Part shown: positions 1-64,000 of the stretch, in pieces
Layout: every line of letters begins with the position of its first letter
Numbering within the stretch: position 1 is the stretch's first letter
Source of the DNA: Escherichia coli
GTDB lineage: Bacteria > Pseudomonadota > Gammaproteobacteria > Enterobacterales > Enterobacteriaceae
Strand: one strand, 5' to 3'
DNA length: 64,000 nt
NCBI RefSeq assembly: GCF_024502345.1
Contig: NZ_JALDNN010000001.1
Position numbers and translations under genes: made by a program
The notes under the pieces: generated by a model
Told to the model about the DNA's origin: nothing
Seen by the model: only the letters and a program-made list of their open reading frames with translations
Databases searched by the model: none

Positions 1-3000
1 ACAAGGAGCGGAATTTACATTATCACCAGAAAATGAAACTGGAATGACTCTGTTTGCCAATAACACCGTTTCAGGAGAATATAATAACGGCGGGGCAATA
101 TTTGCTAAAGAAAACTCAACGCTGAATCTTACGGATGTTATTTTTTCTGGTAACGTCGCAGGCGGCTATGGTGGCGCAATCTATTCTTCTGGTACTAACG
201 ATACCGGTGCCATCGATTTACGTGTCACTAACGCCGTGTTTCGCAATAACATCGCTAATGACGGCAAAGGTGGTGCAATTTATACCATCAATAATGATAT
301 CTATTTAAGTGATGATGTTTTTAACAATAACCAGGCATATACATCAACAAGTTACAGTGATGGCGATGGCGGCGCAATCGATGTCACAGATAATAATAGC
401 GACAGCAAGCATCCTTCAGGTTATACGATAATAAATAACACTGCCTTTACAAATAACACTGCCGAAGGTTATGGCGGGGCGATATATACCAATAGCGCGA
501 CGGCTCCCTATCTTATTGATATTTCTGTTGATGACAGCTACAGCCAGAACGGAGGCGTGTTAGTCGATGAGAACAATAGCGCAGCAGGCTATGGAGATGG
601 TCCTTCCTCTGCGGCGGGTGGCTTTATGTATCTCGGCTTAAGTGAAGTTACCTTTGATATTGCCGACGGAAAAACGCTGGTTATCGGCAATACAGAGAAT
701 GACGGAGCTGTTGACTCTATTGCTGGTACCGGGTTGATCACCAAAACAGGTTCCGGCGATCTGGTACTTAATGCAGATAACAATGACTTTACTGGTGAGA
801 TGCAGATTGAAAACGGTGAAGTTATTCTGGGCCGCAGCAACTCCCTGATGAATGTCGGAGATACTCATTGCCAGGACGATCCGCAAGACTGCTACGGTCT
901 GACGATAGGGAGTATTGATAAGTACCAGAATCAGGCAGAGCTAAACGTTGGCTCGACCCAACAAACTTTTGTGCACGCATTGACGGGCTTTCAGAATGGC
1001 ACTTTAAATATCGATGCTGGTGGCAACGTTACTGTTAATCAGGGCAGTTTTGCTGGCATCATCGAAGGTGCTGGTCAGCTCACCATTGCGCAAAACGGCA
1101 GCTACGTGCTGGCAGGGGCGCAGTCGATGGCGCTAACCGGCGATATAGTCGTTGATGATGGTGCGGTGCTTTTGCTGGAAGCCGACGCGGCAGATCTTAC
1201 CGCTCTCCAGGACGATCCGCAGTCGATCGTGTTAAACGGCGGTGTGCTCGATCTCTCTGATTTCTCCACCTGGCAGAGCGGCACATCATACAATGATGGC
1301 CTTGAAGTCAGTGGCAGCAGCGGAACGGTTATCGGCAGTCAGGATGTGGTAGATCTTGCAGGCGGAAACGATATGCATATCGGCGGCGACGGGAAAGATG
1401 GCGTCTACGTGGTGATCGATGCGGGTGACGGGCAGGTCAGCCTGGCAAATGACAATCAATACCTCGGCACAACGCAAATCGCTTCCGGTACGCTGATGGT
1501 GAGCGACAACTCGCAGCTTGGAGATACCCATTATAACCGCCAGGTTATCTTTACCGATAAGCCACAAGAAAGCGTGATGGAGATTACTGCCAATGTCGAT
1601 ACTCGCTCTACAACGACTGAGCATGGGCGTGATATTGAAATGCGCGCCGACGGTGAAGTGGCAGTTGATGCGGGGGTAGACACGCAGTGGGGCGCACTGA
1701 TGGCTGACAGCAGCGGGCAGCATCATGATGAGGGTAGCACATTGACGAAAACGGGGGCGGGTACGCTGGAGCTGACCGCCAGCGGTACAACGCAGTCGGC
1801 GGTACGTGTCGAAGAAGGCACCCTGAAAGGTGATGTTGCTGATATCCTTCCTTATGCTTCATCACTGTGGGTTGGTGACGGGGCAACGTTCGAGACTGGC
1901 GCGGATCAGGATATTCAGTCTATCGATGCTACTTCCAGCGGCACTATCGACATCAGCGATGGTACGGTTTTGCGCCTGACCGGGCAGGATACTTCCGTCG
2001 CCCTTGATGCCTCACTGTTTAACGGCGATGGGACGCTGGTAAATGCTACCGATGGCGTGACGTTGACAGGCGAGCTTAATACCAACCTTGAAACTGACAG
2101 CCTGACCTATCTTGCTGACGTGACGGTTAATGGTGATCTGACCAATACGTCCGGTGCGGTTAGCCTGCAAAATGGCGTCGCTGGCGATACGCTGACGGTA
2201 AACGGTGATTATACCGGCGGCGGTACGCTACTGTTCGACAGCGAATTAAACGGCGATGACTCGGTAAGCGATCAATTGGTGATGAACGGTAATACTGCTG
2301 GCAACACAACTGTGGTGGTTAACTCCATTACAGGGATTGGTGAGCCGACATCGACAGGCATTAAAGTGGTTGATTTCGCAGCTGATCCCACGCAGTTTCA
2401 AAACAATGCACAGTTCAGTCTGGCTGGCAGTGGCTACGTCAACATGGGAGCGTATGACTACACGCTAGTGGAAGATAACAACGACTGGTATCTGCGATCG
2501 CAAGAAGTAACGCCGCCATCGCCACCTGAGCCAGACCCGACTCCCGATCCTGATCCCACGCCGGATCCTGACCCAACCCCCGACCCGGCCCCTACGCCTG
2601 CTTACCAGCCGGTGCTGAATGCCAAAGTTGGCGGTTATCTCAATAACCTGCGGGCGGCAAATCAGGCGTTTATGATGGAGCGACGCGATCACGCTGGTAG
2701 CGATGGTCAGACGCTGAATTTACGTGTTATCGGCGGACGTTATCATTACACGGCGGCAGGGCAACTGGCTCAGCAGGAAGACACTTCTACGGTGCAGCTT
2801 AGCGGTGACCTGTTTAGCGGGCGCTGGGGCGATGATGGCGAGTGGATGCTTGGGATTGTAGGTGGCTACAGCGATAACCAGGGCGACAGCCGCTCGAGTA
2901 TGACCGGAACTCGCGCCGATAACCAGAACCACGGTTATGCCGTTGGGCTGACCTCAAGCTGGTATCAGCACGGTAATCAGAAGCAGGGGGCCTGGCTGGA

Positions 3001-3508
3001 TAGCTGGCTGCAATACGCGTGGTTTAACAATGATGTTTCCGAACAAGACGATGGCGTGGATCATTACCATTCGTCGGGGATTATCGCCTCGCTGGAAGCG
3101 GGGTATCAGTGGTTACCGGGGCGTGGTGTGGTGATTGAACCGCAGGCGCAGGTGATTTATCAGGGCGTGCAGCAGGATGATTTTACCGCCGCTAACCGTG
3201 CGCGCGTGTCACAATCGCAGGGTGATGATATTCAGACGCGGCTGGGTTTACACAGCGAATGGCGTACCGCTGTTCATGTCATACCAACATTAGATCTGAA
3301 TTATTATCACGATCCCCATTCGACGGAAATTGAAGAGGATGGCAGCACTATCAGTGACGATGCGGTGAAGCAATGGGGTGAAATAAAAGTGGGAGTCACG
3401 GGCAATATCAGTCAGCGAGTGTCCCTGCGCGGCAGCGTGGCGTGGCAGAAAGGGAGTGATGATTTTGCCCAGACGGCAGGGTTTTTGTCGATGACGGCGA
3501 AATGGTAA
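1..3508 (+). CDS. yfaL: AIDA-type autotransporter adhesin YfaL/EhaC (5' end lies upstream of the window)
   Basis: Frame is open from nt 2 with no stop before the first ATG at 44. Passenger has repeated GGAIY and FxNN (Pmp-type) motifs, a Pro-rich linker and a C-terminal beta-barrel ending FLSMTAKW. Sits next to ubiG-gyrA as in K-12. Confidence 0.93.
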   Translation, partial: QGAEFTLSPENETGMTLFANNTVSGEYNNGGAIFAKENSTLNLTDVIFSGNVAGGYGGAIYSSGTNDTGAIDLRVTNAVFRNNIANDGKGGAIYTINNDIYLSDDVFNNNQAYTSTSYSDGDGGAIDVTDNNSDSKHPSGYTIINNTAFTNNTAEGYGGAIYTNSATAPYLIDISVDDSYSQNGGVLVDENNSAAGYGDGPSSAAGGFMYLGLSEVTFDIADGKTLVIGNTENDGAVDSIAGTGLITKTGSGDLVLNADNNDFTGEMQIENGEVILGRSNSLMNVGDTHCQDDPQDCYGLTIGSIDKYQNQAELNVGSTQQTFVHALTGFQNGTLNIDAGGNVTVNQGSFAGIIEGAGQLTIAQNGSYVLAGAQSMALTGDIVVDDGAVLLLEADAADLTALQDDPQSIVLNGGVLDLSDFSTWQSGTSYNDGLEVSGSSGTVIGSQDVVDLAGGNDMHIGGDGKDGVYVVIDAGDGQVSLANDNQYLGTTQIASGTLMVSDNSQLGDTHYNRQVIFTDKPQESVMEITANVDTRSTTTEHGRDIEMRADGEVAVDAGVDTQWGALMADSSGQHHDEGSTLTKTGAGTLELTASGTTQSAVRVEEGTLKGDVADILPYASSLWVGDGATFETGADQDIQSIDATSSGTIDISDGTVLRLTGQDTSVALDASLFNGDGTLVNATDGVTLTGELNTNLETDSLTYLADVTVNGDLTNTSGAVSLQNGVAGDTLTVNGDYTGGGTLLFDSELNGDDSVSDQLVMNGNTAGNTTVVVNSITGIGEPTSTGIKVVDFAADPTQFQNNAQFSLAGSGYVNMGAYDYTLVEDNNDWYLRSQEVTPPSPPEPDPTPDPDPTPDPDPTPDPAPTPAYQPVLNAKVGGYLNNLRAANQAFMMERRDHAGSDGQTLNLRVIGGRYHYTAAGQLAQQEDTSTVQLSGDLFSGRWGDDGEWMLGIVGGYSDNQGDSRSSMTGTRADNQNHGYAVGLTSSWYQHGNQKQGAWLDSWLQYAWFNNDVSEQDDGVDHYHSSGIIASLEAGYQWLPGRGVVIEPQAQVIYQGVQQDDFTAANRARVSQSQGDDIQTRLGLHSEWRTAVHVIPTLDLNYYHDPHSTEIEEDGSTISDDAVKQWGEIKVGVTGNISQRVSLRGSVAWQKGSDDFAQTAGFLSMTAKW
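2511..2600 (+). repeat. Proline-rich (PDPT)n low-complexity linker inside yfaL
   Basis: Translation reads PPSPPEPDPTPDPDPTPDPDPTPDPAPTP, and the DNA shows reiterated ccnga(c/t)cc(n) units. It lies between the passenger and the beta-barrel. Confidence 0.85.
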
Positions 3509-3520
3509 TCGCTGTCTGAC

Positions 3521-3632
3521 CATCACTATTGCCGGATGCGGCGTAAACGCCTTATCTGGCCTACGGAGAGCATTTGTAGGCCTGATAAGACGCGGCAAGC
3601 GTCGCATCAGGCATTGGCGCGGTTGCCGGATG
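3521..3632. repeat. REP/BIME element cluster
   Basis: gccggatgcggcgtaaacgccttatctggcctac, then inverted gtaggcctgataagacgcggcaagcgtcgcatcaggca, then a partial ttgccggatg. This is the classic E. coli REP consensus, located between convergent yfaL and ubiG. Confidence 0.9.
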
Positions 3633-3648
3633 AATCCAAACAACAACC

Positions 3649-4371
3649 TCACTTATTCTGCGTGTGCAGCATATAGTTCACATCCACGCCGGGGCCGAGT
3701 TTAAAAGTATTAGTGATCGGGTTGTAATGTAGCCCGGTTATATGTCGCTCTTTAAGGCTTGTCTGATCTACCCAGCCAAGCAGCTCTGCCGGTTTAATAA
3801 ACTTCTTCACATCATGCGTGCCTTTGGGCACCATGCGCAAAATATATTCCGCGCCAACCACCGCCATCAGCCATGACTTGCCGTTGCGGTTAAGCGTCGA
3901 GAAAAAGACATCGCCGCCCGGTTTCACCAGTTGCGCACAGGCTCTGACCACTGACTGCGGATCGGGGACGTGCTCCAGCATCTCCATGCAGGTCACCACA
4001 TCATACTGCCCGGCATGTTTTGCCGCGTGCTCTTCCACGGTTTCCTGCACGTAATCCACCTGAATGCCGCTTTCCAGCGCGTGCAGCTTTGCCACCTGCA
4101 ATGGCTCAAAGCCCATATCCAGACCGGTCACCGTCGCGCCTTCGCGCGCCATACTCTCGGCCAGAATGCCGCCGCCACAACCGACATCGAGCACCTTTTT
4201 GCCAAATAAGCCGCCAGCACGCTCGGCAATATAGCCCAGACGCAGCGGGTTAATGCGGTGCAGCGGTTTGAACTCACCTTCCAGATCCCACCAGCGGGAG
4301 GCGACGGCTTCAAATTTAGCGATCTCTTCGTGGTCTACGTTATGGTTTACCGGCGATTTTTCGGCATTCAT
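3649..4371 (-). CDS. ubiG: Ubiquinone biosynthesis O-methyltransferase UbiG
   Basis: 240 aa starting [21 protein letters not shown], with SAM motif [11 protein letters not shown]. The track ORF carries a 16-aa upstream extension. The start was chosen from the remembered K-12 UbiG N-terminus and length. Confidence 0.95.
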
Positions 4372-4464
4372 TGGCACTTCTACTCCGTAATTGGCAAGAC
4401 AAACGAGTATATCAGGCATTGGATGTGAATAAAGCGTATAGGTTTACCTCAAACTGCGCGGCTG

Positions 4465-4473
4465 TGTTATAAT
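4465..4473 (+). promoter_or_regulatory. Extended -10 element (TGtTATAAT) of the gyrA promoter
   Basis: tgttataat lies about 45 nt upstream of the gyrA ATG. It matches the remembered gyrA promoter region of E. coli. Confidence 0.6.
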
Positions 4474-4517
4474 TTGCGACCTTTGAATCCGGGATACAGT
4501 AGAGGGATAGCGGTTAG

Positions 4518-7145
4518 ATGAGCGACCTTGCGAGAGAAATTACACCGGTCAACATTGAGGAAGAGCTGAAGAGCTCCTATCTGGATTATGCGATGTCGGT
4601 CATTGTTGGCCGTGCGCTGCCAGATGTCCGAGATGGCCTGAAGCCGGTACACCGTCGCGTACTTTACGCCATGAACGTACTAGGCAATGACTGGAACAAA
4701 GCCTATAAAAAATCTGCCCGTGTCGTTGGTGACGTAATCGGTAAATACCATCCCCATGGTGACTCGGCGGTTTATGACACGATCGTCCGTATGGCGCAGC
4801 CATTCTCGCTGCGTTACATGCTGGTAGACGGTCAGGGTAACTTCGGTTCCATCGACGGCGACTCTGCGGCGGCAATGCGTTATACGGAAATCCGTCTGGC
4901 GAAAATTGCCCATGAACTGATGGCCGATCTCGAAAAAGAGACGGTCGATTTTGTTGATAACTATGACGGCACGGAAAAAATTCCCGACGTCATGCCAACC
5001 AAAATTCCTAACCTGCTGGTGAACGGTTCTTCCGGTATCGCCGTAGGTATGGCAACCAACATCCCGCCGCACAACCTGACGGAAGTCATCAACGGTTGTC
5101 TGGCGTATATCGATGATGAAGACATCAGCATTGAAGGGCTGATGGAACACATCCCGGGGCCGGACTTCCCGACGGCGGCAATCATTAACGGTCGTCGCGG
5201 TATTGAAGAAGCTTACCGTACCGGTCGCGGCAAGGTGTATATCCGCGCTCGCGCAGAAGTGGAAGTTGACGCCAAAACCGGTCGTGAAACCATTATCGTC
5301 CACGAAATTCCGTATCAGGTAAACAAAGCGCGCCTGATCGAGAAGATTGCGGAACTGGTAAAAGAAAAACGCGTGGAAGGCATCAGCGCGCTGCGTGACG
5401 AGTCTGACAAAGACGGTATGCGCATCGTGATTGAAGTGAAACGCGATGCGGTCGGTGAAGTTGTGCTCAACAACCTCTACTCCCAGACCCAGTTGCAGGT
5501 TTCTTTCGGTATCAACATGGTGGCATTGCACCATGGTCAGCCGAAGATCATGAACCTGAAAGACATCATCGCGGCGTTTGTTCGTCACCGCCGTGAAGTG
5601 GTGACCCGTCGTACTATTTTCGAACTGCGTAAAGCTCGCGATCGTGCTCATATCCTTGAAGCATTAGCCGTGGCGCTGGCGAACATCGACCCGATCATCG
5701 AACTGATCCGTCATGCGCCGACGCCTGCAGAAGCGAAAACTGCGCTGGTTGCTAATCCGTGGCAGCTGGGCAACGTTGCCGCGATGCTCGAACGTGCTGG
5801 CGACGATGCTGCGCGTCCGGAATGGCTGGAGCCAGAGTTCGGCGTGCGTGATGGTCTGTACTACCTGACCGAACAGCAAGCTCAGGCGATTCTGGATCTG
5901 CGTTTGCAGAAACTGACCGGCCTTGAGCACGAAAAACTGCTCGACGAATACAAAGAGCTGCTGGATCAGATCGCGGAACTGTTGCGTATTCTTGGTAGCG
6001 CCGATCGTCTGATGGAAGTGATCCGCGAAGAGCTGGAGCTGGTTCGTGAACAGTTCGGTGACAAACGTCGTACTGAAATCACCGCCAACAGCGCAGACAT
6101 CAACCTGGAAGATCTGATCACCCAGGAAGATGTGGTCGTGACGCTCTCTCACCAGGGCTATGTTAAATATCAGCCGCTTTCTGAATACGAAGCGCAGCGT
6201 CGTGGCGGGAAAGGTAAATCTGCCGCACGTATTAAAGAAGAAGACTTTATCGACCGACTGCTGGTGGCAAACACGCACGACCATATTCTGTGCTTCTCCA
6301 GCCGTGGTCGCGTCTATTCGATGAAAGTTTACCAGTTGCCGGAGGCCACTCGTGGCGCGCGCGGTCGTCCGATCGTCAACCTGCTGCCGCTGGAGCAGGA
6401 CGAACGTATCACCGCGATCCTGCCGGTGACCGAGTTTGAAGAAGGCGTGAAAGTCTTCATGGCGACCGCTAACGGTACTGTGAAGAAAACCGTCCTCACC
6501 GAATTCAACCGTCTGCGTACCGCCGGTAAAGTGGCGATCAAACTGGTTGAAGGCGATGAGCTGATCGGCGTTGATCTGACCAGTGGCGAAGATGAAGTAA
6601 TGCTGTTCTCCGCCGAAGGTAAAGTGGTGCGCTTTAAAGAGTCTTCTGTCCGTGCGATGGGCTGCAACACCACCGGTGTTCGCGGTATTCGTTTAGGCGA
6701 AGGCGATAAAGTCGTCTCTCTGATCGTGCCTCGTGGCGATGGCGCAATCCTCACCGCAACGCAGAACGGTTATGGTAAACGTACTGCAGTGGCGGAATAC
6801 CCGACTAAGTCGCGTGCGACGAAAGGGGTTATCTCCATCAAGGTTACCGAACGTAACGGTTTAGTGGTTGGCGCGGTGCAGGTAGATGACTGCGACCAGA
6901 TCATGATGATCACCGATGCCGGTACGCTGGTACGTACGCGCGTTTCAGAAATCAGCATCGTGGGCCGTAACACCCAGGGCGTGATCCTCATCCGTACTGC
7001 GGAAGATGAAAACGTAGTGGGTCTGCAACGTGTTGCTGAACCGGTTGACGAGGAAGATCTGGATACCATCGACGGCAGTGCCGCGGAAGGGGACGATGAA
7101 ATCGCTCCGGAAGTGGACGTTGACGACGAGCCAGAAGAAGAATAA
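4518..7145 (+). CDS. gyrA: DNA gyrase subunit A
   Basis: 875 aa, [47 protein letters not shown], with an acidic tail ending DDEPEEE. The quinolone-resistance region reads [11 protein letters not shown], so by direct count Ser83 and Asp87 are wild type. Confidence 0.99.
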
Positions 7146-7293
7146 TTTTACTTCTTCATGCCAAAAGGGAGCTATCTCCCTTGTTTGAATTGAAAAGTCC
7201 AGGCTGCAAAGTCTGGGCTTTTGTCGTATTAGGGCGCGGTAAAGTTTGGCTGTGTCCGTAAAAAATGGCTGGCTATACACAAGGAATGTGGCA

Positions 7294-14140
<6,847 letters not shown>

Positions 14141-15790
14141 GTGAACTGGCGCAGAATCGTCTGGCTATTGGCGTTGGTTACTCTGCCAACGCTTGCGGAG
14201 GAGACGCCGTTACAACTGGCACTGCGCGGTGCGCAGCACGATCAACTGTATCAGCTGTCGTCATCAGGCGTGACCAAAGCCTCGACATTACCTGACTCGC
14301 TCACCACGCCGTTAGGGAGTTTGTGGAAACTGTATGTTTACGCCTGGCTGGAGGATACCCATCAACCGGAGCAGCCCTACCAGTGTCGCGGAAACTCCCC
14401 GGAAGAGGTTTATTGTTGTCAGGCTGGGGAGAGCATAACGAGCGATACCGCGCTGGTACGTTCCTGTGGGCTCTATTTTGCGCCGCAGCGGTTGCATATT
14501 GGCGCAGATGTGTGGGGGCAATACTGGCAACAGCGTCAGGCACCTGCGTGGTTAGCGTCTCTTACTACGCTGAAGCCAGAAACCTCGGTAACGGTTAAAT
14601 CGCTGCTTGATTCATTAGCGACGTTACCTGCGCAAAACAAAGCTCAGGAAGTCTTACTGGATGTGGTGCTGGACGAGGCGAAAATCGGTGTCGCATCCAT
14701 GCTCGGTAGTCGGGTACGGGTGAAAACCTGGAGCTGGTTTGCCGATGATAAACAGGAAATCCGTCAGGGTGGTTTTGCTGGCTGGTTAACCGATGGTACA
14801 CCGCTGTGGGTTACTGGCAGTGGCACCAGCAAAACGGTACTGACCCGTTATGCGACGGTGCTTAATCGGGTTTTGCCAGTGTCGACGCAAGTTGCCAGTG
14901 GGCAATGTGTAGAGGTGGAGCTGTTTGCCCGCTATCCGCTGAAGAAAATCACAGCGGAAAAGAGTACGACGGCAGTAAAACCCGGCGTACTTAATGGGCG
15001 CTATCATGTGACGTTTACTAATGGTAACCACATTACGTTTGTCAGCCACGGTGAGACGACCTTACTGAGCGAAAAGGGCAAACTGAAATTGCAGTCGCAT
15101 CTCGATCGTGAAGAGTACGTTGCCAGAGTTCTGGATCGCGAGGCGAAAAGTACGCCCCCTGAGGCAGCGAAAGCCATGACCGTGGCGATTCGCACTTTTT
15201 TACAGCAAAACGCCAATCGGGAAGGCGATTGCCTGACCATCCCCGACAGCAGCGCCACGCAGCGTGTTTCTGCTTCGCCAGCGACCACGGGGGCGCGAAC
15301 GATGACCGCCTGGACGCAGGATCTCATCTATGCAGGCGATCCGGTTCATTATCATGGCAGTCGCGCTACCGAAGGGACACTTTCCTGGCGGCATGCCATG
15401 GCCCAGGCGGGGCAGGGAGAGCGTTACGACCAGATACTCGTGTTTGCTTATCCCGACAACAGCCTTAGCCGCTGGGGAGCGCCACGCTCAACCTGTCAGT
15501 TATTACCCAAAGCGAAAGCCTGGCTGGCGAAAAAAATGCCGCAGTGGCGGCGTATATTACAAGGCGAGACGGGGTACAACGAACCAGACGTGTTTGCGGT
15601 CTGTCGTTTAGTCTCAGGTTTCCCCTATACCGATCGGCAGCAGAAACGGCTGTTTATTCGTAACTTCTTTACGCTTCAGGATCGGCTGGATTTAACCCAT
15701 GAGTATCTGCACCTGGCCTTTGATGGTTATCCCACCGGGCTTGATGAGAACTATATCGAAACGCTGACCCGACAATTATTAATGGACTAA
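14141..15790 (+). CDS. yfaQ: YfaQ, exported protein with a SpoIID-like segment (DUF2300 as I recall)
   Basis: GTG start immediately after the yfaS stop. 549 aa, signal peptide MNWRRIVWLLALVTLPTLA. The segment REEYVARVLDREAKSTPPEAAKAMTVAIRTFLQQNA resembles the SpoIID/LytB signature. Confidence 0.88.
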   Translation: MNWRRIVWLLALVTLPTLAEETPLQLALRGAQHDQLYQLSSSGVTKASTLPDSLTTPLGSLWKLYVYAWLEDTHQPEQPYQCRGNSPEEVYCCQAGESITSDTALVRSCGLYFAPQRLHIGADVWGQYWQQRQAPAWLASLTTLKPETSVTVKSLLDSLATLPAQNKAQEVLLDVVLDEAKIGVASMLGSRVRVKTWSWFADDKQEIRQGGFAGWLTDGTPLWVTGSGTSKTVLTRYATVLNRVLPVSTQVASGQCVEVELFARYPLKKITAEKSTTAVKPGVLNGRYHVTFTNGNHITFVSHGETTLLSEKGKLKLQSHLDREEYVARVLDREAKSTPPEAAKAMTVAIRTFLQQNANREGDCLTIPDSSATQRVSASPATTGARTMTAWTQDLIYAGDPVHYHGSRATEGTLSWRHAMAQAGQGERYDQILVFAYPDNSLSRWGAPRSTCQLLPKAKAWLAKKMPQWRRILQGETGYNEPDVFAVCRLVSGFPYTDRQQKRLFIRNFFTLQDRLDLTHEYLHLAFDGYPTGLDENYIETLTRQLLMD

Positions 15791-15794
15791 TGCT

Positions 15795-16571
15795 ATGCGA
15801 AAGATTTTTCTTCCGTTGTTACTGGTGGCGCTTTCGCCTGTCGCTCACAGTGAAGGTGTGCAGGAAGTCGAGATTGACGCACCGCTCTCAGGCTGGCATC
15901 CGGCAGAGGGCGAAGATGCCAGTTTTTCACAATCGATCAATTACCCGGCGTCGTCCGTCAATATGGCAGATGATCAAAATATCTCAGCGCAGATCCACGG
16001 CAAAATAAAGAATTATGCTGCGGCGGGTAAAGTTCAGCAGGGCCGGCTGGTGGTCAACGGTGCCAGTATGCCGCAGAGAATTGAATCCGATGGTTCATTT
16101 GCACGCCCTTATATTTTCACTGAAGGCAGCAACAGCGTGCAGGTCATCAGCCCAGATGGGCAAAGCCGACAAAAAATGCAGTTTTACTCAACGCTGGGCG
16201 CTGGAGTGATTCGCGCACGTTTACGGCTGGTTCTCTCGTGGGATACGGACAATACCGACCTCGATCTTCACGTTGTCACGCCCGATGGCGAACACGCCTG
16301 GTACGGTAACACCGTGCTGAAAAACAGTGGTGCACTGGATATGGATGTCACGACGGGGTATGGACCCGAGATTTTCGCCATGCCAGCGCCAGTTCACGGG
16401 CGCTATCAGGTGTATATCAACTACTACGGCGGGCGCAGCGAAACGGAATTAACCACCGCCCAACTGACGCTGATCACCGATGAAGGATCGGTCAATGAGA
16501 AACAGGAAACATTTATTGTACCGATGCGTAATGCTGGCGAGCTGACGCTGGTGAAAAGTTTTGACTGGTGA
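15795..16571 (+). CDS. yfaP: YfaP, exported protein (DUF2135 as I recall)
   Basis: 258 aa, signal peptide MRKIFLPLLLVALSPVAHS. Starts 4 nt after the yfaQ stop and is the last gene of the yfa operon. Confidence 0.9.
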   Translation: MRKIFLPLLLVALSPVAHSEGVQEVEIDAPLSGWHPAEGEDASFSQSINYPASSVNMADDQNISAQIHGKIKNYAAAGKVQQGRLVVNGASMPQRIESDGSFARPYIFTEGSNSVQVISPDGQSRQKMQFYSTLGAGVIRARLRLVLSWDTDNTDLDLHVVTPDGEHAWYGNTVLKNSGALDMDVTTGYGPEIFAMPAPVHGRYQVYINYYGGRSETELTTAQLTLITDEGSVNEKQETFIVPMRNAGELTLVKSFDW

Positions 16572-16625
16572 TCCATCCCTTCACACAACCTGGCTCTTTC
16601 TTTTTTCAGATAAGACTGCTGGGCG

Positions 16626-16669
16626 ATCTGCCGACGCCAGGATATAACCATTAACAAGCGTCGGCAGAT
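16626..16669 (+). terminator. Perfect 12-bp inverted repeat, candidate yfa operon terminator
   Basis: atctgccgacgc, then 20 nt, then gcgtcggcagat, followed by a T-rich tract (tcatttcttattttt). The large loop makes the assignment tentative. Confidence 0.4.
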
Positions 16670-16845
16670 TGGTCATTTCTTATTTTTCGTACTGAGAACT
16701 GTCCATTTACTCCGGCTTTCCTGGTTAAGGCAATGGTTTCTAAGCGATACGCATTATTGCAATGGTGACAGAACATTGCGGTAACACGCTTTTACCGCTA
16801 CCTTAACCACACTCCATCGGTCACCTGAGGCGGAGCTTCGCCCCT

Positions 16846-19695
16846 TTGAAATACCTTGCTTCTTTTCGTACAACCCTGAAAGCCTCGCGCTACATGTTCA
16901 GAGCATTGGCGTTAGTGCTCTGGCTGTTGATTGCTTTTTCATCCGTTTTTTACATCGTTAATGCGTTACATCAGCGAGAATCGGAAATTCGTCAGGAATT
17001 TAATCTGAGTTCCGATCAGGCTCAGCGCTTTATTCAACGCACCTCTGATGTGATGAAAGAGCTGAAGTACATCGCCGAAAATCGCTTATCGGCAGAAAAC
17101 GGTGTGCTTTCCCCGCGTGGACGAGAAACGCAGGCGGATGTGCCTGCGTTTGAACCGCTGTTTGCCGACTCCGATTGTTCAGCAATGAGTAACACCTGGC
17201 GAGGTTCTCTGGAGTCATTGGCGTGGTTTATGCGCTACTGGCGCGATAATTTTTCTGCGGCTTACGATCTCAATCGGGTATTTTTAATCGGCAGCGATAA
17301 CCTCTGCATGGCCAATTTCGGTCTGCGTGATATGCCAGTGGAACGCGATACCGCGTTGAAAGCGTTGCATGAACGCATCAATAAATATCGAAATGCACCA
17401 CAAGATGATAGCGGCAGTAACCTCTACTGGATCAGCGAAGGTCCGCGCCCTGGCGTCGGGTATTTTTACGCGTTGACGCCAGTTTATCTGGCGAACCGGT
17501 TGCAGGCGCTTTTGGGTGTCGAGCAGACCATCCGGATGGAGAATTTTTTCTTACCTGGTACGTTGCCGATGGGGGTTACCATTCTTGATGAAAATGGTCA
17601 TACCCTGATTTCGCTTACCGGACCAGAAAGCAAAATTAAGGGCGATCCTCGCTGGATGCAGGAACGCTCCTGGTTTGGCTATACGGAAGGGTTCCGGGAG
17701 CTGGTGCTGAAGAAAAATCTGCCACCCTCATCGCTAAGCATCGTTTATTCGGTGCCGGTTGATAAGGTGCTGGAACGCATTCGCATGTTGATCCTTAACG
17801 CAATTTTGCTGAATGTGCTTGCCGGAGCTGCATTGTTTACTCTCGCGCGGATGTACGAGCGGCGTATTTTCATTCCGGCGGAAAGCGACGCCCTGCGACT
17901 GGAAGAACATGAGCAGTTCAATCGCAAGATTGTCGCCTCCGCGCCAGTGGGTATCTGCATTTTGCGTACCGCTGATGGCGTCAATATTTTAAGTAACGAA
18001 CTGGCGCATACCTATCTCAATATGCTTACGCATGAGGACCGCCAACGACTGACGCAAATTATCTGTGGGCAGCAGGTCAATTTTGTTGATGTCCTGACCA
18101 GCAACAATACCAATCTGCAAATCAGCTTCGTCCATTCGCGCTATCGTAATGAAAACGTGGCCATTTGTGTGCTGGTGGATGTTTCTTCGCGCGTGAAGAT
18201 GGAAGAGTCGTTGCAGGAGATGGCACAAGCAGCGGAACAGGCGAGCCAGTCAAAATCGATGTTCCTTGCCACCGTCAGTCATGAGCTGCGAACGCCGCTG
18301 TATGGCATTATCGGTAACCTGGATCTGTTGCAAACCAAAGAGTTACCGAAAGGCGTCGATCGTCTGGTGACGGCAATGAACAACTCTTCCAGCCTGTTGT
18401 TGAAAATTATCAGCGATATTCTCGATTTCTCGAAGATTGAATCAGAACAGTTGAAGATCGAACCGCGTGAGTTTTCACCGCGTGAAGTGATGAACCACAT
18501 CACCGCCAACTATTTACCGCTGGTGGTACGCAAGCAGTTAGGCTTGTACTGCTTTATTGAACCGGATGTGCCAGTGGCTTTAAATGGCGACCCGATGCGT
18601 TTACAGCAGGTCATCTCCAACCTGTTGAGTAACGCCATAAAATTCACCGATACCGGCTGTATAGTTTTGCATGTTCGCGCTGATGGCGATTATCTCTCTA
18701 TCCGTGTTCGCGATACCGGCGTGGGGATACCGGCGAAAGAAGTGGTGCGCTTGTTTGATCCCTTCTTCCAGGTCGGAACGGGCGTACAGCGAAACTTCCA
18801 GGGGACCGGTCTGGGTCTGGCGATTTGTGAAAAACTGATCAGCATGATGGACGGCGACATCTCGGTAGATTCAGAACCGGGAATGGGCAGCCAGTTTACC
18901 GTGCGTATTCCGTTGTACGGCGCTCAGTACCCGCAGAAAAAAGGCGTGGAAGGGTTGAGTGGTAAACGCTGCTGGCTGGCGGTCCGCAATGCGTCGCTCT
19001 GTCAGTTCCTGGAAACCAGTTTGCAGCGCAGCGGCATCGTCGTAACAACATACGAAGGGCAGGAACCGACTCCCGAAGATGTGTTAATTACTGACGAGGT
19101 AGTGAGTAAAAAATGGCAGGGTAGAGCGGTAGTGACCTTCTGTCGTCGCCATATTGGTATTCCGCTGGAGAAAGCGCCAGGGGAGTGGGTACACAGTGTG
19201 GCTGCTCCGCATGAGCTACCGGCATTGTTGGCGCGTATTTATTTGATCGAGATGGAGAGCGACGATCCTGCTAACGCTCTGCCGTCGACGGACAAAGCGG
19301 TCAGCGATAATGACGATATGATGATTCTGGTCGTGGATGATCATCCGATTAACCGACGTCTGCTGGCAGATCAGTTGGGATCGTTGGGCTATCAATGTAA
19401 AACCGCGAATGATGGCGTCGATGCGCTTAATGTACTTAGCAAGAATCATATTGATATCGTGCTTAGCGACGTCAACATGCCAAATATGGATGGTTACCGC
19501 TTGACGCAACGCATTCGTCAGTTGGGACTGACGTTGCCGGTAATCGGAGTAACTGCTAATGCGTTGGCTGAAGAGAAGCAGCGGTGTCTGGAGTCCGGTA
19601 TGGACAGCTGCCTGTCGAAGCCGGTAACGCTGGATGTGATAAAACAGACGCTGACGGTATATGCCGAGAGGGTCAGGAAATCGCGGGAATCGTAG
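16846..19695 (+). CDS. rcsC: Hybrid sensor kinase RcsC
   Basis: 949 aa with a TTG start, MKYLASFRTTLKASRYMF. H-box SHELRTPL, receiver domain MILVVDDHPINRRLL...DVNMPNMDG. Matches the remembered K-12 RcsC. Confidence 0.97.
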   Translation: MKYLASFRTTLKASRYMFRALALVLWLLIAFSSVFYIVNALHQRESEIRQEFNLSSDQAQRFIQRTSDVMKELKYIAENRLSAENGVLSPRGRETQADVPAFEPLFADSDCSAMSNTWRGSLESLAWFMRYWRDNFSAAYDLNRVFLIGSDNLCMANFGLRDMPVERDTALKALHERINKYRNAPQDDSGSNLYWISEGPRPGVGYFYALTPVYLANRLQALLGVEQTIRMENFFLPGTLPMGVTILDENGHTLISLTGPESKIKGDPRWMQERSWFGYTEGFRELVLKKNLPPSSLSIVYSVPVDKVLERIRMLILNAILLNVLAGAALFTLARMYERRIFIPAESDALRLEEHEQFNRKIVASAPVGICILRTADGVNILSNELAHTYLNMLTHEDRQRLTQIICGQQVNFVDVLTSNNTNLQISFVHSRYRNENVAICVLVDVSSRVKMEESLQEMAQAAEQASQSKSMFLATVSHELRTPLYGIIGNLDLLQTKELPKGVDRLVTAMNNSSSLLLKIISDILDFSKIESEQLKIEPREFSPREVMNHITANYLPLVVRKQLGLYCFIEPDVPVALNGDPMRLQQVISNLLSNAIKFTDTGCIVLHVRADGDYLSIRVRDTGVGIPAKEVVRLFDPFFQVGTGVQRNFQGTGLGLAICEKLISMMDGDISVDSEPGMGSQFTVRIPLYGAQYPQKKGVEGLSGKRCWLAVRNASLCQFLETSLQRSGIVVTTYEGQEPTPEDVLITDEVVSKKWQGRAVVTFCRRHIGIPLEKAPGEWVHSVAAPHELPALLARIYLIEMESDDPANALPSTDKAVSDNDDMMILVVDDHPINRRLLADQLGSLGYQCKTANDGVDALNVLSKNHIDIVLSDVNMPNMDGYRLTQRIRQLGLTLPVIGVTANALAEEKQRCLESGMDSCLSKPVTLDVIKQTLTVYAERVRKSRES

Positions 19696-19888
19696 GACGG
19701 ATAAGGTGTTTATGCCGCATCCGGCATTCAGTGCAAATGCCAGATGCGACGCTGACGCGTCTTATCTGGCCTACTTTAATGTAATCTGTTGAAATAATGG
19801 GAATCGTAGGACGGATAAGGCGTTTACGCCGCATCCGGCAATCGGTGCAAATGCCAGATAAGACACTAACGCGTCTTATCTGGCCTAC
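19685..19888. repeat. Two copies of a ~90-bp REP/BIME unit with a 114-bp period
   Basis: gggaatcgtaggacggataagg...cttatctggcctac occurs at 19685-19774 and 19799-19888. The first copy contains the last codons and the TAG stop of rcsC. Confidence 0.85.
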
Positions 19889-19894
19889 AGATGA

Positions 19895-20545
19895 TTAGTC
19901 TTTATCTGCCGGACTTAAGGTCACAGAAGAGAGATAATTCAGCAGGGCGATATCGTTCTCGACACCCAGCTTCATCATCGCAGATTTCTTCTGGCTACTG
20001 ATGGTTTTAATACTGCGGTTCAGCTTTTTAGCGATCTCGGTCACCAGGAAGCCTTCCGCAAACAGGCGCAGAACTTCACTCTCTTTTGGCGAGAGACGCT
20101 TGTCACCGTAACCACCAGCACTGATTTTTTCCAACAGGCGAGAAACGCTTTCCGGGGTAAATTTCTTCCCTTTCTGCAGCGCGGCGAGAGCTTTCGGCAG
20201 ATCGGTCGGTGCACCTTGTTTCAGCACGATCCCTTCGATATCCAGATCCAATACCGCACTAAGAATCGCCGGGTTGTTGTTCATGGTCAGAACAATAATC
20301 GACAGGCTTGGGAAATGGCGCTTGATGTACTTAATTAAGGTAATGCCATCGCCGTACTTATCGCCAGGCATGGAGAGATCGGTAATCAACACATGCGCAT
20401 CCAGTTTCGGCAGGTTGTTGATCAGTGCTGTAGAGTCTTCAAATTCGCCGACAACATTCACCCACTCAATTTGCTCAAGTGATTTGCGAATACCGAACAA
20501 GACTATCGGATGGTCATCGGCAATAATTACGTTCATATTGTTCAT
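19895..20545 (-). CDS. rcsB: Response regulator RcsB
   Basis: 216 aa from MNNMNVIIADDHPIVLFGIRKSLEQ, with a LuxR-type HTH near the C-terminus. The track ORF has a 15-aa extension, which was removed to match K-12 RcsB. Confidence 0.97.
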   Translation of the reverse strand: MNNMNVIIADDHPIVLFGIRKSLEQIEWVNVVGEFEDSTALINNLPKLDAHVLITDLSMPGDKYGDGITLIKYIKRHFPSLSIIVLTMNNNPAILSAVLDLDIEGIVLKQGAPTDLPKALAALQKGKKFTPESVSRLLEKISAGGYGDKRLSPKESEVLRLFAEGFLVTEIAKKLNRSIKTISSQKKSAMMKLGVENDIALLNYLSSVTLSPADKD

Positions 20546-20561
20546 GTAATAGGCTACCTTG

Positions 20562-23234
20562 CTACAGCAAGCTCTTGACATAACTGTCAATGTCGCTGAT
20601 GTATTTTTCTATTCCTGGAACATCCTTCTCACGAATCAGATGTTCCAGCGTTTCACATAACTGCTTGCCGGGTACCAGATTTAGCATGGCAAATACGCCT
20701 TTAAGACGATGAGCCGTTTGGGCTAACGCAGCAAAGTCACTGGTTGCTGCTTCAGTATACAGCCTCTTAACATCATCCGGTACTGTGTCTACAAAGAGCG
20801 CATAATAGCCGCTGGCATGGAGTTGCGCATTTTCATCTCCGCCCAGAGGCGATTCTGTCACCTCTTCCTGCGCCAGTTGCACTTCAATTAATTGTAAGAC
20901 CGCTTCCTGCATAGCGTTGCTCATATTGAAGTTGACGCACAATTGACCAGGCCCAATTTCCCGTACGCCAGACTCATCATCGCTTAAAAGCAAGCCAGAG
21001 GCAGTAAGATTAGACGGATTATCCGTTAAAAAGATATCATAATCTTGACTAATTAATCTTTCATCGGGTGTGATACAGGTTGCACCCCAATTTTCTAACT
21101 GGCGAGTGACAATATTCCGAATTTCTGCCGAAGTAACATCCACCATTACGCAGACATCATCCAGTAAACGCTCTTCTTCCTCTTCAACTTCCGGGTCAGC
21201 TGCGAGCATTTTGATATGCACAGAGTAGCGTGTACCAAGCCCATCCCGCGTTTTGATGTTTAAATGACCGCCCAGTTTACGTGCCAGTTGATCGCTCAGC
21301 CAGAATGCCAGCGGGTCCGCCTTGCCATAGCGATCGTTTTGGGTCTGGTTGATAAACGGGAAGTGCAAATTATCCATTTCATGAATGCTTACGCCTTCTC
21401 CGGTGTCCAGAATGCGGAACGTCAGGCGGTCTTCGGAGGACTCATCCTGATCAACCTCAAGGGTGATTTTTCCCAATTGCGTTGAGGTCACGGCATATTG
21501 CATCAGTAGCAGCAAAATACGTCGTAAGGCATCGCGATCGCCACGGCGCATATCGTGTGCTTTCAGATGATTGTTAATCAGCAGTTGCAGACCTTTACGC
21601 TTGATGGCAGGCAACACTGAAGGCACAACTTCATCAATTAAATCCTGCACGGAGAACAGCACCGTCTCACTTTTCCAGCTATCGTCCGCAAGCATGTTCG
21701 CTAACTGTATTTCATCGACCAGCCGCACCAGCACATCTGCCTGATTCGCCAGTTGTTTGCTTTCCGGGGCGTTGAGTTTAGCCGCGCTCTCCGCCAGGGA
21801 CTGTGCAGGTTCTTTCAGCGCATCGCCAATGTTTTTCATAAAGGTCATCCGCCCCTGCTGGTTTTTCTCATACAGACGCTGCGCCTGCTTGAGTTTCTTG
21901 TTTACCAGCACTTCGCGATCCTGATCGCGAATAATGAAAATTTGTGTGCGCGGCGCGACCTGGCTGCGGAACATGCGGATCTCATACAGCTCGTTATTGA
22001 TCGTCGCCTGAATAATCCCCTGATGCTGTTCCGCCATGGTGGTGATGTTTTGCAGATTCAAATGCGGCAGCAAATGATCGGCAATTTTGTTACTTATGAC
22101 AGTGCGGTTCGATTCCTGATCGTGAACCAGCAGGCCGAGCGGCAGCAGTGAGACTATCTCTTCATTGATTGCCCGTAAAATGCGCAATTCGTTATTGACC
22201 GCCGTGTTGGGTAGACTTTCTGTACTGCGACTGGAGAAATGGCGGAATGTGGTATAGCCAAATAACGCCAGCGCCAGCAAACCGATGTTCAGCAGCAGTG
22301 GCAGCAGAATGTTTTGCAACGTATCCAGCAATAAGGTGCCATAAGGAACCTGCCAGACCAGTCGCATATCGGTAGAGTTGAGTGCCGAGGAGATTTCAAT
22401 CTTCGTACTGTTAAAGTGGATACTGACGCTATCCGTCCCTTCTTTCTCATTATCATTGTCTCCCGTTGCCGTCGCGTCTGGCTCAAGGCGGAAACTGTCC
22501 AGCGGCATACCCGGTGGGATCAAATCATTAATCGGCAGATCAAAAGCCACGACCGTTGCCAGATGTCCCGGCTGGTTGAACGTGGTACGTAAGGTAAAGT
22601 AATGACCGTTCTGCCAGGCCAGGCGGCGCATGTTAGAAAAACTTTCGCGTTCATCGAGGGCGTTGGCCTGTTGCAACATCTCTGCACGACGTGAATCAAC
22701 AATGTCACTGACGGTCGATTCTTTAAATCCGGAGGTGAGATCTTTGAGGGGCAGGGTTGAGATCAGTACCAGACTGTTATCCTGACCATTCAGGTAATAC
22801 ATTGACCACGGTACATTTTCTGCGCCCCACAATGTGTCCAGATAGGTGGACATCCGTTGAGTCATCTCAAGCGTTGAGTTGTCGTGAGAGCCAAAGATTA
22901 ACGCTTCCGTTTTGCGGCGCGGTTTTTCCAGATAGTAGACATCCTGTTTCAGGCGCGTCTCTTGTAAACCTTCGCCGGAGGAGGGGGAGGTCGTCGCGGC
23001 AATGTTGTCGTAGATCTGCCAGGTCACGTAACGCCAGTTATCGACGCGCTTTTGGATAGCATGGGTAATGTCGACAATCTGGTAACTTTTATCTTTCAGC
23101 CAGGCGTTAACGGCGCTTTGTACCATTACACCCATCGTCACCAGTAACACAATGATCAACAGTAAAAAGAAGCGGGTAATGCTCCCCGGTAGGAGTGAAA
23201 AGCGGGTCGTGGCCGTTGTCTCTTTCTGACGCAT
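20562..23234 (-). CDS. rcsD: Phosphotransfer intermediate RcsD (YojN)
   Basis: 890 aa, MRQKETTATTRFSLLPGS, with a C-terminal HPt motif AHRLKGVFAML. Lies immediately upstream of rcsB. Confidence 0.97.
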   Translation of the reverse strand: MRQKETTATTRFSLLPGSITRFFLLLIIVLLVTMGVMVQSAVNAWLKDKSYQIVDITHAIQKRVDNWRYVTWQIYDNIAATTSPSSGEGLQETRLKQDVYYLEKPRRKTEALIFGSHDNSTLEMTQRMSTYLDTLWGAENVPWSMYYLNGQDNSLVLISTLPLKDLTSGFKESTVSDIVDSRRAEMLQQANALDERESFSNMRRLAWQNGHYFTLRTTFNQPGHLATVVAFDLPINDLIPPGMPLDSFRLEPDATATGDNDNEKEGTDSVSIHFNSTKIEISSALNSTDMRLVWQVPYGTLLLDTLQNILLPLLLNIGLLALALFGYTTFRHFSSRSTESLPNTAVNNELRILRAINEEIVSLLPLGLLVHDQESNRTVISNKIADHLLPHLNLQNITTMAEQHQGIIQATINNELYEIRMFRSQVAPRTQIFIIRDQDREVLVNKKLKQAQRLYEKNQQGRMTFMKNIGDALKEPAQSLAESAAKLNAPESKQLANQADVLVRLVDEIQLANMLADDSWKSETVLFSVQDLIDEVVPSVLPAIKRKGLQLLINNHLKAHDMRRGDRDALRRILLLLMQYAVTSTQLGKITLEVDQDESSEDRLTFRILDTGEGVSIHEMDNLHFPFINQTQNDRYGKADPLAFWLSDQLARKLGGHLNIKTRDGLGTRYSVHIKMLAADPEVEEEEERLLDDVCVMVDVTSAEIRNIVTRQLENWGATCITPDERLISQDYDIFLTDNPSNLTASGLLLSDDESGVREIGPGQLCVNFNMSNAMQEAVLQLIEVQLAQEEVTESPLGGDENAQLHASGYYALFVDTVPDDVKRLYTEAATSDFAALAQTAHRLKGVFAMLNLVPGKQLCETLEHLIREKDVPGIEKYISDIDSYVKSLL

Positions 23235-23545
23235 TCGTGTTTATGACCTGTTAAAACTTCGCGAAGTGATAGGGCAGTATAAAGGGTACAGTGTGAAATT
23301 CCAGACTCTTACCTGATTGATGATTCTCTATTCTCCCGTGATATTTATCATCCTGCATTGGGGGAAATAGATGTACAAGCGCCATTTTGCTGTACAAATA
23401 ACCTACGAAAAGCCCAACGAAATTAATTGCAAATAAACGAAGATTGCTGGAAATTATGCTGATGTTAATTATTTGTGAAATAGTTAACAAGCGTTATAGT
23501 TTTTCTGTGGTAGCACAGAATAATGAAAAGTGTGTAAAGAAGGGT

Positions 23546-23638
23546 AAAAAAAACCGGATGCGAGGCATCCGGTTGAAATAGGGGTAAACAGACATTCAGA
23601 AATGAATGACGGTAATAAATAAAGTTAATGATGATAGC
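23546..23638 (-). ncRNA. micF: MicF antisense sRNA
   Basis: The reverse complement reads gctatcatcattaactttatttattaccgtcattcatttctgaatgtctgtttacccctatttcaaccggatgcctcgcatccggtttttttt. That is the remembered 93-nt MicF with its terminator hairpin, divergent from ompC. Confidence 0.93.
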
Positions 23639-23793
23639 GGGAGATATTCTAGTTGCGAGTGAAGGTTTTGTTTTGACATTCAGTGCTGTCAAATACTTAA
23701 GAATAAGTTATTGATTTTAACCTTGAATTATTATTGCTTGATGTTAGGTGCTTATTTCGCCATTCCGTAATAATCTTAAAAAGTTCCCTTGCA

Positions 23794-23887
23794 TTTACAT
23801 TTTGAAACATCTATAGCGATAAATGAAACATCTTAAAAGTTTTAGTATCATATTCGTGTTGGATTATTCTGCATTTTTGGGGAGAAT
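23794..23887 (+). promoter_or_regulatory. ompC promoter with OmpR-binding sites C1-C3 and -10 hexamer
   Basis: tttacattttgaaacatctatagcgataaatgaaacatcttaaaagttttagtatcatattcgt matches the remembered OmpR C1-C2-C3 region. It is followed by gagaat (23882-23887). Confidence 0.8.
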
Positions 23888-23972
23888 GGACCTGCCGACT
23901 GATTAATGAGGGTTAATCAGTATGCAGTGGCATAAAAAAGCAAATAAAGGCATATAACAGAGGGTTAATAAC

Positions 23973-25085
23973 ATGAAAGTTAAAGTACTGTCCCTCCTGG
24001 TCCCAGCTCTGCTGGTAGCAGGCGCAGCAAATGCTGCTGAAGTTTACAACAAAGACGGCAACAAATTAGATCTGTACGGTAAAGTAGACGGCCTGCACTA
24101 TTTCTCCGACAACGATAAGGTTGATGGCGACAAGACCTACATGCGTCTTGGCTTCAAAGGTGAAACTCAGGTTACTGACCAGCTGACCGGTTACGGCCAG
24201 TGGGAATATCAGATCCAGGGTAACGCTCCGGAAAGCGAAAACAACTCCTGGACCCGTGTGGCATTTGCTGGTCTGAAATTCCAGGACGTTGGTTCTTTCG
24301 ACTACGGTCGTAACTACGGCGTTGTTTACGACGTAACCTCCTGGACCGACGTGCTGCCAGAATTCGGTGGCGACACCTACGGTTCTGACAACTTCATGCA
24401 GCAGCGTGGTAACGGCTTCGCGACCTACCGTAACACCGACTTCTTCGGTCTGGTTGACGGCCTGAACTTTGCTGTTCAGTATCAGGGCAAAAACGGTAGC
24501 GTAAGCGGCGAAGGCATGACCAACAACGGTCGTGATGCTCTTGAGCAGAACGGTGACGGTGTTGGTGGTTCTATCACTTATGACATCGGTGAAGGCTTCA
24601 GCTTCGGTGGTGCGATCTCCAGCTCCAAACGCACCGCAGAGCAGAACAACAGTGCTCGTTTCATCGGTAATGGTGATCGTGCAGAAACCTACACTGGTGG
24701 TCTGAAATACGACGCTAACAACATCTACCTGGCTGCTCAGTACACCCAGACTTATAACGCAACTCTGGCTGGTGATTTAGGCTGGGCGAACAAAGCCCAG
24801 AACTTTGAAGTGGTTGCCCAGTATCAGTTCGACTTCGGTCTGCGTCCTTCTGTTGCTTACCTGCAGTCCAAAGGTAAAAATCTGAATGCCAACATCGCTG
24901 GTCGTACTTACGACGACGAAGATCTGGTGAAATATGTTGATGTTGGTGCTACCTACTACTTCAACAAAAACATGTCCACCTATGTTGATTACAAAATCAA
25001 CCTGCTGGACGACAATAACTTCACCCGCGCTGCTGGCATCAACACTGATGACATCGTAGCTCTGGGTCTGGTTTACCAGTTCTAA
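23973..25085 (+). CDS. ompC: Outer membrane porin OmpC (370-aa allele)
   Basis: [21 protein letters not shown] signal peptide, ends LGLVYQF. Differs from the remembered 367-aa K-12 OmpC mainly in surface-loop segments. Confidence 0.97.
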
Positions 25086-25103
25086 TCTCGATTTCTATCG
25101 AAC

Positions 25104-25126
25104 AAAGGGCCTGCGGGCCCTTTTTT
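25104..25126 (+). terminator. ompC rho-independent terminator
   Basis: aaagggcc-tgcg-ggcccttt stem-loop followed by a T-run, 19 nt after the stop codon. Confidence 0.85.
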
Positions 25127-25196
25127 CATTGTTTTCAGCGTACAAACACAGTTTTTTGGTGTACTCTTGCGACCGTTCGCATGAGGATAATCACGT

Positions 25197-26252
25197 ATGG
25201 AAATAAGCTTTACCCGCGTGGCACTGCTGGCTGCCGCGCTCTTCTTTGTTGGTTGCGATCAAAAACCACAACCCGCCAAAACCCACGCTACTGAAGTTAC
25301 CGTTCTTGAAGGCAAAACCATGGGTACCTTCTGGCGTGCCAGCATCCCGGGCATTGATGCCAAACGCAGTGCCGAACTTAAAGAAAAGATTCAGACCCAG
25401 CTGGACGCCGACGATCAGCTGCTTTCGACCTATAAAAAAGATTCCGCGCTGATGCGCTTTAACGACTCGCAAAGTTTGTCGCCGTGGCCGGTAAGTGAAG
25501 CGATGGCCGATATCGTCACCACCTCGCTGCGCATTGGCGCAAGGACCGATGGTGCGATGGATATAACCGTCGGGCCGCTGGTGAATCTGTGGGGCTTTGG
25601 CCCGGAACAACAGCCGGTTCAAATTCCGAGCCAGGAACAGATCGATGCGATGAAAGCCAAAACTGGTTTACAGCACCTTACGGTCATTAATCAGTCGCAT
25701 CAGCAATATCTGCAAAAAGACCTGCCGGATTTATATGTCGATCTCTCTACCGTCGGCGAAGGTTATGCGGCGGATCACCTGGCACGCTTGATGGAGCAGG
25801 AAGGGATTTCCCGCTATCTGGTGTCGGTGGGGGGCGCGCTGAACAGCCGTGGTATGAACGGTGAAGGCCAGCCGTGGCGGGTAGCGATTCAAAAGCCAAC
25901 CGATAAAGAAAATGCGGTTCAGGCCGTGGTGGATATCAACGGTCATGGTATTAGCACCTCTGGCAGCTACCGTAACTATTACGAACTGGACGGCAAACGT
26001 CTTTCCCATGTTATCGATCCGCAAACCGGGCGTCCCATCGAACACAATCTGGTATCCGTGACGGTGATTGCTCCGACGGCGCTGGAAGCCGATGCCTGGG
26101 ATACTGGCTTGATGGTACTCGGGCCGGAGAAAGCCAAAGAGGTTGTTCGCCGGGAAGGGCTGGCGGTTTATATGATCACCAAAGAAGGCGATAGCTTTAA
26201 AACCTGGATGTCACCACAGTTTAAAAGCTTCCTTGTCAGCGAAAAAAATTAA
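25197..26252 (+). CDS. apbE: FAD:protein FMN transferase ApbE (lipoprotein)
   Basis: 351 aa, MEISFTRVALLAAALFFVGCDQ with a lipobox. Conserved position between ompC and ada. Confidence 0.95.
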   Translation: MEISFTRVALLAAALFFVGCDQKPQPAKTHATEVTVLEGKTMGTFWRASIPGIDAKRSAELKEKIQTQLDADDQLLSTYKKDSALMRFNDSQSLSPWPVSEAMADIVTTSLRIGARTDGAMDITVGPLVNLWGFGPEQQPVQIPSQEQIDAMKAKTGLQHLTVINQSHQQYLQKDLPDLYVDLSTVGEGYAADHLARLMEQEGISRYLVSVGGALNSRGMNGEGQPWRVAIQKPTDKENAVQAVVDINGHGISTSGSYRNYYELDGKRLSHVIDPQTGRPIEHNLVSVTVIAPTALEADAWDTGLMVLGPEKAKEVVRREGLAVYMITKEGDSFKTWMSPQFKSFLVSEKN

Positions 26253-26259
26253 AGCGCAA
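26242..26259 (+). promoter_or_regulatory. Ada box of the ada-alkB promoter
   Basis: aaaaaaattaaagcgcaa contains AAT-N6-GCAA and the AAAGCGCA core. It overlaps the apbE stop, about 70 nt upstream of the ada ATG. Confidence 0.8.
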
Positions 26260-26325
26260 GATTGTTGGTTTTTGCGTGATGGTGACCGGGCAGACTAAAG
26301 GCTATCCTTAACCAGGGAGCTGATT

Positions 26326-27390
26326 ATGAAAAAAGCCACATGCTTAACTGACGATCAACGCTGGCAATCTGTCTTAGCCCGCGACCCGAATGCCGACGGC
26401 GAATTCGTTTTCGCCGTGCGTACCACAGGCATCTTTTGCCGTCCGTCTTGCCGCGCCAGACATGCTTTGCGGGAAAACGTCTCCTTCTACGCAAATGCCA
26501 GCGAGGCACTCGCCGCTGGCTTTCGCCCCTGCAAACGTTGTCAGCCAGAAAAAGCCAATGCCCAGCAACATCGGTTGGATAAAATCACCCACGCGTGTCG
26601 ACTGCTGGAACAGGAAACGCCTGTAACGCTGGAAGCCTTAGCCGACCAGGTGGCGATGAGTCCATTTCATCTACATCGGTTGTTTAAAGCGACTACCGGA
26701 ATGACGCCTAAAGCCTGGCAACAGGCCTGGCGCGCTCGCCGTTTGCGCGAATCGCTGGCGAAAGGGGAGAGCGTGACGACGTCTATTCTTAACGCCGGAT
26801 TCCCCGACAGCAGCAGTTACTATCGCAAAGCTGACGAAACGCTGGGCATGACGGCTAAACAATTCCGTCACGGTGGCGAAAATCTGGCGGTGCGTTACGC
26901 GCTGGCTGATTGTGAGCTGGGTCGTTGCCTGGTGGCAGAAAGCGAGCGGGGGATTTGCGCGATATTGCTGGGCGATGATGACGCGACACTAATCAGCGAG
27001 TTGCAGCAGATGTTTCCCGCTGCCGACAACGCGCCTGCCGATCTGATGTTTCAGCAACATGTGCGTGAAGTGATCGCCAGCCTCAATCAACGCGATACGC
27101 CGCTGACGTTACCGCTGGACATTCGCGGCACTGCTTTTCAGCAACAAGTCTGGCAGGCACTGCGCACGATACCTTGCGGTGAAACCGTCAGTTATCAGCA
27201 ACTGGCTAACGCCATCGGCAAACCGAAAGCGGTACGGGCCGTTGCCAGCGCCTGTGCCGCCAACAAGCTGGCTATCATAATACCCTGTCATCGGGTGGTC
27301 CGTGGTGATGGCACACTTTCCGGTTACCGCTGGGGCGTGTCGCGTAAAGCGCAACTGCTGCGCCGCGAAGCTGAAAATGAGGAGAGGTAA
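26326..27390 (+). CDS. ada: Bifunctional transcriptional activator / O6-methylguanine-DNA methyltransferase Ada
   Basis: 354 aa. N-terminal Zn-Cys cluster (CRPSCRAR...FRPCKRC), AraC-type HTH, C-terminal active site IIPCHRVV. Confidence 0.97.
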   Translation: MKKATCLTDDQRWQSVLARDPNADGEFVFAVRTTGIFCRPSCRARHALRENVSFYANASEALAAGFRPCKRCQPEKANAQQHRLDKITHACRLLEQETPVTLEALADQVAMSPFHLHRLFKATTGMTPKAWQQAWRARRLRESLAKGESVTTSILNAGFPDSSSYYRKADETLGMTAKQFRHGGENLAVRYALADCELGRCLVAESERGICAILLGDDDATLISELQQMFPAADNAPADLMFQQHVREVIASLNQRDTPLTLPLDIRGTAFQQQVWQALRTIPCGETVSYQQLANAIGKPKAVRAVASACAANKLAIIIPCHRVVRGDGTLSGYRWGVSRKAQLLRREAENEER

Positions 27391-28040
27391 TGTTGGATCT
27401 GTTTGCCGATGCTGAACCGTGGCAAGAGCCACTGGCGGCTGGAGCGGTAATTTTGCACCGTTTTGCTTTTAACGCTGCGGAGCAACTGATCCGCGATATT
27501 AATGACGTTGCCAGCCAGTCGCCGTTTCGCCAGATGGTCACCCCCGGGGGATATACCATGTCGGTGGCGATGACCAACTGTGGGCATCTGGGCTGGACGA
27601 GCCATCGGCAAGGTTATCTCTATTCGCCCATTGATCCGCAAACAAATAAACCGTGGCCCGCCATGCCACAGAGTTTTCATAATTTATGTCAACGTGCGGC
27701 TACGGCGGCGGGCTATCCAGATTTCCAGCCAGATGCTTGTCTTATCAACCGCTACGCTCCTGGCGCGAAACTGTCGCTGCATCAGGATAAAGACGAACCG
27801 GATCTGCGCGCGCCAATTGTTTCTGTTTCTCTGGGCTTACCCGCGATTTTTCAGTTTGGTGGCCTGAAACGTAATGATCCGCTCAAACGTTTGTTGTTGG
27901 AACATGGCGATGTGGTGATATGGGGCGGTGAATCGCGGCTGTTTTATCACGGTATTCAACCGTTGAAAGCGGGGTTTCATCCACTCACCACCGACTGCCG
28001 CTACAACCTGACATTCCGTCAGGCAGGTAAAAAAGAATAA
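27390..28040 (+). CDS. alkB: Fe(II)/2-oxoglutarate-dependent DNA/RNA demethylase AlkB
   Basis: 216 aa. TAATG overlap with the ada stop, and HxD motif LHQDKDE. Confidence 0.97.
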   Translation: MLDLFADAEPWQEPLAAGAVILHRFAFNAAEQLIRDINDVASQSPFRQMVTPGGYTMSVAMTNCGHLGWTSHRQGYLYSPIDPQTNKPWPAMPQSFHNLCQRAATAAGYPDFQPDACLINRYAPGAKLSLHQDKDEPDLRAPIVSVSLGLPAIFQFGGLKRNDPLKRLLLEHGDVVIWGGESRLFYHGIQPLKAGFHPLTTDCRYNLTFRQAGKKE

Positions 28041-28115
28041 AAATAAGAATTATTATTGCTGTGCGCGCGAAGATGTTTAAACTGCGGGCTGTAATTCATT
28101 GTCCGGGTTTTCTGC

Positions 28116-29759
28116 ATGGAACTTCTTGTACTTGTCTGGCGGCAGTATCGCTGGCCATTTATCAGTGTGATGGCGCTAAGCCTCGCCAGTGCGGCATTAG
28201 GCATTGGCTTAATTGCTTTTATCAATCAGCGCCTTATCGAAACGGCGGATACCAGTCTGCTGGTATTGCCGGAGTTTCTGGGATTATTGCTGCTGTTGAT
28301 GGCAGTCACTCTCGGATCGCAACTGGCGCTCACCACTTTGGGGCATCACTTCGTTTACCGACTGCGTAGTGAATTTTTCAAGCGGATTCTGGATACCAAC
28401 GTCGAGCGCATTGAACAACTCGGTAGCGCCTCGTTGCTGGCGGGATTAACCAGCGATGTGCGCAATATCACCATTGCTTTTGTGCGTCTGCCGGAACTGG
28501 TGCAGGGGATCATTCTCACTATCGGTTCAGCGGCGTATCTGTGGATGCTGTCGGGCAAAATGTTGCTGGTAACGGCTATCTGGATGGCGATCACCATCTG
28601 GGGTGGTTTTGTACTGGTGGCGCGGGTGTACAAACATATGGCGACCCTGCGTGAAACCGAAGACAAGCTGTACACGGATTTTCAAACCGTACTCGAAGGG
28701 CGCAAAGAGCTGACTCTGAATCGGGAACGCGCCGAGTATGTGTTTAACAACCTCTACATTCCTGATGCGCAAGAGTATCGCCATCATATTATCCGCGCAG
28801 ACACCTTCCATCTTAGTGCCGTGAACTGGTCAAACATCATGATGCTGGGCGCTATCGGCCTGGTGTTCTGGATGGCGAACAGTCTCGGTTGGGCTGATAC
28901 CAACGTTGCTGCGACCTATTCGTTGACACTGTTATTCCTGCGTACGCCGCTGCTTTCGGCGGTTGGCGCATTGCCGACGCTGCTGACGGCGCAGGTGGCG
29001 TTTAACAAGCTGAACAAATTCGCACTCGCGCCTTTCAAAGCAGAGTTTCCGCGCCCGCAGGCGTTTCCCAACTGGCAAACGCTGGAGCTGCGTAACGTGA
29101 CGTTTGCTTATCAGGATAACGCGTTTTCCGTTGGTCCGATTAACCTCACCATCAAACGTGGTGAACTGCTGTTTCTGATTGGCGGCAACGGTAGCGGAAA
29201 ATCGACGCTGGCGATGTTGCTGACGGGCTTGTATCAGCCACAAAGCGGCGAAATCTTGCTGGATGGCAAACCTGTCAGCGGCGAACAACCGGAAGATTAT
29301 CGCAAACTGTTTTCGGCAGTGTTTACCGATGTCTGGCTGTTTGATCAACTGCTGGGGCCGGAGGGTAAACCCGCTAACCCGCAACTGGTTGAGAAGTGGC
29401 TGGCGCAGCTGAAAATGGCTCATAAGCTTGAGTTAAGCAACGGGCGTATTGTTAACCTGAAGTTATCAAAAGGGCAGAAAAAACGCGTGGCGCTGTTGCT
29501 GGCGCTGGCAGAAGAACGCGATATTATCCTGCTGGATGAATGGGCGGCGGATCAGGATCCACACTTCCGTCGTGAGTTTTATCAGGTGTTGCTGCCGCTG
29601 ATGCAGGAGATGGGTAAAACTATTTTCGCTATCAGTCATGATGATCATTACTTTATCCACGCCGACCGCCTGCTGGAAATGCGCAATGGGCAACTTAGCG
29701 AGCTGACGGGCGAAGAGCGCGATGCCGCTTCGCGTGATGCCGTTGCCCGGACGGCATAA
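28116..29759 (+). CDS. yojI: ABC transporter YojI (fused permease/ATPase; microcin J25 efflux in K-12)
   Basis: 547 aa. N-terminal TM domain, Walker [10 protein letters not shown], signature LSKGQKKR, Walker [12 protein letters not shown]. Confidence 0.95.
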
Positions 29760-29964
29760 TATTACGACGCTGACCTGGCGGACTGCTGCCGTCAGGTCAA
29801 TATGCTAAAAATCCCTTCATTTCTAATAACCCTATAATTAATCAACGAAATTATAATGTTTCTAAAATTAGAATATAATTTATAAACATTATTTAAATGT
29901 TGTTACTTAAGTGTTACCGTTGATGCCGCGCAAATCTCACCTGCAATAAAGCGACTAAAAGTAA

Positions 29965-31623
<1,659 letters not shown>

Positions 31624-31629
31624 TGATGT

Positions 31630-31660
31630 GCCACATCCGGCATGGTATGCCGGATGTGGC
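31630..31660 (+). terminator. Perfect 14-bp stem-loop just after the mqo stop
   Basis: gccacatccggcat-ggt-atgccggatgtggc. There is no clear T-run, so it may be a REP-like hairpin or RNA stabiliser rather than an intrinsic terminator. Confidence 0.45.
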
Positions 31661-31661
31661 G

Positions 31662-32110
31662 TATGCTGATAAGACGCGCCAGCGTCGCATCAGGCAACCG
31701 GCTCGGGCGTTAGATGTCGGATGCGGCGTGACCGCCTTATCCGACCTACGGGGTGGAGCACTTCACAGCGGTGTAGGCCTGATAAGACGCGTCAGCGTCG
31801 CATCAGGCAACCGGCTCGGACGTTGGATGTCGGATGCGGCGTAACCGCCTTATCCGACCTACGGGGTGGAGCACTTCACAGCGGTGTAGGCCTGATAAGA
31901 CGCGTCAGCGTCGCATCAGGCAACCGGCTCGGACGTTGGATGTCGGATGCGGCGTAACCGACTTATTCGACCTACGGGGTGGAGCACTTCACAGCGGCGT
32001 AGGCCTGATAAGACGCGTCAGCGTCGCATCAGGCAACCGGCTCGGGCGTTAGATGTCGGATGCGGCGTGACCGCCTTATCCGACCTACGGGGTGACGCAC
32101 TTCACAGCAG
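31662..32110. repeat. Tandem array of about four 113-bp BIME (paired REP) units
   Basis: The unit gtaggcctgataagacgcgtcagcgtcgcatcaggcaaccggctcgg-cgtt-gatgtcggatgcggcgt-accgccttatccgacctacggggtggagcacttcacagcgg repeats. Three track ORFs start exactly 113 nt apart (31721, 31834, 31947) with near-identical translations. Confidence 0.92.
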
Positions 32111-32111
32111 T

Positions 32112-32600
32112 TTAGCGAACTACCGCGTTGTCAATTTTCTCTTCCGCCTTCCAGACGCGGTACTTCACATCTACATTGTCTGGCGTATACACCACGATCG
32201 GCAGCTTGCTGTTGTAACGCAGCATTCCAGCATCGCCCAGATACGCGGTGACAAATTTCTTCTCTTTCTTGCCATCCGGGCAGGCCATCATCGTGGAAAC
32301 CGGCGAGCTAACTTTATCAAAGACATAATAATCATAGCCCCAGCCTTCCAGCGTTTTGCTTTCCAGCTTCCCGCCGAGACGATGCAAATTGCAATCGACT
32401 TCCAGCGTCTGACCGATTAACAGTTCTACTTTCAGGGTAGATTCATCTTCTTGCGGGGTTAACTGAATCACCTGACGCTTCATGCCTTTTTCAGCTTGTG
32501 GATAAGGCGCGATTTTTTCCAGTGGCTGGACGCTCTCTGCCGCCCAGGCGGAAGTGGTGGCGAAAGCGGCAAACAATACTGCAGGTAGAATGGTCTTCAT
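32112..32600 (-). CDS. eco: Ecotin, periplasmic serine protease inhibitor
   Basis: 162 aa, signal peptide [20 protein letters not shown], reactive-site loop [13 protein letters not shown]. Confidence 0.97.
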
Positions 32601-32858
32601 TTTTTGCTTTCCTTCTTCATTTATAGGTTTGCACCGATGATGTCGCTGAAGGTTAACATATTCATCAGATTTATTAATTTGCTTTATGAATAACTTAAAG
32701 AATATTCAGACAATTTTACCTGCTCTTTTAGTGTTAAATTCTGATGAGAGAGCAAAACAGCAGAAATATCTCTGGTGAATTAATCGCTATATAAATATAT
32801 TTATAACCATTTGAAATGTGAGCAAAAGCCCGTTTTTGCCACGCTTCCCGCCACTCTT

Positions 32859-32893
32859 TTGATCCTGCTACAGGTTTTACCTCGATCGGGGTA
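32859..32893 (+). promoter_or_regulatory. napF control region: FNR site plus NarP/NarL 7-2-7 site
   Basis: ttgat-cctg-ctaca (32859-32872) and tacctcg-at-cggggta (32878-32893). Their centres are 20 bp apart, as in the published -64.5 and -44.5 architecture. taatat at 32914-32919 fits a -10 hexamer. Confidence 0.75.
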
Positions 32894-33006
32894 TGCATCT
32901 TTGACACATCCTTTAATATCTTAGCGGCTATAAAAATGGCTTATTAATTATGCGGTTTATTTGGTCGCTCTCAATTTTCAGAGCGCGTTAATGATGGAAG
33001 GTCAAT

Positions 33007-33501
33007 GTGAAGATTGATGCATCCCGTCGGGGCATACTCACTGGTCGCTGGCGCAAAGCCAGTAACGGTATCCGTCCGCCCTGGTCCGGTGATGAATCTC
33101 ATTTTCTGACCCATTGCACCCGCTGCGACGCCTGTATTAATGCTTGTGAAAACAACATTCTGCAACGCGGCGCGGGCGGCTATCCGAGCGTTAATTTCAA
33201 AAATAACGAGTGCAGCTTCTGTTACGCCTGCGCGCAGGCTTGCCCCGAATCGCTATTTTCTCCGCGCCACACCAGGGCCTGGGATTTGCAGTTCACCATT
33301 GGGGACGCGTGCCTGGCGTATCAGTCAGTTGAATGCCGCCGCTGTCAGGATAGCTGTGAGCCAATGGCAATTATCTTTCGCCCGACGCTCTCCGGGATCT
33401 ACCAGCCGCAACTTAATAGCCAACTTTGCAACGGATGTGGAGCATGTGCAGCCAGCTGTCCGGTATCAGCCATAACTGCGGAGTATCTCCATGCACACTA
33501 A
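33007..33501 (+). CDS. napF: Ferredoxin-type protein NapF
   Basis: 164 aa, GTG start, MKIDASRRGILTGRW, with multiple CxxCxxCxxxCP clusters. Confidence 0.95.
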   Translation: MKIDASRRGILTGRWRKASNGIRPPWSGDESHFLTHCTRCDACINACENNILQRGAGGYPSVNFKNNECSFCYACAQACPESLFSPRHTRAWDLQFTIGDACLAYQSVECRRCQDSCEPMAIIFRPTLSGIYQPQLNSQLCNGCGACAASCPVSAITAEYLHAH

Positions 33502-33754
33502 CTGGCAAGTTTGCAGCCTGGTCGTGCAGGCCAAAAGCGAACGAATTTCAGACATCAGCACCCAACTGAACGCCTTTCCCGGCTGTGAAGTTGCTGTCAG
33601 CGACGCGCCGAGCGGTCAGTTGATTGTGGTGGTGGAAGCAGAAGACAGCGAAACGCTGATCCAAACCATTGAGTCAGTACGCAACGTAGAGGGCGTGCTG
33701 GCGGTGTCGCTGGTTTATCACCAGCAGGAAGAGCAAGGTGAGGAAACACCATGA
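33491..33754 (+). CDS. napD: NapA chaperone NapD
   Basis: 87 aa, [21 protein letters not shown]. Overlaps the napF end and the napA start. Confidence 0.95.
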
Positions 33755-36237
33755 AACTCAGTCGTCGTAGCTTTATGAAAGCTAACGCCGTTGCGGCCGC
33801 TGCGGCGGCTGCCGGTCTCAGCGTGCCGGGCGTTGCCCGCGCCGTTGTTGGTCAGCAGGAAGCCATCAAATGGGATAAAGCGCCGTGCCGTTTCTGCGGT
33901 ACTGGTTGCGGCGTTCTGGTCGGAACGCAGCAGGGGCGTGTGGTGGCCTGTCAGGGCGACCCGGACGCACCGGTTAACCGTGGCCTGAACTGCATTAAGG
34001 GCTATTTCCTGCCCAAGATCATGTACGGTAAAGACCGTTTGACGCAGCCGCTGCTGCGTATGAAAAACGGTAAATATGACAAAGAAGGCGAATTTACCCC
34101 AATCACCTGGGATCAGGCCTTCGATGTGATGGAAGAGAAATTCAAAACCGCCCTGAAAGAAAAAGGGCCGGAATCGATCGGTATGTTCGGTTCTGGTCAG
34201 TGGACTATCTGGGAAGGTTATGCCGCGTCCAAGCTGTTTAAAGCGGGCTTCCGTTCGAACAACATCGACCCGAACGCGCGTCACTGTATGGCGTCGGCAG
34301 TAGTTGGCTTTATGCGTACCTTTGGTATGGATGAGCCGATGGGCTGCTATGACGACATCGAGCAGGCTGACGCGTTTGTGCTGTGGGGCGCAAACATGGC
34401 GGAGATGCACCCGATCCTCTGGTCACGCATCACTAACCGTCGTCTCTCTAACCAGGACGTCACCGTGGCGGTGCTTTCAACCTACCAGCATCGTAGCTTC
34501 GAGCTGGCGGATAACGGCATCATCTTTACGCCACAGTCTGACCTGGTGATCCTGAACTACATCGCCAACTATATCATTCAAAACAATGCGATAAATCAGG
34601 ACTTCTTCAGCAAACACGTTAACCTGCGCAAAGGGGCGACGGACATCGGCTACGGTTTACGTCCGACCCATCCGCTGGAAAAAGCAGCGAAGAATCCGGG
34701 TTCTGACGCCTCCGAACCGATGAGCTTTGAAGATTACAAAGCCTTCGTTGCTGAGTATACGCTGGAAAAAACCGCTGAAATGACCGGCGTGCCGAAAGAC
34801 CAGTTAGAACAACTGGCGCAGCTGTATGCCGATCCGAACAAGAAAGTCATATCCTACTGGACGATGGGCTTCAACCAGCATACCCGTGGTGTGTGGGCCA
34901 ACAACCTGGTCTACAACCTGCACCTGCTGACCGGCAAAATTTCCCAGCCGGGTTGCGGTCCGTTCTCCCTGACCGGGCAGCCTTCCGCGTGTGGTACTGC
35001 GCGTGAAGTGGGCACCTTTGCTCACCGTCTGCCTGCGGACATGGTGGTAACTAACGAGAAACATCGTGATATCTGCGAGAAGAAGTGGAATATCCCGAGC
35101 GGCACCATTCCGGCGAAAATCGGTCTGCATGCGGTAGCACAAGACCGTGCGCTGAAAGACGGCAAGCTGAATGTTTACTGGACCATGTGTACCAACAACA
35201 TGCAGGCCGGGCCGAACATCAATGAAGAGCGTATGCCGGGCTGGCGCGATCCGCGCAACTTCATCATCGTCTCCGATCCGTATCCGACAGTCAGTGCGCT
35301 GGCCGCCGACTTGATCCTGCCGACCGCAATGTGGGTAGAGAAAGAGGGCGCTTACGGTAACGCCGAACGCCGTACTCAGTTCTGGCGTCAGCAGGTACAG
35401 GCGCCAGGCGAAGCGAAATCGGATCTCTGGCAGTTAGTCCAGTTCTCCCGCCGCTTCAAAACTGAAGAAGTATGGCCGGAAGAGCTGCTGGCGAAGAAAC
35501 CGGAACTGCGTGGCAAAACGCTGTACGAAGTTCTGTATGCCACCCCCGAAGTGAGCAAATTCCCGGTATCCGAACTGGCGGAAGATCAGCTGAACGATGA
35601 ATCCCGCGAGCTGGGCTTCTATCTGCAAAAAGGGCTGTTCGAAGAGTACGCATGGTTTGGTCGCGGTCACGGTCACGATCTCGCGCCGTTCGATGACTAC
35701 CACAAAGCGCGCGGTCTGCGCTGGCCGGTGGTGAACGGTAAAGAAACGCAGTGGCGTTACAGCGAAGGTAACGACCCGTACGTGAAAGCGGGCGAAGGCT
35801 ATAAGTTCTACGGTAAACCGGATGGTAAAGCGGTGATCTTCGCGCTGCCGTTCGAACCGGCGGCGGAAGCACCGGATGAAGAGTACGACCTGTGGCTCTC
35901 TACCGGACGCGTCCTGGAGCACTGGCACACCGGCAGTATGACTCGCCGTGTGCCGGAACTGCACCGTGCCTTCCCGGAAGCGGTCCTGTTTATTCACCCG
36001 CTGGATGCGAAAGCGCGCGATCTGCGCCGTGGCGACAAAGTGAAAGTGGTTTCTCGCCGTGGCGAAGTGATCTCGATTGTCGAAACGCGCGGTCGTAACC
36101 GTCCGCCGCAGGGCCTGGTGTACATGCCGTTCTTCGACGCCGCACAGCTGGTTAACAAACTAACGCTGGACGCGACCGATCCGCTCTCGAAAGAGACGGA
36201 CTTCAAGAAGTGCGCGGTCAAACTGGAGAAGGTGTAA
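33751..36237 (+). CDS. napA: Periplasmic nitrate reductase catalytic subunit NapA
   Basis: 828 aa, Tat signal [31 protein letters not shown], 4Fe-4S motif CRFCGTGCG. Confidence 0.98.
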
Positions 36238-36243
36238 GCCATT

Positions 36244-36939
36244 ATGTCCCGGTCAGCGAAACCTCAAAATGGTCGCCGCCGCTTTCTGCGCGATGTCGTT
36301 CGCACAGCAGGCGGGCTGGCTGCCGTGGGTGTGGCGCTGGGGTTACAACAGCAAACCGCACGCGCATCTGGCGTGCGGTTGCGCCCGCCCGGAGCCATAA
36401 ACGAGAACGCCTTTGCCAGTGCCTGTGTGCGTTGCGGTCAGTGTGTTCAGGCTTGCCCTTACGACACCTTAAAACTGGCGACGCTGGCCTCTGGCCTGTC
36501 GGCGGGCACGCCATATTTTGTCGCACGGGATATTCCTTGCGAAATGTGTGAGGACATTCCGTGCGCCAAAGTGTGCCCGAGCGGTGCGCTGGATCGTGAG
36601 ATTGAATCGATCGACGACGCGCGGATGGGGCTGGCGGTACTGGTGGACCAGGAAAACTGTCTCAACTTTCAGGGGCTGCGCTGCGATGTTTGTTATCGCG
36701 AATGCCCGAAAATTGATGAGGCCATCACCCTGGAGCTGGAGCGCAACACGCGTACCGGTAAGCACGCCCGCTTTCTGCCGACGGTTCACAGCGACGCCTG
36801 TACCGGTTGCGGTAAGTGCGAAAAAGTATGCGTGCTGGAACAACCGGCAATCAAGGTGTTACCGCTGTCACTGGCGAAAGGGGAGTTAGGTCACCATTAC
36901 CGCTTCGGCTGGCTGGAGGGGAACAATGGCAAATCGTAA
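36244..36939 (+). CDS. napG: Ferredoxin-type protein NapG
   Basis: 231 aa, Tat motif GRRRFLRD, four Cys clusters. Confidence 0.96.
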
Positions 36940-37789
36940 ACGTGACGCCGGGCGCGAGGCGCTGGAGAAAAAAGGCTGGTGGCGCAGTCACCGTTGGCTG
37001 GTGTTACGTCGCCTTTGTCAGTTCTTCGTGCTGGGGATGTTTTTGAGCGGTCCGTGGTTTGGTGTGTGGATCTTGCACGGCAACTACAGCAGTAGCCTGT
37101 TATTCGACACCGTTCCGCTGACCGATCCGCTGATGACGCTGCAAAGTCTTGCCAGTGGTCATCTGCCTGCCACGGTGGCGTTGACCGGTGCGGTGATTAT
37201 CACCGTGCTCTACGCCCTGGCAGGAAAGCGATTATTTTGCAGCTGGGTCTGCCCGCTGAACCCGATTACCGACTTAGCGAACTGGTTACGCAGGCGCTTT
37301 GACCTCAATCAGTCTGCGACGATCCCTCGCCACATTCGCTACGTGCTGTTGGTGGTCATTCTGGTGGGATCTGCCTTAACTGGCACGCTCATCTGGGAAT
37401 GGATCAACCCCGTTTCCCTGATGGGGCGTAGCCTGGTAATGGGCTTCGGCAGCGGCGCGCTGCTTATTCTCGCGCTGTTTTTATTTGATCTACTGGTCGT
37501 TGAACACGGCTGGTGCGGGCACATTTGTCCGGTTGGCGCGCTGTATGGCGTGCTGGGTAGCAAAGGTGTGATTACCGTTGCGGCCAGCGATCGGCAGAAA
37601 TGTAACCGCTGTATGGATTGTTTTCATGTTTGCCCGGAACCGCATGTGCTACGTGCCCCGGTGCTGGATGAACAAAGCCCGGTGCAGGTCACCAGCCGCG
37701 ATTGCATGACGTGCGGTCGCTGCGTGGATGTCTGTTCTGAGGATGTATTTACAATAACTACACGATGGAGTTCGGGAGCGAAATCATGA
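36926..37789 (+). CDS. napH: Membrane ferredoxin-type protein NapH
   Basis: 287 aa with TM segments and C-terminal CxxCxxCxxxCP motifs. ATGA overlap with napB. Confidence 0.96.
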
Positions 37790-38229
37790 AAAGCCATGAC
37801 CTGAAGAAAGCGCTGTGTCAATGGACGGCGATGCTGGCCCTGGTGGTAAGCGGCGCGGTTTGGGCGGCTAATGGCGTCGATTTTAGCCAGTCGCCGGAAG
37901 TATCCGGGACGCAGGAAGGGGCCATTCGGATGCCAAAAGAGCAGGATCGGATGCCGCTGAACTATGTGAATCAGCCGCCAATGATCCCGCATAGCGTTGA
38001 AGGTTATCAGGTAACGACCAATACCAACCGCTGCTTGCAGTGCCACGGTGTCGAAAGCTATCGCACCACTGGCGCGCCGCGTATCAGTCCTACTCACTTT
38101 ATGGACAGCGACGGCAAAGTGGGCGCGGAAGTGGCTCCGCGTCGTTATTTCTGTCTGCAATGTCACGTACCGCAGGCCGATACCGCGCCAATCGTGGGGA
38201 ATACCTTTACCCCATCAAATACCGAATGA
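37786..38229 (+). CDS. napB: Di-haem cytochrome c NapB with a replaced C-terminus (last 3 codons and stop come from phage-side DNA)
   Basis: Starts [27 protein letters not shown]. Two CxxCH motifs (CLQCH, CLQCH). Ends ...GNTFTPSNTE*, whereas K-12 NapB as remembered ends ...TFTPSKGYGK. No napC follows. Confidence 0.85.
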   Translation: MKSHDLKKALCQWTAMLALVVSGAVWAANGVDFSQSPEVSGTQEGAIRMPKEQDRMPLNYVNQPPMIPHSVEGYQVTTNTNRCLQCHGVESYRTTGAPRISPTHFMDSDGKVGAEVAPRRYFCLQCHVPQADTAPIVGNTFTPSNTE

Positions 38230-38671
38230 AGTGGACTATCGAAAATTGCAGGAACTGTTCACGCGGATCGCCATCGATAAACATATTCAGCAAAAGCTTG
38301 AACATCCTCACCACCAGCTGGTGGCTACCTACCAGTCATTAAACCGCAAGTATTCAGAATTGCTGGAGGAATACAAAATCCTTCGGCGCTGCTTCTCTGT
38401 TTCCGCTCTTGTTCCTTATACCGACGTATGGACACATAAGCCTGTTCAGTTTTATCCAGGCAAACATCCATGCGAAAAACCTGCCGACATGCTGAAACAG
38501 ATCATTAGCGCCAGCAGCAGACCGGGGGATATCGTTGCCGATTTCTTTATGGGCTCTGGTTCAACTGTGAAAGCTGCAATAGAACTTGGCCGTCGGGCGA
38601 TCGGCGTAGAACTGGAGGCAGACAGGTTTATACAGACCACCGAAGAGGTGGAAAAACTGAAAAAATCATAA
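38218..38671 (+). pseudogene. 5'-truncated beta-class DNA (N6-adenine/N4-cytosine) methyltransferase
   Basis: Reads ...EVDYRKLQELF...PYTDVWTHKPVQFYPGKHPCEKPADMLKQIISASSRPGDIVADFFMGSGSTVKAAIELGRRAIGVELE. The AdoMet motif FxGSGST is present, but the upstream DPPY catalytic motif and a start codon are missing. The apparent N-terminus of track ORF 38048 is napB read out of frame. Confidence 0.8.
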
Positions 38672-38816
38672 CGATCACCACGCTCCCCCGTTGCTGTGGT
38701 GATCACCATCTTCAGGCACCGGGAATCATCCTTAATTTTTACTTGAACATAAGAGCCCGGTTGCCTGATCCCCTTCAATCACACACAGCGCCATCCGAAC
38801 TATCGGAGGTGAGGCT

Positions 38817-39095
38817 ATGACCAGAATGAGCACCATTTACAGCAGACTTTCATATGGATCAGGAACCACGCTTGCCGGCTGCGGTGTATCAGCGAAGGCA
38901 TATGCCGAAACAGCTAAAACAGCAAAAGAGGTGTCCTGGATGTTGGCCGACAGAATTGCAGGGTTAAGCCTGAGTGACTGGGCAATTATTGTCGGTATCG
39001 CATGCACAGTTATCACCTGTGCAGTGAACTGGTATTACAGGAAAAAGGAAAGGGAGGACCGGCTTAATGGCAATGTCACCAAAGCAGAAGAATAA
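38817..39095 (+). CDS. Holin, S21-like (pinholin-type) class II
   Basis: 92 aa. A weakly hydrophobic G/A/S-rich first segment (YGSGTTLAGCGVSA), a strong TMD (LSLSDWAIIVGIACTVITCAVNWYY) and a charged tail RKKEREDR. The pattern resembles phage 21 S21. Its 3' end overlaps the endolysin start. RBS ggaggtgagg. Confidence 0.7.
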   Translation: MTRMSTIYSRLSYGSGTTLAGCGVSAKAYAETAKTAKEVSWMLADRIAGLSLSDWAIIVGIACTVITCAVNWYYRKKEREDRLNGNVTKAEE

Positions 39096-39615
39096 ACTGA
39101 GCGCAGCGGTCGTTGGGTTAATTCTTGCCGGGGCTTCCGCACCCGTGATTCTCGATCAGTTTCTGGATGAGAAAGAGGGTAACAGCACAACAGCGTACAA
39201 GGACGGCTCTGGTATATGGACCATTTGTCGTGGCGCTACGATGGTTGATGGCAAGCCAGTAGTTCAGGGCATGAAGCTGTCTGCTGAGAAATGTTCCAAG
39301 GTGAACGCCATAGAACGCGACAAGGCGCTGGCGTGGGTCGAGCGAAACATCAAGGTGCCACTGACCGAACCACAGAAAGCCGGGATCGCGTCTTTCTGCC
39401 CATATAACATCGGTCCCGGAAAATGTTTCCCATCTACGTTCTATAAGCGAATAAATGCTGGCGACCGTGAAGGTGCCTGTGAAGCGATCCGCTGGTGGAT
39501 AAAAGACGGTGGTCGCGATTGTCGTCTGACCAAAGGGCAGAAGAACGGTTGCTATGGTCAGGTTGAACGGCGAGACCAGGAAAGCGCGTTGACGTGCTGG
39601 GGGATAGACCAGTGA
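39067..39615 (+). CDS. SAR endolysin (GH24 lysozyme with an N-terminal signal-arrest-release domain)
   Basis: 182 aa. N-terminal [19 protein letters not shown], then catalytic context [20 protein letters not shown] (E-x8-D-x5-T). Confidence 0.88.
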
Positions 39616-40127
39616 GCCTGCGCTATCAGTTCATTGTTATTTTGTTGCTGGTGGCCGTTGCATTCTTCGCGGGTAGTGTATGGAGCAGCCGCGGTTGGGA
39701 AAAGAAGTGGGCCGAGCGTGACAGCGTAGAATCATCGCAAACAGCGAACGCACAGACCGCCGCTCGCATGATTGAACAAGGGCGTATTATTGCCCGTGAT
39801 GAGGCTGTAAAAGATGCACAAGCACAAGCCGCTAAATCCGCTGCCACTGCTGCTGGCCTGTCTGCCACTGTTAACCAGCTGCGTACCGAAGCAACAAAGC
39901 TTGCCACTCGCCTGGACGCCGCAAAGCACACCGCAGATCTTGCCACTGCCGTCAGAAGCAAAACAGCCGGAGCCGACGCCGCAGTGCTCGCCGACATGCT
40001 CGGACGCCTTGCAGAAGAAGCTCGATATTATGCTGAGCGATCTGACGAAAGCTACCGGGCAGGAATGACGTGTGAGCGCATTTACGACTCAGTGAGGCAG
40101 TCAAACAACAACAGGGTTAGAAGATGA
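39612..40127 (+). CDS. Inner-membrane spanin subunit (Rz-like)
   Basis: GTGA overlap with the endolysin stop. N-terminal [23 protein letters not shown], then an Ala/Gln-rich coiled-coil periplasmic domain. Confidence 0.85.
39814..40068 (+). CDS. Outer-membrane lipoprotein spanin subunit (Rz1-like), fully embedded in the +1 frame of Rz
   Basis: 84 aa, lipobox LPLLTSC with Cys23, and a Pro-rich mature part ([19 protein letters not shown]). Same embedded architecture as lambda Rz/Rz1. Confidence 0.8.
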
Positions 40128-40354
40128 ACGCAGAAAACCTAAGTGAAGCGTATTACCTCAATAACGATATAAAAGAACTACAACTTCAGAAAAGCATACT
40201 GGAAAGTGGTGCCGGACTTGGTGTGACAATCCAGTCTACCTATCAGGATAACGCCTTTCTTGATGCCATACGCCCGCATGCAGTGGCTGAACTTGATCGC
40301 CGTATTGTGGAGAAGAAAAAAAACCTCTCCACTCTGGGTGTTACATTCTCTTAA
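40124..40354 (+). CDS. Hypothetical 76-aa protein translationally coupled to Rz
   Basis: ATGA overlap with the Rz stop. Predicted helical, [29 protein letters not shown]. No family recognised. Confidence 0.5.
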
Positions 40355-40429
40355 ATGAGAACAACAATAAAAGGTTATGTCTGCTTTGCCACATTCTGAG
40401 AGTATGAGTTTTATTTGGTAGTCAATCAG

Positions 40430-40603
40430 TTACTTTATTGGTTTGCTTTCCGATGGAAGATAGATGTTTCCACAGAAGGGGCAAATTAACGTTATATTGT
40501 TTTTTATTCTCGACAGACTGTGCTTTGACTGGCGGGAGCAATGAGGACAAGTACTTTTCACATGGCGTAAAGTACGCATCTTGATATCTTTGAGTATCGA
40601 CAT
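40430..40603 (-). CDS. Small zinc-ribbon protein (57 aa), not in the ORF track
   Basis: My translation of the minus strand is MSILKDIKMRTLRHVKSTCPHCSRQSKHSLSRIKNNITLICPFCGNIYLPSESKPIK. It has CPHC...CPFC pairs and AGGA about 9 nt upstream. It competes with track ORF 40422-40631, which is in another frame. Confidence 0.45.
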   Translation of the reverse strand: MSILKDIKMRTLRHVKSTCPHCSRQSKHSLSRIKNNITLICPFCGNIYLPSESKPIK

Positions 40604-40738
40604 GTTGATTGTCCTGGTGGGCGGTTAACAACCATACACCACATGTTGGCTAATAGCTTCTTTTATAACCGTTACGATGTAGTCGTTAGCCATAATCAAT
40701 CAAGCCTCGCAATAGCGGGGCTTTTTAACAACTGAGGA

Positions 40739-40942
40739 ATGAGCATTACAGTAGTTCTTACAGCTAAGCAGATTGAAGACCTGGCTGCCTTCGCAAAAGA
40801 AGATGGCCAGCCACAATATACCATCACTACCGGAACAATCCCTGAGTTCGAAGCGGATGATGGCGAGGTTATCCCTGAGTACACCGGGCTGATTGCCTAT
40901 TCCGAGTCGCTAGAGCATAGCGTTCTACAGCTCGATAACTAA
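40739..40942 (+). CDS. Hypothetical acidic 67-aa phage protein
   Basis: RBS tgaggaATG, MSITVVLTAKQIEDLAAFAKEDGQPQYTITTGTIPEFEADDGEVIPEYTGLIAYSESLEHSVLQLDN. A decayed paralogue lies at 42742-42918. Confidence 0.6.
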   Translation: MSITVVLTAKQIEDLAAFAKEDGQPQYTITTGTIPEFEADDGEVIPEYTGLIAYSESLEHSVLQLDN

Positions 40943-40978
40943 CGAATCAACATAACTTTCCATCCGCCATGACACCAC

Positions 40979-41135
40979 AATGCTCGTAGACATGCCAGGA
41001 AGCCTGGCAGAAGAAGCTCGATACCATGCTGAACGCGCTGATGAAAACTACCGAGCAGGAATGACATGTGAGCGGATTTATGAGTCCGTAAAAATACTAA
41101 CAATGAACCGTAGAGGAAAAATAATAGCTCTATAA
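40979..41135 (+). pseudogene. 3' remnant of a second Rz/Rz1 spanin gene pair
   Basis: Roughly 80% identical by eye to 39995-40120. It encodes ...[29 protein letters not shown] versus Rz ...[29 protein letters not shown]. The +1 frame keeps QKKLDTMLNALMKTTEQE* versus Rz1 [18 protein letters not shown]. Confidence 0.8.
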
Positions 41136-41514
41136 ATTAAGATGTTGACGGTTTTCGTGGATAAATTTGTGAATTTTTACTATGAAGGAAATACGACTCT
41201 TCCTTGAGTCAAAATCCCTGACAACTTAGGGTGATAGATAAAGGTCTTACGCAGCATGACATAATTTTCGATTTAAGCTATTTAAATTAATTTTTAAGAT
41301 CAAAACCCACTGAGATTTACTTACAAAACTAAACCTTGCTATGTCTGGTTAATCATGCGTTAATGAATGTCTGGTTTGTAACGAATTTATCTGAAGCAGT
41401 CGCTGTAATAATTTTATTCCTTGTTCCTGTTGAGATTTCCTTGTTAGCTTTTCTCTCTGATAAATTTTTTTCGGACCATTCTGCCCAAGGGCTTACTCAA
41501 TAAAGGTAATGTTT

Positions 41515-41727
41515 ATGTCTAATAAAATGACTGGTTTAGTTAAATGGTTTAATCCTGAAAAAGGTTTTGGTTTTATCACTCCAAAAGATGGTAGTAAAGA
41601 TGTGTTTGTTCACTTCTCTGCTATCCAGAGTAATGATTTCAAGACGTTGAATGAGAATCAGGAAGTTGAATTTAGTGTTGAACAGGGACCTAAAGGCCCC
41701 ACGGCAGTTAATGTCGTGGCTGTATAA
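41515..41727 (+). CDS. cspI: Cold-shock protein, CspI/CspB-like (prophage-borne)
   Basis: 70 aa, [73 protein letters not shown]1 motif KGFGFI, RNP2 motif VFVHF. Nearly identical to the remembered K-12 CspI. A long AT-rich leader lies upstream. Confidence 0.9.
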
Positions 41728-41926
41728 GGTAACTGTTATTACTAATAATATTCACTTCAGATGTCCGTGTTGCCACGGATCTCAGTACCGAACGTCAAAC
41801 TTTGATGTTACTGAAAAAAATCCTTTCGGAGCAAAATGTATTTTTTGCAAATCAACAATGATTACATTTGATAATATTGCACTGTACATTCGTTCTGGTC
41901 AGTCTTCGTTAGAATTCAGAAAATAA
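41711..41926 (+). CDS. Small zinc-ribbon protein downstream of csp (possibly YmcF/YnfQ-type)
   Basis: An ATG at 41711 overlaps the csp 3' end. Reads ...[39 protein letters not shown] (CPCC...CIFC). Start codon is uncertain. Followed by a strong terminator. Confidence 0.55.
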
Positions 41927-41931
41927 ATTTC

Positions 41932-41955
41932 AGGCTCCTTATGGAGCCTTTTTTG
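41932..41955 (+). terminator. Rho-independent terminator
   Basis: aggctcc-ttat-ggagcct followed by tttttt. Confidence 0.85.
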
Positions 41956-41999
41956 TATGCTGAACCGACAATCTCTGTAAGAGACATCACGGTAAAATT

Positions 42000-42230
42000 A
42001 TGAAAAAAGTCATCGTTTTTTTTAATGCAGAACCAGCAGTTGTTGTAACCGTAATGAAAGGTATTACTACGATAATGCGTGAGTTTCCCAATGGGGAAAA
42101 AGCACACCTACCCGTGATGTCAGCGGGATTTCCATCTCTGACAGGAGACCATAAAATAGTTTATGTAGCCTCTGATCGTGATGTCAGTTCAGAAGAGATC
42201 CTCGAGGCAGCCTCGAAGCTTTTGAAATGA
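42000..42230 (+). CDS. Hypothetical 76-aa protein
   Basis: ORF MKKVIVFFNAEPAVVVTVMKGITTIMREFPNGEK... with a weak RBS. No family recognised. A stem-loop with a T-rich tail follows (about 42254-42295). Confidence 0.4.
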   Translation: MKKVIVFFNAEPAVVVTVMKGITTIMREFPNGEKAHLPVMSAGFPSLTGDHKIVYVASDRDVSSEEILEAASKLLK

Positions 42231-42434
42231 GATCTGGTTGTTTCGTGACCGACCCGGATTTTAGTACAGTGGTTTGTGTGGTCGCGAGCTCTTTTGCATG
42301 AAGATTGTACTGCAAACTATTGATAATTGAGTCTTTCTATTCTATCTTTTAAACATATCAGCGCTTATACAAGTGCTCTACGGGGAATGTAACATGCCTG
42401 GCGTTGATACGTTAGAGATCAAGAGAGGTAAACA

Positions 42435-42608
42435 ATGAACGTCGAAGATTTAAAAAGAAAAACTGAAGCGGATATTTCTGAATTCATCACAAAAAAAATT
42501 ATTGAACTCAAAAAAAAGACAGGAAAAGAAGTTTCCGATATCCAGTTTAATGCTCGTGAAAAAATGACTGGGCTTGAAAGCTATGATATTAAAATCACAT
42601 TAATCTAA
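42435..42608 (+). CDS. gnsB: GnsA/GnsB-family small protein (57 aa), not in the ORF track
   Basis: My translation is MNVEDLKRKTEADISEFITKKIIELKKKTGKEVSDIQFNAREKMTGLESYDIKITLI*. It closely resembles the remembered K-12 GnsB (...REKMTGLESYDVKIKIM). RBS agagagg. Confidence 0.8.
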   Translation: MNVEDLKRKTEADISEFITKKIIELKKKTGKEVSDIQFNAREKMTGLESYDIKITLI

Positions 42609-42632
42609 TTGTTATAAGACTCAGTTCGAGTG

Positions 42633-42668
42633 AAAAAGCATTATCTTGAAAGGTAATGCTTTTTTATT
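42633..42668 (+). terminator. Rho-independent terminator after the gnsB-like gene
   Basis: aaaaagcatta-tcttgaaagg-taatgcttttt followed by a T-run. Confidence 0.8.
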
Positions 42669-42741
42669 TCTGTCATAAAATTTAGAACGTTGTCAAAGCC
42701 TTCACTTCTAACCACAGATTTTCTGCTTACCTTTTAACGGG

Positions 42742-42918
42742 TCCTCCTTGACGATTCTGACCATCGAGGGGCAGCAGCGGCGCGGGATTTGGAGCATTTT
42801 TGATTCTTCACGCAACCATTTCAGCATTTGATGCTGATGACGGAACACTATCCCCGAATACACTGGGTTTGTTGCATTCTCTGATTCAAAAGAACACGGT
42901 GTGCTTCAACTTGGCTGA
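42742..42918 (+). pseudogene. Decayed paralogue of the 67-aa gene at 40739-40942
   Basis: Three frame segments align to the intact copy: SLTILTIEGQQ vs SITVVLTAKQ, FDADDGTL vs FEADDGEV, and PEYTGFVAFSDSKEHGVLQLG* vs PEYTGLIAYSESLEHSVLQLDN*. There is no start codon and at least two frameshifts. Confidence 0.7.
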
Positions 42919-43011
42919 GCAGGCATTACAGCAGACATTCACTGAGTGCCTGCGACAAAGTTAAATGGCATCAAGCATGCGATGATGATTGATTAATAAT
43001 TGAGCTATGCA

Positions 43012-43020
43012 TGGTATAAT
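43012..43020 (+). promoter_or_regulatory. Extended -10 promoter element (TGgTATAAT) for the downstream zinc-ribbon ORF
   Basis: tggtataat lies 30 nt upstream of the ATG at 43050. A ttgatt at 42989-42994 is 20 bp away, which is too far for an ideal -35. Confidence 0.5.
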
Positions 43021-43049
43021 AAGCCCCATTCATTGAAAGGTTAACCACC

Positions 43050-43214
43050 ATGTCATTTTTCGATTATGCAATGCAGCGTGTTGGGCTTGCAGCCAATACG
43101 ACTGTCATGTGCCCGATATGCGGACATAAATCCACACACTCGACCACGAAAGTACGCCAACAACAGGCGTTACTTTGCCCTAAATGTAAATCGCTGTTTG
43201 TCATTCACAGATAA
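43050..43214 (+). CDS. Small zinc-ribbon protein (54 aa), not in the ORF track
   Basis: My translation is MSFFDYAMQRVGLAANTTVMCPICGHKSTHSTTKVRQQQALLCPKCKSLFVIHR* (CPIC...CPKC). It has its own promoter-like element and two downstream terminators. Track ORF 43066 is the same DNA in another frame. Confidence 0.6.
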   Translation: MSFFDYAMQRVGLAANTTVMCPICGHKSTHSTTKVRQQQALLCPKCKSLFVIHR

Positions 43215-43233
43215 CATGCGACCTGCTGAATAT

Positions 43234-43292
43234 AACCGCCTACGGGCGGTTTTTTATTGCCATCACAAAGGCCACTTTCGAGTGGCTTTTTT
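43234..43292 (+). terminator. Two tandem rho-independent terminators
   Basis: aaccgcc-tacg-ggcggtt followed by tttt (43234-43256), and gccact-ttcg-agtggc followed by tttttt (43271-43292). Confidence 0.8.
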
Positions 43293-43370
43293 AATGGTCA
43301 TCACGACGGGTATTACAGCAGGAATTACTGAGTGCCTGCGATAATGCTCAATATTTTTATCGGAGTGAAT

Positions 43371-43559
43371 ATGCCACCGCGCACACCGAAGGCCGGCCTG
43401 AAAGGGGCGATACAAAAAAGGGAAAAAATGAAAAGACATAAGCGAAATAAAAAAGCCACCACATCTGCAAATGTGATGGCTGGCATTCGGATTAATTCAG
43501 GTTGGCTGAATAAGTTAGCCGCAGATATTACTAAAATAATTAATGAAGCATGTCCCTAA
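43371..43559 (+). CDS. Hypothetical very basic 62-aa protein
   Basis: RBS ggagtgaatATG. MPPRTPKAGLKGAIQKREKMKRHKRNKKATTSANVMAGIRINSGWLNKLAADITKIINEACP, with a Lys/Arg-rich N-half and an amphipathic C-terminal helix. Its 3' end overlaps the convergent gene by 20 nt. Confidence 0.45.
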   Translation: MPPRTPKAGLKGAIQKREKMKRHKRNKKATTSANVMAGIRINSGWLNKLAADITKIINEACP

Positions 43560-43779
43560 TCTCATCTGAGATATCTCTTGGCCCTGCAGGCTGAGGCGCA
43601 ACCAACCGGGTCGGAAGTCTCTCGAAGAAACCACCACCACCATGATGATGAAAACCCCGGTTATTTTTATAACTATTGAAGTTACTGTCGGTAGTGAGAA
43701 GGATGTTGCACTGGTGCGAGCAGTCAACAACAACGACATCACCTGCATTCAGGTGCATTCGTTTGTGAAGAAATTGCAT
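43540..43779 (-). CDS. Hypothetical 79-aa protein, DUF1883-like (tentative)
   Basis: Strong RBS (gataaggagacttATG on the minus strand). MQFLHKRMHLNAGDVVVVDCSHQCNILLTTDSNFNSYKNNRGFHHHGGGGFFERLPTRLVAP... resembles the remembered DUF1883 pattern (HLNxGDxVVVxCSxxCNIxLxxDxNFxxxKNG). It looks shorter than typical family members. Confidence 0.5.
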   Translation of the reverse strand: MQFLHKRMHLNAGDVVVVDCSHQCNILLTTDSNFNSYKNNRGFHHHGGGGFFERLPTRLVAPQPAGPRDISDEIRDMLH

Positions 43780-43947
43780 AAGTCTCCTTATCAAGAGGCA
43801 ATCAGCACTCCTCTCAAGGCTGGTACGCCAACGTCCCACCGCTGACGGGCTGAGCCATTACCTTACCCAGACTCAACGATAAGTAACATCCTGATATTCA
43901 GACAGTAACTGTAATCGATAATGCTGAAGAATAGGCAGTAAATACAG

Positions 43948-44595
43948 GTGACTGATATGGCAACACTGAAGGATTTATCAAACCAGTTAAAGCAACTGCA
44001 AAAGCAAATCCCGTTTGCCACAGCTCAGGCGATGACAAAAGTTGTACGCCAGATTGAGTTGGCTCAGAAGACGGCATTCGAACGACATCTGGAGAGCCCC
44101 ACGCCGTTTACCGTTAAATCAGTTGGTTCGGTGGCGGCAAGAAAGAACAATCTGACCGCAAAGGTTTTTGTCCGTGATACCGCTGCTGGTTATCTGGAAC
44201 CATTCGAGTTTGGCGGAGAGCACAAGCTCAATAGCCAGGCTCTATTAAATCCCAAGAACGTTAAGCTAAACAAATACGGCAACATGCCGCGTAATAAGCT
44301 CTCACAGCTTAAAGCAAAGGAAAATGTATTCGTAGGTGAGGTTGATGGCGTTAACGCTGTCTGGCAGCGTAAGAAGCCGATGAAAGCTAAGAAGCGACGG
44401 GCCAAACGTTCCGCTAACGGGACGCGAAGACCGAAACGCAAACAGCGTTCTCCAAAGCTTTTGATCCGGTTTGGTGATGCGCTACCTGTGACTCCAGTGC
44501 TGGGGTATATGGATAGGGCCCGTACCATGGCGAACGCACTGCTACCGTCTGCTTTAAATCAGGCGATAGCAGAAGCCATCAGGACGGCAAAATAA
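43948..44595 (+). CDS. Phage protein, possibly lambda gpZ / HK97 gp10-like tail-completion family (tentative)
   Basis: 215 aa. N-terminal IPFATAQAMTKVVRQIELAQKTAFERHLESPTPFTVKSV and an internal poly-basic stretch RKKPMKAKKRRAKRSANGTRRPKRKQR recall gpZ-type proteins. GTG start (alternative ATG at 43957). Located upstream of cos, apart from the other structural genes. Confidence 0.4.
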   Translation: MTDMATLKDLSNQLKQLQKQIPFATAQAMTKVVRQIELAQKTAFERHLESPTPFTVKSVGSVAARKNNLTAKVFVRDTAAGYLEPFEFGGEHKLNSQALLNPKNVKLNKYGNMPRNKLSQLKAKENVFVGEVDGVNAVWQRKKPMKAKKRRAKRSANGTRRPKRKQRSPKLLIRFGDALPVTPVLGYMDRARTMANALLPSALNQAIAEAIRTAK

Positions 44596-44632
44596 AAGCA
44601 GTAACTTATAAGTTAATTTCGCAAGCTTTTAT
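44592..44632. terminator. Candidate bidirectional terminator hairpin between convergent genes
   Basis: Outer arms ataaaagc / gcttttat enclose the 14-bp palindrome taacttataagtta (44602-44615). The structure spans both stop codons. Confidence 0.4.
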
Positions 44633-45109
44633 GAAGCTGTTTACTGCAGTTGTCGATCCAGAAACATTGGCTGACATGGAATGCTGGTTTCCGCCATCCT
44701 TTGTTTGCACACCAACTAACACTTTGGATTTCGCCCCCTGAAGCTGCTTAAGCACTGTTTTCAGTTGGTCCGTGTCATCCGATTGAATCTGGAGGCTCTG
44801 AACATTACGTCTTGAAAGGGTAGCATCGAGCTTCACTGCGGTATTCCCGTCGACCTTCATTATCAGGTCCATTGGTACCTCTGATAGTGATTCGGTGCTT
44901 TTATCCATTTCAACGTATGCCGCCGATAGCTTTTCTTTAGTGCAGTCAAACACAATGGCGCCATTGTCGGATGAAACCTCGCCAAGCATCATTGCTTTCT
45001 TACCACCAGAGAAAAGGTCATCTTCAGTATTAGTTACCCACTGGGCATGAGCAATTGGTGATGCCAGCACTGCGGCTACGAAAGTTATTTTGATTATATT
45101 GTTACCCAT
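44606..45109 (-). CDS. Exported (signal-peptide) protein of unknown function, accessory gene on the opposite strand
   Basis: 167 aa from MGNNIIKITFVAAVLASPIAHA|QWV, with RBS aaggagaatgtaATG. Two Cys residues. No family recognised. The track ORF has an 11-codon extension. Confidence 0.65.
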   Translation of the reverse strand: MGNNIIKITFVAAVLASPIAHAQWVTNTEDDLFSGGKKAMMLGEVSSDNGAIVFDCTKEKLSAAYVEMDKSTESLSEVPMDLIMKVDGNTAVKLDATLSRRNVQSLQIQSDDTDQLKTVLKQLQGAKSKVLVGVQTKDGGNQHSMSANVSGSTTAVNSFIKACEINL

Positions 45110-45252
45110 TACATTCTCCTTGTATTGAATAGGAATAATCATAGTCGGAGCGAATGGTCGAAGCCATTAAAAAAATGGGTCCTTCCTGAGACTTTTGTAA
45201 GGCACGGGCATTGCGCGCCGCGGTGTTTTCCTAGCTACAACTTTCAGATTTG

Positions 45253-45400
45253 TGTCCCATGTCCCACCTCTGGCGATCATTACGGACACCTCGCCAGCTC
45301 TGGCTATTCCAGTTTATTCCAGTGGGACATTCTGGTGGGACATGGCAAAAATGTCCCAGGCGAATGTCCCACCCCAGAAAATGTCCCAGGTGATGTCCCA
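45253..45400. promoter_or_regulatory. cosB-like array of eight TGTCCCA heptamers (6 direct, 2 inverted) upstream of the small terminase gene
   Basis: Direct copies at 45253, 45260, 45352, 45365, 45382 and 45394; inverted (tgggaca) at 45323 and 45336. A ~25-bp unit aaaatgtcccagg(c/t)ga(a)tgtccca occurs twice. The last copy abuts the terS ATG. Confidence 0.6.
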
Positions 45401-45969
45401 TGACCACGATGAACCAGAGTCAGTACGCACAACATTCAGGTGTGGATCGCAAAACAATTGGTCGGTGGATTAAAGCCGGGCGCTTCATTGTGATGGACGG
45501 AGACCTGATTGACGTAGAGGCCAGCGATGCGGCATTGAAGAAAAACCGCGATGGCAAAGACCCGCGCGCCTCGAACGCGAAGAAAAAGAAAACTCCCGTC
45601 GTTAGCGATAACGATGATGACGGTGATGAAATCAATAAAACTGTCCGCCAGATAATGCTCACTGAAGGGGCAGATCTTTCGAGAGAGGAAGCGGGACGTA
45701 TCCGCGAGAATTACATGGCCCTGCAGGCAAAGCTGCAGTATGAAAAAGACAGCGGCCAGCTTATTGAGCTGACAGCAGCCGAGGAGGTTTTATTCAACGC
45801 CTTTCGCCAACAGCGTGATGCCTGGCTTAACTGGCCGTCCAGGGTGGCGCCGCTAATGGCTGCTGATCTGGATGTACCGGCGGACAGGATGACAGAGGTG
45901 CTGATTGAACATGTCCACAAACACATCTCAGTCCTCGGAGAGCCAGAGTTTAACCCGGCAGAAGATTGA
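45400..45969 (+). CDS. Terminase small subunit (Nu1-like, N-terminal winged HTH)
   Basis: 189 aa. MTTMNQSQYAQHSGVDRKTIGRWIKAGRF has an HTH like lambda Nu1 (KKQLADIFGASIRTIQNWQEQG). Sits directly upstream of the GpA-type large subunit. Confidence 0.8.
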   Translation: MTTMNQSQYAQHSGVDRKTIGRWIKAGRFIVMDGDLIDVEASDAALKKNRDGKDPRASNAKKKKTPVVSDNDDDGDEINKTVRQIMLTEGADLSREEAGRIRENYMALQAKLQYEKDSGQLIELTAAEEVLFNAFRQQRDAWLNWPSRVAPLMAADLDVPADRMTEVLIEHVHKHISVLGEPEFNPAED

Positions 45970-48034
45970 GCGTCTTGAATTAAGCGTCCGCAAAGGCTGG
46001 ACACCCCCGCCGCGTATCAGTGTGCCGCAGTGGGCAGATGACTATCGTAAGCTGGCAAAAGAGGCTGGGAGCACTTCGGGAAACTGGGAAACATCGACGG
46101 TAGAAATTGCCCGCGGACCGATGCTTGCCGCGACGGAGTCCGGGGTTCATATCATCACTGTAATGTGCTGTACCCAGTTGATGAAGACAGCACTGCTGGA
46201 AAACCTTTTTGGCTATTTTGCCCACCTCGATCCTTGTCCGATACTGCTGCTGCAGCCGAAAGAAGAAGCCGCTGAACAGTTTTCGAAAGAGCGTATTAGC
46301 CCGCTGGTAAGGGTGACGCCGGTACTGCGTAAAATCATCGGTGATTCGAAACAGAAAAGCTCGAAAGAAACCATTCTTTACAAGGCATTCACTGGCGGAT
46401 TTCTGGCGCTGGCGGGTGCTGGTAGCCCTGATAACCTTGCGCGTCGTCCGATTCGTGTCCTGCTGGCGGATGAAGTGGACAAGTACCCGATAACCCGCGA
46501 AGGCGATCCAATTGCGCTGGCCGAAGAGCGTACAGCGACATTTGGCCTGACCTGGCTGTCTGTACGCGCCTGTTCGCCGACGGTGGAGGATGAGAGCCGC
46601 ATTGCTGACAGCTACGCCGACTCCGATCAGCGCCGGGCATCTGTGGTTTGCCCGCACTGTGGCCACCGCCAGTTCCCCGACTTTTTCAAACACGTTCAGT
46701 GGCCGAAAGAGGGAGATAAACACCTGACTAAATCGGCGATGCTCTATTGCGAATGCTGTGGTAGTGGCTGGTCCGAAGGACAGCGCCTCAGAGCTCTGCA
46801 CACTATTCGATGGCATCAGACGCGCCCATTTGAGTGCTGCGGGGAGCGGCACTCACCGCTGATGGATTATGACCTTGCCTGGCGGGCGGCAGACGAGGGC
46901 AGCGTTGAAAAGGTCTGGCAATGGTCAGAGTCGGAACGGCATGCGGTCTATCGCGCAATCTGCCCCTCCTGTGGAAAGGAGGCAGTCGATAACCACCACG
47001 CGGGGTACCAGGCATCCAAGCTTTTCAGCCCCTGGCAAAAAGATAAGCCGTCGGATATTGCGAAAAAATATATCGATGCGAAGGGCGATCCGGATAAGGA
47101 ACAGGCGTGGTGGAATACCCAGATGGGGCTTCCGCACCGACCTAATCATGGGAAACAGCTCCCTGTTGATGTTCTGCTGGCGCGCCGGGAAATATTTCCG
47201 GCCGTCGTTCCGGACGGGGTGGCATTGTTAACAGCTGGAGTTGATACCCAGGACGATCGCTTCGAAATTACGATCACCGGCTGGGGGAGAGATGAAGAAT
47301 CGTGGTCGGTCGCGCATGACGTTATTTATGGTGACCTTGAGACGGAAGAACCCTGGAAGCGACTGGATGCATACCTGAAACAGATCTGGCGACGTGGTGA
47401 CGGGCGCGGCCTGAATATCATGGCAACGTGCATGGACTCCGGTGGCCACCATACGCAGAAGGTATACGAATTCGCCAAAGAGCGTCTTGGCCGTCGTGTC
47501 TGGGCAATTAAGGGGGAGTCTGCACAGGGAGGTAAACGCAATCCTGTCTGGCCGACCAAACGACCATCATCGAAAAGCAAAGCCAGTTTCCGCCCTGTCA
47601 TTCTGGGGGTTAACTCAGCGAAAGACGTGATACGCGGTCGCCTGCATCTTGAGCCACCCAAACCTGGCGCCGCCGCTGCGGGTTATATGCATTTTCCTGA
47701 CGATCGCGATCTCGGGTACTTCAATCAGCTGCTGGCGGAGCGACTGGTTTACAAAGTCATTTCCGGGCAGCGGTACAGTATCTGGGAAGCAATACCAGGA
47801 CGAGCTAACGAAGCGCTTGACTGCCTCGTTTACAGCTATGCCGCGCTGTGCGGTCTCAAACATATGGGGTTAAAACTCAACGTCCGGGCCGCCAACCTCG
47901 AAGCCGATCCGGATAAGTTCCTGCCAGCGCCAGTTGGACAGGAAGAAAAAATCAATTACGAGCTGCCGGGTGCGGTTATTGAAGAACCAGCGCCGGTCAA
48001 ACGTAAGCGAATATCGCAACTCCTGCCGAAATAA
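45905..48034 (+). CDS. Terminase large subunit (lambda GpA family)
   Basis: 709 aa. Lambda-A-like landmarks: VPQWADDYRKL, zinc finger CPHCGHRQ...CECCG, AGVDTQDDRFE, RANEALDCLVYSYAAL. The start overlaps terS by 65 nt (alternative ATG at 45911). Confidence 0.92.
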   Translation: MNMSTNTSQSSESQSLTRQKIERLELSVRKGWTPPPRISVPQWADDYRKLAKEAGSTSGNWETSTVEIARGPMLAATESGVHIITVMCCTQLMKTALLENLFGYFAHLDPCPILLLQPKEEAAEQFSKERISPLVRVTPVLRKIIGDSKQKSSKETILYKAFTGGFLALAGAGSPDNLARRPIRVLLADEVDKYPITREGDPIALAEERTATFGLTWLSVRACSPTVEDESRIADSYADSDQRRASVVCPHCGHRQFPDFFKHVQWPKEGDKHLTKSAMLYCECCGSGWSEGQRLRALHTIRWHQTRPFECCGERHSPLMDYDLAWRAADEGSVEKVWQWSESERHAVYRAICPSCGKEAVDNHHAGYQASKLFSPWQKDKPSDIAKKYIDAKGDPDKEQAWWNTQMGLPHRPNHGKQLPVDVLLARREIFPAVVPDGVALLTAGVDTQDDRFEITITGWGRDEESWSVAHDVIYGDLETEEPWKRLDAYLKQIWRRGDGRGLNIMATCMDSGGHHTQKVYEFAKERLGRRVWAIKGESAQGGKRNPVWPTKRPSSKSKASFRPVILGVNSAKDVIRGRLHLEPPKPGAAAAGYMHFPDDRDLGYFNQLLAERLVYKVISGQRYSIWEAIPGRANEALDCLVYSYAALCGLKHMGLKLNVRAANLEADPDKFLPAPVGQEEKINYELPGAVIEEPAPVKRKRISQLLPK

Positions 48035-48042
48035 GGAAAATC

Positions 48043-48306
48043 ATGTTCAACCGGAACACCAGCCTGCTTGCCGGCGCAATGACTGACGATCAGCTCAGGG
48101 ATGCGCTTGCGAAAGCTCAGCAGGCGTACATTGATTTAGCAACCGGGAGCCACGGTGTTTCGTTTTCCTATACGCAGGGAGACGGGACGCGATCAGTGTC
48201 CTATCAGCAAAGCACCCTGGCTGATCTGCTGGCCCTGATTCAACTTCTGCAGGCGCAACTGGGGATTATCTCTCGTCCCCGGAAACCAGCGAGGTTTAGA
48301 TTCTGA
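48043..48306 (+). CDS. Head-tail joining protein, gpW family
   Basis: 87 aa between terminase and portal as in lambda. RBS aaggaaaatcATG. Confidence 0.7.
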   Translation: MFNRNTSLLAGAMTDDQLRDALAKAQQAYIDLATGSHGVSFSYTQGDGTRSVSYQQSTLADLLALIQLLQAQLGIISRPRKPARFRF

Positions 48307-49943
48307 TGAATAAAGTACAGATACTGGGCTCTGATGGGCAGCCGTTGCGACAGCAGCGTCCCTCTATGCTGGTGGGGGGGAGCCGCGTACCTTATGACGC
48401 AGCTGACTCTTTCAGCGATCAACTGGCGAACTGGCAACCCGCGCTGTGGTCCCCGGACAATGAAATTAACATTTACCGGGATCGCATCGTGTCCCGCGCA
48501 CGCGATCTGGTCCGTAATGACGGCTGGGCAAACGGTGCGGTCACACGTCTGCTGGATAATGCGGTTGGTGCCAACTTCCGCCCCATCATGAAACCCGATT
48601 ACCGTGTTCTCAGAATGATCACCGGAAACAAGGCGTTTGATGCGTCCTGGGCGGAAGAGTACGGAAAAGCACTGGACGGGCACTGGCGGACCTGGAGTAA
48701 CGATCCTGGCCGGTATTGTGATGTTGAACGAAAACTCACCGTGTCGCAGATGTTACGCCTGGGATTTCGTCACAAGCTTATTGACGGGGATGCTCTGGCC
48801 ATTCTCCAGTACAGAACTGACAGGCTTGGTCCCGGAAGAGGGCGTTACGCCACCACGGTACAGATTGTCGATCCTGACCGCCTCAGTAATCCTCAGCAGA
48901 ATTTCGATATGCCAAATGTCCGTGGTGGCGTTGAAATTGATGCGGACGGTGCGCCGGTTGCTTACCACATCAGGGAGGCCCATATCGGTGACTGGTGGAG
49001 CGGGGCTAAAACCATGACGTGGCAGCGTATCCCGCGTGAAACTGACTGGGGCCGCCCGCATGTGGTTCACGATTTTGATCATGAGCGTGGCGCGCAGCAC
49101 CGTGGTAACGGCATCCTGACTCCGGTTATTCAGCGTCTGAAAATGCTGGTGAAGTATGACCAGAGTGAGCTTGAGGCAGCAATTCTTAATGCCATATTTG
49201 CCGCTTACATTGAGTCACCCTATGACCCTGCGATGGTTCAGTCTGCCCTGGGCGAGACCTATGACGAGTCGGAGTTAGGCACTTATCAGGACGGGCGTGT
49301 TGAGTTCCATAACGATCGGCGTCTGACACTTCAGAATGGTGCCCGAATGCCCATTCTTTATCCTGGTGAGAAAATCACGACGGTTAACGCGGCGCGGCCC
49401 TACAGCAATTTTGAAGTCTTCGAATCTGCTGTTCTCCGTAATTTTTCTTCAGGAACAGGGTTGTCCCCACAGCAGGTCACCCAGGACTGGTCTGACGTTA
49501 ACTACAGTTCTGCACGCTCCTCGTTGCTGGAGGCATGGAAAACACTGACTCGCCGCCGGGACGATTTTTCTACCGGCTTCGCTCAGCCCATTCTCACCGC
49601 CTTTGTTGAAGAAGTTCACGACAATGAGGATTTACCCCTGCCCGCAGGCGCACCTGATTTTGTTGACGCCAGAGCCGCGTATTCTCGCGCGCGCTGGATG
49701 GGGCCAGGGCGCGGCTGGGTGGATCCGGTTGCAGAGAAAAAAGGCGCCATTCTTGGTCTGGATGCCGGACTTTCCACCCTCGAGATTGAGGTGGGTGAAA
49801 ACGTCGGTGAAGACTGGGAAGAAGTGCTTGATCAGCGCCAGAGAGAAATTGAGTCATGTCTTAAACGCGGATTACCGCTTCCGAGCTGGGCACAGGCTGA
49901 CCAGTTTGCGAGCCAGACCATTACCGATCCGGAGGAAAAGTGA
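48306..49943 (+). CDS. Portal protein (lambda gpB family)
   Basis: 545 aa. ARDLVRNDGWANGAV, CDVERKLT, DRLSNPQ and WQRIPRETDWGRPHVVHDF parallel lambda B motifs. Confidence 0.9.
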   Translation: MNKVQILGSDGQPLRQQRPSMLVGGSRVPYDAADSFSDQLANWQPALWSPDNEINIYRDRIVSRARDLVRNDGWANGAVTRLLDNAVGANFRPIMKPDYRVLRMITGNKAFDASWAEEYGKALDGHWRTWSNDPGRYCDVERKLTVSQMLRLGFRHKLIDGDALAILQYRTDRLGPGRGRYATTVQIVDPDRLSNPQQNFDMPNVRGGVEIDADGAPVAYHIREAHIGDWWSGAKTMTWQRIPRETDWGRPHVVHDFDHERGAQHRGNGILTPVIQRLKMLVKYDQSELEAAILNAIFAAYIESPYDPAMVQSALGETYDESELGTYQDGRVEFHNDRRLTLQNGARMPILYPGEKITTVNAARPYSNFEVFESAVLRNFSSGTGLSPQQVTQDWSDVNYSSARSSLLEAWKTLTRRRDDFSTGFAQPILTAFVEEVHDNEDLPLPAGAPDFVDARAAYSRARWMGPGRGWVDPVAEKKGAILGLDAGLSTLEIEVGENVGEDWEEVLDQRQREIESCLKRGLPLPSWAQADQFASQTITDPEEK

Positions 49944-50806
49944 ATCTACCCCATCTGGCCCAGCGATTATTTAACACCCCGCTGGCGCTGCACCCGAGTA
50001 AAGCCGAAGTCATCATGGCATCCGTAATGGACCGATTTGGTATCAGTAAAATCGAATCTTCTCTTGCCATGGAGGATGACTGGTACGGATATGACGATAA
50101 CCGGGGACGTGAATCCCGTAGTGATCCGGGTTATGACAATGTGCTGGGTGTCGCCGTCATCCCGATATGCGGAACGCTGGTGCAAAAACTGGGCAGTCTG
50201 CGTCCGTACAGTGGAATGACAGGGTATGACGGCATTCGTCAGGCGTTTCTTACTGCGATGGAAGATCCCGACATTTCGGGCATTTGCCTGGATATCGACT
50301 CACCCGGCGGCGAGGTCGCTGGATGCTTCGATCTGGTTGATGTCATTTACGGCTCCCGGGGGAAAAAGCCTATCCATGCCATTCTGACGGAAAGCGCTTA
50401 TTCCGCTGCGTATGCCATTGCCAGTGCAGCGGACCGGATTTCTGTTCCGCGCACCGGCGGAGTGGGTTCTGTGGGTGTGATCACCATGCACCTTGACTGG
50501 ACGCAGCGGATTAAAGATGACGGTCTTAAAGTTACGATCATCACCTATGGATCCCGCAAGGCTGAAGGTTCGCCGCTGAGAGAGTTGTCAGATGAAGCTC
50601 TGGCCGCCATCCAGCAGGACATTAACACCATGGGCGAATTGTTTGTGAACACTGTTGCCAGAAACCGGGGGATTAGCGCAAAGGTTATAAAAAGTACCCA
50701 GGCCGCCTGTTTTATGGCTGCTGATGGCGTTGAAATTGGACTGGCTGATGAGGTGTGTCCTCCTGACGCTGCGTTCAAAAACTTACTTGAAAAAACAGGA
50801 GCCTGA
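49940..50806 (+). CDS. Head maturation protease, S49 (SppA/ClpP-like, lambda gpC-type)
   Basis: 288 aa. GTGA overlap with the portal stop. Motifs DIDSPGGEV and GGVGSVGV. Confidence 0.88.
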   Translation: MNLPHLAQRLFNTPLALHPSKAEVIMASVMDRFGISKIESSLAMEDDWYGYDDNRGRESRSDPGYDNVLGVAVIPICGTLVQKLGSLRPYSGMTGYDGIRQAFLTAMEDPDISGICLDIDSPGGEVAGCFDLVDVIYGSRGKKPIHAILTESAYSAAYAIASAADRISVPRTGGVGSVGVITMHLDWTQRIKDDGLKVTIITYGSRKAEGSPLRELSDEALAAIQQDINTMGELFVNTVARNRGISAKVIKSTQAACFMAADGVEIGLADEVCPPDAAFKNLLEKTGA

Positions 50807-50807
50807 A

Positions 50808-51398
50808 ATGGCAAAGAAAAAGACGTTTAGTTTTGCTCACCTCATTGGTCTTGGCCCTTCCGCTTCTGAGGAAGAAGAGGATAAAAAAGCCAAAAAAGCG
50901 AAAGCCCGTCGCGCGGAAGAGGACGAGCGCGAAGATGATGCCGATGATGATGAGCGCGACGACGACGCGGAAGAAGACGAACGCGACGATGATGCTGAAG
51001 ATGACGGCGATGATCCGGATGCGTCAGAAGATGATGATTCTGAAGACGACGGCGACGACGATCGCAAAGAGAGTAAGGCGGTAAAAAATGCACGCGCTGC
51101 TGAGCGTAAACGCTGCGCCCGTATTTTCGGCAGTAAGCATGCAGCTGCGAATCCTTCACTGGCCGCGTCACTGGCTTTCAATACCGGGATGAGTTCTGCG
51201 GCAGCAATTAATGTCCTAGCCTCTTCGGCTCCGGCCGCAGCCGCATCTCAGCCATCCCGTAAACGCTCTCTCGATCAGCGTATGCAGGAAAGCCACCAGG
51301 TCCGGCTTAATCCGGATAGCGGACAGAAAGAGACCGGAAAGTCTGCGCTGGTAAGTAAAATGACCGGCCTCTACAACTCCACAAGAGGAGAGAAATAA
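50808..51398 (+). CDS. Putative scaffolding protein with a hyper-acidic low-complexity core
   Basis: 196 aa from MAKKKTFSFAHL, RBS aggagcctgaaATG. About 75 residues are almost entirely D/E (EEDEREDDADDDERDDDAEEDERDDDAEDDGDDPDASEDDDSEDDGDDD). Next comes AERKRCARIFGSKHAAANPSLAASLA, typical of scaffold or protease-associated domains. Lies between protease and decoration/capsid genes. Confidence 0.65.
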   Translation: MAKKKTFSFAHLIGLGPSASEEEEDKKAKKAKARRAEEDEREDDADDDERDDDAEEDERDDDAEDDGDDPDASEDDDSEDDGDDDRKESKAVKNARAAERKRCARIFGSKHAAANPSLAASLAFNTGMSSAAAINVLASSAPAAAASQPSRKRSLDQRMQESHQVRLNPDSGQKETGKSALVSKMTGLYNSTRGEK

Positions 51399-51802
51399 TG
51401 GATCAGTTTGGTCAGAATGCGTTTGCGCCTGGCATGAAGAGCGCGCTGTTTGTTCCGGATCAGCTTGTCGCTGGCACGCTCCAGCTGGTGACTGACACCG
51501 GGATCATTACGGGCGGTGCCTTTAAGCGTGGTACTGTCCTGGGCCTGGTGGCTGCCAGCGGGAAATACACGCAATGTGTGAAAACGGCTGAAGATGGCAG
51601 TCAGTTACCCGTTGCTATTCTGGTTGATGATGTTGATGCATCGTCTTCCGATCAGAACGGCGGCCTGTATCTGATGGGGGAATTCAACCAGCACCGAATT
51701 ATTTTTGATAACTCCTGGACGACCGCTGACCTGAAAAAAGCGCTCCGACCGCTGGCTATCTTCCTGAAAGACAGTGACCAGGCACCTGTAACCACCTCCT
51801 GA
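51398..51802 (+). CDS. Head decoration protein (gpD-like)
   Basis: 134 aa. TAATG overlap with the upstream gene. Position and size match lambda D. C-terminal half reads PVAILVDDVDASSSDQNGGLYLMGEFN. Confidence 0.7.
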   Translation: MDQFGQNAFAPGMKSALFVPDQLVAGTLQLVTDTGIITGGAFKRGTVLGLVAASGKYTQCVKTAEDGSQLPVAILVDDVDASSSDQNGGLYLMGEFNQHRIIFDNSWTTADLKKALRPLAIFLKDSDQAPVTTS

Positions 51803-51899
51803 TTTCCCCCACGGCTCTCCTGACGAATGCTTTAACCGGCAGGGGCTGGCTCGTTTAAATTTTTTGCCAGCTGCGGCTGGCACTATCAAGAGACTGAAT

Positions 51900-52949
51900 A
51901 TGGAAAATATTTTTGATACCAGCGTGCTGGTGCAGGTTGTTCCTAACCTGAAAACCAGTCAGAACTGGCTGCTCGATCGCTTCTTCCCGAATGTCGTGAC
52001 TTACGAGACTGAAGAAGTGGCGATTGATGTTGATGTCGGCCTGCGTCGTATGGCGCCGTTCGTCTCCCCGCTGGTGGAAGGTAAGCTGGTCGAATCCCGT
52101 AAATACCAGACCAATACCTTCAAACCGGCATACATCAAAGATAAGCGCGCGCCGGACCTGCGCAAACCTATCCGCCGCCAGATTGGTGAGCGTATTGGCG
52201 GGGAATATACCGCTGCCGAGCGCGAAATGCTGAACCTTCAGTTTGAAATGACTGACCAGATTGACATGATCAACCGTCGTCTGGAATGGATGGCGGCGAG
52301 TGCGCTGGTGTCTGGGACCGTAACCGTCGCCGGGGAGGGCTATGAAACTAAGGTGGTGGATTTCGGGCGTGCTTCGGATCTGACCATCACTCTTAGCGGC
52401 TCGGATAAATGGCCACTGACCGTTGCAGCTGGCGCTACCAATACCCAGCCATCAGATGACATTGAAATCTGGCAGACTACTTTCCTGAAAGAGTCCGGCT
52501 CTGTCGCCACGGATCTGGTCTTTACGAATAAGTCATGGCGTGCATTCCGACTGGATACCACCATCAAGGATAACGCCATTACATTCCCGGCGCTGAGCCC
52601 GTTTGGTAACCAGATTAACGCCGGCCCACAGGTAATGAAGGGCGCAATTTATAAAGGGCGCTGGGGTAACTTTGACCTCTGGTTATATAACGACTGGTTT
52701 ATTGACCCGCTGGACAACGTCGAGAAGCCTATGATCCCCGATGGCGCTGTCATTATGAGTGGTGCCGATCTGATGGGTACCCGCGCCTTTGGCGTTATCC
52801 TGGACCCGGCTTTCAACTACGGTCCGCTGGCTTATGCGCCAAAATCCTGGGTGAAAGAAGATCCAGCCCAGCGTCTTATCCTGATGCAATCCTCCCCGCT
52901 GGTAATTCCGAGCCGGGTAAATGCATCCCTCTGCGCAACGGTGGTCTGA
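51900..52949 (+). CDS. Major capsid protein (lambda gpE family)
   Basis: 349 aa from MENIFDTSVLVQVVPNLK. RMAPFVSPLVEGK, FKPAYIKDKR and PKSWVKEDPAQRLILMQSSPLVIP parallel lambda E motifs. The track ORF has a 12-codon extension. Confidence 0.88.
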   Translation: MENIFDTSVLVQVVPNLKTSQNWLLDRFFPNVVTYETEEVAIDVDVGLRRMAPFVSPLVEGKLVESRKYQTNTFKPAYIKDKRAPDLRKPIRRQIGERIGGEYTAAEREMLNLQFEMTDQIDMINRRLEWMAASALVSGTVTVAGEGYETKVVDFGRASDLTITLSGSDKWPLTVAAGATNTQPSDDIEIWQTTFLKESGSVATDLVFTNKSWRAFRLDTTIKDNAITFPALSPFGNQINAGPQVMKGAIYKGRWGNFDLWLYNDWFIDPLDNVEKPMIPDGAVIMSGADLMGTRAFGVILDPAFNYGPLAYAPKSWVKEDPAQRLILMQSSPLVIPSRVNASLCATVV

Positions 52950-52950
52950 T

Positions 52951-53331
52951 ATGGCAAAACAACCTAATACCGGGCTGGCTGATGATCTGAATGCAGAAGG
53001 ATCTGCCAAAGACGGCCTGAGCGTTGACAACCTGAATGCTGGCGATAACACCCAGGAAAAACAGCCTTTGAGCAAAACAGATGATGCCGAATTGTCTGTT
53101 GATGACGATGGTGGTGACGAAAAATCCGGAGACACTGAATCGCAGGAGTATGTGGTGTTGAAAGGGAATTGCATTCGTCATGACGGGGAGATGTACCGCG
53201 AAAATATGCGCATCCCTGTAACCGGCAAAGATGCTGAGCGTCTTCTGCAGTCCGGCGTTATTGCTGATGTTGATGTGCTTCGTAAGCGAGTTCTTGCTTC
53301 TCAGCCATCAGTTTCAGTTACGACAGGGTAA
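52951..53331 (+). CDS. Hypothetical head-module protein with an acidic N-terminal half
   Basis: 126 aa from MAKQPNTGLADDLNAEG, starting 1 nt after the capsid stop. No family recognised. Confidence 0.55.
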   Translation: MAKQPNTGLADDLNAEGSAKDGLSVDNLNAGDNTQEKQPLSKTDDAELSVDDDGGDEKSGDTESQEYVVLKGNCIRHDGEMYRENMRIPVTGKDAERLLQSGVIADVDVLRKRVLASQPSVSVTTG

Positions 53332-53335
53332 TGAC

Positions 53336-53695
53336 ATGGGCGTGGACTGGGATTCTCATCTTCTGAGTCCGCTGCATGATGTCTTTGGCGATGAGCACGA
53401 GTACCGTCCACGTAACGGTACTCCTTTTACAATTAACGGGATTTTTGACCGTGGTTATGCGCAGGTTGCTGAAAACCTTGATGGCGATTCAGAAATTAAC
53501 ACCTCCAGCCCGATGTTGGGTGTGCGCGATGCTGAATTTCGCAAGCTGGGTAAATCGCAACCTGCTGTATCTGACCGGGTATTTATAAAGACGGTCGGTG
53601 GTCACATCATCAATCAGTTATTTGTTGTGTCAAACGTCGAACCCGACAGTCATGGCGGATCTCGTCTTGTCCTCAATGTGGTAAAACCGCGATGA
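53336..53695 (+). CDS. Head-tail joining / head completion protein (tentative)
   Basis: 119 aa from MGVDWDSHLLSPL. The pattern INGIFDR...VRDAEF...VEPDSHGGSRLVL resembles lambda-type head-tail joining proteins. The track ORF has a long upstream extension. Confidence 0.55.
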   Translation: MGVDWDSHLLSPLHDVFGDEHEYRPRNGTPFTINGIFDRGYAQVAENLDGDSEINTSSPMLGVRDAEFRKLGKSQPAVSDRVFIKTVGGHIINQLFVVSNVEPDSHGGSRLVLNVVKPR

Positions 53696-54237
53696 ATTCA
53701 GCAGCGATACGGCAAATGGTTGTCACTGCACTAACCGGGACAACCAGCGCGGGCGACCGCGTATTCTCTCCACGCGACTGGTCAACTTCACCAGATATGT
53801 ATCCTGTGTTGTTGGTTCAGACGCCTTTTGAACAGAAAAAATCACAGGGGCGTAATACCCCTGCTTTTACCACCCTCACCACTGTCAGGATCACTGGGCG
53901 CGTTCAGGAGTATGACGGCGATACAGTGGATGATGGAGCCATGCGGGCAGAGCTGGCGCTTGAAAGCCTTCGCGAGCAGGTGGAGCGCGCGGTGATCAAC
54001 AGCTACGAACTGACGCGGAATATTCAGAAATACGCGGAAGTTCGTTCAACCATCAATGTTGATTCAGAAGGAGAGGCCCATATGGGGCAGCTTCTTTTCG
54101 AGATCGATATAGAGCATTACCAGGGGCCGGAAGATTTTTATCCTGTCCAGTCGGTTCCCCTTGAGGGCATGGATATTGCGGTCGACATGCCAGACGGCAC
54201 AGTTAAACCGGGTATCAGCCTCAATCTTCAGGAGTAA
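53692..54237 (+). CDS. Neck / tail-completion protein (position equivalent to Mu gp37)
   Basis: 181 aa. ATGA overlap with the upstream gene. Function assigned by position only. Confidence 0.45.
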   Translation: MNSAAIRQMVVTALTGTTSAGDRVFSPRDWSTSPDMYPVLLVQTPFEQKKSQGRNTPAFTTLTTVRITGRVQEYDGDTVDDGAMRAELALESLREQVERAVINSYELTRNIQKYAEVRSTINVDSEGEAHMGQLLFEIDIEHYQGPEDFYPVQSVPLEGMDIAVDMPDGTVKPGISLNLQE

Positions 54238-54240
54238 TCC

Positions 54241-54438
54241 ATGTTTGTTAAGCCGAACAACGGGCTCAGCGTTCGCTGCCCCGTCAAGGGCATCCCATTG
54301 CCTAAAGAGGGTGCTGAAGTACCTGACAATATTTTCTGGCGTCGCCGTCTGAGCGATGGGGACGTGATCCTCTCTAAAAAGGATGAGGGCGCGCCAGAGA
54401 AACAATCATTACCTAAAAAAGCGGGAGAAAATGAATGA
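54241..54438 (+). CDS. Small Mu gp38-like protein (DUF2635-like, tentative)
   Basis: 65 aa, MFVKPNNGLSVRCPVKGIPLPKEGAEVPDNIFWRRRLSDGDV, directly upstream of the sheath gene as in Mu-like tail modules. Confidence 0.55.
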   Translation: MFVKPNNGLSVRCPVKGIPLPKEGAEVPDNIFWRRRLSDGDVILSKKDEGAPEKQSLPKKAGENE

Positions 54439-55937
54439 CCGTACCTTTCGCTCGTGTTCCCGATAACCTGCGGGTAGGGCTTTTCTTCGTTGAGTTTGAT
54501 AACTCAATGGCGAATAACGCCACTGCCACGCAGCGCACCCTGCTTATCGGTGGGATGCTCAGTACCGGCTCAACCCTCCCTGGTATTCCGCAGCGAGTTT
54601 CCTCTTCGGATACCGTCGGTGAGCTGACAGGAAAAGGGGGAATTCTGCAGGCCATGATGGCGGCGTATCAGAAAAATGATACCGCAGCCGAAGTCTGGAT
54701 CCTGCCGCTGGAGGAAGACTCCGATTCCATGGTGGCTGCAACCGGCACCATTAGAGTGAGCAGCGCACCGACGGAAACCGGAGTGATCTCCCTTTATATT
54801 GCTGGTGAGCGCATTCAGTTGACCGTTGTAGCAACAGATACGGTGGCAGCGATCGCCACCTCTCTGGCCGCGGCGATTAACGCAAAAACCACGCTACCTG
54901 TAACCGCCAGTGCGACTACGGATACCGTAACCCTGACCGCGAAGAATCTTGGTGCTACGGGTAATGGGATCGACATTCGCCTGAACTTCCTCGGCTTACC
55001 TGGAGGCGAGTCCACACCTGCAGGCCTGGAACTGACGATTACTGCTATGTCTAACGGAGTCGGGGCTCCGGATATTACCGGCGAGCTGGCAAACCTGCAG
55101 GATCGGACATTCGATTTCATCATCAACCCTTACGACGATACAACCTCGTTGAATGTGATGAAGGAGTTCCTGTCAGACACTGGCGGTCGCTGGGCATGGG
55201 ACAAGCAGCTTTATGGCCATTCCTTTGGTACAACCACCGGGACTTACGCCCAGCTCGGTACCAAAGGTGAGCTGCGCAATAACCAGCATGAGACCCTGCT
55301 GGGCGTAAATAAATCGCCGTCCCCTTCCTGGGCATGGTCTGCAGCTTACACCGGCGCAGCTGCGGTGAGTCTGCGTAATGACCCCGGCCGCCCGCTACAG
55401 TCGCTCGCTGTTCAGGGGGTGCTTGCGCCAGAACTGCAGGATCGCTTTGAGCTGACCGAGCGTAACAATCTGCTGTACAGCGGCATTTCGACATTTACGG
55501 TCGATGACGATGGCACGGTGCGCATTGAAAACCTGATCACCACCTACCAGAAAAACAGCTATGGCGATGCAGATGACAGTTATCTGGAAGTGGAGACGCT
55601 GTTCAGCCTGATGTTTGTGACCCGCTACCTGCGCACAGCGGTGACCAGCAAGTTTGGCCGTATGAAGCTTGCTGCGGATGGAACCCGATTTGCACCTGGC
55701 GCGGCGATCGTCACGCCAAACATTATCAAGGCCGATCAGATTGCCGAGTACCAGACTCTGGTATGGAACGGTTATGCGCAGGATGCGGAGGCATTCGCAA
55801 AAAATATCATCGTCGAGCAGAACGCCAAAAATCCGAACCGCGTCGATGTGCTGTGGCCGGGAACCCTCATGAACCAGTTGCGCATTTTCGCGCTGCTCAA
55901 TCAGTTCCGCACTCGGGCTGAATCAACAGGAGCTTAA
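54435..55937 (+). CDS. Contractile tail sheath protein (Mu gpL-like)
   Basis: 500 aa. N-terminus VPFARVPDNLRVGLFFVEFDNS resembles the Mu L N-terminus. Followed by the tube gene. Confidence 0.85.
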   Translation: MTVPFARVPDNLRVGLFFVEFDNSMANNATATQRTLLIGGMLSTGSTLPGIPQRVSSSDTVGELTGKGGILQAMMAAYQKNDTAAEVWILPLEEDSDSMVAATGTIRVSSAPTETGVISLYIAGERIQLTVVATDTVAAIATSLAAAINAKTTLPVTASATTDTVTLTAKNLGATGNGIDIRLNFLGLPGGESTPAGLELTITAMSNGVGAPDITGELANLQDRTFDFIINPYDDTTSLNVMKEFLSDTGGRWAWDKQLYGHSFGTTTGTYAQLGTKGELRNNQHETLLGVNKSPSPSWAWSAAYTGAAAVSLRNDPGRPLQSLAVQGVLAPELQDRFELTERNNLLYSGISTFTVDDDGTVRIENLITTYQKNSYGDADDSYLEVETLFSLMFVTRYLRTAVTSKFGRMKLAADGTRFAPGAAIVTPNIIKADQIAEYQTLVWNGYAQDAEAFAKNIIVEQNAKNPNRVDVLWPGTLMNQLRIFALLNQFRTRAESTGA

Positions 55938-55940
55938 ACG

Positions 55941-56312
55941 ATGGCAGGTGATACTACTAACCGCCTGGCGGGAACCGCCTATGTCACTGTTAACGGTGTG
56001 ACGGTAATGGTGGAGGGCTCGTTTAAATACCAGGCTGCCACCGTAAACCGTACCACCCTGACAGGGATGGATGGTGTGCACGGATATAAGGAAAAACCTG
56101 TGGCGCCATACATTTCTGCCCGACTGCGTGACAGTGGCGGAACGAATGTGCAGGGCTTTAACCAGCAGACGAACGTCAACGTGATCGCCGAGCTGGCTAA
56201 CGGGAAAACTATCATTGGCCGTTCACTCTGGACGGTCAACGTCCAGGAAGTGGAAAGCGAAGATGCAGTATTTGATGTTCGCTGGGAAGGCCGCGACGTA
56301 ACGGAGAACTAA
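55941..56312 (+). CDS. Tail tube protein (Mu gpM-like)
   Basis: 123 aa, in the canonical sheath-tube-chaperone-tape measure order. Confidence 0.8.
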   Translation: MAGDTTNRLAGTAYVTVNGVTVMVEGSFKYQAATVNRTTLTGMDGVHGYKEKPVAPYISARLRDSGGTNVQGFNQQTNVNVIAELANGKTIIGRSLWTVNVQEVESEDAVFDVRWEGRDVTEN

Positions 56313-56313
56313 G

Positions 56314-56592
56314 ATGGCTGAGATTGAACGCGTTAAAACCATTCCATTAACCGTAGCGCTGGATGATGCTGCGGAGAAGACCACTTATACGCAGCTGGAG
56401 CTGAAAGCACCCACGCTAAGCCAGGCTGAGCAGTTTTACGAGAAACAGGCTGCGTCAACGTCGCTCGCGGCGATGCGCCTGCTTATTGCGCTGGTTTCCG
56501 GTACGCGTGAAAGCGTACTGCAGCCGATGGATTTTCTCGACTTCCGTAAGTGTGAGGAGTATCTGCTCAGTTTTTTGACCTGGAAGCCCTGA
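56314..56592 (+). CDS. Tail assembly chaperone, short (zero-frame) product
   Basis: 92 aa immediately upstream of the tape measure gene. Contains the slippery site T_TTT_TTG at 56571-56577. Confidence 0.8.
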   Translation: MAEIERVKTIPLTVALDDAAEKTTYTQLELKAPTLSQAEQFYEKQAASTSLAAMRLLIALVSGTRESVLQPMDFLDFRKCEEYLLSFLTWKP

Positions 56593-56741
56593 CAACCTGG
56601 CAGGAAATGGCCGCTGACGTCACCTTCTATTTCCGCTGGTCTGAGGACAGGGCGTGGGGAATGACCCGCGCCCGGCTGAAATGGTGGGTGGCGCAGGCAT
56701 CCCGGATAAACAAGCTTAGGAAACCTGAAGACGATGAGTAA
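56314..56741 (+). CDS. Tail assembly chaperone, -1 frameshifted long product (G/GT, E/E' type)
   Basis: After a -1 slip at 56571-56577, the frame stays open for 54 codons (DLEALTTWQEMAADVTFYFRWSEDRAWGMTRARLKWWVAQASRINKLRKPEDDE*). It ends at 56741, overlapping the tape measure ATG at 56734. Confidence 0.7.
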
Positions 56742-58662
56742 TTCTTTTGATTTTGAGCTGGTGGCCAGCGACCAGGTTAGCGAGGCTATAGACCGCATTA
56801 ATGAGGCTGTCCGTGACCTGGAGCCGAAGCTAGATAAAACTAAAGAAGGGCTCAAGTTAGGCGGTCAGGAAACAGCCGACGGACTGAGCGGTTTTATTTC
56901 TCGCCTCGAGAATATGTCGAAGAGCGCGCGGGATAACGTGCAGTTTATTGGCGACATGGTTCCCCCACTGAAAATGGTGGGGGAGCTCACGGGGAAGATG
57001 GGGGCGCTGGGGTTAGCCGGTGCTGCCGGCTACGGACTGAAACAGGTCGCTTATGGATTTCGGGAGGCATCCCGTCAGGCCTATAATCTTGATGTCTCGG
57101 CAAAAAATGCGGGAATGCGCGTTGACGATTTTACCCGACTTTCCGGGGCAATGCGTATTCTTGGGGCAGACAGCGAGAGCGCTAATGCATCAATAGAAGG
57201 TATTTTCAAAGCATTCAATGAGGCTGCCAGTGGTAAAAACGAGGGGGTTATGGCAGCGATGGCGCAAATTGGTGCTCAAATCCAAAAAAACAGCGATGGT
57301 TCAGTAAATACCCTTAAAACACTGGAGTCTATCGCAAAAATTTTTCCAACCTTGCGACCTGAACAGCAGAAGTCCGCCGCTGATGCACTTGGGCTGACGC
57401 CCGAATTGCTGGCGCTAATGCGTGACGGTGAGCGCATGAAAAAGCTGCTGGCGAAATCGGATGAATTTGGTCTGACTGTGGATCCGGCACTAAATCAGCA
57501 ATTGAGTGAAGTGAACGGCACTATGAATGAGCTCAGCGCATCCTGGGATGGTCTGTGGCAACGTTCAAAAAACAAGGCACTTAAGACCATTCTTTCGGAT
57601 GGTTCAGTCAAAGACGGCCTTGAAGGTGTTACCGATCTGTTCACTAATGGTGATTTTACTGGGCTGTCTCATGCTCTCGGTTTTATCAACAGCAATGATG
57701 CTGAGAAACTACGGCGCATTCAGAACGATAAGGAACTTTATAACAGCTTACCCCGCAGTGAACGTGGGCAGGTTGACGCGGGTTTCATGACTGATGCTGT
57801 AAGAAAGCGGTACGATGCGAATTACCGCGCGACCGATTCTGCGATTCAATTGCAGAATGACTTATCCGCTATCAGCCAGCCACAATCCAACGTTGCACGC
57901 GGCAATGTTCCTTACGGGGAAACAAGGAATAACGCAATTGGCTTCAGAAATAATAATCCCGGTAATTTGAGGGCTGCAGCAAACGCAACGGGTAAAAATG
58001 GCGGATTTTCTACCTTTGCGAATGATGCCGACGGAAGAGCTGCAATGGCGAGACAGCTGATGTTGTATGGTGACAGGGGGAATAATACTCTGGATGGGAT
58101 TATTCATACCTATGCTCCGCAATCAGAGAATAATACTCGTGCATATATTGATTCCGTATCAAAAAGTACTGGGTTTGGAGCGCAGCAGCGTATTAATCTC
58201 CACGATCCTGATGTGTTAAAAACACTGATGGCAGCAATGATTAAACATGAAAGCGGAGCACAGCCGTATACCGAAAATGAACTGAGCGATTCTGTCCGGA
58301 CGGCCATCATTGACGATCGGTGGAAGGGTTTACGTAGCCCGGAAGTTCTGGCTCAACAGCGATATGATATTATCTCAGGTTCGCAAACTGGAAATCGTGA
58401 CTCCAGCACTCTTAGTAACCCGAGTGATGAAACTGATATTCTCTCAGGCTCGCAGAACAGAAATCGGGAATCCATCATTCTGAGTGATACGGGTAAGAAA
58501 AGTGATGAAAGTGTACTCGGCGACAATCTGGCTAAGTCTCTTAAAGAGGCAATGTCAGAACAACCACTTAAGCTCGAAATCACAATGGTTAATGATAAGG
58601 GTGAGCGAAAAACCTATAATGCGGAAAATAATGGCAGAATAACAACGGCCATGAATTACTGA
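56734..58662 (+). CDS. Tail tape measure protein
   Basis: 642 aa. Helical Ala/Gly-rich N-half, an internal globular segment (NNPGNLR...IKHESG) and C-terminal tandem duplicated segments. Canonical position. Confidence 0.88.
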   Translation: MSNSFDFELVASDQVSEAIDRINEAVRDLEPKLDKTKEGLKLGGQETADGLSGFISRLENMSKSARDNVQFIGDMVPPLKMVGELTGKMGALGLAGAAGYGLKQVAYGFREASRQAYNLDVSAKNAGMRVDDFTRLSGAMRILGADSESANASIEGIFKAFNEAASGKNEGVMAAMAQIGAQIQKNSDGSVNTLKTLESIAKIFPTLRPEQQKSAADALGLTPELLALMRDGERMKKLLAKSDEFGLTVDPALNQQLSEVNGTMNELSASWDGLWQRSKNKALKTILSDGSVKDGLEGVTDLFTNGDFTGLSHALGFINSNDAEKLRRIQNDKELYNSLPRSERGQVDAGFMTDAVRKRYDANYRATDSAIQLQNDLSAISQPQSNVARGNVPYGETRNNAIGFRNNNPGNLRAAANATGKNGGFSTFANDADGRAAMARQLMLYGDRGNNTLDGIIHTYAPQSENNTRAYIDSVSKSTGFGAQQRINLHDPDVLKTLMAAMIKHESGAQPYTENELSDSVRTAIIDDRWKGLRSPEVLAQQRYDIISGSQTGNRDSSTLSNPSDETDILSGSQNRNRESIILSDTGKKSDESVLGDNLAKSLKEAMSEQPLKLEITMVNDKGERKTYNAENNGRITTAMNY

Positions 58663-58693
58663 TCACTGTCGTCATTTCGTTAAGGAAGAAGTT

Positions 58694-58942
58694 ATGAATG
58701 AAAAAGTTTTTGGAGCAAAAGCCATTTAGACTCCAAAGGTTTTTGCGCTTGTTTACCTGGTAATTGGCATTTTCCTCGTTTTTTCTGTTGTCTCAATGAA
58801 TTTCACGGCGATTACGATATCGGTGGTAAGTGCATTGCTTTTACGTGTGCTTTATGAGTTCCTAATGAACTCATTCAAGGCGACTGAGCATCTTTACAGG
58901 ATCGCCGAATCTCTTGACCGTAATGGATCCAGCGATAAATAG
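58694..58942 (+). pseudogene. Small membrane-protein ORF interrupted by an in-frame amber codon, not in the ORF track
   Basis: RBS taaggaagaagttATG. Reads MNEKVFGAKAI-TAG(58727-58729)-TPKVFALVYLVIGIFLVFSVVSMNFTAITISVVSALLLRVLYEFLMNSFKATEHLYRIAESLDRNGSSDK*. Frame continuity was checked nucleotide by nucleotide. Two hydrophobic segments. A possible restart lies at ATG 58796. Confidence 0.55.
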
Positions 58943-58964
58943 ATAAGTCATTTCAGTGCATATG

Positions 58965-58989
58965 TAAACCGCCGACATGGCGGTTTTTT
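58965..58989 (+). terminator. Rho-independent terminator
   Basis: aaaccgcc-gacat-ggcggttt followed by ttttt. Confidence 0.85.
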
Positions 58990-59002
58990 TATTTCCGGAG
59001 GC

Positions 59003-60409
59003 GTGATGCCGTCAATTATCCAGGACGCAATAACTTCTCTTTTGGGGGGAGATACCAGCGATGACTGGCAGGGGCAGTTACGGCCCAGCTCATTCAGAGG
59101 TGTGCCATTTGCAATTGTTGCTGAGGAAGGGAGCCACGGCCGACGCCAGGCGGTACATGAATATCCCTACCGTGATACAGCCTGGATAGAGGATATCGGG
59201 CGGGCAACACGGCGATTTGTTATTCGCGGTTTCTTGATCCAGAACAGCCAGGTTTACGGCGGCGGCGATGCTATCACGCAGCGCCAGTCACTGATTGAAG
59301 CCTGTGAACAAAAAGGTAGCGGTACGCTTGTCCATCCGACACTGGGCGAATTAACGGTTTCCATCCCTGAGAATGGTTTGCGTATTTCCGGTTCGATGGA
59401 GAACGGGCGAGTATTTGAATTTACCCTGATGGCAATTGAATCAGGGCTTAAAGTGTTTGCTGTCACGGGCAGTACCGTTGCAGGCGCCACGGTGAAAACC
59501 AACTATCTGAAACTGGTCAGCACTGCTGTGCTGAGCACGATTGCCAGAGTTAAGAGTGAAATCCGCGGTGTCACACAGGCTATAAACACCATCAGAGGCA
59601 CGGTCACGTTCTGGACTAACATGGTTGACAGCACCATCAGTCAGGTCACGAATCTCAGCAATGTCCTGAACTCCACGTTCGGGAATACCCGGTACGGACG
59701 TTACAGTAAAGGCTCTGTGGGCGGTAGTTCCTCTGCTGTTGCTGGCAAATCGTCAGTTGCTGATGTGGATGATGAGAGAGCACTGGCTGACAAGGTAACA
59801 GCCCAGTCGGTAATGGACCGGAAAAATGTTACCGACAGGTCGAGCCAGCTTAGCAGCTCCAACACACCTGATGAGTTTGTCCAGGGCGTCGCCGACGTGG
59901 TAAACGCAATTCTTAACAGCGCCGGCAGCGTTAATGACCGAATCACAGCGCTGGAAAAACTGGCTAATTCAATCAGCACGGAGTACCAGCAGTCCGACAG
60001 CAGCAAAGCGATTTCGGCGACCATGAACACGCTGATTGTTGTGCTATGTACTGGTGCCATGACCAGTGCCGCTGCGGACTCCAGACCAGCCAGTACAGAC
60101 GAGGCAGAAGAGTTAACTCAACGAGTTTCTGTGCAACTTGATACGGCGCTGGTTCTGGCTGGAGACCGCGCGGACGATGATATGTATAACGCGCTTCTCG
60201 CCGTCAGATCGGCATTCCTTTCTACGATGAGTGAGCGTGCTTCTGGTCTGAGCGAGCTTCTGCAGGTTACTACCGCTCAGCCGCTTCCGGCGCTGACGCT
60301 GGCAAACCGATTATACCAGGATGCCACCCGTGCAGATGAACTGGTACAGGAAGCGCGCGTACCGCATCCGGCGTTTATGCCGACAACCATGAAGGTACTG
60401 AGGCAATGA
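59003..60409 (+). CDS. DNA circulation protein (Mu gp43/N-like)
   Basis: 468 aa. N-terminal FRGVPFAIVAEEGSHGRRQAVHEYPYRDTAWIEDIGRATRRFVIRGF matches the DNA-circulation N-terminal signature. GTG at 59003 or ATG at 59006. Confidence 0.8.
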   Translation: MMPSIIQDAITSLLGGDTSDDWQGQLRPSSFRGVPFAIVAEEGSHGRRQAVHEYPYRDTAWIEDIGRATRRFVIRGFLIQNSQVYGGGDAITQRQSLIEACEQKGSGTLVHPTLGELTVSIPENGLRISGSMENGRVFEFTLMAIESGLKVFAVTGSTVAGATVKTNYLKLVSTAVLSTIARVKSEIRGVTQAINTIRGTVTFWTNMVDSTISQVTNLSNVLNSTFGNTRYGRYSKGSVGGSSSAVAGKSSVADVDDERALADKVTAQSVMDRKNVTDRSSQLSSSNTPDEFVQGVADVVNAILNSAGSVNDRITALEKLANSISTEYQQSDSSKAISATMNTLIVVLCTGAMTSAAADSRPASTDEAEELTQRVSVQLDTALVLAGDRADDDMYNALLAVRSAFLSTMSERASGLSELLQVTTAQPLPALTLANRLYQDATRADELVQEARVPHPAFMPTTMKVLRQ

Positions 60410-61491
60410 ATGCAGACAGCGATCTGGATGTTGTTTCTTTGACGGTCGACGGCAAAATCATCGAGGGGTGGGATTCTGTCCGGGTAACGCGGGGTATTGA
60501 GCGTTTTCCCTCTGATTTCGATCTTGGGCTAATGGATTACTTCCCTGGCAACGAAGATCGTCAACTCGTTGAAGAGGGAATGTCTTGTGAAGTTCGTATC
60601 GGAGATGATCTGACACTGACGGGATATGTTGATGACTGGGAACCCGCACTATCGCGCTCCCGCCATGAGGTCCGCGCCACGGGCAGGAGCAGATGTCAGG
60701 ACCTGGTGGATTGCTCAGCCGAGTGGCCTAACAACGTCATCAATGCCAGTAATGCGCTTGAAATTGCTTCTCGCCTGGCATCCTACTACGGCATCACCGT
60801 AACCACGGATGTTGATGAACTTGTGAAGGTACCCCAGTTCACTCTGAACTGGGGTGAGTCTCCGCAAGAAGTCATCGATCGGGTGGCCAGATGGTCTGCT
60901 CTGCTTTACTACGATCAGCCCGATGGAAACCTGTTACTGACCCGGGTGGGAACACGTCGTGCGGCAAGTGGGATAGCCGAAGGGGTAAATGTCGAGCAGG
61001 CATACTACCGCAAATCGATGGCTGACAGGTTTTCAGATTATGTCGGTGTATCAATGAGCGTTTCTCCAATTGCAGGGTATTCGCCTGATACGGCCTATGA
61101 CGCTGTGACTCTGGCAACGGCGAGAGATCCGGAGGCCGCCCGCATGCGGTACCGAAAACATATATCGATTGTGGAAAGTACCCTGATGGCTACTCAACAG
61201 GCACAAAGTGCGATCGACTGGGAAATGAACCGGCGGTACGGACGTTCAAAACAGCTCTCGGTAACCATCGATTCCTGGCGGGATAAAGACGGGAAACTGT
61301 GGGAACCAAACACATTGATCCCCGTTGATCTTCCCACCTTACGGTTGCCGAAGACTGAATTGCTACTGGCAGAAGTCACCTATATGCGCGATGACTACGG
61401 CACCCATGCACGCATGACGCTGATGCCGCCTGAAGCATTCTCCGTTCAGCCATATGCCTTCTACCAGAACCTGGCGGGATTCAATACATGA
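60406..61491 (+). CDS. Baseplate hub protein (Mu gp44/P-like, gpD superfamily)
   Basis: 361 aa. ATGA overlap. Position and size are as in Mu-type baseplate modules. Confidence 0.75.
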   Translation: MNADSDLDVVSLTVDGKIIEGWDSVRVTRGIERFPSDFDLGLMDYFPGNEDRQLVEEGMSCEVRIGDDLTLTGYVDDWEPALSRSRHEVRATGRSRCQDLVDCSAEWPNNVINASNALEIASRLASYYGITVTTDVDELVKVPQFTLNWGESPQEVIDRVARWSALLYYDQPDGNLLLTRVGTRRAASGIAEGVNVEQAYYRKSMADRFSDYVGVSMSVSPIAGYSPDTAYDAVTLATARDPEAARMRYRKHISIVESTLMATQQAQSAIDWEMNRRYGRSKQLSVTIDSWRDKDGKLWEPNTLIPVDLPTLRLPKTELLLAEVTYMRDDYGTHARMTLMPPEAFSVQPYAFYQNLAGFNT

Positions 61492-62072
61492 AGCAACTAT
61501 TTAAACATGCAGCGACCAGGATCGCCGGCATGCTGGGGATTGGCCGGATCACGGCTATGAAAGATGGTGGGGTGGTGCAGTCTATCCAGTACCAGACTCC
61601 GCTGGAGGTGGCCAGCGCTCCGCGGATGGCAGAATTTGGCTTTTCATCCGGCCTGCCGTCAGGGACTGACGTGGTTCTGGCTTTTATTGGCGGTGATCGT
61701 TCCAGCGCGGTGGTAATTGCGTCCAACCATCAGGGGTTCCGTCATACAGGCCTGAAAGCGGGCGAAACGGTCATGTATAACCAGTGGGGCCTTAATATTC
61801 TCCTGACGGAGAAGGGGATCTTCCTGGATGCAAAGGGCCAGAATGTTGAGGTCAATAACGCCACTAACGTGACCATCAATGCCAGCCAGGGGATCCTTGC
61901 AAATACCCCGATCCTGAGGTGCACGGGTGACATTGTTGATAACTGTGAAACCAATACCCGAACACTGAAAGAGCTGCGGGATGCACATAATGACCATGAT
62001 CATGTGGTTAAAAATGCCCAGAGTGGCAATGACAATATCCGCAGCCAAAAAACAGAGGATCAGGTGACATGA
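61488..62072 (+). CDS. Baseplate spike / assembly protein V (Mu gp45-like)
   Basis: 194 aa. ATGA overlap. OB-fold-like N-half and a C-terminal HNDHDH metal-binding-like motif, as in gpV/gp45 spikes. Confidence 0.75.
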   Translation: MKQLFKHAATRIAGMLGIGRITAMKDGGVVQSIQYQTPLEVASAPRMAEFGFSSGLPSGTDVVLAFIGGDRSSAVVIASNHQGFRHTGLKAGETVMYNQWGLNILLTEKGIFLDAKGQNVEVNNATNVTINASQGILANTPILRCTGDIVDNCETNTRTLKELRDAHNDHDHVVKNAQSGNDNIRSQKTEDQVT

Positions 62073-62506
62073 GTGACATCGCTTCATTCTGGAATGTGGA
62101 TGAGATGTTTGCTGACTGGCAGAAAGGGCTGGGTGAACTCACCACGGGGAACGATTTACAGACTGCAATACTGGACAGCCTGTTTACCGACAGGCTGGCG
62201 CGCGCTGACGATGATTATGAGGATAGCGATCGCCGCGGCTGGTGGGGGGATTCCGGGGAGGAATCCCAACTGGGATCCCGGCTGTGGCTGCTACGGCGGA
62301 AAAAACTGACCCCGGATGTAGCAAAAAAAGCGGAGGAATACTCGAGTGAAGCGCTCAACTGGTTAAAGGTTGATGGCGTTGTCAGCGAGGTTATTCCTGT
62401 TGCAAGGATCGTCCTGCCTGACCGGCTCAATCTCATTATCCGCTATCAGGCACCGGGGAAGGACTGGCAGGAATTCAGGTTTTACTGGATATGGGAGCAA
62501 CGTTAA
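62069..62506 (+). CDS. Baseplate protein (Mu gp46 / P2 gpW / T4 gp25-like)
   Basis: 145 aa. ...RRGWWGDSGEESQLGSRLWLLRRKKLT is typical of the GP46 family. Confidence 0.75.
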   Translation: MSDIASFWNVDEMFADWQKGLGELTTGNDLQTAILDSLFTDRLARADDDYEDSDRRGWWGDSGEESQLGSRLWLLRRKKLTPDVAKKAEEYSSEALNWLKVDGVVSEVIPVARIVLPDRLNLIIRYQAPGKDWQEFRFYWIWEQR

Positions 62507-62507
62507 T

Positions 62508-63650
62508 ATGCCGTTTAAACGACCGACGCTGAGCGAACTCCGCGACGGAAACCGGAAATTTATGCAGGCGGAGCTTGAGGATGTTGGTGCGCTCCTGCGC
62601 TTCGCGAACCTGAAGGTACTGGCTGACATGGATGCGGGGATGGGGCATCTGCATTACGCCTACCTTGACTATATTGCCCTGCAGACAAACCCGTTTACCT
62701 CTACCGATGAGTATCTCGCCGGGTGGATGGCCCTTAAGCAGGTATTCAGAAAACCAGCTGCAGCGGCGAAGTCGCCTGCGGTACAGGCTAGTGGCAGTGT
62801 TGACTGTATTATCCCTGTTGGCTCGATCATTAACCGCGGGGACGGATACCAGTACCGGACGGATGCAGATCTTAAAATTCAGGCAGATGGATTTGGTATC
62901 GTCGCGGTGACGGCCATACTGCCGGATATTACCAGTGATGTAACGGGTGGAGGCGCGCGCGGTAACGCTGATGCCGGGACCATAATGACCCTGGACGCGA
63001 ATATTGCTGGCGTGGATCCACAGGTAACGTTACTGTCCGCTGCGACCGGCGGAGCCGATATTGAAACGGAAGAGGATTTTCGCAGTCGTGGCTTGCTGGC
63101 ATGGCAGAATCCGCCTCAGGGTGGAAGCGACGCCGATTATAAAAAATGGGCGCTTGAGGTTTCGGGCGTCACCCGCGCGTGGGTAAAGCGGCGTCTGAAC
63201 GGGGCCGGGACCGTTGGCGTGTATATCATGTGTGATCGGAATGACAATGGTGGGTTTCCGGTCGGTACCGACGGAATATCCCAACTTGAGGACTGGGGGG
63301 CTGTTAAAGCCACCGGAGACCAGCTCGCTGTCGCCGACCACATCTATCCGCAGCAGACAGACACTGCCATTGTTTTCGTATGTTCCCCGATCAAGAAAGT
63401 CATCAATATTGAAATCTCTGGGATCAAAAATGCCGACAGCACCACAGTTCAGGGGATAAAAGACGCGCTGACGGCGCTGTTTTTTGATGAAGCTAACCCT
63501 GATGGTTCCGGGAAAGTTTACCTCTCTGATATTAACGGGAGTATCGGCGGTGTTAGCGGCACGACGGGCTATATTCTTAACTCTCCGACGGCCAATATCA
63601 CCTTTGCTGTTGGCGAAATTCCGGTGCTTGGCGGGGTGAATTTTGTATGA
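62508..63650 (+). CDS. Baseplate J-like protein (Mu gp47-like)
   Basis: 380 aa from MPFKRPTLSELRDGNRKFMQAELED, starting 1 nt after the gp46-like stop. The track ORF carries a 46-codon extension. Confidence 0.78.
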   Translation: MPFKRPTLSELRDGNRKFMQAELEDVGALLRFANLKVLADMDAGMGHLHYAYLDYIALQTNPFTSTDEYLAGWMALKQVFRKPAAAAKSPAVQASGSVDCIIPVGSIINRGDGYQYRTDADLKIQADGFGIVAVTAILPDITSDVTGGGARGNADAGTIMTLDANIAGVDPQVTLLSAATGGADIETEEDFRSRGLLAWQNPPQGGSDADYKKWALEVSGVTRAWVKRRLNGAGTVGVYIMCDRNDNGGFPVGTDGISQLEDWGAVKATGDQLAVADHIYPQQTDTAIVFVCSPIKKVINIEISGIKNADSTTVQGIKDALTALFFDEANPDGSGKVYLSDINGSIGGVSGTTGYILNSPTANITFAVGEIPVLGGVNFV

Positions 63651-64000
63651 GCCTCTTTTCAAAAAATGATTATGCCGGTGCGCTTGGTGCGCTGCTACCG
63701 ACGGGCAGGGCGTGGCCCCGGTCGCAAAGAACGGTACAGGCTGCGGTATTACGGGCACTGGGCAGCGCGTTTCAGCGTTCTGACAACGATGCGCAAAGCC
63801 TGATTACTGGTGCTTTTCCCCCTACAGCGACGGTAATGTTGTCAGAATGGGAAAGCTCTCTGGGGTTACCAGATGATTGTGCGATTGGTGAATCCGGTGG
63901 CGTCAGCGATCGCCAGCGCGCCGTGGTGGCAAAGTTAATCAGCACCGGCGGCCTGAACCGCGATTATTACATCCGGGTGGCTGCAGCTCTTGGTTATACC
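63647..64000 (+). CDS. Tail/baseplate protein (Mu gp48-like, DUF2313-type), 3' end beyond the window
   Basis: ATGA overlap with the gp47-like stop. Frame is open to the window end: MSLFSKNDYAGALGALLPTGRAWPRSQRTVQAAVLRALG...SEWESSLGLPDDC. Absent from the ORF track because no stop is reached. Confidence 0.7.
   Translation, partial: MSLFSKNDYAGALGALLPTGRAWPRSQRTVQAAVLRALGSAFQRSDNDAQSLITGAFPPTATVMLSEWESSLGLPDDCAIGESGGVSDRQRAVVAKLISTGGLNRDYYIRVAAALGYT

What the first reader, a model, noticed from the sequence alone, without database searches (positions are those of the whole stretch)
38200..38671. nap operon ends inside napB, fused to a headless phage methyltransferase: a non-att deletion joint that removes napC
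NapB matches the canonical protein up to ...GNTFTPS and then ends NTE*; K-12 as remembered continues KGYGK*. napC, which should follow, is absent. From about 38,218 the DNA encodes the C-terminal part of a beta-class DNA methyltransferase (PYTDVW, HPCEKP, FFMGSGST). That fragment lacks its N-terminal DPPY motif and any start codon. A phage lysis cassette begins 145 bp after its stop. In a lambdoid prophage, lysis genes are separated from attL by the whole early region (int, immunity, replication, Q), and none of that is present. There is also no IS or direct repeat at the joint. The simplest reading is an illegitimate-recombination deletion spanning the prophage early region plus adjacent chromosome. 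That chromosome includes napC at least, and possibly ccmA-H and beyond, depending on where the phage originally sat. It would lock the prophage in place, with no int or xis on this side. It would also abolish periplasmic nitrate reduction even though the FNR/NarP-controlled promoter and napFDAGH remain intact. If ccm is included, all c-type cytochrome maturation would be lost.
Basis: partly seen in the sequence, partly recalled or inferred. Interest (0 to 1): 0.6.

Follow-up and report, generated by a model that had tools for sequence, protein, structure and literature searches.

The report
One-off napB–prophage rearrangement breakpoint
In one E. coli isolate the nitrate-reductase gene napB is joined, with no shared sequence, to the back half of a prophage DNA-methylase gene; the joint is there in the sequence, but the window cannot show whether napC and ccm were lost, and comparison with other genomes argues against a simple local deletion.

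Summary
Native napB sequence runs to 38219. Phage methyltransferase sequence starts at 38220. Only CAA (38216-38218) is shared. There is no IS, no repeat and no att-like core at the joint. NapB' (147 aa) keeps its whole conserved domain. The methylase piece is residues 199-350 of a 350-aa beta-class enzyme; it lacks DPPY and a credible start, so it is dead.

The junction is absent from 5,426 complete E. coli genomes. The truncated NapB occurs in one NCBI assembly only.

The deletion reading is not shown. The two closest chromosomes have no prophage after napB. 5,418 of 5,426 genomes have napB–napC–ccm–narP contiguous. The only nearby integration hotspot, proL, carried 8-9 kb satellites facing the wrong way in the two genomes sampled. 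Relatives of this mosaic prophage sit at yecE, kch–yciI, hpaR or ydfJ.

Among the checked sites, only the kch–yciI position gives this junction in one viable step: a roughly 1 Mb inversion across the terminus, which would relocate napC-ccm rather than delete them. I favour that at about 0.35. Deletion is about 0.22, with insertion, duplication and misassembly behind it.

This is a private structural variant of low general interest.

The parts
33007..37789 (+). napF, napD, napA, napG and napH, all full length
   Evidence: ORF lengths are 164, 87, 828, 231 and 287 aa. The segment 35347-38219 has 1 mismatch in 2,873 nt against strain C 236-04A.
37786..38229 (+). napB' (147 aa). It is native through codon 144 (Ser, 38215-38217); the last three codons (NTE) and the stop come from the joint and the phage DNA.
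   Evidence: Pfam NapB profile positions 23-127 of 127 are retained. It aligns to solved NapB chains through residue 144. The exact protein is WP_256632744.1, found on one contig.
38216..38220 (+). Breakpoint. napB identity ends at 38219 and methylase identity begins at 38220. The parents share only CAA (38216-38218).
   Evidence: Three-way comparison of the window with both parental sequences; megablast ranges.
38220..38671 (+). 3' fragment of a phage beta-class N6/N4 DNA methyltransferase gene (residues 199-350 of 350). It has no DPPY motif and no credible start.
   Evidence: 99.8% identical to the Nissle / 027_SK3 gene. PF01555 profile positions 132-215 only. Parent sequence. Candidate starts lack a Shine-Dalgarno sequence.
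38672..38816 (+). 145-nt spacer before the lysis cassette, with no promoter-like or terminator-like site
38817..40127 (+). Lysis cassette: holin (38817-39095), lysozyme (39067-39615) and a DUF2514 Rz-like protein (39594-40127)
   Evidence: ORFs. 98.7% identical to the 027_SK3 prophage. Pfam assignments on homologous loci.
40124..45399 (.). Cargo (moron) region. It holds a 76-aa ORF, a YnfU-like ORF, a DUF2514 remnant, a cold-shock-domain protein, a YmcF-like ORF, a GnsAB-toxin-like ORF and others.
   Evidence: Window 38754-42965 is about 96.5% identical to a widespread module.
45400..64000 (+). Late region: terminase, gpW, portal, S49 protease, decoration and capsid proteins, then Mu-like sheath, tube and baseplate genes. 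All 21 genes checked are intact. The prophage runs off the window end.
   Evidence: 99.3-99.9% nucleotide identity to prophages of KMi029 and NCTC 13148. ORF integrity and 96-100% aa identity.

Best explanation
The feature is the breakpoint of a single, recent, homology-independent (illegitimate) rearrangement that is private to one E. coli isolate. It joins napB, just after codon 144, to codon 199 of a methyltransferase gene. That gene lies between Q and the lysis genes in a mosaic prophage with a lambda-like head and a Mu-like tail.

**Shown.**
- NapB is left essentially intact.
- The methylase fragment is dead.
- On this side of the joint, the lysis cassette and a complete, undamaged set of head and tail genes are separated from the phage early region and from Q/pR'. 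They now lie directly downstream of napFDAGHB', with no terminator-like site between.

**Inferred.** The event was most probably not a local deletion. I think it was a large inversion of about 1 Mb, spanning the replication terminus, between napB and a prophage resident at the kch-yciI attachment site. In that case napC-ccmA-H are still in the genome, joined to the 5' half of the methylase gene at the reciprocal junction. They would be uncoupled from the nap promoter and placed downstream of the phage late promoter.

Transcription entering the phage DNA from the nap promoter is probably damped by Rho-dependent polarity across the roughly 590 nt untranslated stretch before the holin gene. This last point is inference only.
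For: **The junction anatomy is directly shown.**
- Breakpoint and parental sequences.
- No IS, repeat or terminator.
- Domain content of NapB' and the methylase fragment.
- Late genes intact.

**The event is private.** The junction is absent from 5,426 complete genomes, and the NapB' protein is on one contig only.

**Evidence against a neighbouring prophage.**
- The closest chromosomes, C 236-04A (1 mismatch in 2,873 nt) and 19SZHZ869Rt, have the canonical order napB-napC-ccm-narP-yejO-proL-yejM.
- 5,418 of 5,426 genomes have napB 3'-napC-ccm-narP contiguous.
- The proL insertions sampled are satellites with the integrase next to proL.

**Evidence for the kch-yciI geometry.**
- All four prophages sampled with at least 95.8% nucleotide identity to the late region lie between kch and yciI: KMi029, NCTC 13148, NCTC 9040 and OW1E2.
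- In the frame of 19SZHZ869Rt they read early-to-late in ascending coordinates, while the window reads descending into napB. This head-to-head arrangement is the signature of an inversion.
- The kch-yciI site is empty in that close relative, so a recent acquisition there is possible.

**The yecE site is excluded for a simple event.** The methylase-lysis module's relatives sit at yecE in the same orientation as the window. That would need a deletion of about 0.4 Mb removing argS and yejM, which would be lethal. The essentiality of these two genes is from established knowledge.
Against: - Nothing outside the window could be read. The far prophage end, the reciprocal junction, and the presence or absence of napC-ccm are all unknown.
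- The prophage is a mosaic: a yecE-type methylase-lysis module, a widespread cargo module and a yciI-type late module. Lower-identity relatives of the late module sit at hpaR and ydfJ. Its integrase and attachment site therefore cannot be inferred securely from the late genes.
- From general knowledge, inversions with non-homologous ends are much rarer than deletions. A 1 Mb inversion that is asymmetric about dif would unbalance the replichores to roughly 60:40.
- No read-level (Logan) assembly carries the NapB' ORF, so the joint has no support independent of the deposited assembly.
Confidence: 0.35

Rival explanations
1. Local deletion. A lambdoid prophage sat just downstream of the nap operon with its early region towards nap. 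One illegitimate deletion removed the napB 3' end, napC, some or all of ccm/narP/yejO, attL, int and everything through Q to the methylase 5' half. The result would be a locked cryptic prophage, with loss of Nap activity and possibly of cytochrome c maturation.
For: - The junction has the anatomy expected of such a deletion: same-strand fusion, no homology and no early genes on this side.
- From established knowledge, deletions running from a prophage into flanking host DNA are the commonest kind of illegitimate event. They are also selected for, because they remove the prophage's lethal functions.
- proL, 12 kb away, is a real integration hotspot.
Against: - The deletion cannot pass the essential gene yejM, so the prophage would have to lie within about 12 kb.
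- 5,418 of 5,426 complete genomes have no insertion from napB to narP.
- Both proL insertions sampled are 8-9 kb satellites with the integrase next to proL, which is the opposite polarity to what is needed.
- Neither close relative has a prophage there.
- No sampled relative of either phage module is integrated near nap.
Confidence: 0.22
2. Illegitimate insertion of a circular phage genome into napB. One non-homologous crossover between the methylase gene of an infecting or induced phage and napB would insert the whole phage in permuted order: methylase 3' half-lysis-late genes-attP-int-early genes-Q-methylase 5' half. The napB 3' end, napC and ccm would lie intact beyond the far end.
For: - It needs only one crossover and makes no assumption about the attachment site.
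- It is compatible with the orientation seen, with the intact late genes, and with a 4.74 Mb contig against 4.70 Mb in a close relative.
Against: - From general knowledge, Int-independent insertion is extremely rare.
- A normal attachment site (kch-yciI) is free in the lineage, so site-specific integration should win.
- There is no direct evidence for it.
Confidence: 0.12
3. Novel junction of a large tandem duplication. The prophage would lie upstream of the window, beyond gyrA, in the same orientation. The segment from the methylase gene to napB would be duplicated head to tail, so nothing is lost.
For: - From general knowledge, tandem duplications with little or no junction homology are frequent and harmless.
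- The orientation required, with late genes co-directional with the window's + strand, is the usual one on this replichore.
Against: - The duplicated unit would exceed 38 kb plus the distance to the prophage, because no phage DNA lies in window 1-38215.
- None of the attachment sites seen for relatives of this prophage lies in that direction.
- The contig is only 34 kb longer than the chromosome of a close relative.
Confidence: 0.08
4. Assembly artefact. A chimeric join of two unrelated loci in the one deposited assembly.
For: - The joint is seen in one assembly only.
- No Logan read-level assembly contains the NapB' ORF.
- Every biological route to this junction is itself a rare event.
Against: - Both sides are unique sequence with at most 3 nt in common. 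Assemblers typically misjoin at repeats.
- The flanks are clean: 1 mismatch in 2,873 nt and 1 in 485 nt against the parental sequences, with no indels. All neighbouring ORFs are intact. This points to a well-polished assembly.
Confidence: 0.15

Closest known systems
Illegitimate (short-homology-independent) recombination between a lambdoid prophage and host DNA. Classical examples are the events that create lambda gal/bio transducing phages and the heat-survivor deletions of lambda cI857 lysogens (recalled from the literature).
   Same: The joint lies between the inside of a phage gene and the inside of a host gene, with 0-3 nt of homology. No att core and no IS are involved.
   Different: In the classical cases the host partner lies next to the attachment site. 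Here no relative of this prophage, and no complete E. coli genome among 5,418 of 5,426, has a prophage next to napB. The two partners were therefore probably far apart.
Large chromosomal inversions across the replication terminus with a prophage as one endpoint, as described for E. coli O157 lineages (recalled from the literature).
   Same: The geometry matches: a prophage on one replichore and a partner on the other in head-to-head orientation, which preserves gene-strand bias.
   Different: Known cases arise by homologous recombination between similar prophages, IS elements or rrn operons. This joint has no homology, and its second partner is a single-copy metabolic gene.
Beta-class N6-adenine / N4-cytosine DNA methyltransferases (Pfam PF01555) carried between Q and the lysis genes of lambdoid prophages. 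Examples are WP_001704131.1 in the Nissle 1917 prophage at yecE and WP_502321952.1 in NCTC 13148.
   Same: The fragment is 99.8% identical to the 3' 452 nt of that gene and sits in the same place before the holin gene.
   Different: It holds only residues 199-350. The catalytic DPPY motif, the N-terminal half of the domain and a translation start are all missing.

Membership tests
PF01555 N6_N4_Mtase (beta-class DNA methyltransferase), as an active enzyme | Catalytic motif IV (D/S)PP(Y/F) in the N-terminal part | tested here: not met
   The parent has TDPPY at residues 33-37. The fragment begins at residue 199.
PF01555 N6_N4_Mtase (beta-class DNA methyltransferase), as an active enzyme | AdoMet-binding motif I (FxGxG) near the C-terminus | tested here: met
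   FFMGSGST is encoded in 38216-38668. Pfam profile positions 132-215 match at E = 4e-24.
PF01555 N6_N4_Mtase (beta-class DNA methyltransferase), as an active enzyme | Complete domain together with a translation start | tested here: not met
   Profile positions 1-131 are absent. The in-frame GTG, TTG and ATG codons have no Shine-Dalgarno sequence.
NapB dihaem cytochrome c (PF03892) | Whole conserved domain with both CXXCH haem-binding motifs | tested here: met
   Profile positions 23-127 of 127 match at E = 5e-44. Two CLQCH motifs are present. The protein aligns to 1JNI, 1OGY and 3ML1 through residue 144.
Site-specific (att x att) prophage junction | The joint lies at the phage attP next to int, with a core sequence shared with the host site | tested here: not met
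   The joint lies inside a late-operon gene between Q and the holin gene in every intact relative. Only CAA is shared. No integrase gene is in the window.
IS- or transposon-mediated rearrangement | An IS element, terminal inverted repeats or a target-site duplication at the joint | tested here: not met
   The repeat scan of 35200-41200 finds nothing at 38216-38220. Both flanks are continuous with the parental sequences up to the break.
   None is present in the two closest genomes or in 5,418 of 5,426 genomes for the napB-narP stretch. The proL elements have the opposite polarity and are satellites. This was tested in comparator genomes, not in the source genome itself.
   The source assembly could not be fetched. 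The look-ups of flanking-gene alleles were uninformative: common alleles are masked by larger genomes, and the rare YejO and RadD alleles of 19SZHZ869Rt are not carried by the source contig.
Reciprocal inversion | A second novel junction (methylase 5' half joined to the napB 3' end and napC), and yciI-tonB after the prophage tail end | not testable with these tools
   The window ends inside the baseplate genes. Orientation compatibility was tested and met.

The most novel reading that the evidence does not exclude
The rearrangement may have placed a complete lysis cassette and an undamaged set of head and tail genes under the FNR/NarP-controlled nap promoter, free of phage repressor and Q control. 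Anaerobiosis with low nitrate would then trigger partial lysis or release of phage-like particles. That would be an accidental, respiration-regulated module resembling a tailocin or a gene transfer agent.
Probability: 0.03. Interest if true: 0.55.

Novelty: new member of a known kind. Interest (0 to 1): 0.2.

Why it matters
For this one isolate, the result decides whether periplasmic nitrate reduction, and possibly all c-type cytochrome maturation, is lost. That would follow from a deletion. If the event was an inversion or an insertion, the genes are only rewired.

More generally, the case is a caution. A prophage–chromosome fusion seen in a 64 kb window does not by itself say that the missing neighbours were deleted. 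The orientation of the prophage and the known attachment sites of its relatives can point to a long-range rearrangement instead.

The finding does not bear on any open question of wider interest.

Tried and rejected
**Fetching the source genome.**
- Exact look-up of NapB' among encoding contigs found nothing on record.
- Junction-spanning patterns were absent from the GTDB species representatives, from IMG/VR and from JGI metagenomes.

**Locating napC-ccm in the source genome through protein look-ups.**
- I looked for accession numbers or the fingerprint of a longest contig of 4,736,520 bp.
- I used the NapC, CcmA/B/C/F/H, DsbE, NarP, YejO, YejM and RadD alleles of the two closest genomes.
- Common alleles are masked by larger genomes, and the rare YejO and RadD alleles of 19SZHZ869Rt are not shared with the source.
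- This gives no information either way.

**Other leads that gave nothing.**
- The 60-aa methylase C-terminal ORF occurs in three short Logan/ENA contigs, where it sits at a contig end or follows another ORF; none was checked for this joint.
- No isolated phage in the phage collection matches more than 4% of the prophage part.
- A literature search on nap/ccm promoters gave nothing I needed to cite.

**Explanations considered and rejected.**
- att-site integration, an IS-mediated event, and recombination by the phage's Pin-like tail-fibre invertase. The joint is nowhere near the invertase or its sites.
- A methylase family member that naturally starts at this point. The intact parent gene is 350 aa, and the fragment lacks half the domain.
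- Simple deletions from prophages at yecE or ydfJ. For yecE the orientation fits but the deletion would remove essential genes such as argS and yejM. For ydfJ the same argument rests on the K-12 map as I remember it, combined.

Full report
**1. The observation**

The window is E. coli chromosome, running from gyrA through rcsCBD, ompC, mqo, eco and napFDAGH. napB starts at 37786 and ends ...GNTFTPS-NTE-stop at 38229. In the nearest relatives it ends ...TPSKGYGK-stop, followed 10 nt later by napC.

Megablast against 5,426 complete E. coli genomes splits an 801-nt query across the joint into two parts:
- napB, matching up to 38219 in 5,400-odd genomes.
- A phage 'DNA-methyltransferase' gene, matching from 38216 in Nissle 1917 and a few others.

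No genome holds both parts in one place.

A three-way comparison with both parental sequences puts the break between 38219 and 38220. The parents share only CAA at 38216-38218. There is no IS, no direct or inverted repeat and no terminator-like or promoter-like site at or just after the joint. G+C content falls from about 0.56 to 0.50 there.

**2. The two truncated genes**

*The methylase.* The intact gene is 1053 nt (350 aa). It has TDPPY at residues 33-37 and FFMGSGST near the C-terminus, which is the beta-class motif order. The window keeps residues 199-350. Pfam PF01555 covers profile positions 1-215 in the parent and only 132-215 in the fragment. The in-frame GTG, TTG and ATG codons have no ribosome-binding site.

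*NapB.* By contrast, NapB loses only its last five residues. The whole Pfam NapB domain and both CXXCH motifs are present, and alignments to the solved NapB chains 1JNI, 1OGY and 3ML1 run through residue 144. 'The nap operon ends inside napB' is literally true, but NapB itself is probably functional.

**3. Is the joint real, and how widespread is it?**

The exact 147-aa protein is in NCBI as WP_256632744.1 / MCQ7034210.1, on a single contig of 4,736,520 bp. The joint is therefore part of a deposited E. coli assembly and is private to it.

It is absent from:
- the complete-genome set;
- the GTDB species representatives;
- IMG/VR;
- JGI metagenomes.

No read-level Logan assembly holds the ORF, so there is no confirmation independent of the assembly. 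Against an artefact, both flanks are unique sequence, they match their parents almost perfectly without indels, and all neighbouring ORFs are intact. Assemblers typically misjoin at repeats, and there is none here.

**4. The prophage**

It is a mosaic of three modules.

| Window span | Content | Closest relatives |
|---|---|---|
| 38216-40090 | methylase 3' end, holin, lysozyme, DUF2514 | 98.7% identical to the 027_SK3 prophage; 90.8% over 38216-40109 to the Nissle 1917 prophage, whose methylase part is 99.8% identical |
| 38754-42965 | lysis and cargo genes | about 96.5% identical to a very widespread module that occurs with quite different head genes |
| 43984-64000 | lambda-like head, Mu-like tail | 99.3-99.9% identical to prophages of KMi029 and NCTC 13148 |

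All 21 late genes are intact. The window ends inside the baseplate genes. It contains no early-region DNA, no methylase 5' half and no napC or ccmA.

**5. Testing the deletion reading**

A simple deletion requires that the prophage lay just downstream of napB with its early genes on the nap side. It must also have lain before yejM, which is essential (established knowledge). That leaves about 12 kb: napC, ccmA-H, narP, yejO and proL.

- The two closest chromosomes, C 236-04A (1 mismatch in 2,873 nt) and 19SZHZ869Rt, have this interval in canonical form with no prophage.
- An 8-kb query from the napB 3' end to upstream of narP is contiguous in 5,418 of 5,426 genomes.
- The only variable point is the 3' end of proL, occupied in roughly a tenth of genomes.
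- The two proL examples I read are 8-9 kb P4-like or capsid-forming satellites with the integrase next to proL. That is the wrong kind of element in the wrong polarity.

None of this rules out an unusual integration in the source strain. It does make the precondition for the deletion model rare.

**6. Where relatives of this prophage sit, and what each site implies**

*yecE.* The methylase-lysis relatives are at yecE. In the frame of 19SZHZ869Rt they read in the same direction as the window. A napB-to-methylase joint would then be a deletion of about 0.4 Mb that removes argS and yejM, and so would not be viable.

*kch-yciI.* The four relatives of the late region sampled at 95.8-99.9% identity all lie between kch and yciI. 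They read in the opposite direction to the window. Joining napB to the methylase 3' half is then exactly what one inversion of about 1.0 Mb, spanning the terminus, would produce. The site is empty in the close relative, so recent lysogenisation there is plausible.

*hpaR and ydfJ.* Lower-identity relatives sit at these sites.

Of the sites checked, only kch-yciI yields the observed joint in one viable step. Under that model napC-ccm are not lost. They lie behind the methylase 5' half at the reciprocal junction, uncoupled from the nap promoter.

**7. Weighing the models**

- The inversion fits all the comparative data without inventing an attachment site. It is mechanistically rare, because its ends are non-homologous and it would unbalance the replichores.
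- The deletion is mechanistically common and would be selected for, but it needs an unobserved integration site.
- Two further models cannot be excluded: illegitimate insertion of a circular phage genome into napB, and the novel joint of a large tandem duplication.
- A misassembly cannot be excluded without reads.

My estimates are inversion 0.35, deletion 0.22, artefact 0.15, insertion 0.12 and duplication 0.08, with the rest for more complex histories. I could not read the rest of the source genome. Indirect protein look-ups for the flanking genes were uninformative.

**8. Consequences that hold under every real-event model**

- The lysis cassette and the morphogenesis genes are cut off from Q/pR' on this side.
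- They lie downstream of napFDAGHB' with no terminator-like site between.
- The roughly 590 nt between the napB' stop and the holin start is untranslated. Rho-dependent polarity probably limits read-through, which is inference only.
- The prophage cannot excise normally as a unit.

**9. Verdict**

The illegitimate, non-att joint and the dead methylase fragment are right. The loss of napC and ccm is unproven, and comparative evidence makes it the less likely outcome.

This is a private structural variant of a well-known general kind, and its general interest is low. One look at the full assembly, or a read mapping, would settle it.

Noticed in passing
window 39975-40093 and 40971-41089: A 119-nt direct repeat (82% identical). 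The second copy is a partial 3' end of the DUF2514 (Rz-like) gene. The two copies bracket about 1 kb that holds a 76-aa ORF and a YnfU-like ORF. The same layout, including a 51-aa DUF2514 remnant, occurs in many other prophages. It looks like the scar of an old insertion or recombination.
   Followed up: partly
window 38754-42965: The lysis and cargo module (holin, lysozyme, DUF2514, a cold-shock-domain protein, a YmcF-like ORF and a GnsAB-toxin-like ORF) is about 96.5% identical to a module indexed in 2,870 blocks of public assemblies. Several holin variants in its protein cluster are labelled Citrobacter. There it is joined to quite different terminase and capsid genes. The prophage is therefore a three-part mosaic.
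   Followed up: partly
L007 20432-28000 and L012 20432-29000 (proL region of other E. coli): The proL tRNA gene next to yejM is an integration hotspot, occupied in roughly a tenth of complete E. coli genomes. The two examples read carry 8-9 kb satellites with the integrase next to the tRNA. One is P4-like, with Ash, Icd-like and DUF927 primase genes. The other carries a small terminase subunit and a major capsid protein.
   Followed up: partly
window 31620-32100: The mqo-eco intergenic region contains about four tandem units of roughly 113 nt. They show up as a repeated peptide (MRR[ND]RLIRPTGWSTSQR...) in overlapping ORFs. They are probably REP/BIME-type repeats.
   Followed up: no
window 16571-16846: The ato gene cluster, starting with atoS, which many strains carry in the stretch from yfaQ to rcsC, is missing here. 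Genomes that have atoS span about 31 kb for the same 24-kb query.
   Followed up: no
window 38226-38342: An ATG overlaps the new napB' stop codon (ATGA) and opens a 38-codon out-of-frame ORF across the start of the methylase fragment. It could be translated by coupling, but it is probably meaningless.
   Followed up: no
L010 14240-16089 (19SZHZ869Rt): The kch-yciI attachment site used by the closest relatives of the late region is empty in one of the two closest chromosomes.
   Followed up: yes

Follow-up and report, generated by a model that had tools for sequence, protein, structure and literature searches.

The two imperfect direct repeats found on the + strand at positions 42923-42961 and 43310-43347 of the window (the 64-kb stretch of Escherichia coli DNA analysed here) are copies of a widespread hairpin family of about 40 nts, which lies between accessory genes in temperate enterobacterial phages and is apparently undescribed. 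Our data support the view that this hairpin marks points of accessory-gene swapping between phages. The family has the architecture 5′-GCATTA-CAG-[8-bp stem, 5-nt loop]-YGA-TAATGC-3′. Direct repeats had been proposed here in an earlier note, and they are real: the two copies can be aligned with one 1-nt indel, and a covariance model of the hairpin family matched both end to end, with 56.7 bits (E 1.7e-13) for copy 1 and 46.4 bits (E 1.6e-10) for copy 2. In a mismatch-tolerant pattern search the chance expectation was 0 matches (100 shuffles), and no third copy was detected in the 64-kb window by a covariance-model search with filters off. Both copies show the GCATTA-CAG ... YGA-TAATGC base modules around a stem-loop of ~21 nts and both follow a co-oriented stop codon between lysis and packaging genes, here Rz (39594-40127) and the terminase genes (from 45400).

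Copy 1 (GCATTA-CAG-CAGACATT-cactg-AGTGCCTG-CGA-CAAAG) begins 4 nt past the stop of a decayed gene. Its upper stem contains an A·C mismatch, and CAAAG replaces TAATG as the 3′ base module. Its right end, CGACAAAG(C/T)TAAATGGC, is common to 8 of 8 loci with the identical downstream ORF, while the G-to-A change in the upper stem is confined to the window lineage (L177, L178, L180). We considered copy 1 as a hybrid formed in this lineage and rejected the idea, since the odd right end is fixed in every cassette context. Copy 2 (GTATTA-CAG-CAGGAATT-actg-AGTGCCTG-CGA-TAATGC) follows a terminator; its loop is 4 nt long and its stem carries an A·G mismatch. An identical variant of copy 2 is found in L055, though the flanks of L055 are just 85% identical to the window.

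Altogether 222 hairpin copies were collected from 170 phage and prophage sequences, a sample seeded with sequence patterns in which consensus copies are thus over-represented. The 42-nt consensus matched 52 phage records, and 409 of 5426 E. coli genomes matched the hairpin in 1-4 places apiece. Searching with the right half alone gave matches in at least 120 IMG/VR contigs, in which the unconstrained left half was conserved too. Species-representative genomes contributed 47 matching stretches, whose genera we take to be all Enterobacterales. Four copies were truncated, at differing internal positions. No Rfam match was obtained, at E up to 1, over the window copies or four copies of L092, and literature searches by literal sequence and by keyword found no description of the hairpin.

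Covariation was observed in the upper stem. Among 72 distinct copies, 96.1% of upper-stem cells were paired and both sides had changed in 64 cells, against 17.6 in shuffles; the observed covariation score was reached by 0 of 500 shuffles, a control that treats the sequences without regard to relatedness. Sliding the partner by 1-3 columns lowered pairing to 32-45%. Stem variants include CAGGCATT/AGTGCCTG, CAGCCCTT/AGGGGCTG (phiP27, cdtI and Fels-1), GAGCCATT/AGTGGCTT and AAGTCACT/AGTGACTT. The hairpin is predicted to be stable, at -17 to -22 kcal/mol. As judged from the alignment, this covarying stem shows that the hairpin is under selection for folding. The gene-sense strand would be the one that folds, because sense-strand G·T pairs (111) exceed A·C pairs (14); this wobble-pair asymmetry is the only ground for the choice of strand. 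In the 26 copies outside the search-pattern selection, conservation was 93-95% for both base modules, 78-86% for the upper stem and 62% for the loop. An apparent better conservation of the 3′ arm was not upheld in the unbiased subset (0.949 versus 0.932 for the 5′ arm). A coding explanation of the conservation was also rejected: ORFs mostly stop before the hairpin, and substitutions keep pairing and not codons. Likewise, the ATG at the 3′ end of the hairpin does not act as a general start or a sequestered initiation region, since ORFs counted from it do not differ in length from those in the other two frames. Nor is the element an intrinsic terminator: neither window copy appears in the terminator scan, no T-run follows and the sequence after the stem is variable.

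The lysis-terminase interval holds a hairpin in phi80, mEp390, ZF40, phiP27, cdtI, ST64B, Fels-1 and L092. For the 82 upstream flank families with a co-oriented ORF, this ORF ends -1 to +3 nt from GCATTA in 29 and within 14 nt in 45, and the next start codon lies about 15-35 nt downstream of the hairpin. Two to four copies were present in 38 of the 170 sources, spaced by about 310-750 nt and on one strand in all but one source, and these arrays often have one small gene per interval. The flanks themselves assort freely: 89 upstream and 117 downstream families occurred in 153 combinations, and one upstream family had 17 different partners.

Between the two window copies lies a self-contained unit. 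The promoter, the zinc-ribbon ORF of 54 aa and the pair of terminators that the earlier note placed between the repeats could all be located by sequence. The predicted sigma-70-type promoter with an extended -10 (42993-43020, + strand; TTAATA, 16 nt, TGgTATAAT) has 10/12 matches plus the upstream TG, is the top promoter-like site within 40000-46000 and is kept as TGGTATGAT in relatives at 75-85% identity (L055, L096, L089). The ORF (43050-43214, + strand) matched the NCBIfam YnfU family profile NF038384 over residues 1-53 with 72.9 bits (cut-off 36) and Pfam PF23499 with 32.3 bits (cut-off 27). Its translation contains two CPxC zinc knuckles, CPIC and CPKC, and is predicted to bind zinc. Such knuckles are reported for YnfU, which has been detected as a small protein of high abundance and without known function (bioRxiv 10.1101/511675). 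Public assemblies contain the exact 54-aa protein in 323 indexed blocks. PADLOC defence-system models and PDB sequence matches gave nothing informative for the ORFs.

The first intrinsic terminator (43234-43257, + strand) consists of AACCGCCTACGGGCGGTT (hairpin 43234-43251) then a T-run and was supported by terminator scan and fold. Its module of ~35 nts is also present in many unrelated phages, including ZF40, Ayreon, mEp460 and SEN34, and the Ayreon copy carries a terminator annotation. The second (43271-43292, + strand), GCCACTttcgAGTGGC (hairpin 43271-43286) then TTTTTT, is a predicted fold whose hairpin is listed on the minus strand by the terminator scan; it is present in L055 and not in L096. 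L179-L184 carry an alternative terminator allele. With its own promoter, a single ORF and a downstream terminator, and with presence/absence polymorphism among related genomes (mEp390, L052, L061 and L102 have the 67-aa gene described below and a hairpin without the YnfU cassette), the YnfU cassette is an ordinary moron.

The setting resembles the cold-shock/gns region of the K-12 Qin prophage. The window ORF and K-12 YnfU are both YnfU-family zinc-knuckle proteins, and the CspA-like, YmcF-like and GnsA/B neighbours in the window match small-gene families, members of which are located near ynfU in Qin. The window ORF differs from K-12 YnfU in being another allele, with a junction hairpin ahead. 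We also considered that the zinc-ribbon protein might bind the hairpin for translation control, similarly to Mu Com. This idea was rejected because a YnfU gene is missing from the vicinity of most of the 222 hairpins and because more distant YnfU cassettes have no upstream hairpin; in Pfam, the ORF gave only generic zinc-ribbon matches aside from YnfU, which also counts against it. The window carries a second YnfU gene, again without a hairpin and to be counted on the same side.

We then compared the boundaries of the cassette among phages. A unit made of copy 1, the promoter and the YnfU ORF (42921-43213, + strand) is conserved across phage contexts: blastn gave 98% identity over exactly these positions in L179, L181, L182, L183 and L184, all with flanks that have no relation to the window. 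Citrobacter phage Chris1 has 42932-43213 in common with the window at 96%. The identical 54-aa ORF was located in at least five types of neighbourhood, where DNA in common with the window always starts with the left edge of copy 1 (42917-42923) and runs to the ORF stop (43213). Of the 1.1-kb region, E. coli genomes contain fragments only. In L178, identity to the window is 99.8% up to the left edge of copy 2, from where another hairpin allele and another downstream region follow. These observations bear out the proposal that the short sequence is a site of cargo exchange between phages. The cassette does not, in return, end on the right with repeat 2: its conserved part stops at the ORF stop or its terminator, and repeat 2 goes with the module that follows, an HNH endonuclease gene reduced here to 8 codons.

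A comparison of occupied and empty sites had also been suggested. It succeeded for another cassette with these hairpins: L105 carries one hairpin where L092, L065, L072, L120 and L123 carry hairpin-330 nt-hairpin, and the L105/L092 crossover falls within ~15 identical nt, in the 15-nt 3′ module. For the YnfU cassette itself, an exact empty site (the 67-aa gene, a single hairpin, then HNH) was not found.

Gene remnants lie on both sides. Just upstream of copy 1, protein and DNA alignments confirmed a start-less, frameshifted homologue of a 67-aa gene (PHROG 9518; 42742-42918, + strand, stop TGA at 42916-42918), as reported earlier. Residues 26-41 of the 67-aa protein are matched by frame 0 of 42701-42921 and, past a 1-nt frameshift, residues 44-65 by frame 2 (IPEYTGFVAFSDSKEHGVLQLG*); neither a start codon nor a recognisable N-terminus was found in these alignments. 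Its description as a paralogue of the gene at 40739-40942 does not hold. The two align poorly at DNA level, and the remnant has 72-75% nucleotide identity to alleles in L004, L011, L052, L061 and L102, where an intact gene of the 67-aa family has one hairpin directly 3′. The decayed gene is a second, foreign allele, acquired by recombination, and not a local duplicate or a recent paralogue. On the other side, the start of an HNH endonuclease gene survives as 8 codons (MPPRTPKA) at 43371-43393 (+ strand). Homology stops at 43393 and the remainder of the 62-aa ORF is unrelated DNA, while L055 goes on past these codons as MPPRTPKACRVRGC.... An E. coli match annotated as HNH endonuclease spans 43314-43393, and in relatives HNH is directly 3′ of a hairpin.

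Thus, junction hairpins probably punctuate an accessory-gene (moron) region in which recombination between copies swaps the flanking cargo, a reading that we hold with reasonable confidence. Each copy would combine a conserved base, formed by a GCATTA/TAATGC helix and a CA/GA internal loop, with an 8-bp upper stem free to drift as long as pairing is kept, and would be placed right after the upstream stop codon, about 15-35 nt ahead of the next start and always in gene sense. Many phages have these same 30-40 nt at many of their gene boundaries, so that recombining copies would exchange whatever is on either side. Such exchange would be homology-driven, by ordinary or phage Red/RecT-type short-homology recombination. 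One such unit would be the YnfU cassette, comprising hairpin, ORF, terminator and a promoter of its own, which recombination would have placed in a patchwork region beside the dead 67-aa gene and the truncated HNH gene; copy 2 would be the 5′ hairpin of that next, now broken, module.

Pairing, we infer, is selected on the sense-strand RNA of a late read-through transcript. REP/BIME hairpins and T7 RNase III sites are imperfect hairpins of ~35-40 nts near stop codons, credited with mRNA stabilisation or processing. They resemble the junction hairpin in size, co-transcribed intergenic setting and stop-codon proximity, and by analogy the latter might be an intercistronic insulator, processing site or stabiliser, a function that we propose only tentatively. 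The junction hairpin has no sequence similarity with either and is restricted to prophages at 1-4 copies per genome. Rfam places a REP-type naRNA4 elsewhere in the window, not at the hairpins. That both base arms are conserved in sequence as well as pairing is more in keeping with a protein or enzyme recognising them than with a hairpin serving stability alone. Several observations weigh against the favoured view. At window copy 2 and in L132, L137, L163 and L175, the upstream gene's own terminator precedes the hairpin, which therefore cannot serve that gene's own transcript. The L105/L092 identity of ~15 nt is short for RecA-type recombination, the more distant YnfU cassettes at 75-85% identity (L055, L096, L089) lack the upstream hairpin, and stem mismatches are present in both window copies.

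Other explanations were weighed against this one. The closest described elements are the PeSL (promoter-early stem-loop) cassettes of the T4-type phages RB49 and phi1 (Arbiol et al. 2010, PMC2839356). Like the junction hairpin, these are short intergenic repeats with a stem-loop, extending from the upstream stop to before the next SD and concentrated in hyperplastic regions of non-essential small ORFs, where recombination between copies shuffles, deletes or inserts the genes in between. The junction hairpin could accordingly be a regulatory cassette, attenuator plus promoter, whose 3′ arm TG-Y-GATAAT would be an extended -10 for the downstream cargo gene and whose read-through RNA hairpin would damp upstream transcription, recombination being a by-product as in the T4-type cassettes. 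The near-invariant GATAAT, the TG at the right spacing in 53 of 72 copies, the start codon 15-35 nt downstream and a layout of stop codon, element, SD and start as in PeSLs, including a stem-loop overlapping the -10 (PMC2839356), agree with this, as does the YnfU cassette, where a predicted strong promoter of its own accompanies a hairpin without the box (GACAAA). PeSLs of these virulent T4-like myoviruses, however, have a full consensus sigma-70 promoter and a strong-terminator stem-loop, while the hairpin of temperate Enterobacterales phages, in the lysis-packaging interval, has at most a -10-like box (TGnGATAAT), no T-run, and a conserved base with a covarying top. No -35 was found at 16-18 nt (best 3/6; ATTACA is 23 nt off), the promoter scan lists neither window copy, TG is missing in 19 of 72 copies, and without a T-run the hairpin is not an intrinsic terminator. 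Also, the 5′ arm is conserved as much as the 3′ arm, the element is intact in phi80 where the next gene is on the opposite strand, and it often stands just before HNH or terminase genes, where a constitutive promoter would presumably be harmful in a lysogen. We regard a promoter-attenuator role as rather unlikely. Binding of a dimeric regulator to the inverted repeat as a double-stranded operator could account for the conserved inverted GCATTA half-sites on both arms, but these are ~33 bp apart, compensatory changes over the 21 nt between them are unexpected for a duplex operator, and sense-strand G·T pairs strongly exceed A·C pairs; an operator is very improbable.

A dedicated recombination site, similar to integron attC, would be recognised by a structure-specific recombinase or nuclease at the conserved base of the folded single strand, with excision and insertion of single-gene cassettes. 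The likeness is extensive: imperfect palindromes adjoining the stop codons of single ORFs, which here belong to many unrelated families, arrays on one strand with a single small gene between copies, a base whose sequence is conserved on both arms, a top that varies and covaries while keeping its structure, and a central portion left unpaired; the joint of the one occupied/empty pair also falls in the 15-nt 3′ module. The core sites RYYYAAC/GTTRRRY are nevertheless absent, the consensus GCATTACAG...YGATAATGC having neither, and ORF maps of the flanks revealed no integron integrase (IntI) or other recurrent candidate enzyme beside the arrays. In attC it is the bottom strand that recombines, whereas the wobble asymmetry favours the top, gene-sense strand. 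Hairpin cassettes may have their own promoters and terminators, four copies are cut at different internal positions, which suggests that breakpoints are not fixed, and restriction to one syntenic region of phage genomes fits spread by flanking homology and not transposition. A site-specific system is thus quite unlikely in our estimation. At the other extreme, the repeats would stem from a local event only, a target-site or flank duplication upon insertion of the cassette here. Direct repeats do bracket a self-contained promoter-ORF-terminator unit, but they are two members of a widespread structured family: the same sequence is single-copy in hundreds of other phages beside unrelated genes, the window copies are different alleles, each common to different relatives, and the conserved cassette stops at the ORF stop and not at copy 2. 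Neither a transposase nor terminal inverted repeats, as for transposon or IS target-site duplication, were found at this locus. This duplication is already refuted and keeps practically no credence.

Recombination between junction hairpins, the reading that we favour, bears on a long-standing question of phage mosaicism, namely whether modules are exchanged homologously at short linkers or joined at random by illegitimate events and then selected. Short conserved boundary (‘linker’) sequences have been proposed for lambdoid phages, and such linkers, as the literature notes, cannot be found at most boundaries (PMC3029335; proposal cited there as its references 21-22). Linkers and the junction hairpin are alike as short conserved sequences at module junctions enabling homologous reassortment of flanking genes, and the hairpin differs in being specific, structured, covarying and widely distributed, more than plain homology. 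It would thus provide a concrete, widespread and structured linker at the place where temperate enterobacterial phages carry lysogenic-conversion and accessory genes. Should the attC-like possibility be true after all, the hairpin would be a phage counterpart of integron sites, with a dedicated cassette-exchange mechanism and a phage- or host-encoded enzyme. The arrays, the freely assorting flanks and the occupied/empty pair make the linker question accessible to experiment, and the junction hairpin should help to find cargo genes and to predict how mobile they are.

Apart from one 1-nt indel and a handful of substitutions, the direct repeats of the window (42923-42961 and 43310-43347) are alike; they represent copies 1 and 2 of a structured repeat of ~40 nt, the junction hairpin. 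Searching with a covariance model of the hairpin family, we retrieved both far above chance expectation (E 1.7e-13 and 1.6e-10); the 64-kb window has no third copy. Between them lie a predicted sigma-70-like site, the top-scoring one in the 6-kb neighbourhood (TTAATA-16-TGgTATAAT, 42993-43020), the 54-aa ORF with CPIC and CPKC motifs (43050-43214) and two predicted intrinsic terminators (43234-43257 and 43271-43292). Just upstream of copy 1, protein/DNA alignment located a dead 67-aa gene homologue (42742-42918), devoid of a start codon and with residues 26-41 and 44-65 in different frames. The sequence and the covariance model thus bear out the region as described earlier: repeats, promoter, ORF, two terminators and decayed upstream copy. 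The ORF is a genuine member of the YnfU family, and the cassette is an ordinary moron. Another YnfU-family zinc-ribbon ORF (40430-40603, minus strand, 57 aa, NCBIfam 76.4 bits) has no adjoining junction hairpin.

The hairpin is laid out as 5′-GCATTA / CAG / 8-bp stem, 5-nt loop / YGA / TAATGC-3′. Conservation, computed on 26 copies outside search-pattern selection, was 93-95% for both base modules, 78-86% for the upper stem and 62% for the loop. The upper stem varies by compensatory substitution, as illustrated by the variants CAGGCATT/AGTGCCTG, CAGCCCTT/AGGGGCTG, GAGCCATT/AGTGGCTT, AAGCTCTT/AGGAGCTT and AAGTCACT/AGTGACTT. In 72 distinct copies 96.1% of cells were paired and 64 were altered on both sides, versus 17.6 in shuffles; none of 500 shuffles reached the observed covariation score, and slid registers gave just 32-45% pairing. 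G·T pairs outnumber A·C pairs on the gene-sense strand (111 vs 14), indicating that this is the strand that folds. A bidirectional terminator after the GnsA/B gene (42633-42664) has a GCATTA...TAATGC stem, the hexamer of the hairpin base, and matched the covariance model weakly (16.5 bits); the hexamer could be there by chance or as a remnant of a hairpin base.

A 42-nt hairpin consensus matched 52 phage records, including phi80, mEp390, cdtI, phiP27, ST64B, Fels-1, Pectobacterium ZF40 and many Klebsiella prophages. Scanning IMG/VR for just the right half gave at least 120 matches, in which the unconstrained left half was conserved as well. A pattern fixing base modules only retrieved 47 stretches in species-representative genomes, all from genera that we take to be Enterobacterales (among them Citrobacter, Enterobacter, Klebsiella, Kluyvera, Pectobacterium, Erwinia, Serratia, Rahnella, Ewingella and Salmonella), and 409 of 5426 complete E. 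coli genomes carry a match in 1-4 places each. Such a distribution contradicts the proposal that local insertion or duplication generated the repeats. No Rfam family matched the window or L092 copies, and a literature search found no description of the hairpin. A 100% identical copy is present in OM284015.1, labelled Elizabethkingia phage EKP1; as the element is elsewhere seen in Enterobacterales only, the host assignment or assembly may be wrong.

Hairpin copies are located between lysis genes and HNH/terminase genes and point the same way as the genes that flank them. Of the 82 upstream flank families in which a co-oriented ORF is present, 29 have this ORF end -1 to +3 nt from GCATTA and 45 have it end at most 14 nt from there, the start codon of the next gene lying typically 15-35 nt 3′ of the hairpin. 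In cases where a terminator of its own follows the upstream gene, the hairpin comes after the T-run, as does window copy 2. Two to four copies spaced by 310-750 nt were observed in 38 of 170 phage or prophage sequences, on the same strand in all of these except one. Each hairpin-hairpin interval holds a single small gene, and the hairpin-small gene-hairpin layout of the window is therefore normal for the family.

In 219 copies both flanks are present; these flanks group into 89 families upstream and 117 downstream, joined in 153 combinations. One upstream family (DUF2560-type gene) is paired with 17 different families downstream, and one downstream family with 12 upstream. The flanks of this structured, sense-oriented and widely distributed element reassort freely and cassette boundaries coincide with it, in agreement with the suggestion of a hotspot for cargo exchange between phages. 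The empty site envisaged in the earlier note was found, although for a different cassette: the same genes flank one hairpin in L105 and hairpin-330 nt-hairpin in L092, L065, L072, L120 and L123, the joint falling within the common 3′ module GGCTTCGATAATGCT. This ~330-nt cassette (L092 5880-6169) matches no Rfam family, lacks a convincing ORF and may be non-coding RNA cargo. The terminator module AACCGCCTACGGGCGGTTTTTTATTGCCATCAC (window 43234-43266; L002 3125-3160) is common to many otherwise unrelated phages (carriers include ZF40, Ayreon, mEp460, SEN34, L181 and L183), and conserved terminators may also act as recombination linkers.

The exact 54-aa protein occurs in 323 blocks of public assemblies, with at least five neighbourhood types among the eight places examined. 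L179 and L181-L184 match the window at 98% identity between the left edge of copy 1 (42917-42923) and the ORF stop (43213), and both flanks are unrelated. Copy 1 carries the unusual 3′ module CGACAAAG(C/T)TAAATGGC in 8/8 loci with an identical ORF; this module is therefore a cassette feature and not decay in the window, whose lineage has an additional G-to-A change creating an A·C mismatch. Downstream of the ORF, two alternative terminator alleles exist. L178 follows the window at 99.8% identity as far as copy 2, where it has the phi80 hairpin allele and then phi80-like DNA. In L180 and L181, further genes (rha, KilA-N) and a further hairpin are inserted 3′ of the ORF. In Citrobacter phage Chris1, promoter and ORF (96% identity) are preceded by a different, perfect hairpin; the YnfU cassettes of L055, L096 and L089 (75-85% identity) lie directly 3′ of the o-spanin gene and lack the upstream hairpin. 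Copy 2 is part of the next module. In L055 an identical variant precedes an intact-looking HNH endonuclease start (MPPRTPKACRVRGC), and in the window HNH homology ends at 43393, after 8 codons. The 62-aa ORF after copy 2 (43371-43559), a chimera of these 8 codons and unrelated DNA with a strong terminator-like hairpin inside it (43454-43481, minus strand), is probably not a real gene.

Directly after the intact 67-aa gene (40739-40942) we found a 119-nt copy (40971-41089, 82% identity) of the 3′-terminal coding part of Rz (39975-40093), resembling a scar left by unequal crossing-over. Considering this copy and the order in relatives (Rz, 67-aa gene, hairpin), it appears that another ‘Rz ... 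67-aa gene-hairpin’ segment was added here; at present this segment carries CspA-like, YmcF-like and GnsA/B cargo, its own 67-aa gene being decayed. The dead gene would belong to this segment; the earlier reading of it as a local paralogue of 40739-40942 is not supported. The interval 41370-41960 holds, in this order, a cold-shock-domain gene with its cspA-type thermoregulator leader (Rfam RF01766, 142.8 bits), the YmcF-like ORF (Pfam, 126 bits) and a terminator region similar to Salmonella sRNA STnc220, whose 43 bits are under the gathering score. Eight (A)TGTCCCA copies on both strands within 150 nt (45250-45400), where 7/7 exact window matches of ATGTCCCA fall, directly precede the terminase small-subunit ORF (45400-45969) and are probably a terminase or cosB-type binding array. 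The prophage seems to start at ~32-33 kb and to extend beyond the window end; 5′ to it are host features, MicF RNA and two naRNA4 (REP-type) repeat clusters (19695-19885, 23546-23639, 31664-32085).

Exchange between hairpin copies is probably homology-driven, with crossovers in the ~30 common nt left of the private 3′ module, because the cassette retains that module. Pairing would be under selection in late read-through RNA, with the hairpin possibly serving as a stabiliser, a processing site or an insulator between cistrons. Among described systems, the PeSL cassettes of T4-type phages (PMC2839356) come closest. A less likely reading is that the element is a PeSL-like attenuator with a -10 promoter: TGnGATAAT stands in its 3′ arm, but the element lacks a -35 box and a T-run after the hairpin, and it does not have the defining features of a PeSL promoter or of an intrinsic terminator.

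An attC-like site-specific recombination site is likewise a less likely alternative, favoured by a base conserved on both arms, hairpin arrays and abutment to stop codons. However, the cores that define integron attC sites are absent, no recombinase was seen in flanking ORF maps, wobble pairs occur on the top strand and truncated copies have varied breakpoints. A duplex operator is unlikely, since covariation counts against it. For lambdoid phages, short conserved boundary sequences have been proposed (PMC3029335), of which the junction hairpin is a concrete instance. The cassette is ordinary, and the repeat merits experimental follow-up.

Follow-up and report, generated by a model that had tools for sequence, protein, structure and literature searches.

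Probable mosaic composition of the genes before cos in an Escherichia coli prophage, with a predicted tail completion protein and a proposed antisense moron

The interval between the lysis genes and cos is a hot spot for cargo genes. In phage lambda it holds bor, an antisense gene that is expressed from the prophage and whose product, Bor, is an outer-membrane lipoprotein. Tail completion proteins belong to a different part of the genome, as they are typically encoded in the neck module, although this position is characteristic of the class rather than defining of it. The structural hallmarks of these proteins are a long bent N-terminal helix, an apical region made of an extended loop and a beta-hairpin, and a long C-terminal helix, and lambda gpZ has been described with an additional apical beta domain (10.1101/2024.12.10.627806). 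In the related Serratia phage BZS1, the 12-nt 5' overhang of the cohesive ends has been mapped experimentally (PMC7556043).

Here we examine the corresponding interval in a 64-kb stretch of Escherichia coli DNA (the window), which carries a cos-packaging prophage whose head and terminase are lambda-like and whose contractile tail is Mu-like. A previous sequence-only reading had presented four genes in this interval as one accessory block, arranged as two convergent pairs, with lysogen-expressed cargo functions suggested for all of them. The four open reading frames were confirmed at or near the places where it had put them (Table 1), and the 20-nt overlap of genes 1 and 2 and the position of the group next to cos were likewise confirmed. 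What these genes amount to collectively is another matter. [quoted passage not shown]

Table 1. Features of the cos-proximal interval, in coordinates of the window
Feature	Coordinates	Strand	Description
Gene 1	43371..43559	+	Very basic orphan ORF of 62 aa; coding status doubtful
Intrinsic-terminator-like hairpin	43454..43481	-	Stem of 12 bp and a subsequent T run; inside gene 1 and downstream of gene 2
Gene 2	43540..43779	-	3'-truncated, chimeric DUF1883 gene; junction at about 43592-43597
Gene 3	43957..44595	+	Predicted tail completion protein of the gpZ/HK97-gp10 type; last late gene before cos
Gene 4 cassette	44596..45175	-	Insertion of about 580 bp from the gene 3 stop to the conserved cos flank, delimited by alignment with empty-site relatives
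Palindrome TAACTTATAAGTTA	44602..44615	.	Perfect 14-bp palindrome over the gene 4 stop codon, within a weak AT-rich hairpin
Gene 4	44606..45109	-	167-aa predicted secreted (periplasmic) protein; weakly IalB-like predicted beta-sandwich fold, two invariant cysteines
Candidate gene 4 promoter	45138..45167	-	Putative; -35-like ATGGCT (45162-45167), -10-like TATGAT (45138-45143), upstream T tract
cosN, GCATTGCGCGCC	45208..45219	+	12-nt cohesive-end sequence; one occurrence in the window; identical to the mapped BZS1 overhang
Seven ATGTCCCA repeats	45259..45400	.	Between cosN and terS; inverted-repeat pairs present
Small terminase subunit (terS)	45400..45969	+	phrog_57 terminase small subunit, E 4.6e-36

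Genes 1, 2 and 4 and their distribution

Conservation of the block as a unit was checked among related IMG/VR loci, where each gene proved to have a separate distribution and all four were found together in one locus of 80; the notion of a single four-gene block is as such not borne out. Hundreds of assemblies do contain the identical arrangement, the named ones belonging mostly to the Citrobacter freundii complex, and this is most simply accounted for by the spread of one prophage, mainly within that complex. A megablast search of the region against 50,697 phage records returned no match.

Gene 2 had been called DUF1883-like, and to that extent the description stands, given a match to the Pfam family (PF08980) at E 3.5e-15 and 56.2 bits, above the cut-off of 26. 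The gene is not intact, however, as the match extends over profile positions 1-62 of 89, and beyond residue 62 the sequence diverges from what a complete domain of about 89 positions would hold. The last 17 residues are the 3' end of an unrelated gene, and this C-terminal tail (SQPAGPRDISDEIRDMLH) is common to a 90-aa phrog_36812 protein of an HK97-type prophage (L017). Intact relatives are 87-89 aa long, the closest of them (P0305) being 98% identical up to residue 62, and in the loci L106-L109 the same slot is occupied by an intact 89-aa copy. It is reasonable to postulate that gene 2 represents the 5' two-thirds of a stand-alone DUF1883 moron whose 3' end was swapped by recombination. Because its 3' end was replaced in this manner, gene 2 is, on sequence grounds, probably non-functional; since the truncated form is kept exactly in many assemblies, some residual function is possible.

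The neighboring gene 1 was confirmed as a very basic 62-aa ORF, and it is nested in a longer GTG-started ORF (43332-43559). No credible match to it was found in Pfam, PHROG, NCBIfam or PADLOC (a lone NCBIfam line lay far below its cut-off), and tblastn against the same 50,697 phage records gave none. Among related IMG/VR loci it was found in one of 78, and its identical sequence occurs in unrelated HK97-type prophages (L017 and L019), where it is paired with a different convergent gene of 90 aa. Presumably gene 1 arrived through the recombination that replaced the 3' end of gene 2. The convergent pair is a recombination scar, and gene 1 is an orphan ORF that holds the terminator of gene 2 and may not be protein-coding. 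The suggestion that the two form a toxin-antitoxin-like pair did not survive examination: gene 1 has no credible family match, gene 2 is truncated and chimeric, and the two rarely occur together. The divergent promoter region proposed to be shared by genes 2 and 3 was also rejected, as a scan of the spacer gave no sigma-70-like promoter.

Gene 4 presents a different picture. The 167-aa ORF and its N-terminal signal-peptide-like segment were both confirmed; the segment ends in AHA, followed by QW, and the gene has an AAGGAGA Shine-Dalgarno sequence. Across an alignment of 21 homologues, A22, W24 and two cysteines are invariant, and the predicted fold is a beta-sandwich that is weakly IalB-like. 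A Pfam scan of 21 relatives gave scattered noise without an IalB match, and a profile search of PDB sequences with the family gave nothing relevant. Of 77 loci, 39 carry the cassette, while in 30 the site is empty and in the remaining eight it holds another insert. Empty sites, where gene 3 and terS are separated by about 242 bp and the gene 3 stop lies about 47 bp from cosN, place the flanking genes next to each other in relatives, as is characteristic of a moron. A gene 4 homologue is also found at the right end of Mu-like prophages, at no fewer than five chromosomal sites, and two unrelated temperate phage types carry the gene, each time at a genome end; its family comprises 33 clusters and is phage-borne, with all named members from Enterobacterales. 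The promoter-like element upstream stands at the same place in variants from a lambdoid context whose proteins are 100%, 74% and 61% identical, and it scores under the standard promoter-scan threshold. We suggest that gene 4 is a self-contained antisense moron placed between the gene 3 stop and cos. Most likely the lysogen exports the product to its periplasm, and the protein would exert its effect on the envelope, perhaps in exclusion or in an interaction with the host. Being antisense to the late operon, variable among close relatives and present also in unrelated phage contexts, genes 2 and 4 both behave as morons.

At the junction of genes 3 and 4, a hairpin with a 14-bp palindrome had been said to span both stop codons. 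The palindrome is real and covers the stop of gene 4, whereas the stop of gene 3 falls outside it. The hairpin itself (-16.3 kcal/mol, z = -1.54) is not significant, as 14 of 200 shuffles fold equally well, and it was not called by a terminator scan. With a fold energy indistinguishable from that of shuffled sequences, it was rejected as a bidirectional terminator.

Gene 3 and the packaging module

Gene 3 had been read as a 215-aa ORF beginning with the GTG at 43948. The ORF exists, but the actual start is most likely the ATG at 43957, because nearly all homologues are 212-213 aa in length and an AGGTGA Shine-Dalgarno sequence precedes this ATG. Numbering from the longer ORF, residues 4-215 match phrog_1924, annotated as 'minor tail protein', over essentially the full profile (E 1.9e-62, positions 7-237 of 237), and the family is a large one (1147 representatives at 50% identity). 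The AlphaFold2 model (pLDDT 92.4) has an N-terminal helix of 41 residues, a C-terminal one of 27 and, at the apex, a beta-rich insert; this is the fold of the tail completion proteins. Its strong structural match is to 80α gp51 only (PDB 9mu2 chain P), a protein seen inside the virion neck, and those BFVD matches that bear names are called 'HK97 gp10 family' or 'tail component'.

Links at the level of sequence are far less compelling. Pfam Minor_tail_Z (PF06763) gave weak matches in four of 51 family members (best E 4.7e-4), and alignment of the family with the single lambda gpZ sequence by hhalign was weak (E 0.0026, probability 11.6%), if end to end, with a W-x-x-QR motif aligned between the two. 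Gene 3 itself matched no Pfam family even with E values allowed up to 1, the profile of its family found nothing among PDB sequences, and single-sequence searches of PDB sequences with genes 2, 3 and 4 returned noise. Because these links to gpZ and gp10 are weak, gene 3 is filed here by fold class and not by Pfam family. The former description of gene 3 as only loosely gpZ/gp10-like gives way to a confident prediction of the fold of tail completion proteins. Confident structural assignment as a virion component, which the sequence-only reading had named as a result that would tell against its proposal, is reached at the level of structure prediction, though not at that of presence in particles. 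Judging from the model, gene 3 is very probably a displaced tail completion gene of the class that includes lambda gpZ, HK97 gp10, SPP1 gp16.1 and 80α gp51. By analogy with 80α gp51, a single copy of its product would reside inside the neck, with the apical loop, which bears a Lys/Arg-rich tract, capping the end of the packaged DNA, and with the beta-hairpin and the two long helices binding the N-termini of the tape-measure trimer (tape-measure gene at 56734-58662).

The surroundings of gene 3 are highly conserved. At a distance of 240-860 bp downstream, terS is found in 76 of 77 close loci, and in a divergent clade of the family 69 of 70 loci have a GpA-type TerL downstream in the same orientation; the same gene order is seen in phiNP, BZS1, phiAP1, RcCronus, R4C, YpM_44 and two further loci (L023, L024). 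Synteny shows that gene 3 moves together with cos, the terminase of lambda type and the genes of the gpW/FII connector, and with no particular tail type. It is the first gene of a conserved packaging and morphogenesis module. High-identity matches in E. coli begin at or within about 30 nt of the gene 3 start, which places a module boundary there. From its strand and position, gene 3 would be transcribed as the final gene of the late operon before cos. The right end of the BZS1 genome stops exactly at the equivalent ...GCACGG, abutting the position of cosN. All seven copies of ATGTCCCA in the window fall in the cluster that follows, which probably constitutes the small-terminase binding sites (cosB). 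Two short contigs with distant gene 3 relatives were also observed to stop 125-140 bp past the gene, as would fit a genome end.

Gene 3 does not occupy the canonical slot of its class, from head closure to the tail terminator or major tail genes, which is held here by an unrelated 181-aa protein (53692-54237) and DUF2635. The neck module of the window reads as an FII-like head-closure protein, these two, sheath and tube, with no recognisable gpZ/gp10-like gene, and none is annotated between head closure and the major tail protein in RcCronus and R4C. As a hidden tail completion protein, the 181-aa protein was considered and rejected, having no profile similarity to the gene 3 family.

Alternative explanations

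It could be held that all four genes constitute one lysogen-expressed accessory system (defence, exclusion, toxin-antitoxin-like or envelope modification) built from the two convergent pairs. The antisense placement of genes 2 and 4 within a known cargo hot spot is in keeping with this, and so is the lack of a credible functional annotation in Pfam or NCBIfam for each of the four (in NCBIfam no product had a meaningful match); the recurrence of the arrangement in hundreds of assemblies would also agree, but its simplest explanation is the spread of the one prophage, mainly in the Citrobacter freundii complex. Genes that co-occur in one of 80 related viral loci and differ in their individual distributions do not behave as a system, however, and their number includes a predicted structural gene tied to terS in 76 of 77 loci, a truncated chimera, and an ORF with no homologue in any of the phage records searched by tblastn. 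Nor is there a convincing defence family among the products: with the PADLOC-DB v2 HMMs, genes 1-3 had no match and gene 4 two weak ones (E 0.007 and 0.018), which we read as noise. We therefore regard a single accessory system as very improbable, and the analysis takes an apparent "undescribed system" off the candidate list. The idea of lysogen cargo holds for genes 2 and 4, which are antisense and vary in presence, and fails for genes 1 and 3. For gene 4 alone one may ask whether the product is a superinfection-exclusion or anti-phage envelope protein, a periplasmic lysogen factor that would interfere with the receptor function or the DNA entry of incoming phages. A facultative antisense cassette with a promoter-like element conserved in position, a signal peptide with two invariant cysteines, carriage at the genome end by two unrelated temperate phage types and a placement resembling that of lambda bor would all suit such a role, but PADLOC offers no similarity to known exclusion or defence proteins, the protein of nearest fold, IalB, lacks a defined biochemical function, and a host-interaction or virulence factor or neutral cargo is equally possible. 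This specific role is accordingly doubtful; as a small, tractable prophage protein of predicted secretion, gene 4 is a reasonable, not an exceptional, candidate for lysogenic conversion or exclusion.

Gene 3 could likewise be thought a non-virion packaging accessory tied to cos and the lambda-type terminase, such as a factor that binds the cos ends or assists the terminase in DNA maturation. Its near-invariant synteny with cos, terS and GpA-type terL across very distant phages of differing tail types invites this reading, as do the basic tract and one locus (L157) in which the gene directly follows terL; the same synteny would nevertheless result from a tail completion protein that caps the cohesive end and contacts a gpW-type connector. 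The gene 3 homologue p72 was not among the 13 proteins identified by mass spectrometry of SDS-PAGE bands from BZS1 virions (PMC7556043), which might be taken to favor a non-virion role but is little telling, because a protein present once per virion is easily missed; 80α gp51 likewise went undetected in a crude preparation (10.1101/2024.12.10.627806). As the sole strong structural match is a protein inside the virion neck, as PDB, Pfam and PHROG searches gave no similarity to packaging proteins, and as these genomes have no other recognisable tail completion gene, a packaging accessory is unlikely, and we retain the assignment of gene 3 as a tail completion protein. A bolder form of our own explanation, possible but tentative, is that the gene 3 family, which has no Pfam entry, is a distinct tail completion lineage co-evolved with cos, the lambda-type terminase and the connector rather than the tail, and, separately, that gene 4 is a new periplasmic exclusion or conversion factor of lambdoid and Mu-like prophages. 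If true, the gene 3 family would specifically recognise and cap the protruding right cohesive end, and the segment from tail completion protein (TCP) through cos, terS, terL and gpW to the portal would be swapped as one module between siphoviruses and myoviruses. In any case, the TCP-cos-terS-terL order, near-invariant in the two sets of loci (76/77 and 69/70), is a useful annotation rule, and it hints that proteins of this class are paired with the cohesive DNA end and the head connector rather than with tail type. This hint touches on a question raised only recently, the role of tail completion proteins within the neck. The analysis also provides a concrete annotation, that of a predicted tail completion protein before cos, for a very common hypothetical protein of enterobacterial prophages.

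Comparison with described systems

Of the stand-alone DUF1883 proteins (PF08980; 87-89 aa), the intact 89-aa version found in the same slot of related prophages is 98% identical to residues 1-62 of gene 2, and Klebsiella phage ST13-OXA48phi12.5 has a further example inserted antisense in its tail region. Relative to these, about 27 residues at the end of the domain are missing from gene 2, and 17 foreign residues stand in their place. The IalB protein of Bartonella henselae (invasion-associated locus B; PDB 3dtd) shares 13% identity with gene 4, and none of the 21 members of the gene 4 family has an IalB Pfam match. In position and organisation the analogue of gene 4 is lambda bor, as both are antisense to the late operon, adjoin cos and encode a small exported product. 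Unlike Bor, gene 4 lacks a lipobox cysteine, as the signal peptide ends in AHA before Q, and no sequence similarity between the two was seen.

For gene 3, the closest protein of known structure is gp51 of the Staphylococcus phage 80α (HK97 gp10 family), to which it is 12% identical. Gene 3 is about twice as long and has a beta-rich, Lys/Arg-rich apical insert; its phage packages from cos and has a contractile tail, whereas 80α packages by headful, and the 80α gp51 gene lies between the head-tail joining and tail terminator genes rather than before cos. Lambda gpZ is similar in size (192 against 212 aa), and a helix / apical beta domain / helix architecture is predicted for both proteins. Although gene 3 has no significant match to the Pfam model of gpZ and the hhalign probability is 11.6%, both proteins have a basic tract and the W-x-x-QR motif and align from end to end. 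The lambda gene for gpZ belongs to the tail module, where it stands between FII and U; the gene 3 family is found directly upstream of cos. In both phages the cos is of the lambda type and is served by a GpA terminase.

Gene 3 at the cos end

The structural genes of the window prophage, the exact proteins of which are mostly named Citrobacter freundii complex in public records, comprise two modules: a lambda-like packaging/head module and a Mu-like contractile tail. The sequence-only reading had taken genes 1-4 for a single orphan accessory block before cos, possibly lysogen cargo or defence. The sequence does contain the four ORFs, the 14-bp palindrome and, between genes 1 and 2, a convergent overlap of 20 nt. 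That observation is largely accurate, but its one-block interpretation is not. Gene 3 is predicted to be a core morphogenesis gene, the position of which is unusual yet highly conserved; gene 4 is a genuine, uncharacterised moron; gene 2 is a gene remnant and gene 1 a doubtful ORF.

Features of the prophage, in order where coordinates are given
Feature	Coordinates	Strand	Remark
CspA-like cold-shock protein	41509-41727		Qin-prophage-like cargo run
YmcF-like protein			cargo run
GnsAB-toxin-like protein	42435-42608		cargo run
YnfU-like zinc ribbon	43050-43214		cargo run
Strong terminator	43234-43251		3' of cargo run
Gene 1	43371-43559	+	doubtful
Gene 2	43540-43779	-	remnant
Gene 3	43957-44595	+	predicted tail completion protein
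Gene 4	44606-45109	-	moron
cosN	45208-45219		GCATTGCGCGCC, single copy in window
ATGTCCCA cluster	45259-45400		7 copies
terS	45400-45969		lambda-like module
GpA-type terL, gpW, lambda-type portal, S49 protease, decoration protein, major capsid protein			lambda-like module
FI-position protein, FII-like head-closure protein			neck module
181-aa protein	53692-54237		neck module
DUF2635			neck module; Mu-like tail
Sheath	54435-55937		Mu-like tail
Tube	55941-56312		Mu-like tail

The cosN can be placed exactly, since GCATTGCGCGCC matches in full the 12-nt 5' overhang that experiments mapped in the related Serratia phage vB_SspM_BZS1 (PMC7556043), the right end of which finishes at the equivalent ...GCACGG. 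Between cosN and the terS start codon lies the cluster of ATGTCCCA repeats, several of which form inverted pairs, with no other copies in the 64-kb window, and these are probably binding sites of the small terminase. Genes 1-4 therefore occupy the far right end of the virion chromosome.

In complete E. coli genomes, matches of 93-96% identity start at or within ~30 nt of the gene 3 start and extend through gene 4, cos and terS. The IMG/VR set held 80 loci with a gene 3 homologue 81-100% identical, and in 76 of the 77 with enough sequence terS follows in the same orientation, at a distance of 240-860 bp. In a second clade, whose members share only 38-50% identity with its own query, 69 of 70 informative loci have a large terminase of GpA type on the same strand, 0.6-2.2 kb downstream; in the sole exception (L157, 2912-5630) the gene of the gene 3 family comes straight after terL rather than upstream of cos/terS. 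The same order is found in phiNP, BZS1, phiAP1, RcCronus, R4C, Yersinia phage YpM_44 and two metagenomic/genomic contigs, and the TerL of RcCronus is a distant homologue of the window TerL from end to end. Because this synteny is near-invariant across loci and phages, gene 3 is the first gene of the packaging/head module, in siphovirus and myovirus tail contexts alike.

Predicted identity of gene 3

The ORF that had been read as 215 aa from 43948 stands, with a corrected start: ATG 43957 is most likely, as it is preceded by an AGGTGA Shine-Dalgarno and yields 212 aa, the length of nearly all homologues. The protein had no match in Pfam or NCBIfam; its full-length match is to phrog_1924, 'minor tail protein' (1.9e-62). 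The family is very large: clustering at 90% identity gives at least 1199 groups, and at 50% there are 1147 representatives. Most members are labelled hypothetical, though 'HK97 gp10 family' and 'minor tail protein Z' each appear among a few of the names. Pfam Minor_tail_Z was weakly matched by 4 of 51 relatives, hhalign of the family against gpZ gave a weak, end-to-end alignment in which the W-x-x-QR motif was paired, and the named Foldseek matches of the gene 3 model in BFVD were HK97 gp10 family or tail component proteins.

The tail completion protein of 80α is a monomer inside the neck that caps the DNA end, forming a five-stranded sheet and five-helix bundle with the N-termini of three tape-measure copies; the head-tail connector accounts for 60% of its external contacts, and lambda gpZ is predicted to be built likewise, its apex carrying an additional beta domain (10.1101/2024.12.10.627806). 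The AlphaFold2 model of gene 3 resembles that published gpZ prediction, apical beta domain included. Furthermore, the neck module of the window has no recognisable gpZ/gp10-like gene, and its 181-aa protein lacks similarity to the gene 3 family. In the siphoviruses RcCronus and R4C, where a distant gene 3 homologue is the last gene, the major tail gene comes straight after the annotated head-closure gene. We thus predict gene 3 to encode a tail completion protein. The main rival is that its product is a packaging-accessory factor. The only experimental hint as to its role, a weak and negative one, comes from BZS1 virions, in which gel-band mass spectrometry found 13 proteins, the homologue p72 not among them (PMC7556043). 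If gene 3 does encode a tail completion protein, by extension from 80α it would touch both the DNA end and the head-tail connector, and may for that reason be matched to, and co-inherited with, the cos end and the gpW/FII-type connectors.

The 181-aa protein belongs to phrog_6774 (unknown function) and stands where Z and U lie in lambda; its location and N-terminal sequence pattern lead us to suspect a tail terminator.

Genes 1, 2 and 4

Gene 2 does match DUF1883, as had been proposed, but is only partial: intact stand-alone DUF1883 proteins have 87-89 aa. The closest of these, of 89 aa, shares 98% identity with gene 2 up to residue 62, whereafter it reads ...HMGYWNVTIDLGGG... and gene 2 continues with 17 unrelated residues. 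HK97-type prophages contain an identical copy of this tail together with all of gene 1, which there faces an unrelated phrog_36812 gene of 90 aa in convergent orientation. Related prophages carry an intact DUF1883 gene in the slot of gene 2, paired with a different 65-aa ORF. For these reasons the supposed convergent pair is, judged by sequence comparison, a recombination junction (~43592-43597) that truncated DUF1883. For gene 1, within which lies a good terminator for gene 2 on the minus strand, the phage records yielded no homologue and the family searches no credible match. The only mention of DUF1883 in the literature searched is as a partner domain of bacterial TIR proteins (PMC9153377).

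Gene 4 forms an optional antisense cassette of the classical moron pattern. In aligned relatives without it the gene 3 stop is only ~47 bp from cosN, and the window carries at that point an insert of ~580 bp (44596 to ~45175); among 77 related loci, 39 have gene 4, 30 are empty and 8 hold a different insert, such as the small antisense ORFs of locus L014. The family is small, with 33 clusters, the named ones all from Enterobacterales. A 63%-identical member (L005-L009, 6001-6504) follows com-mom and, as their last gene, closes the right end of E. coli Mu-like prophages, which occupy five or more different chromosomal sites. A promoter-like element (-35/-10-like ATGGCT, 18 nt, TATGAT, with a T tract upstream) is found at a constant position in lambdoid-context variants whose proteins are 100%, 74% and 61% identical. 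Our best guess is a putative periplasmic role in the lysogen.

Other expectations for the region were not borne out: the long hairpin with the palindrome is rich in AT and folds no more stably than shuffles do (z = -1.54), a promoter scan gave no promoter-like site in the spacer that genes 2 and 3 were thought to share, and a PADLOC run on the products returned no credible match to a defence family.

Neighbouring cargo and known systems

Small Qin-prophage-like cargo genes stand in a row at 41509-43214, between the lysis cassette and genes 1-4. In isolated phages, other cargo fills the slot just before the gene 3 homologue: Citrobacter phage phiNP (L003, 3805-4990) has a sialyltransferase and a glycosyltransferase, and BZS1 (L002, 3571-3825) a DNA polymerase III theta-like gene. 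In two closely related prophages the antiterminator and holin genes flank an antisense insert of two genes, which encode an NA37 protein and a RelA/SpoT-domain protein (L015, 14144-16221) or a pair of unknown proteins, one of 315 aa and one of 149 aa (L012, 14158-15573); these look more like defence-type cargo than genes 1-4 do. The otherwise closely related prophage of E. coli ET846 (L001, 1579-4891) has replication genes annotated as frameshifted and a DnaB-like helicase gene split by ~1 kb, and is probably defective.

The linkage of the predicted tail completion protein with cos and terminase, together with the presumably secreted gene 4 protein, is worth pursuing. In position, gene 4 is analogous to lambda bor.
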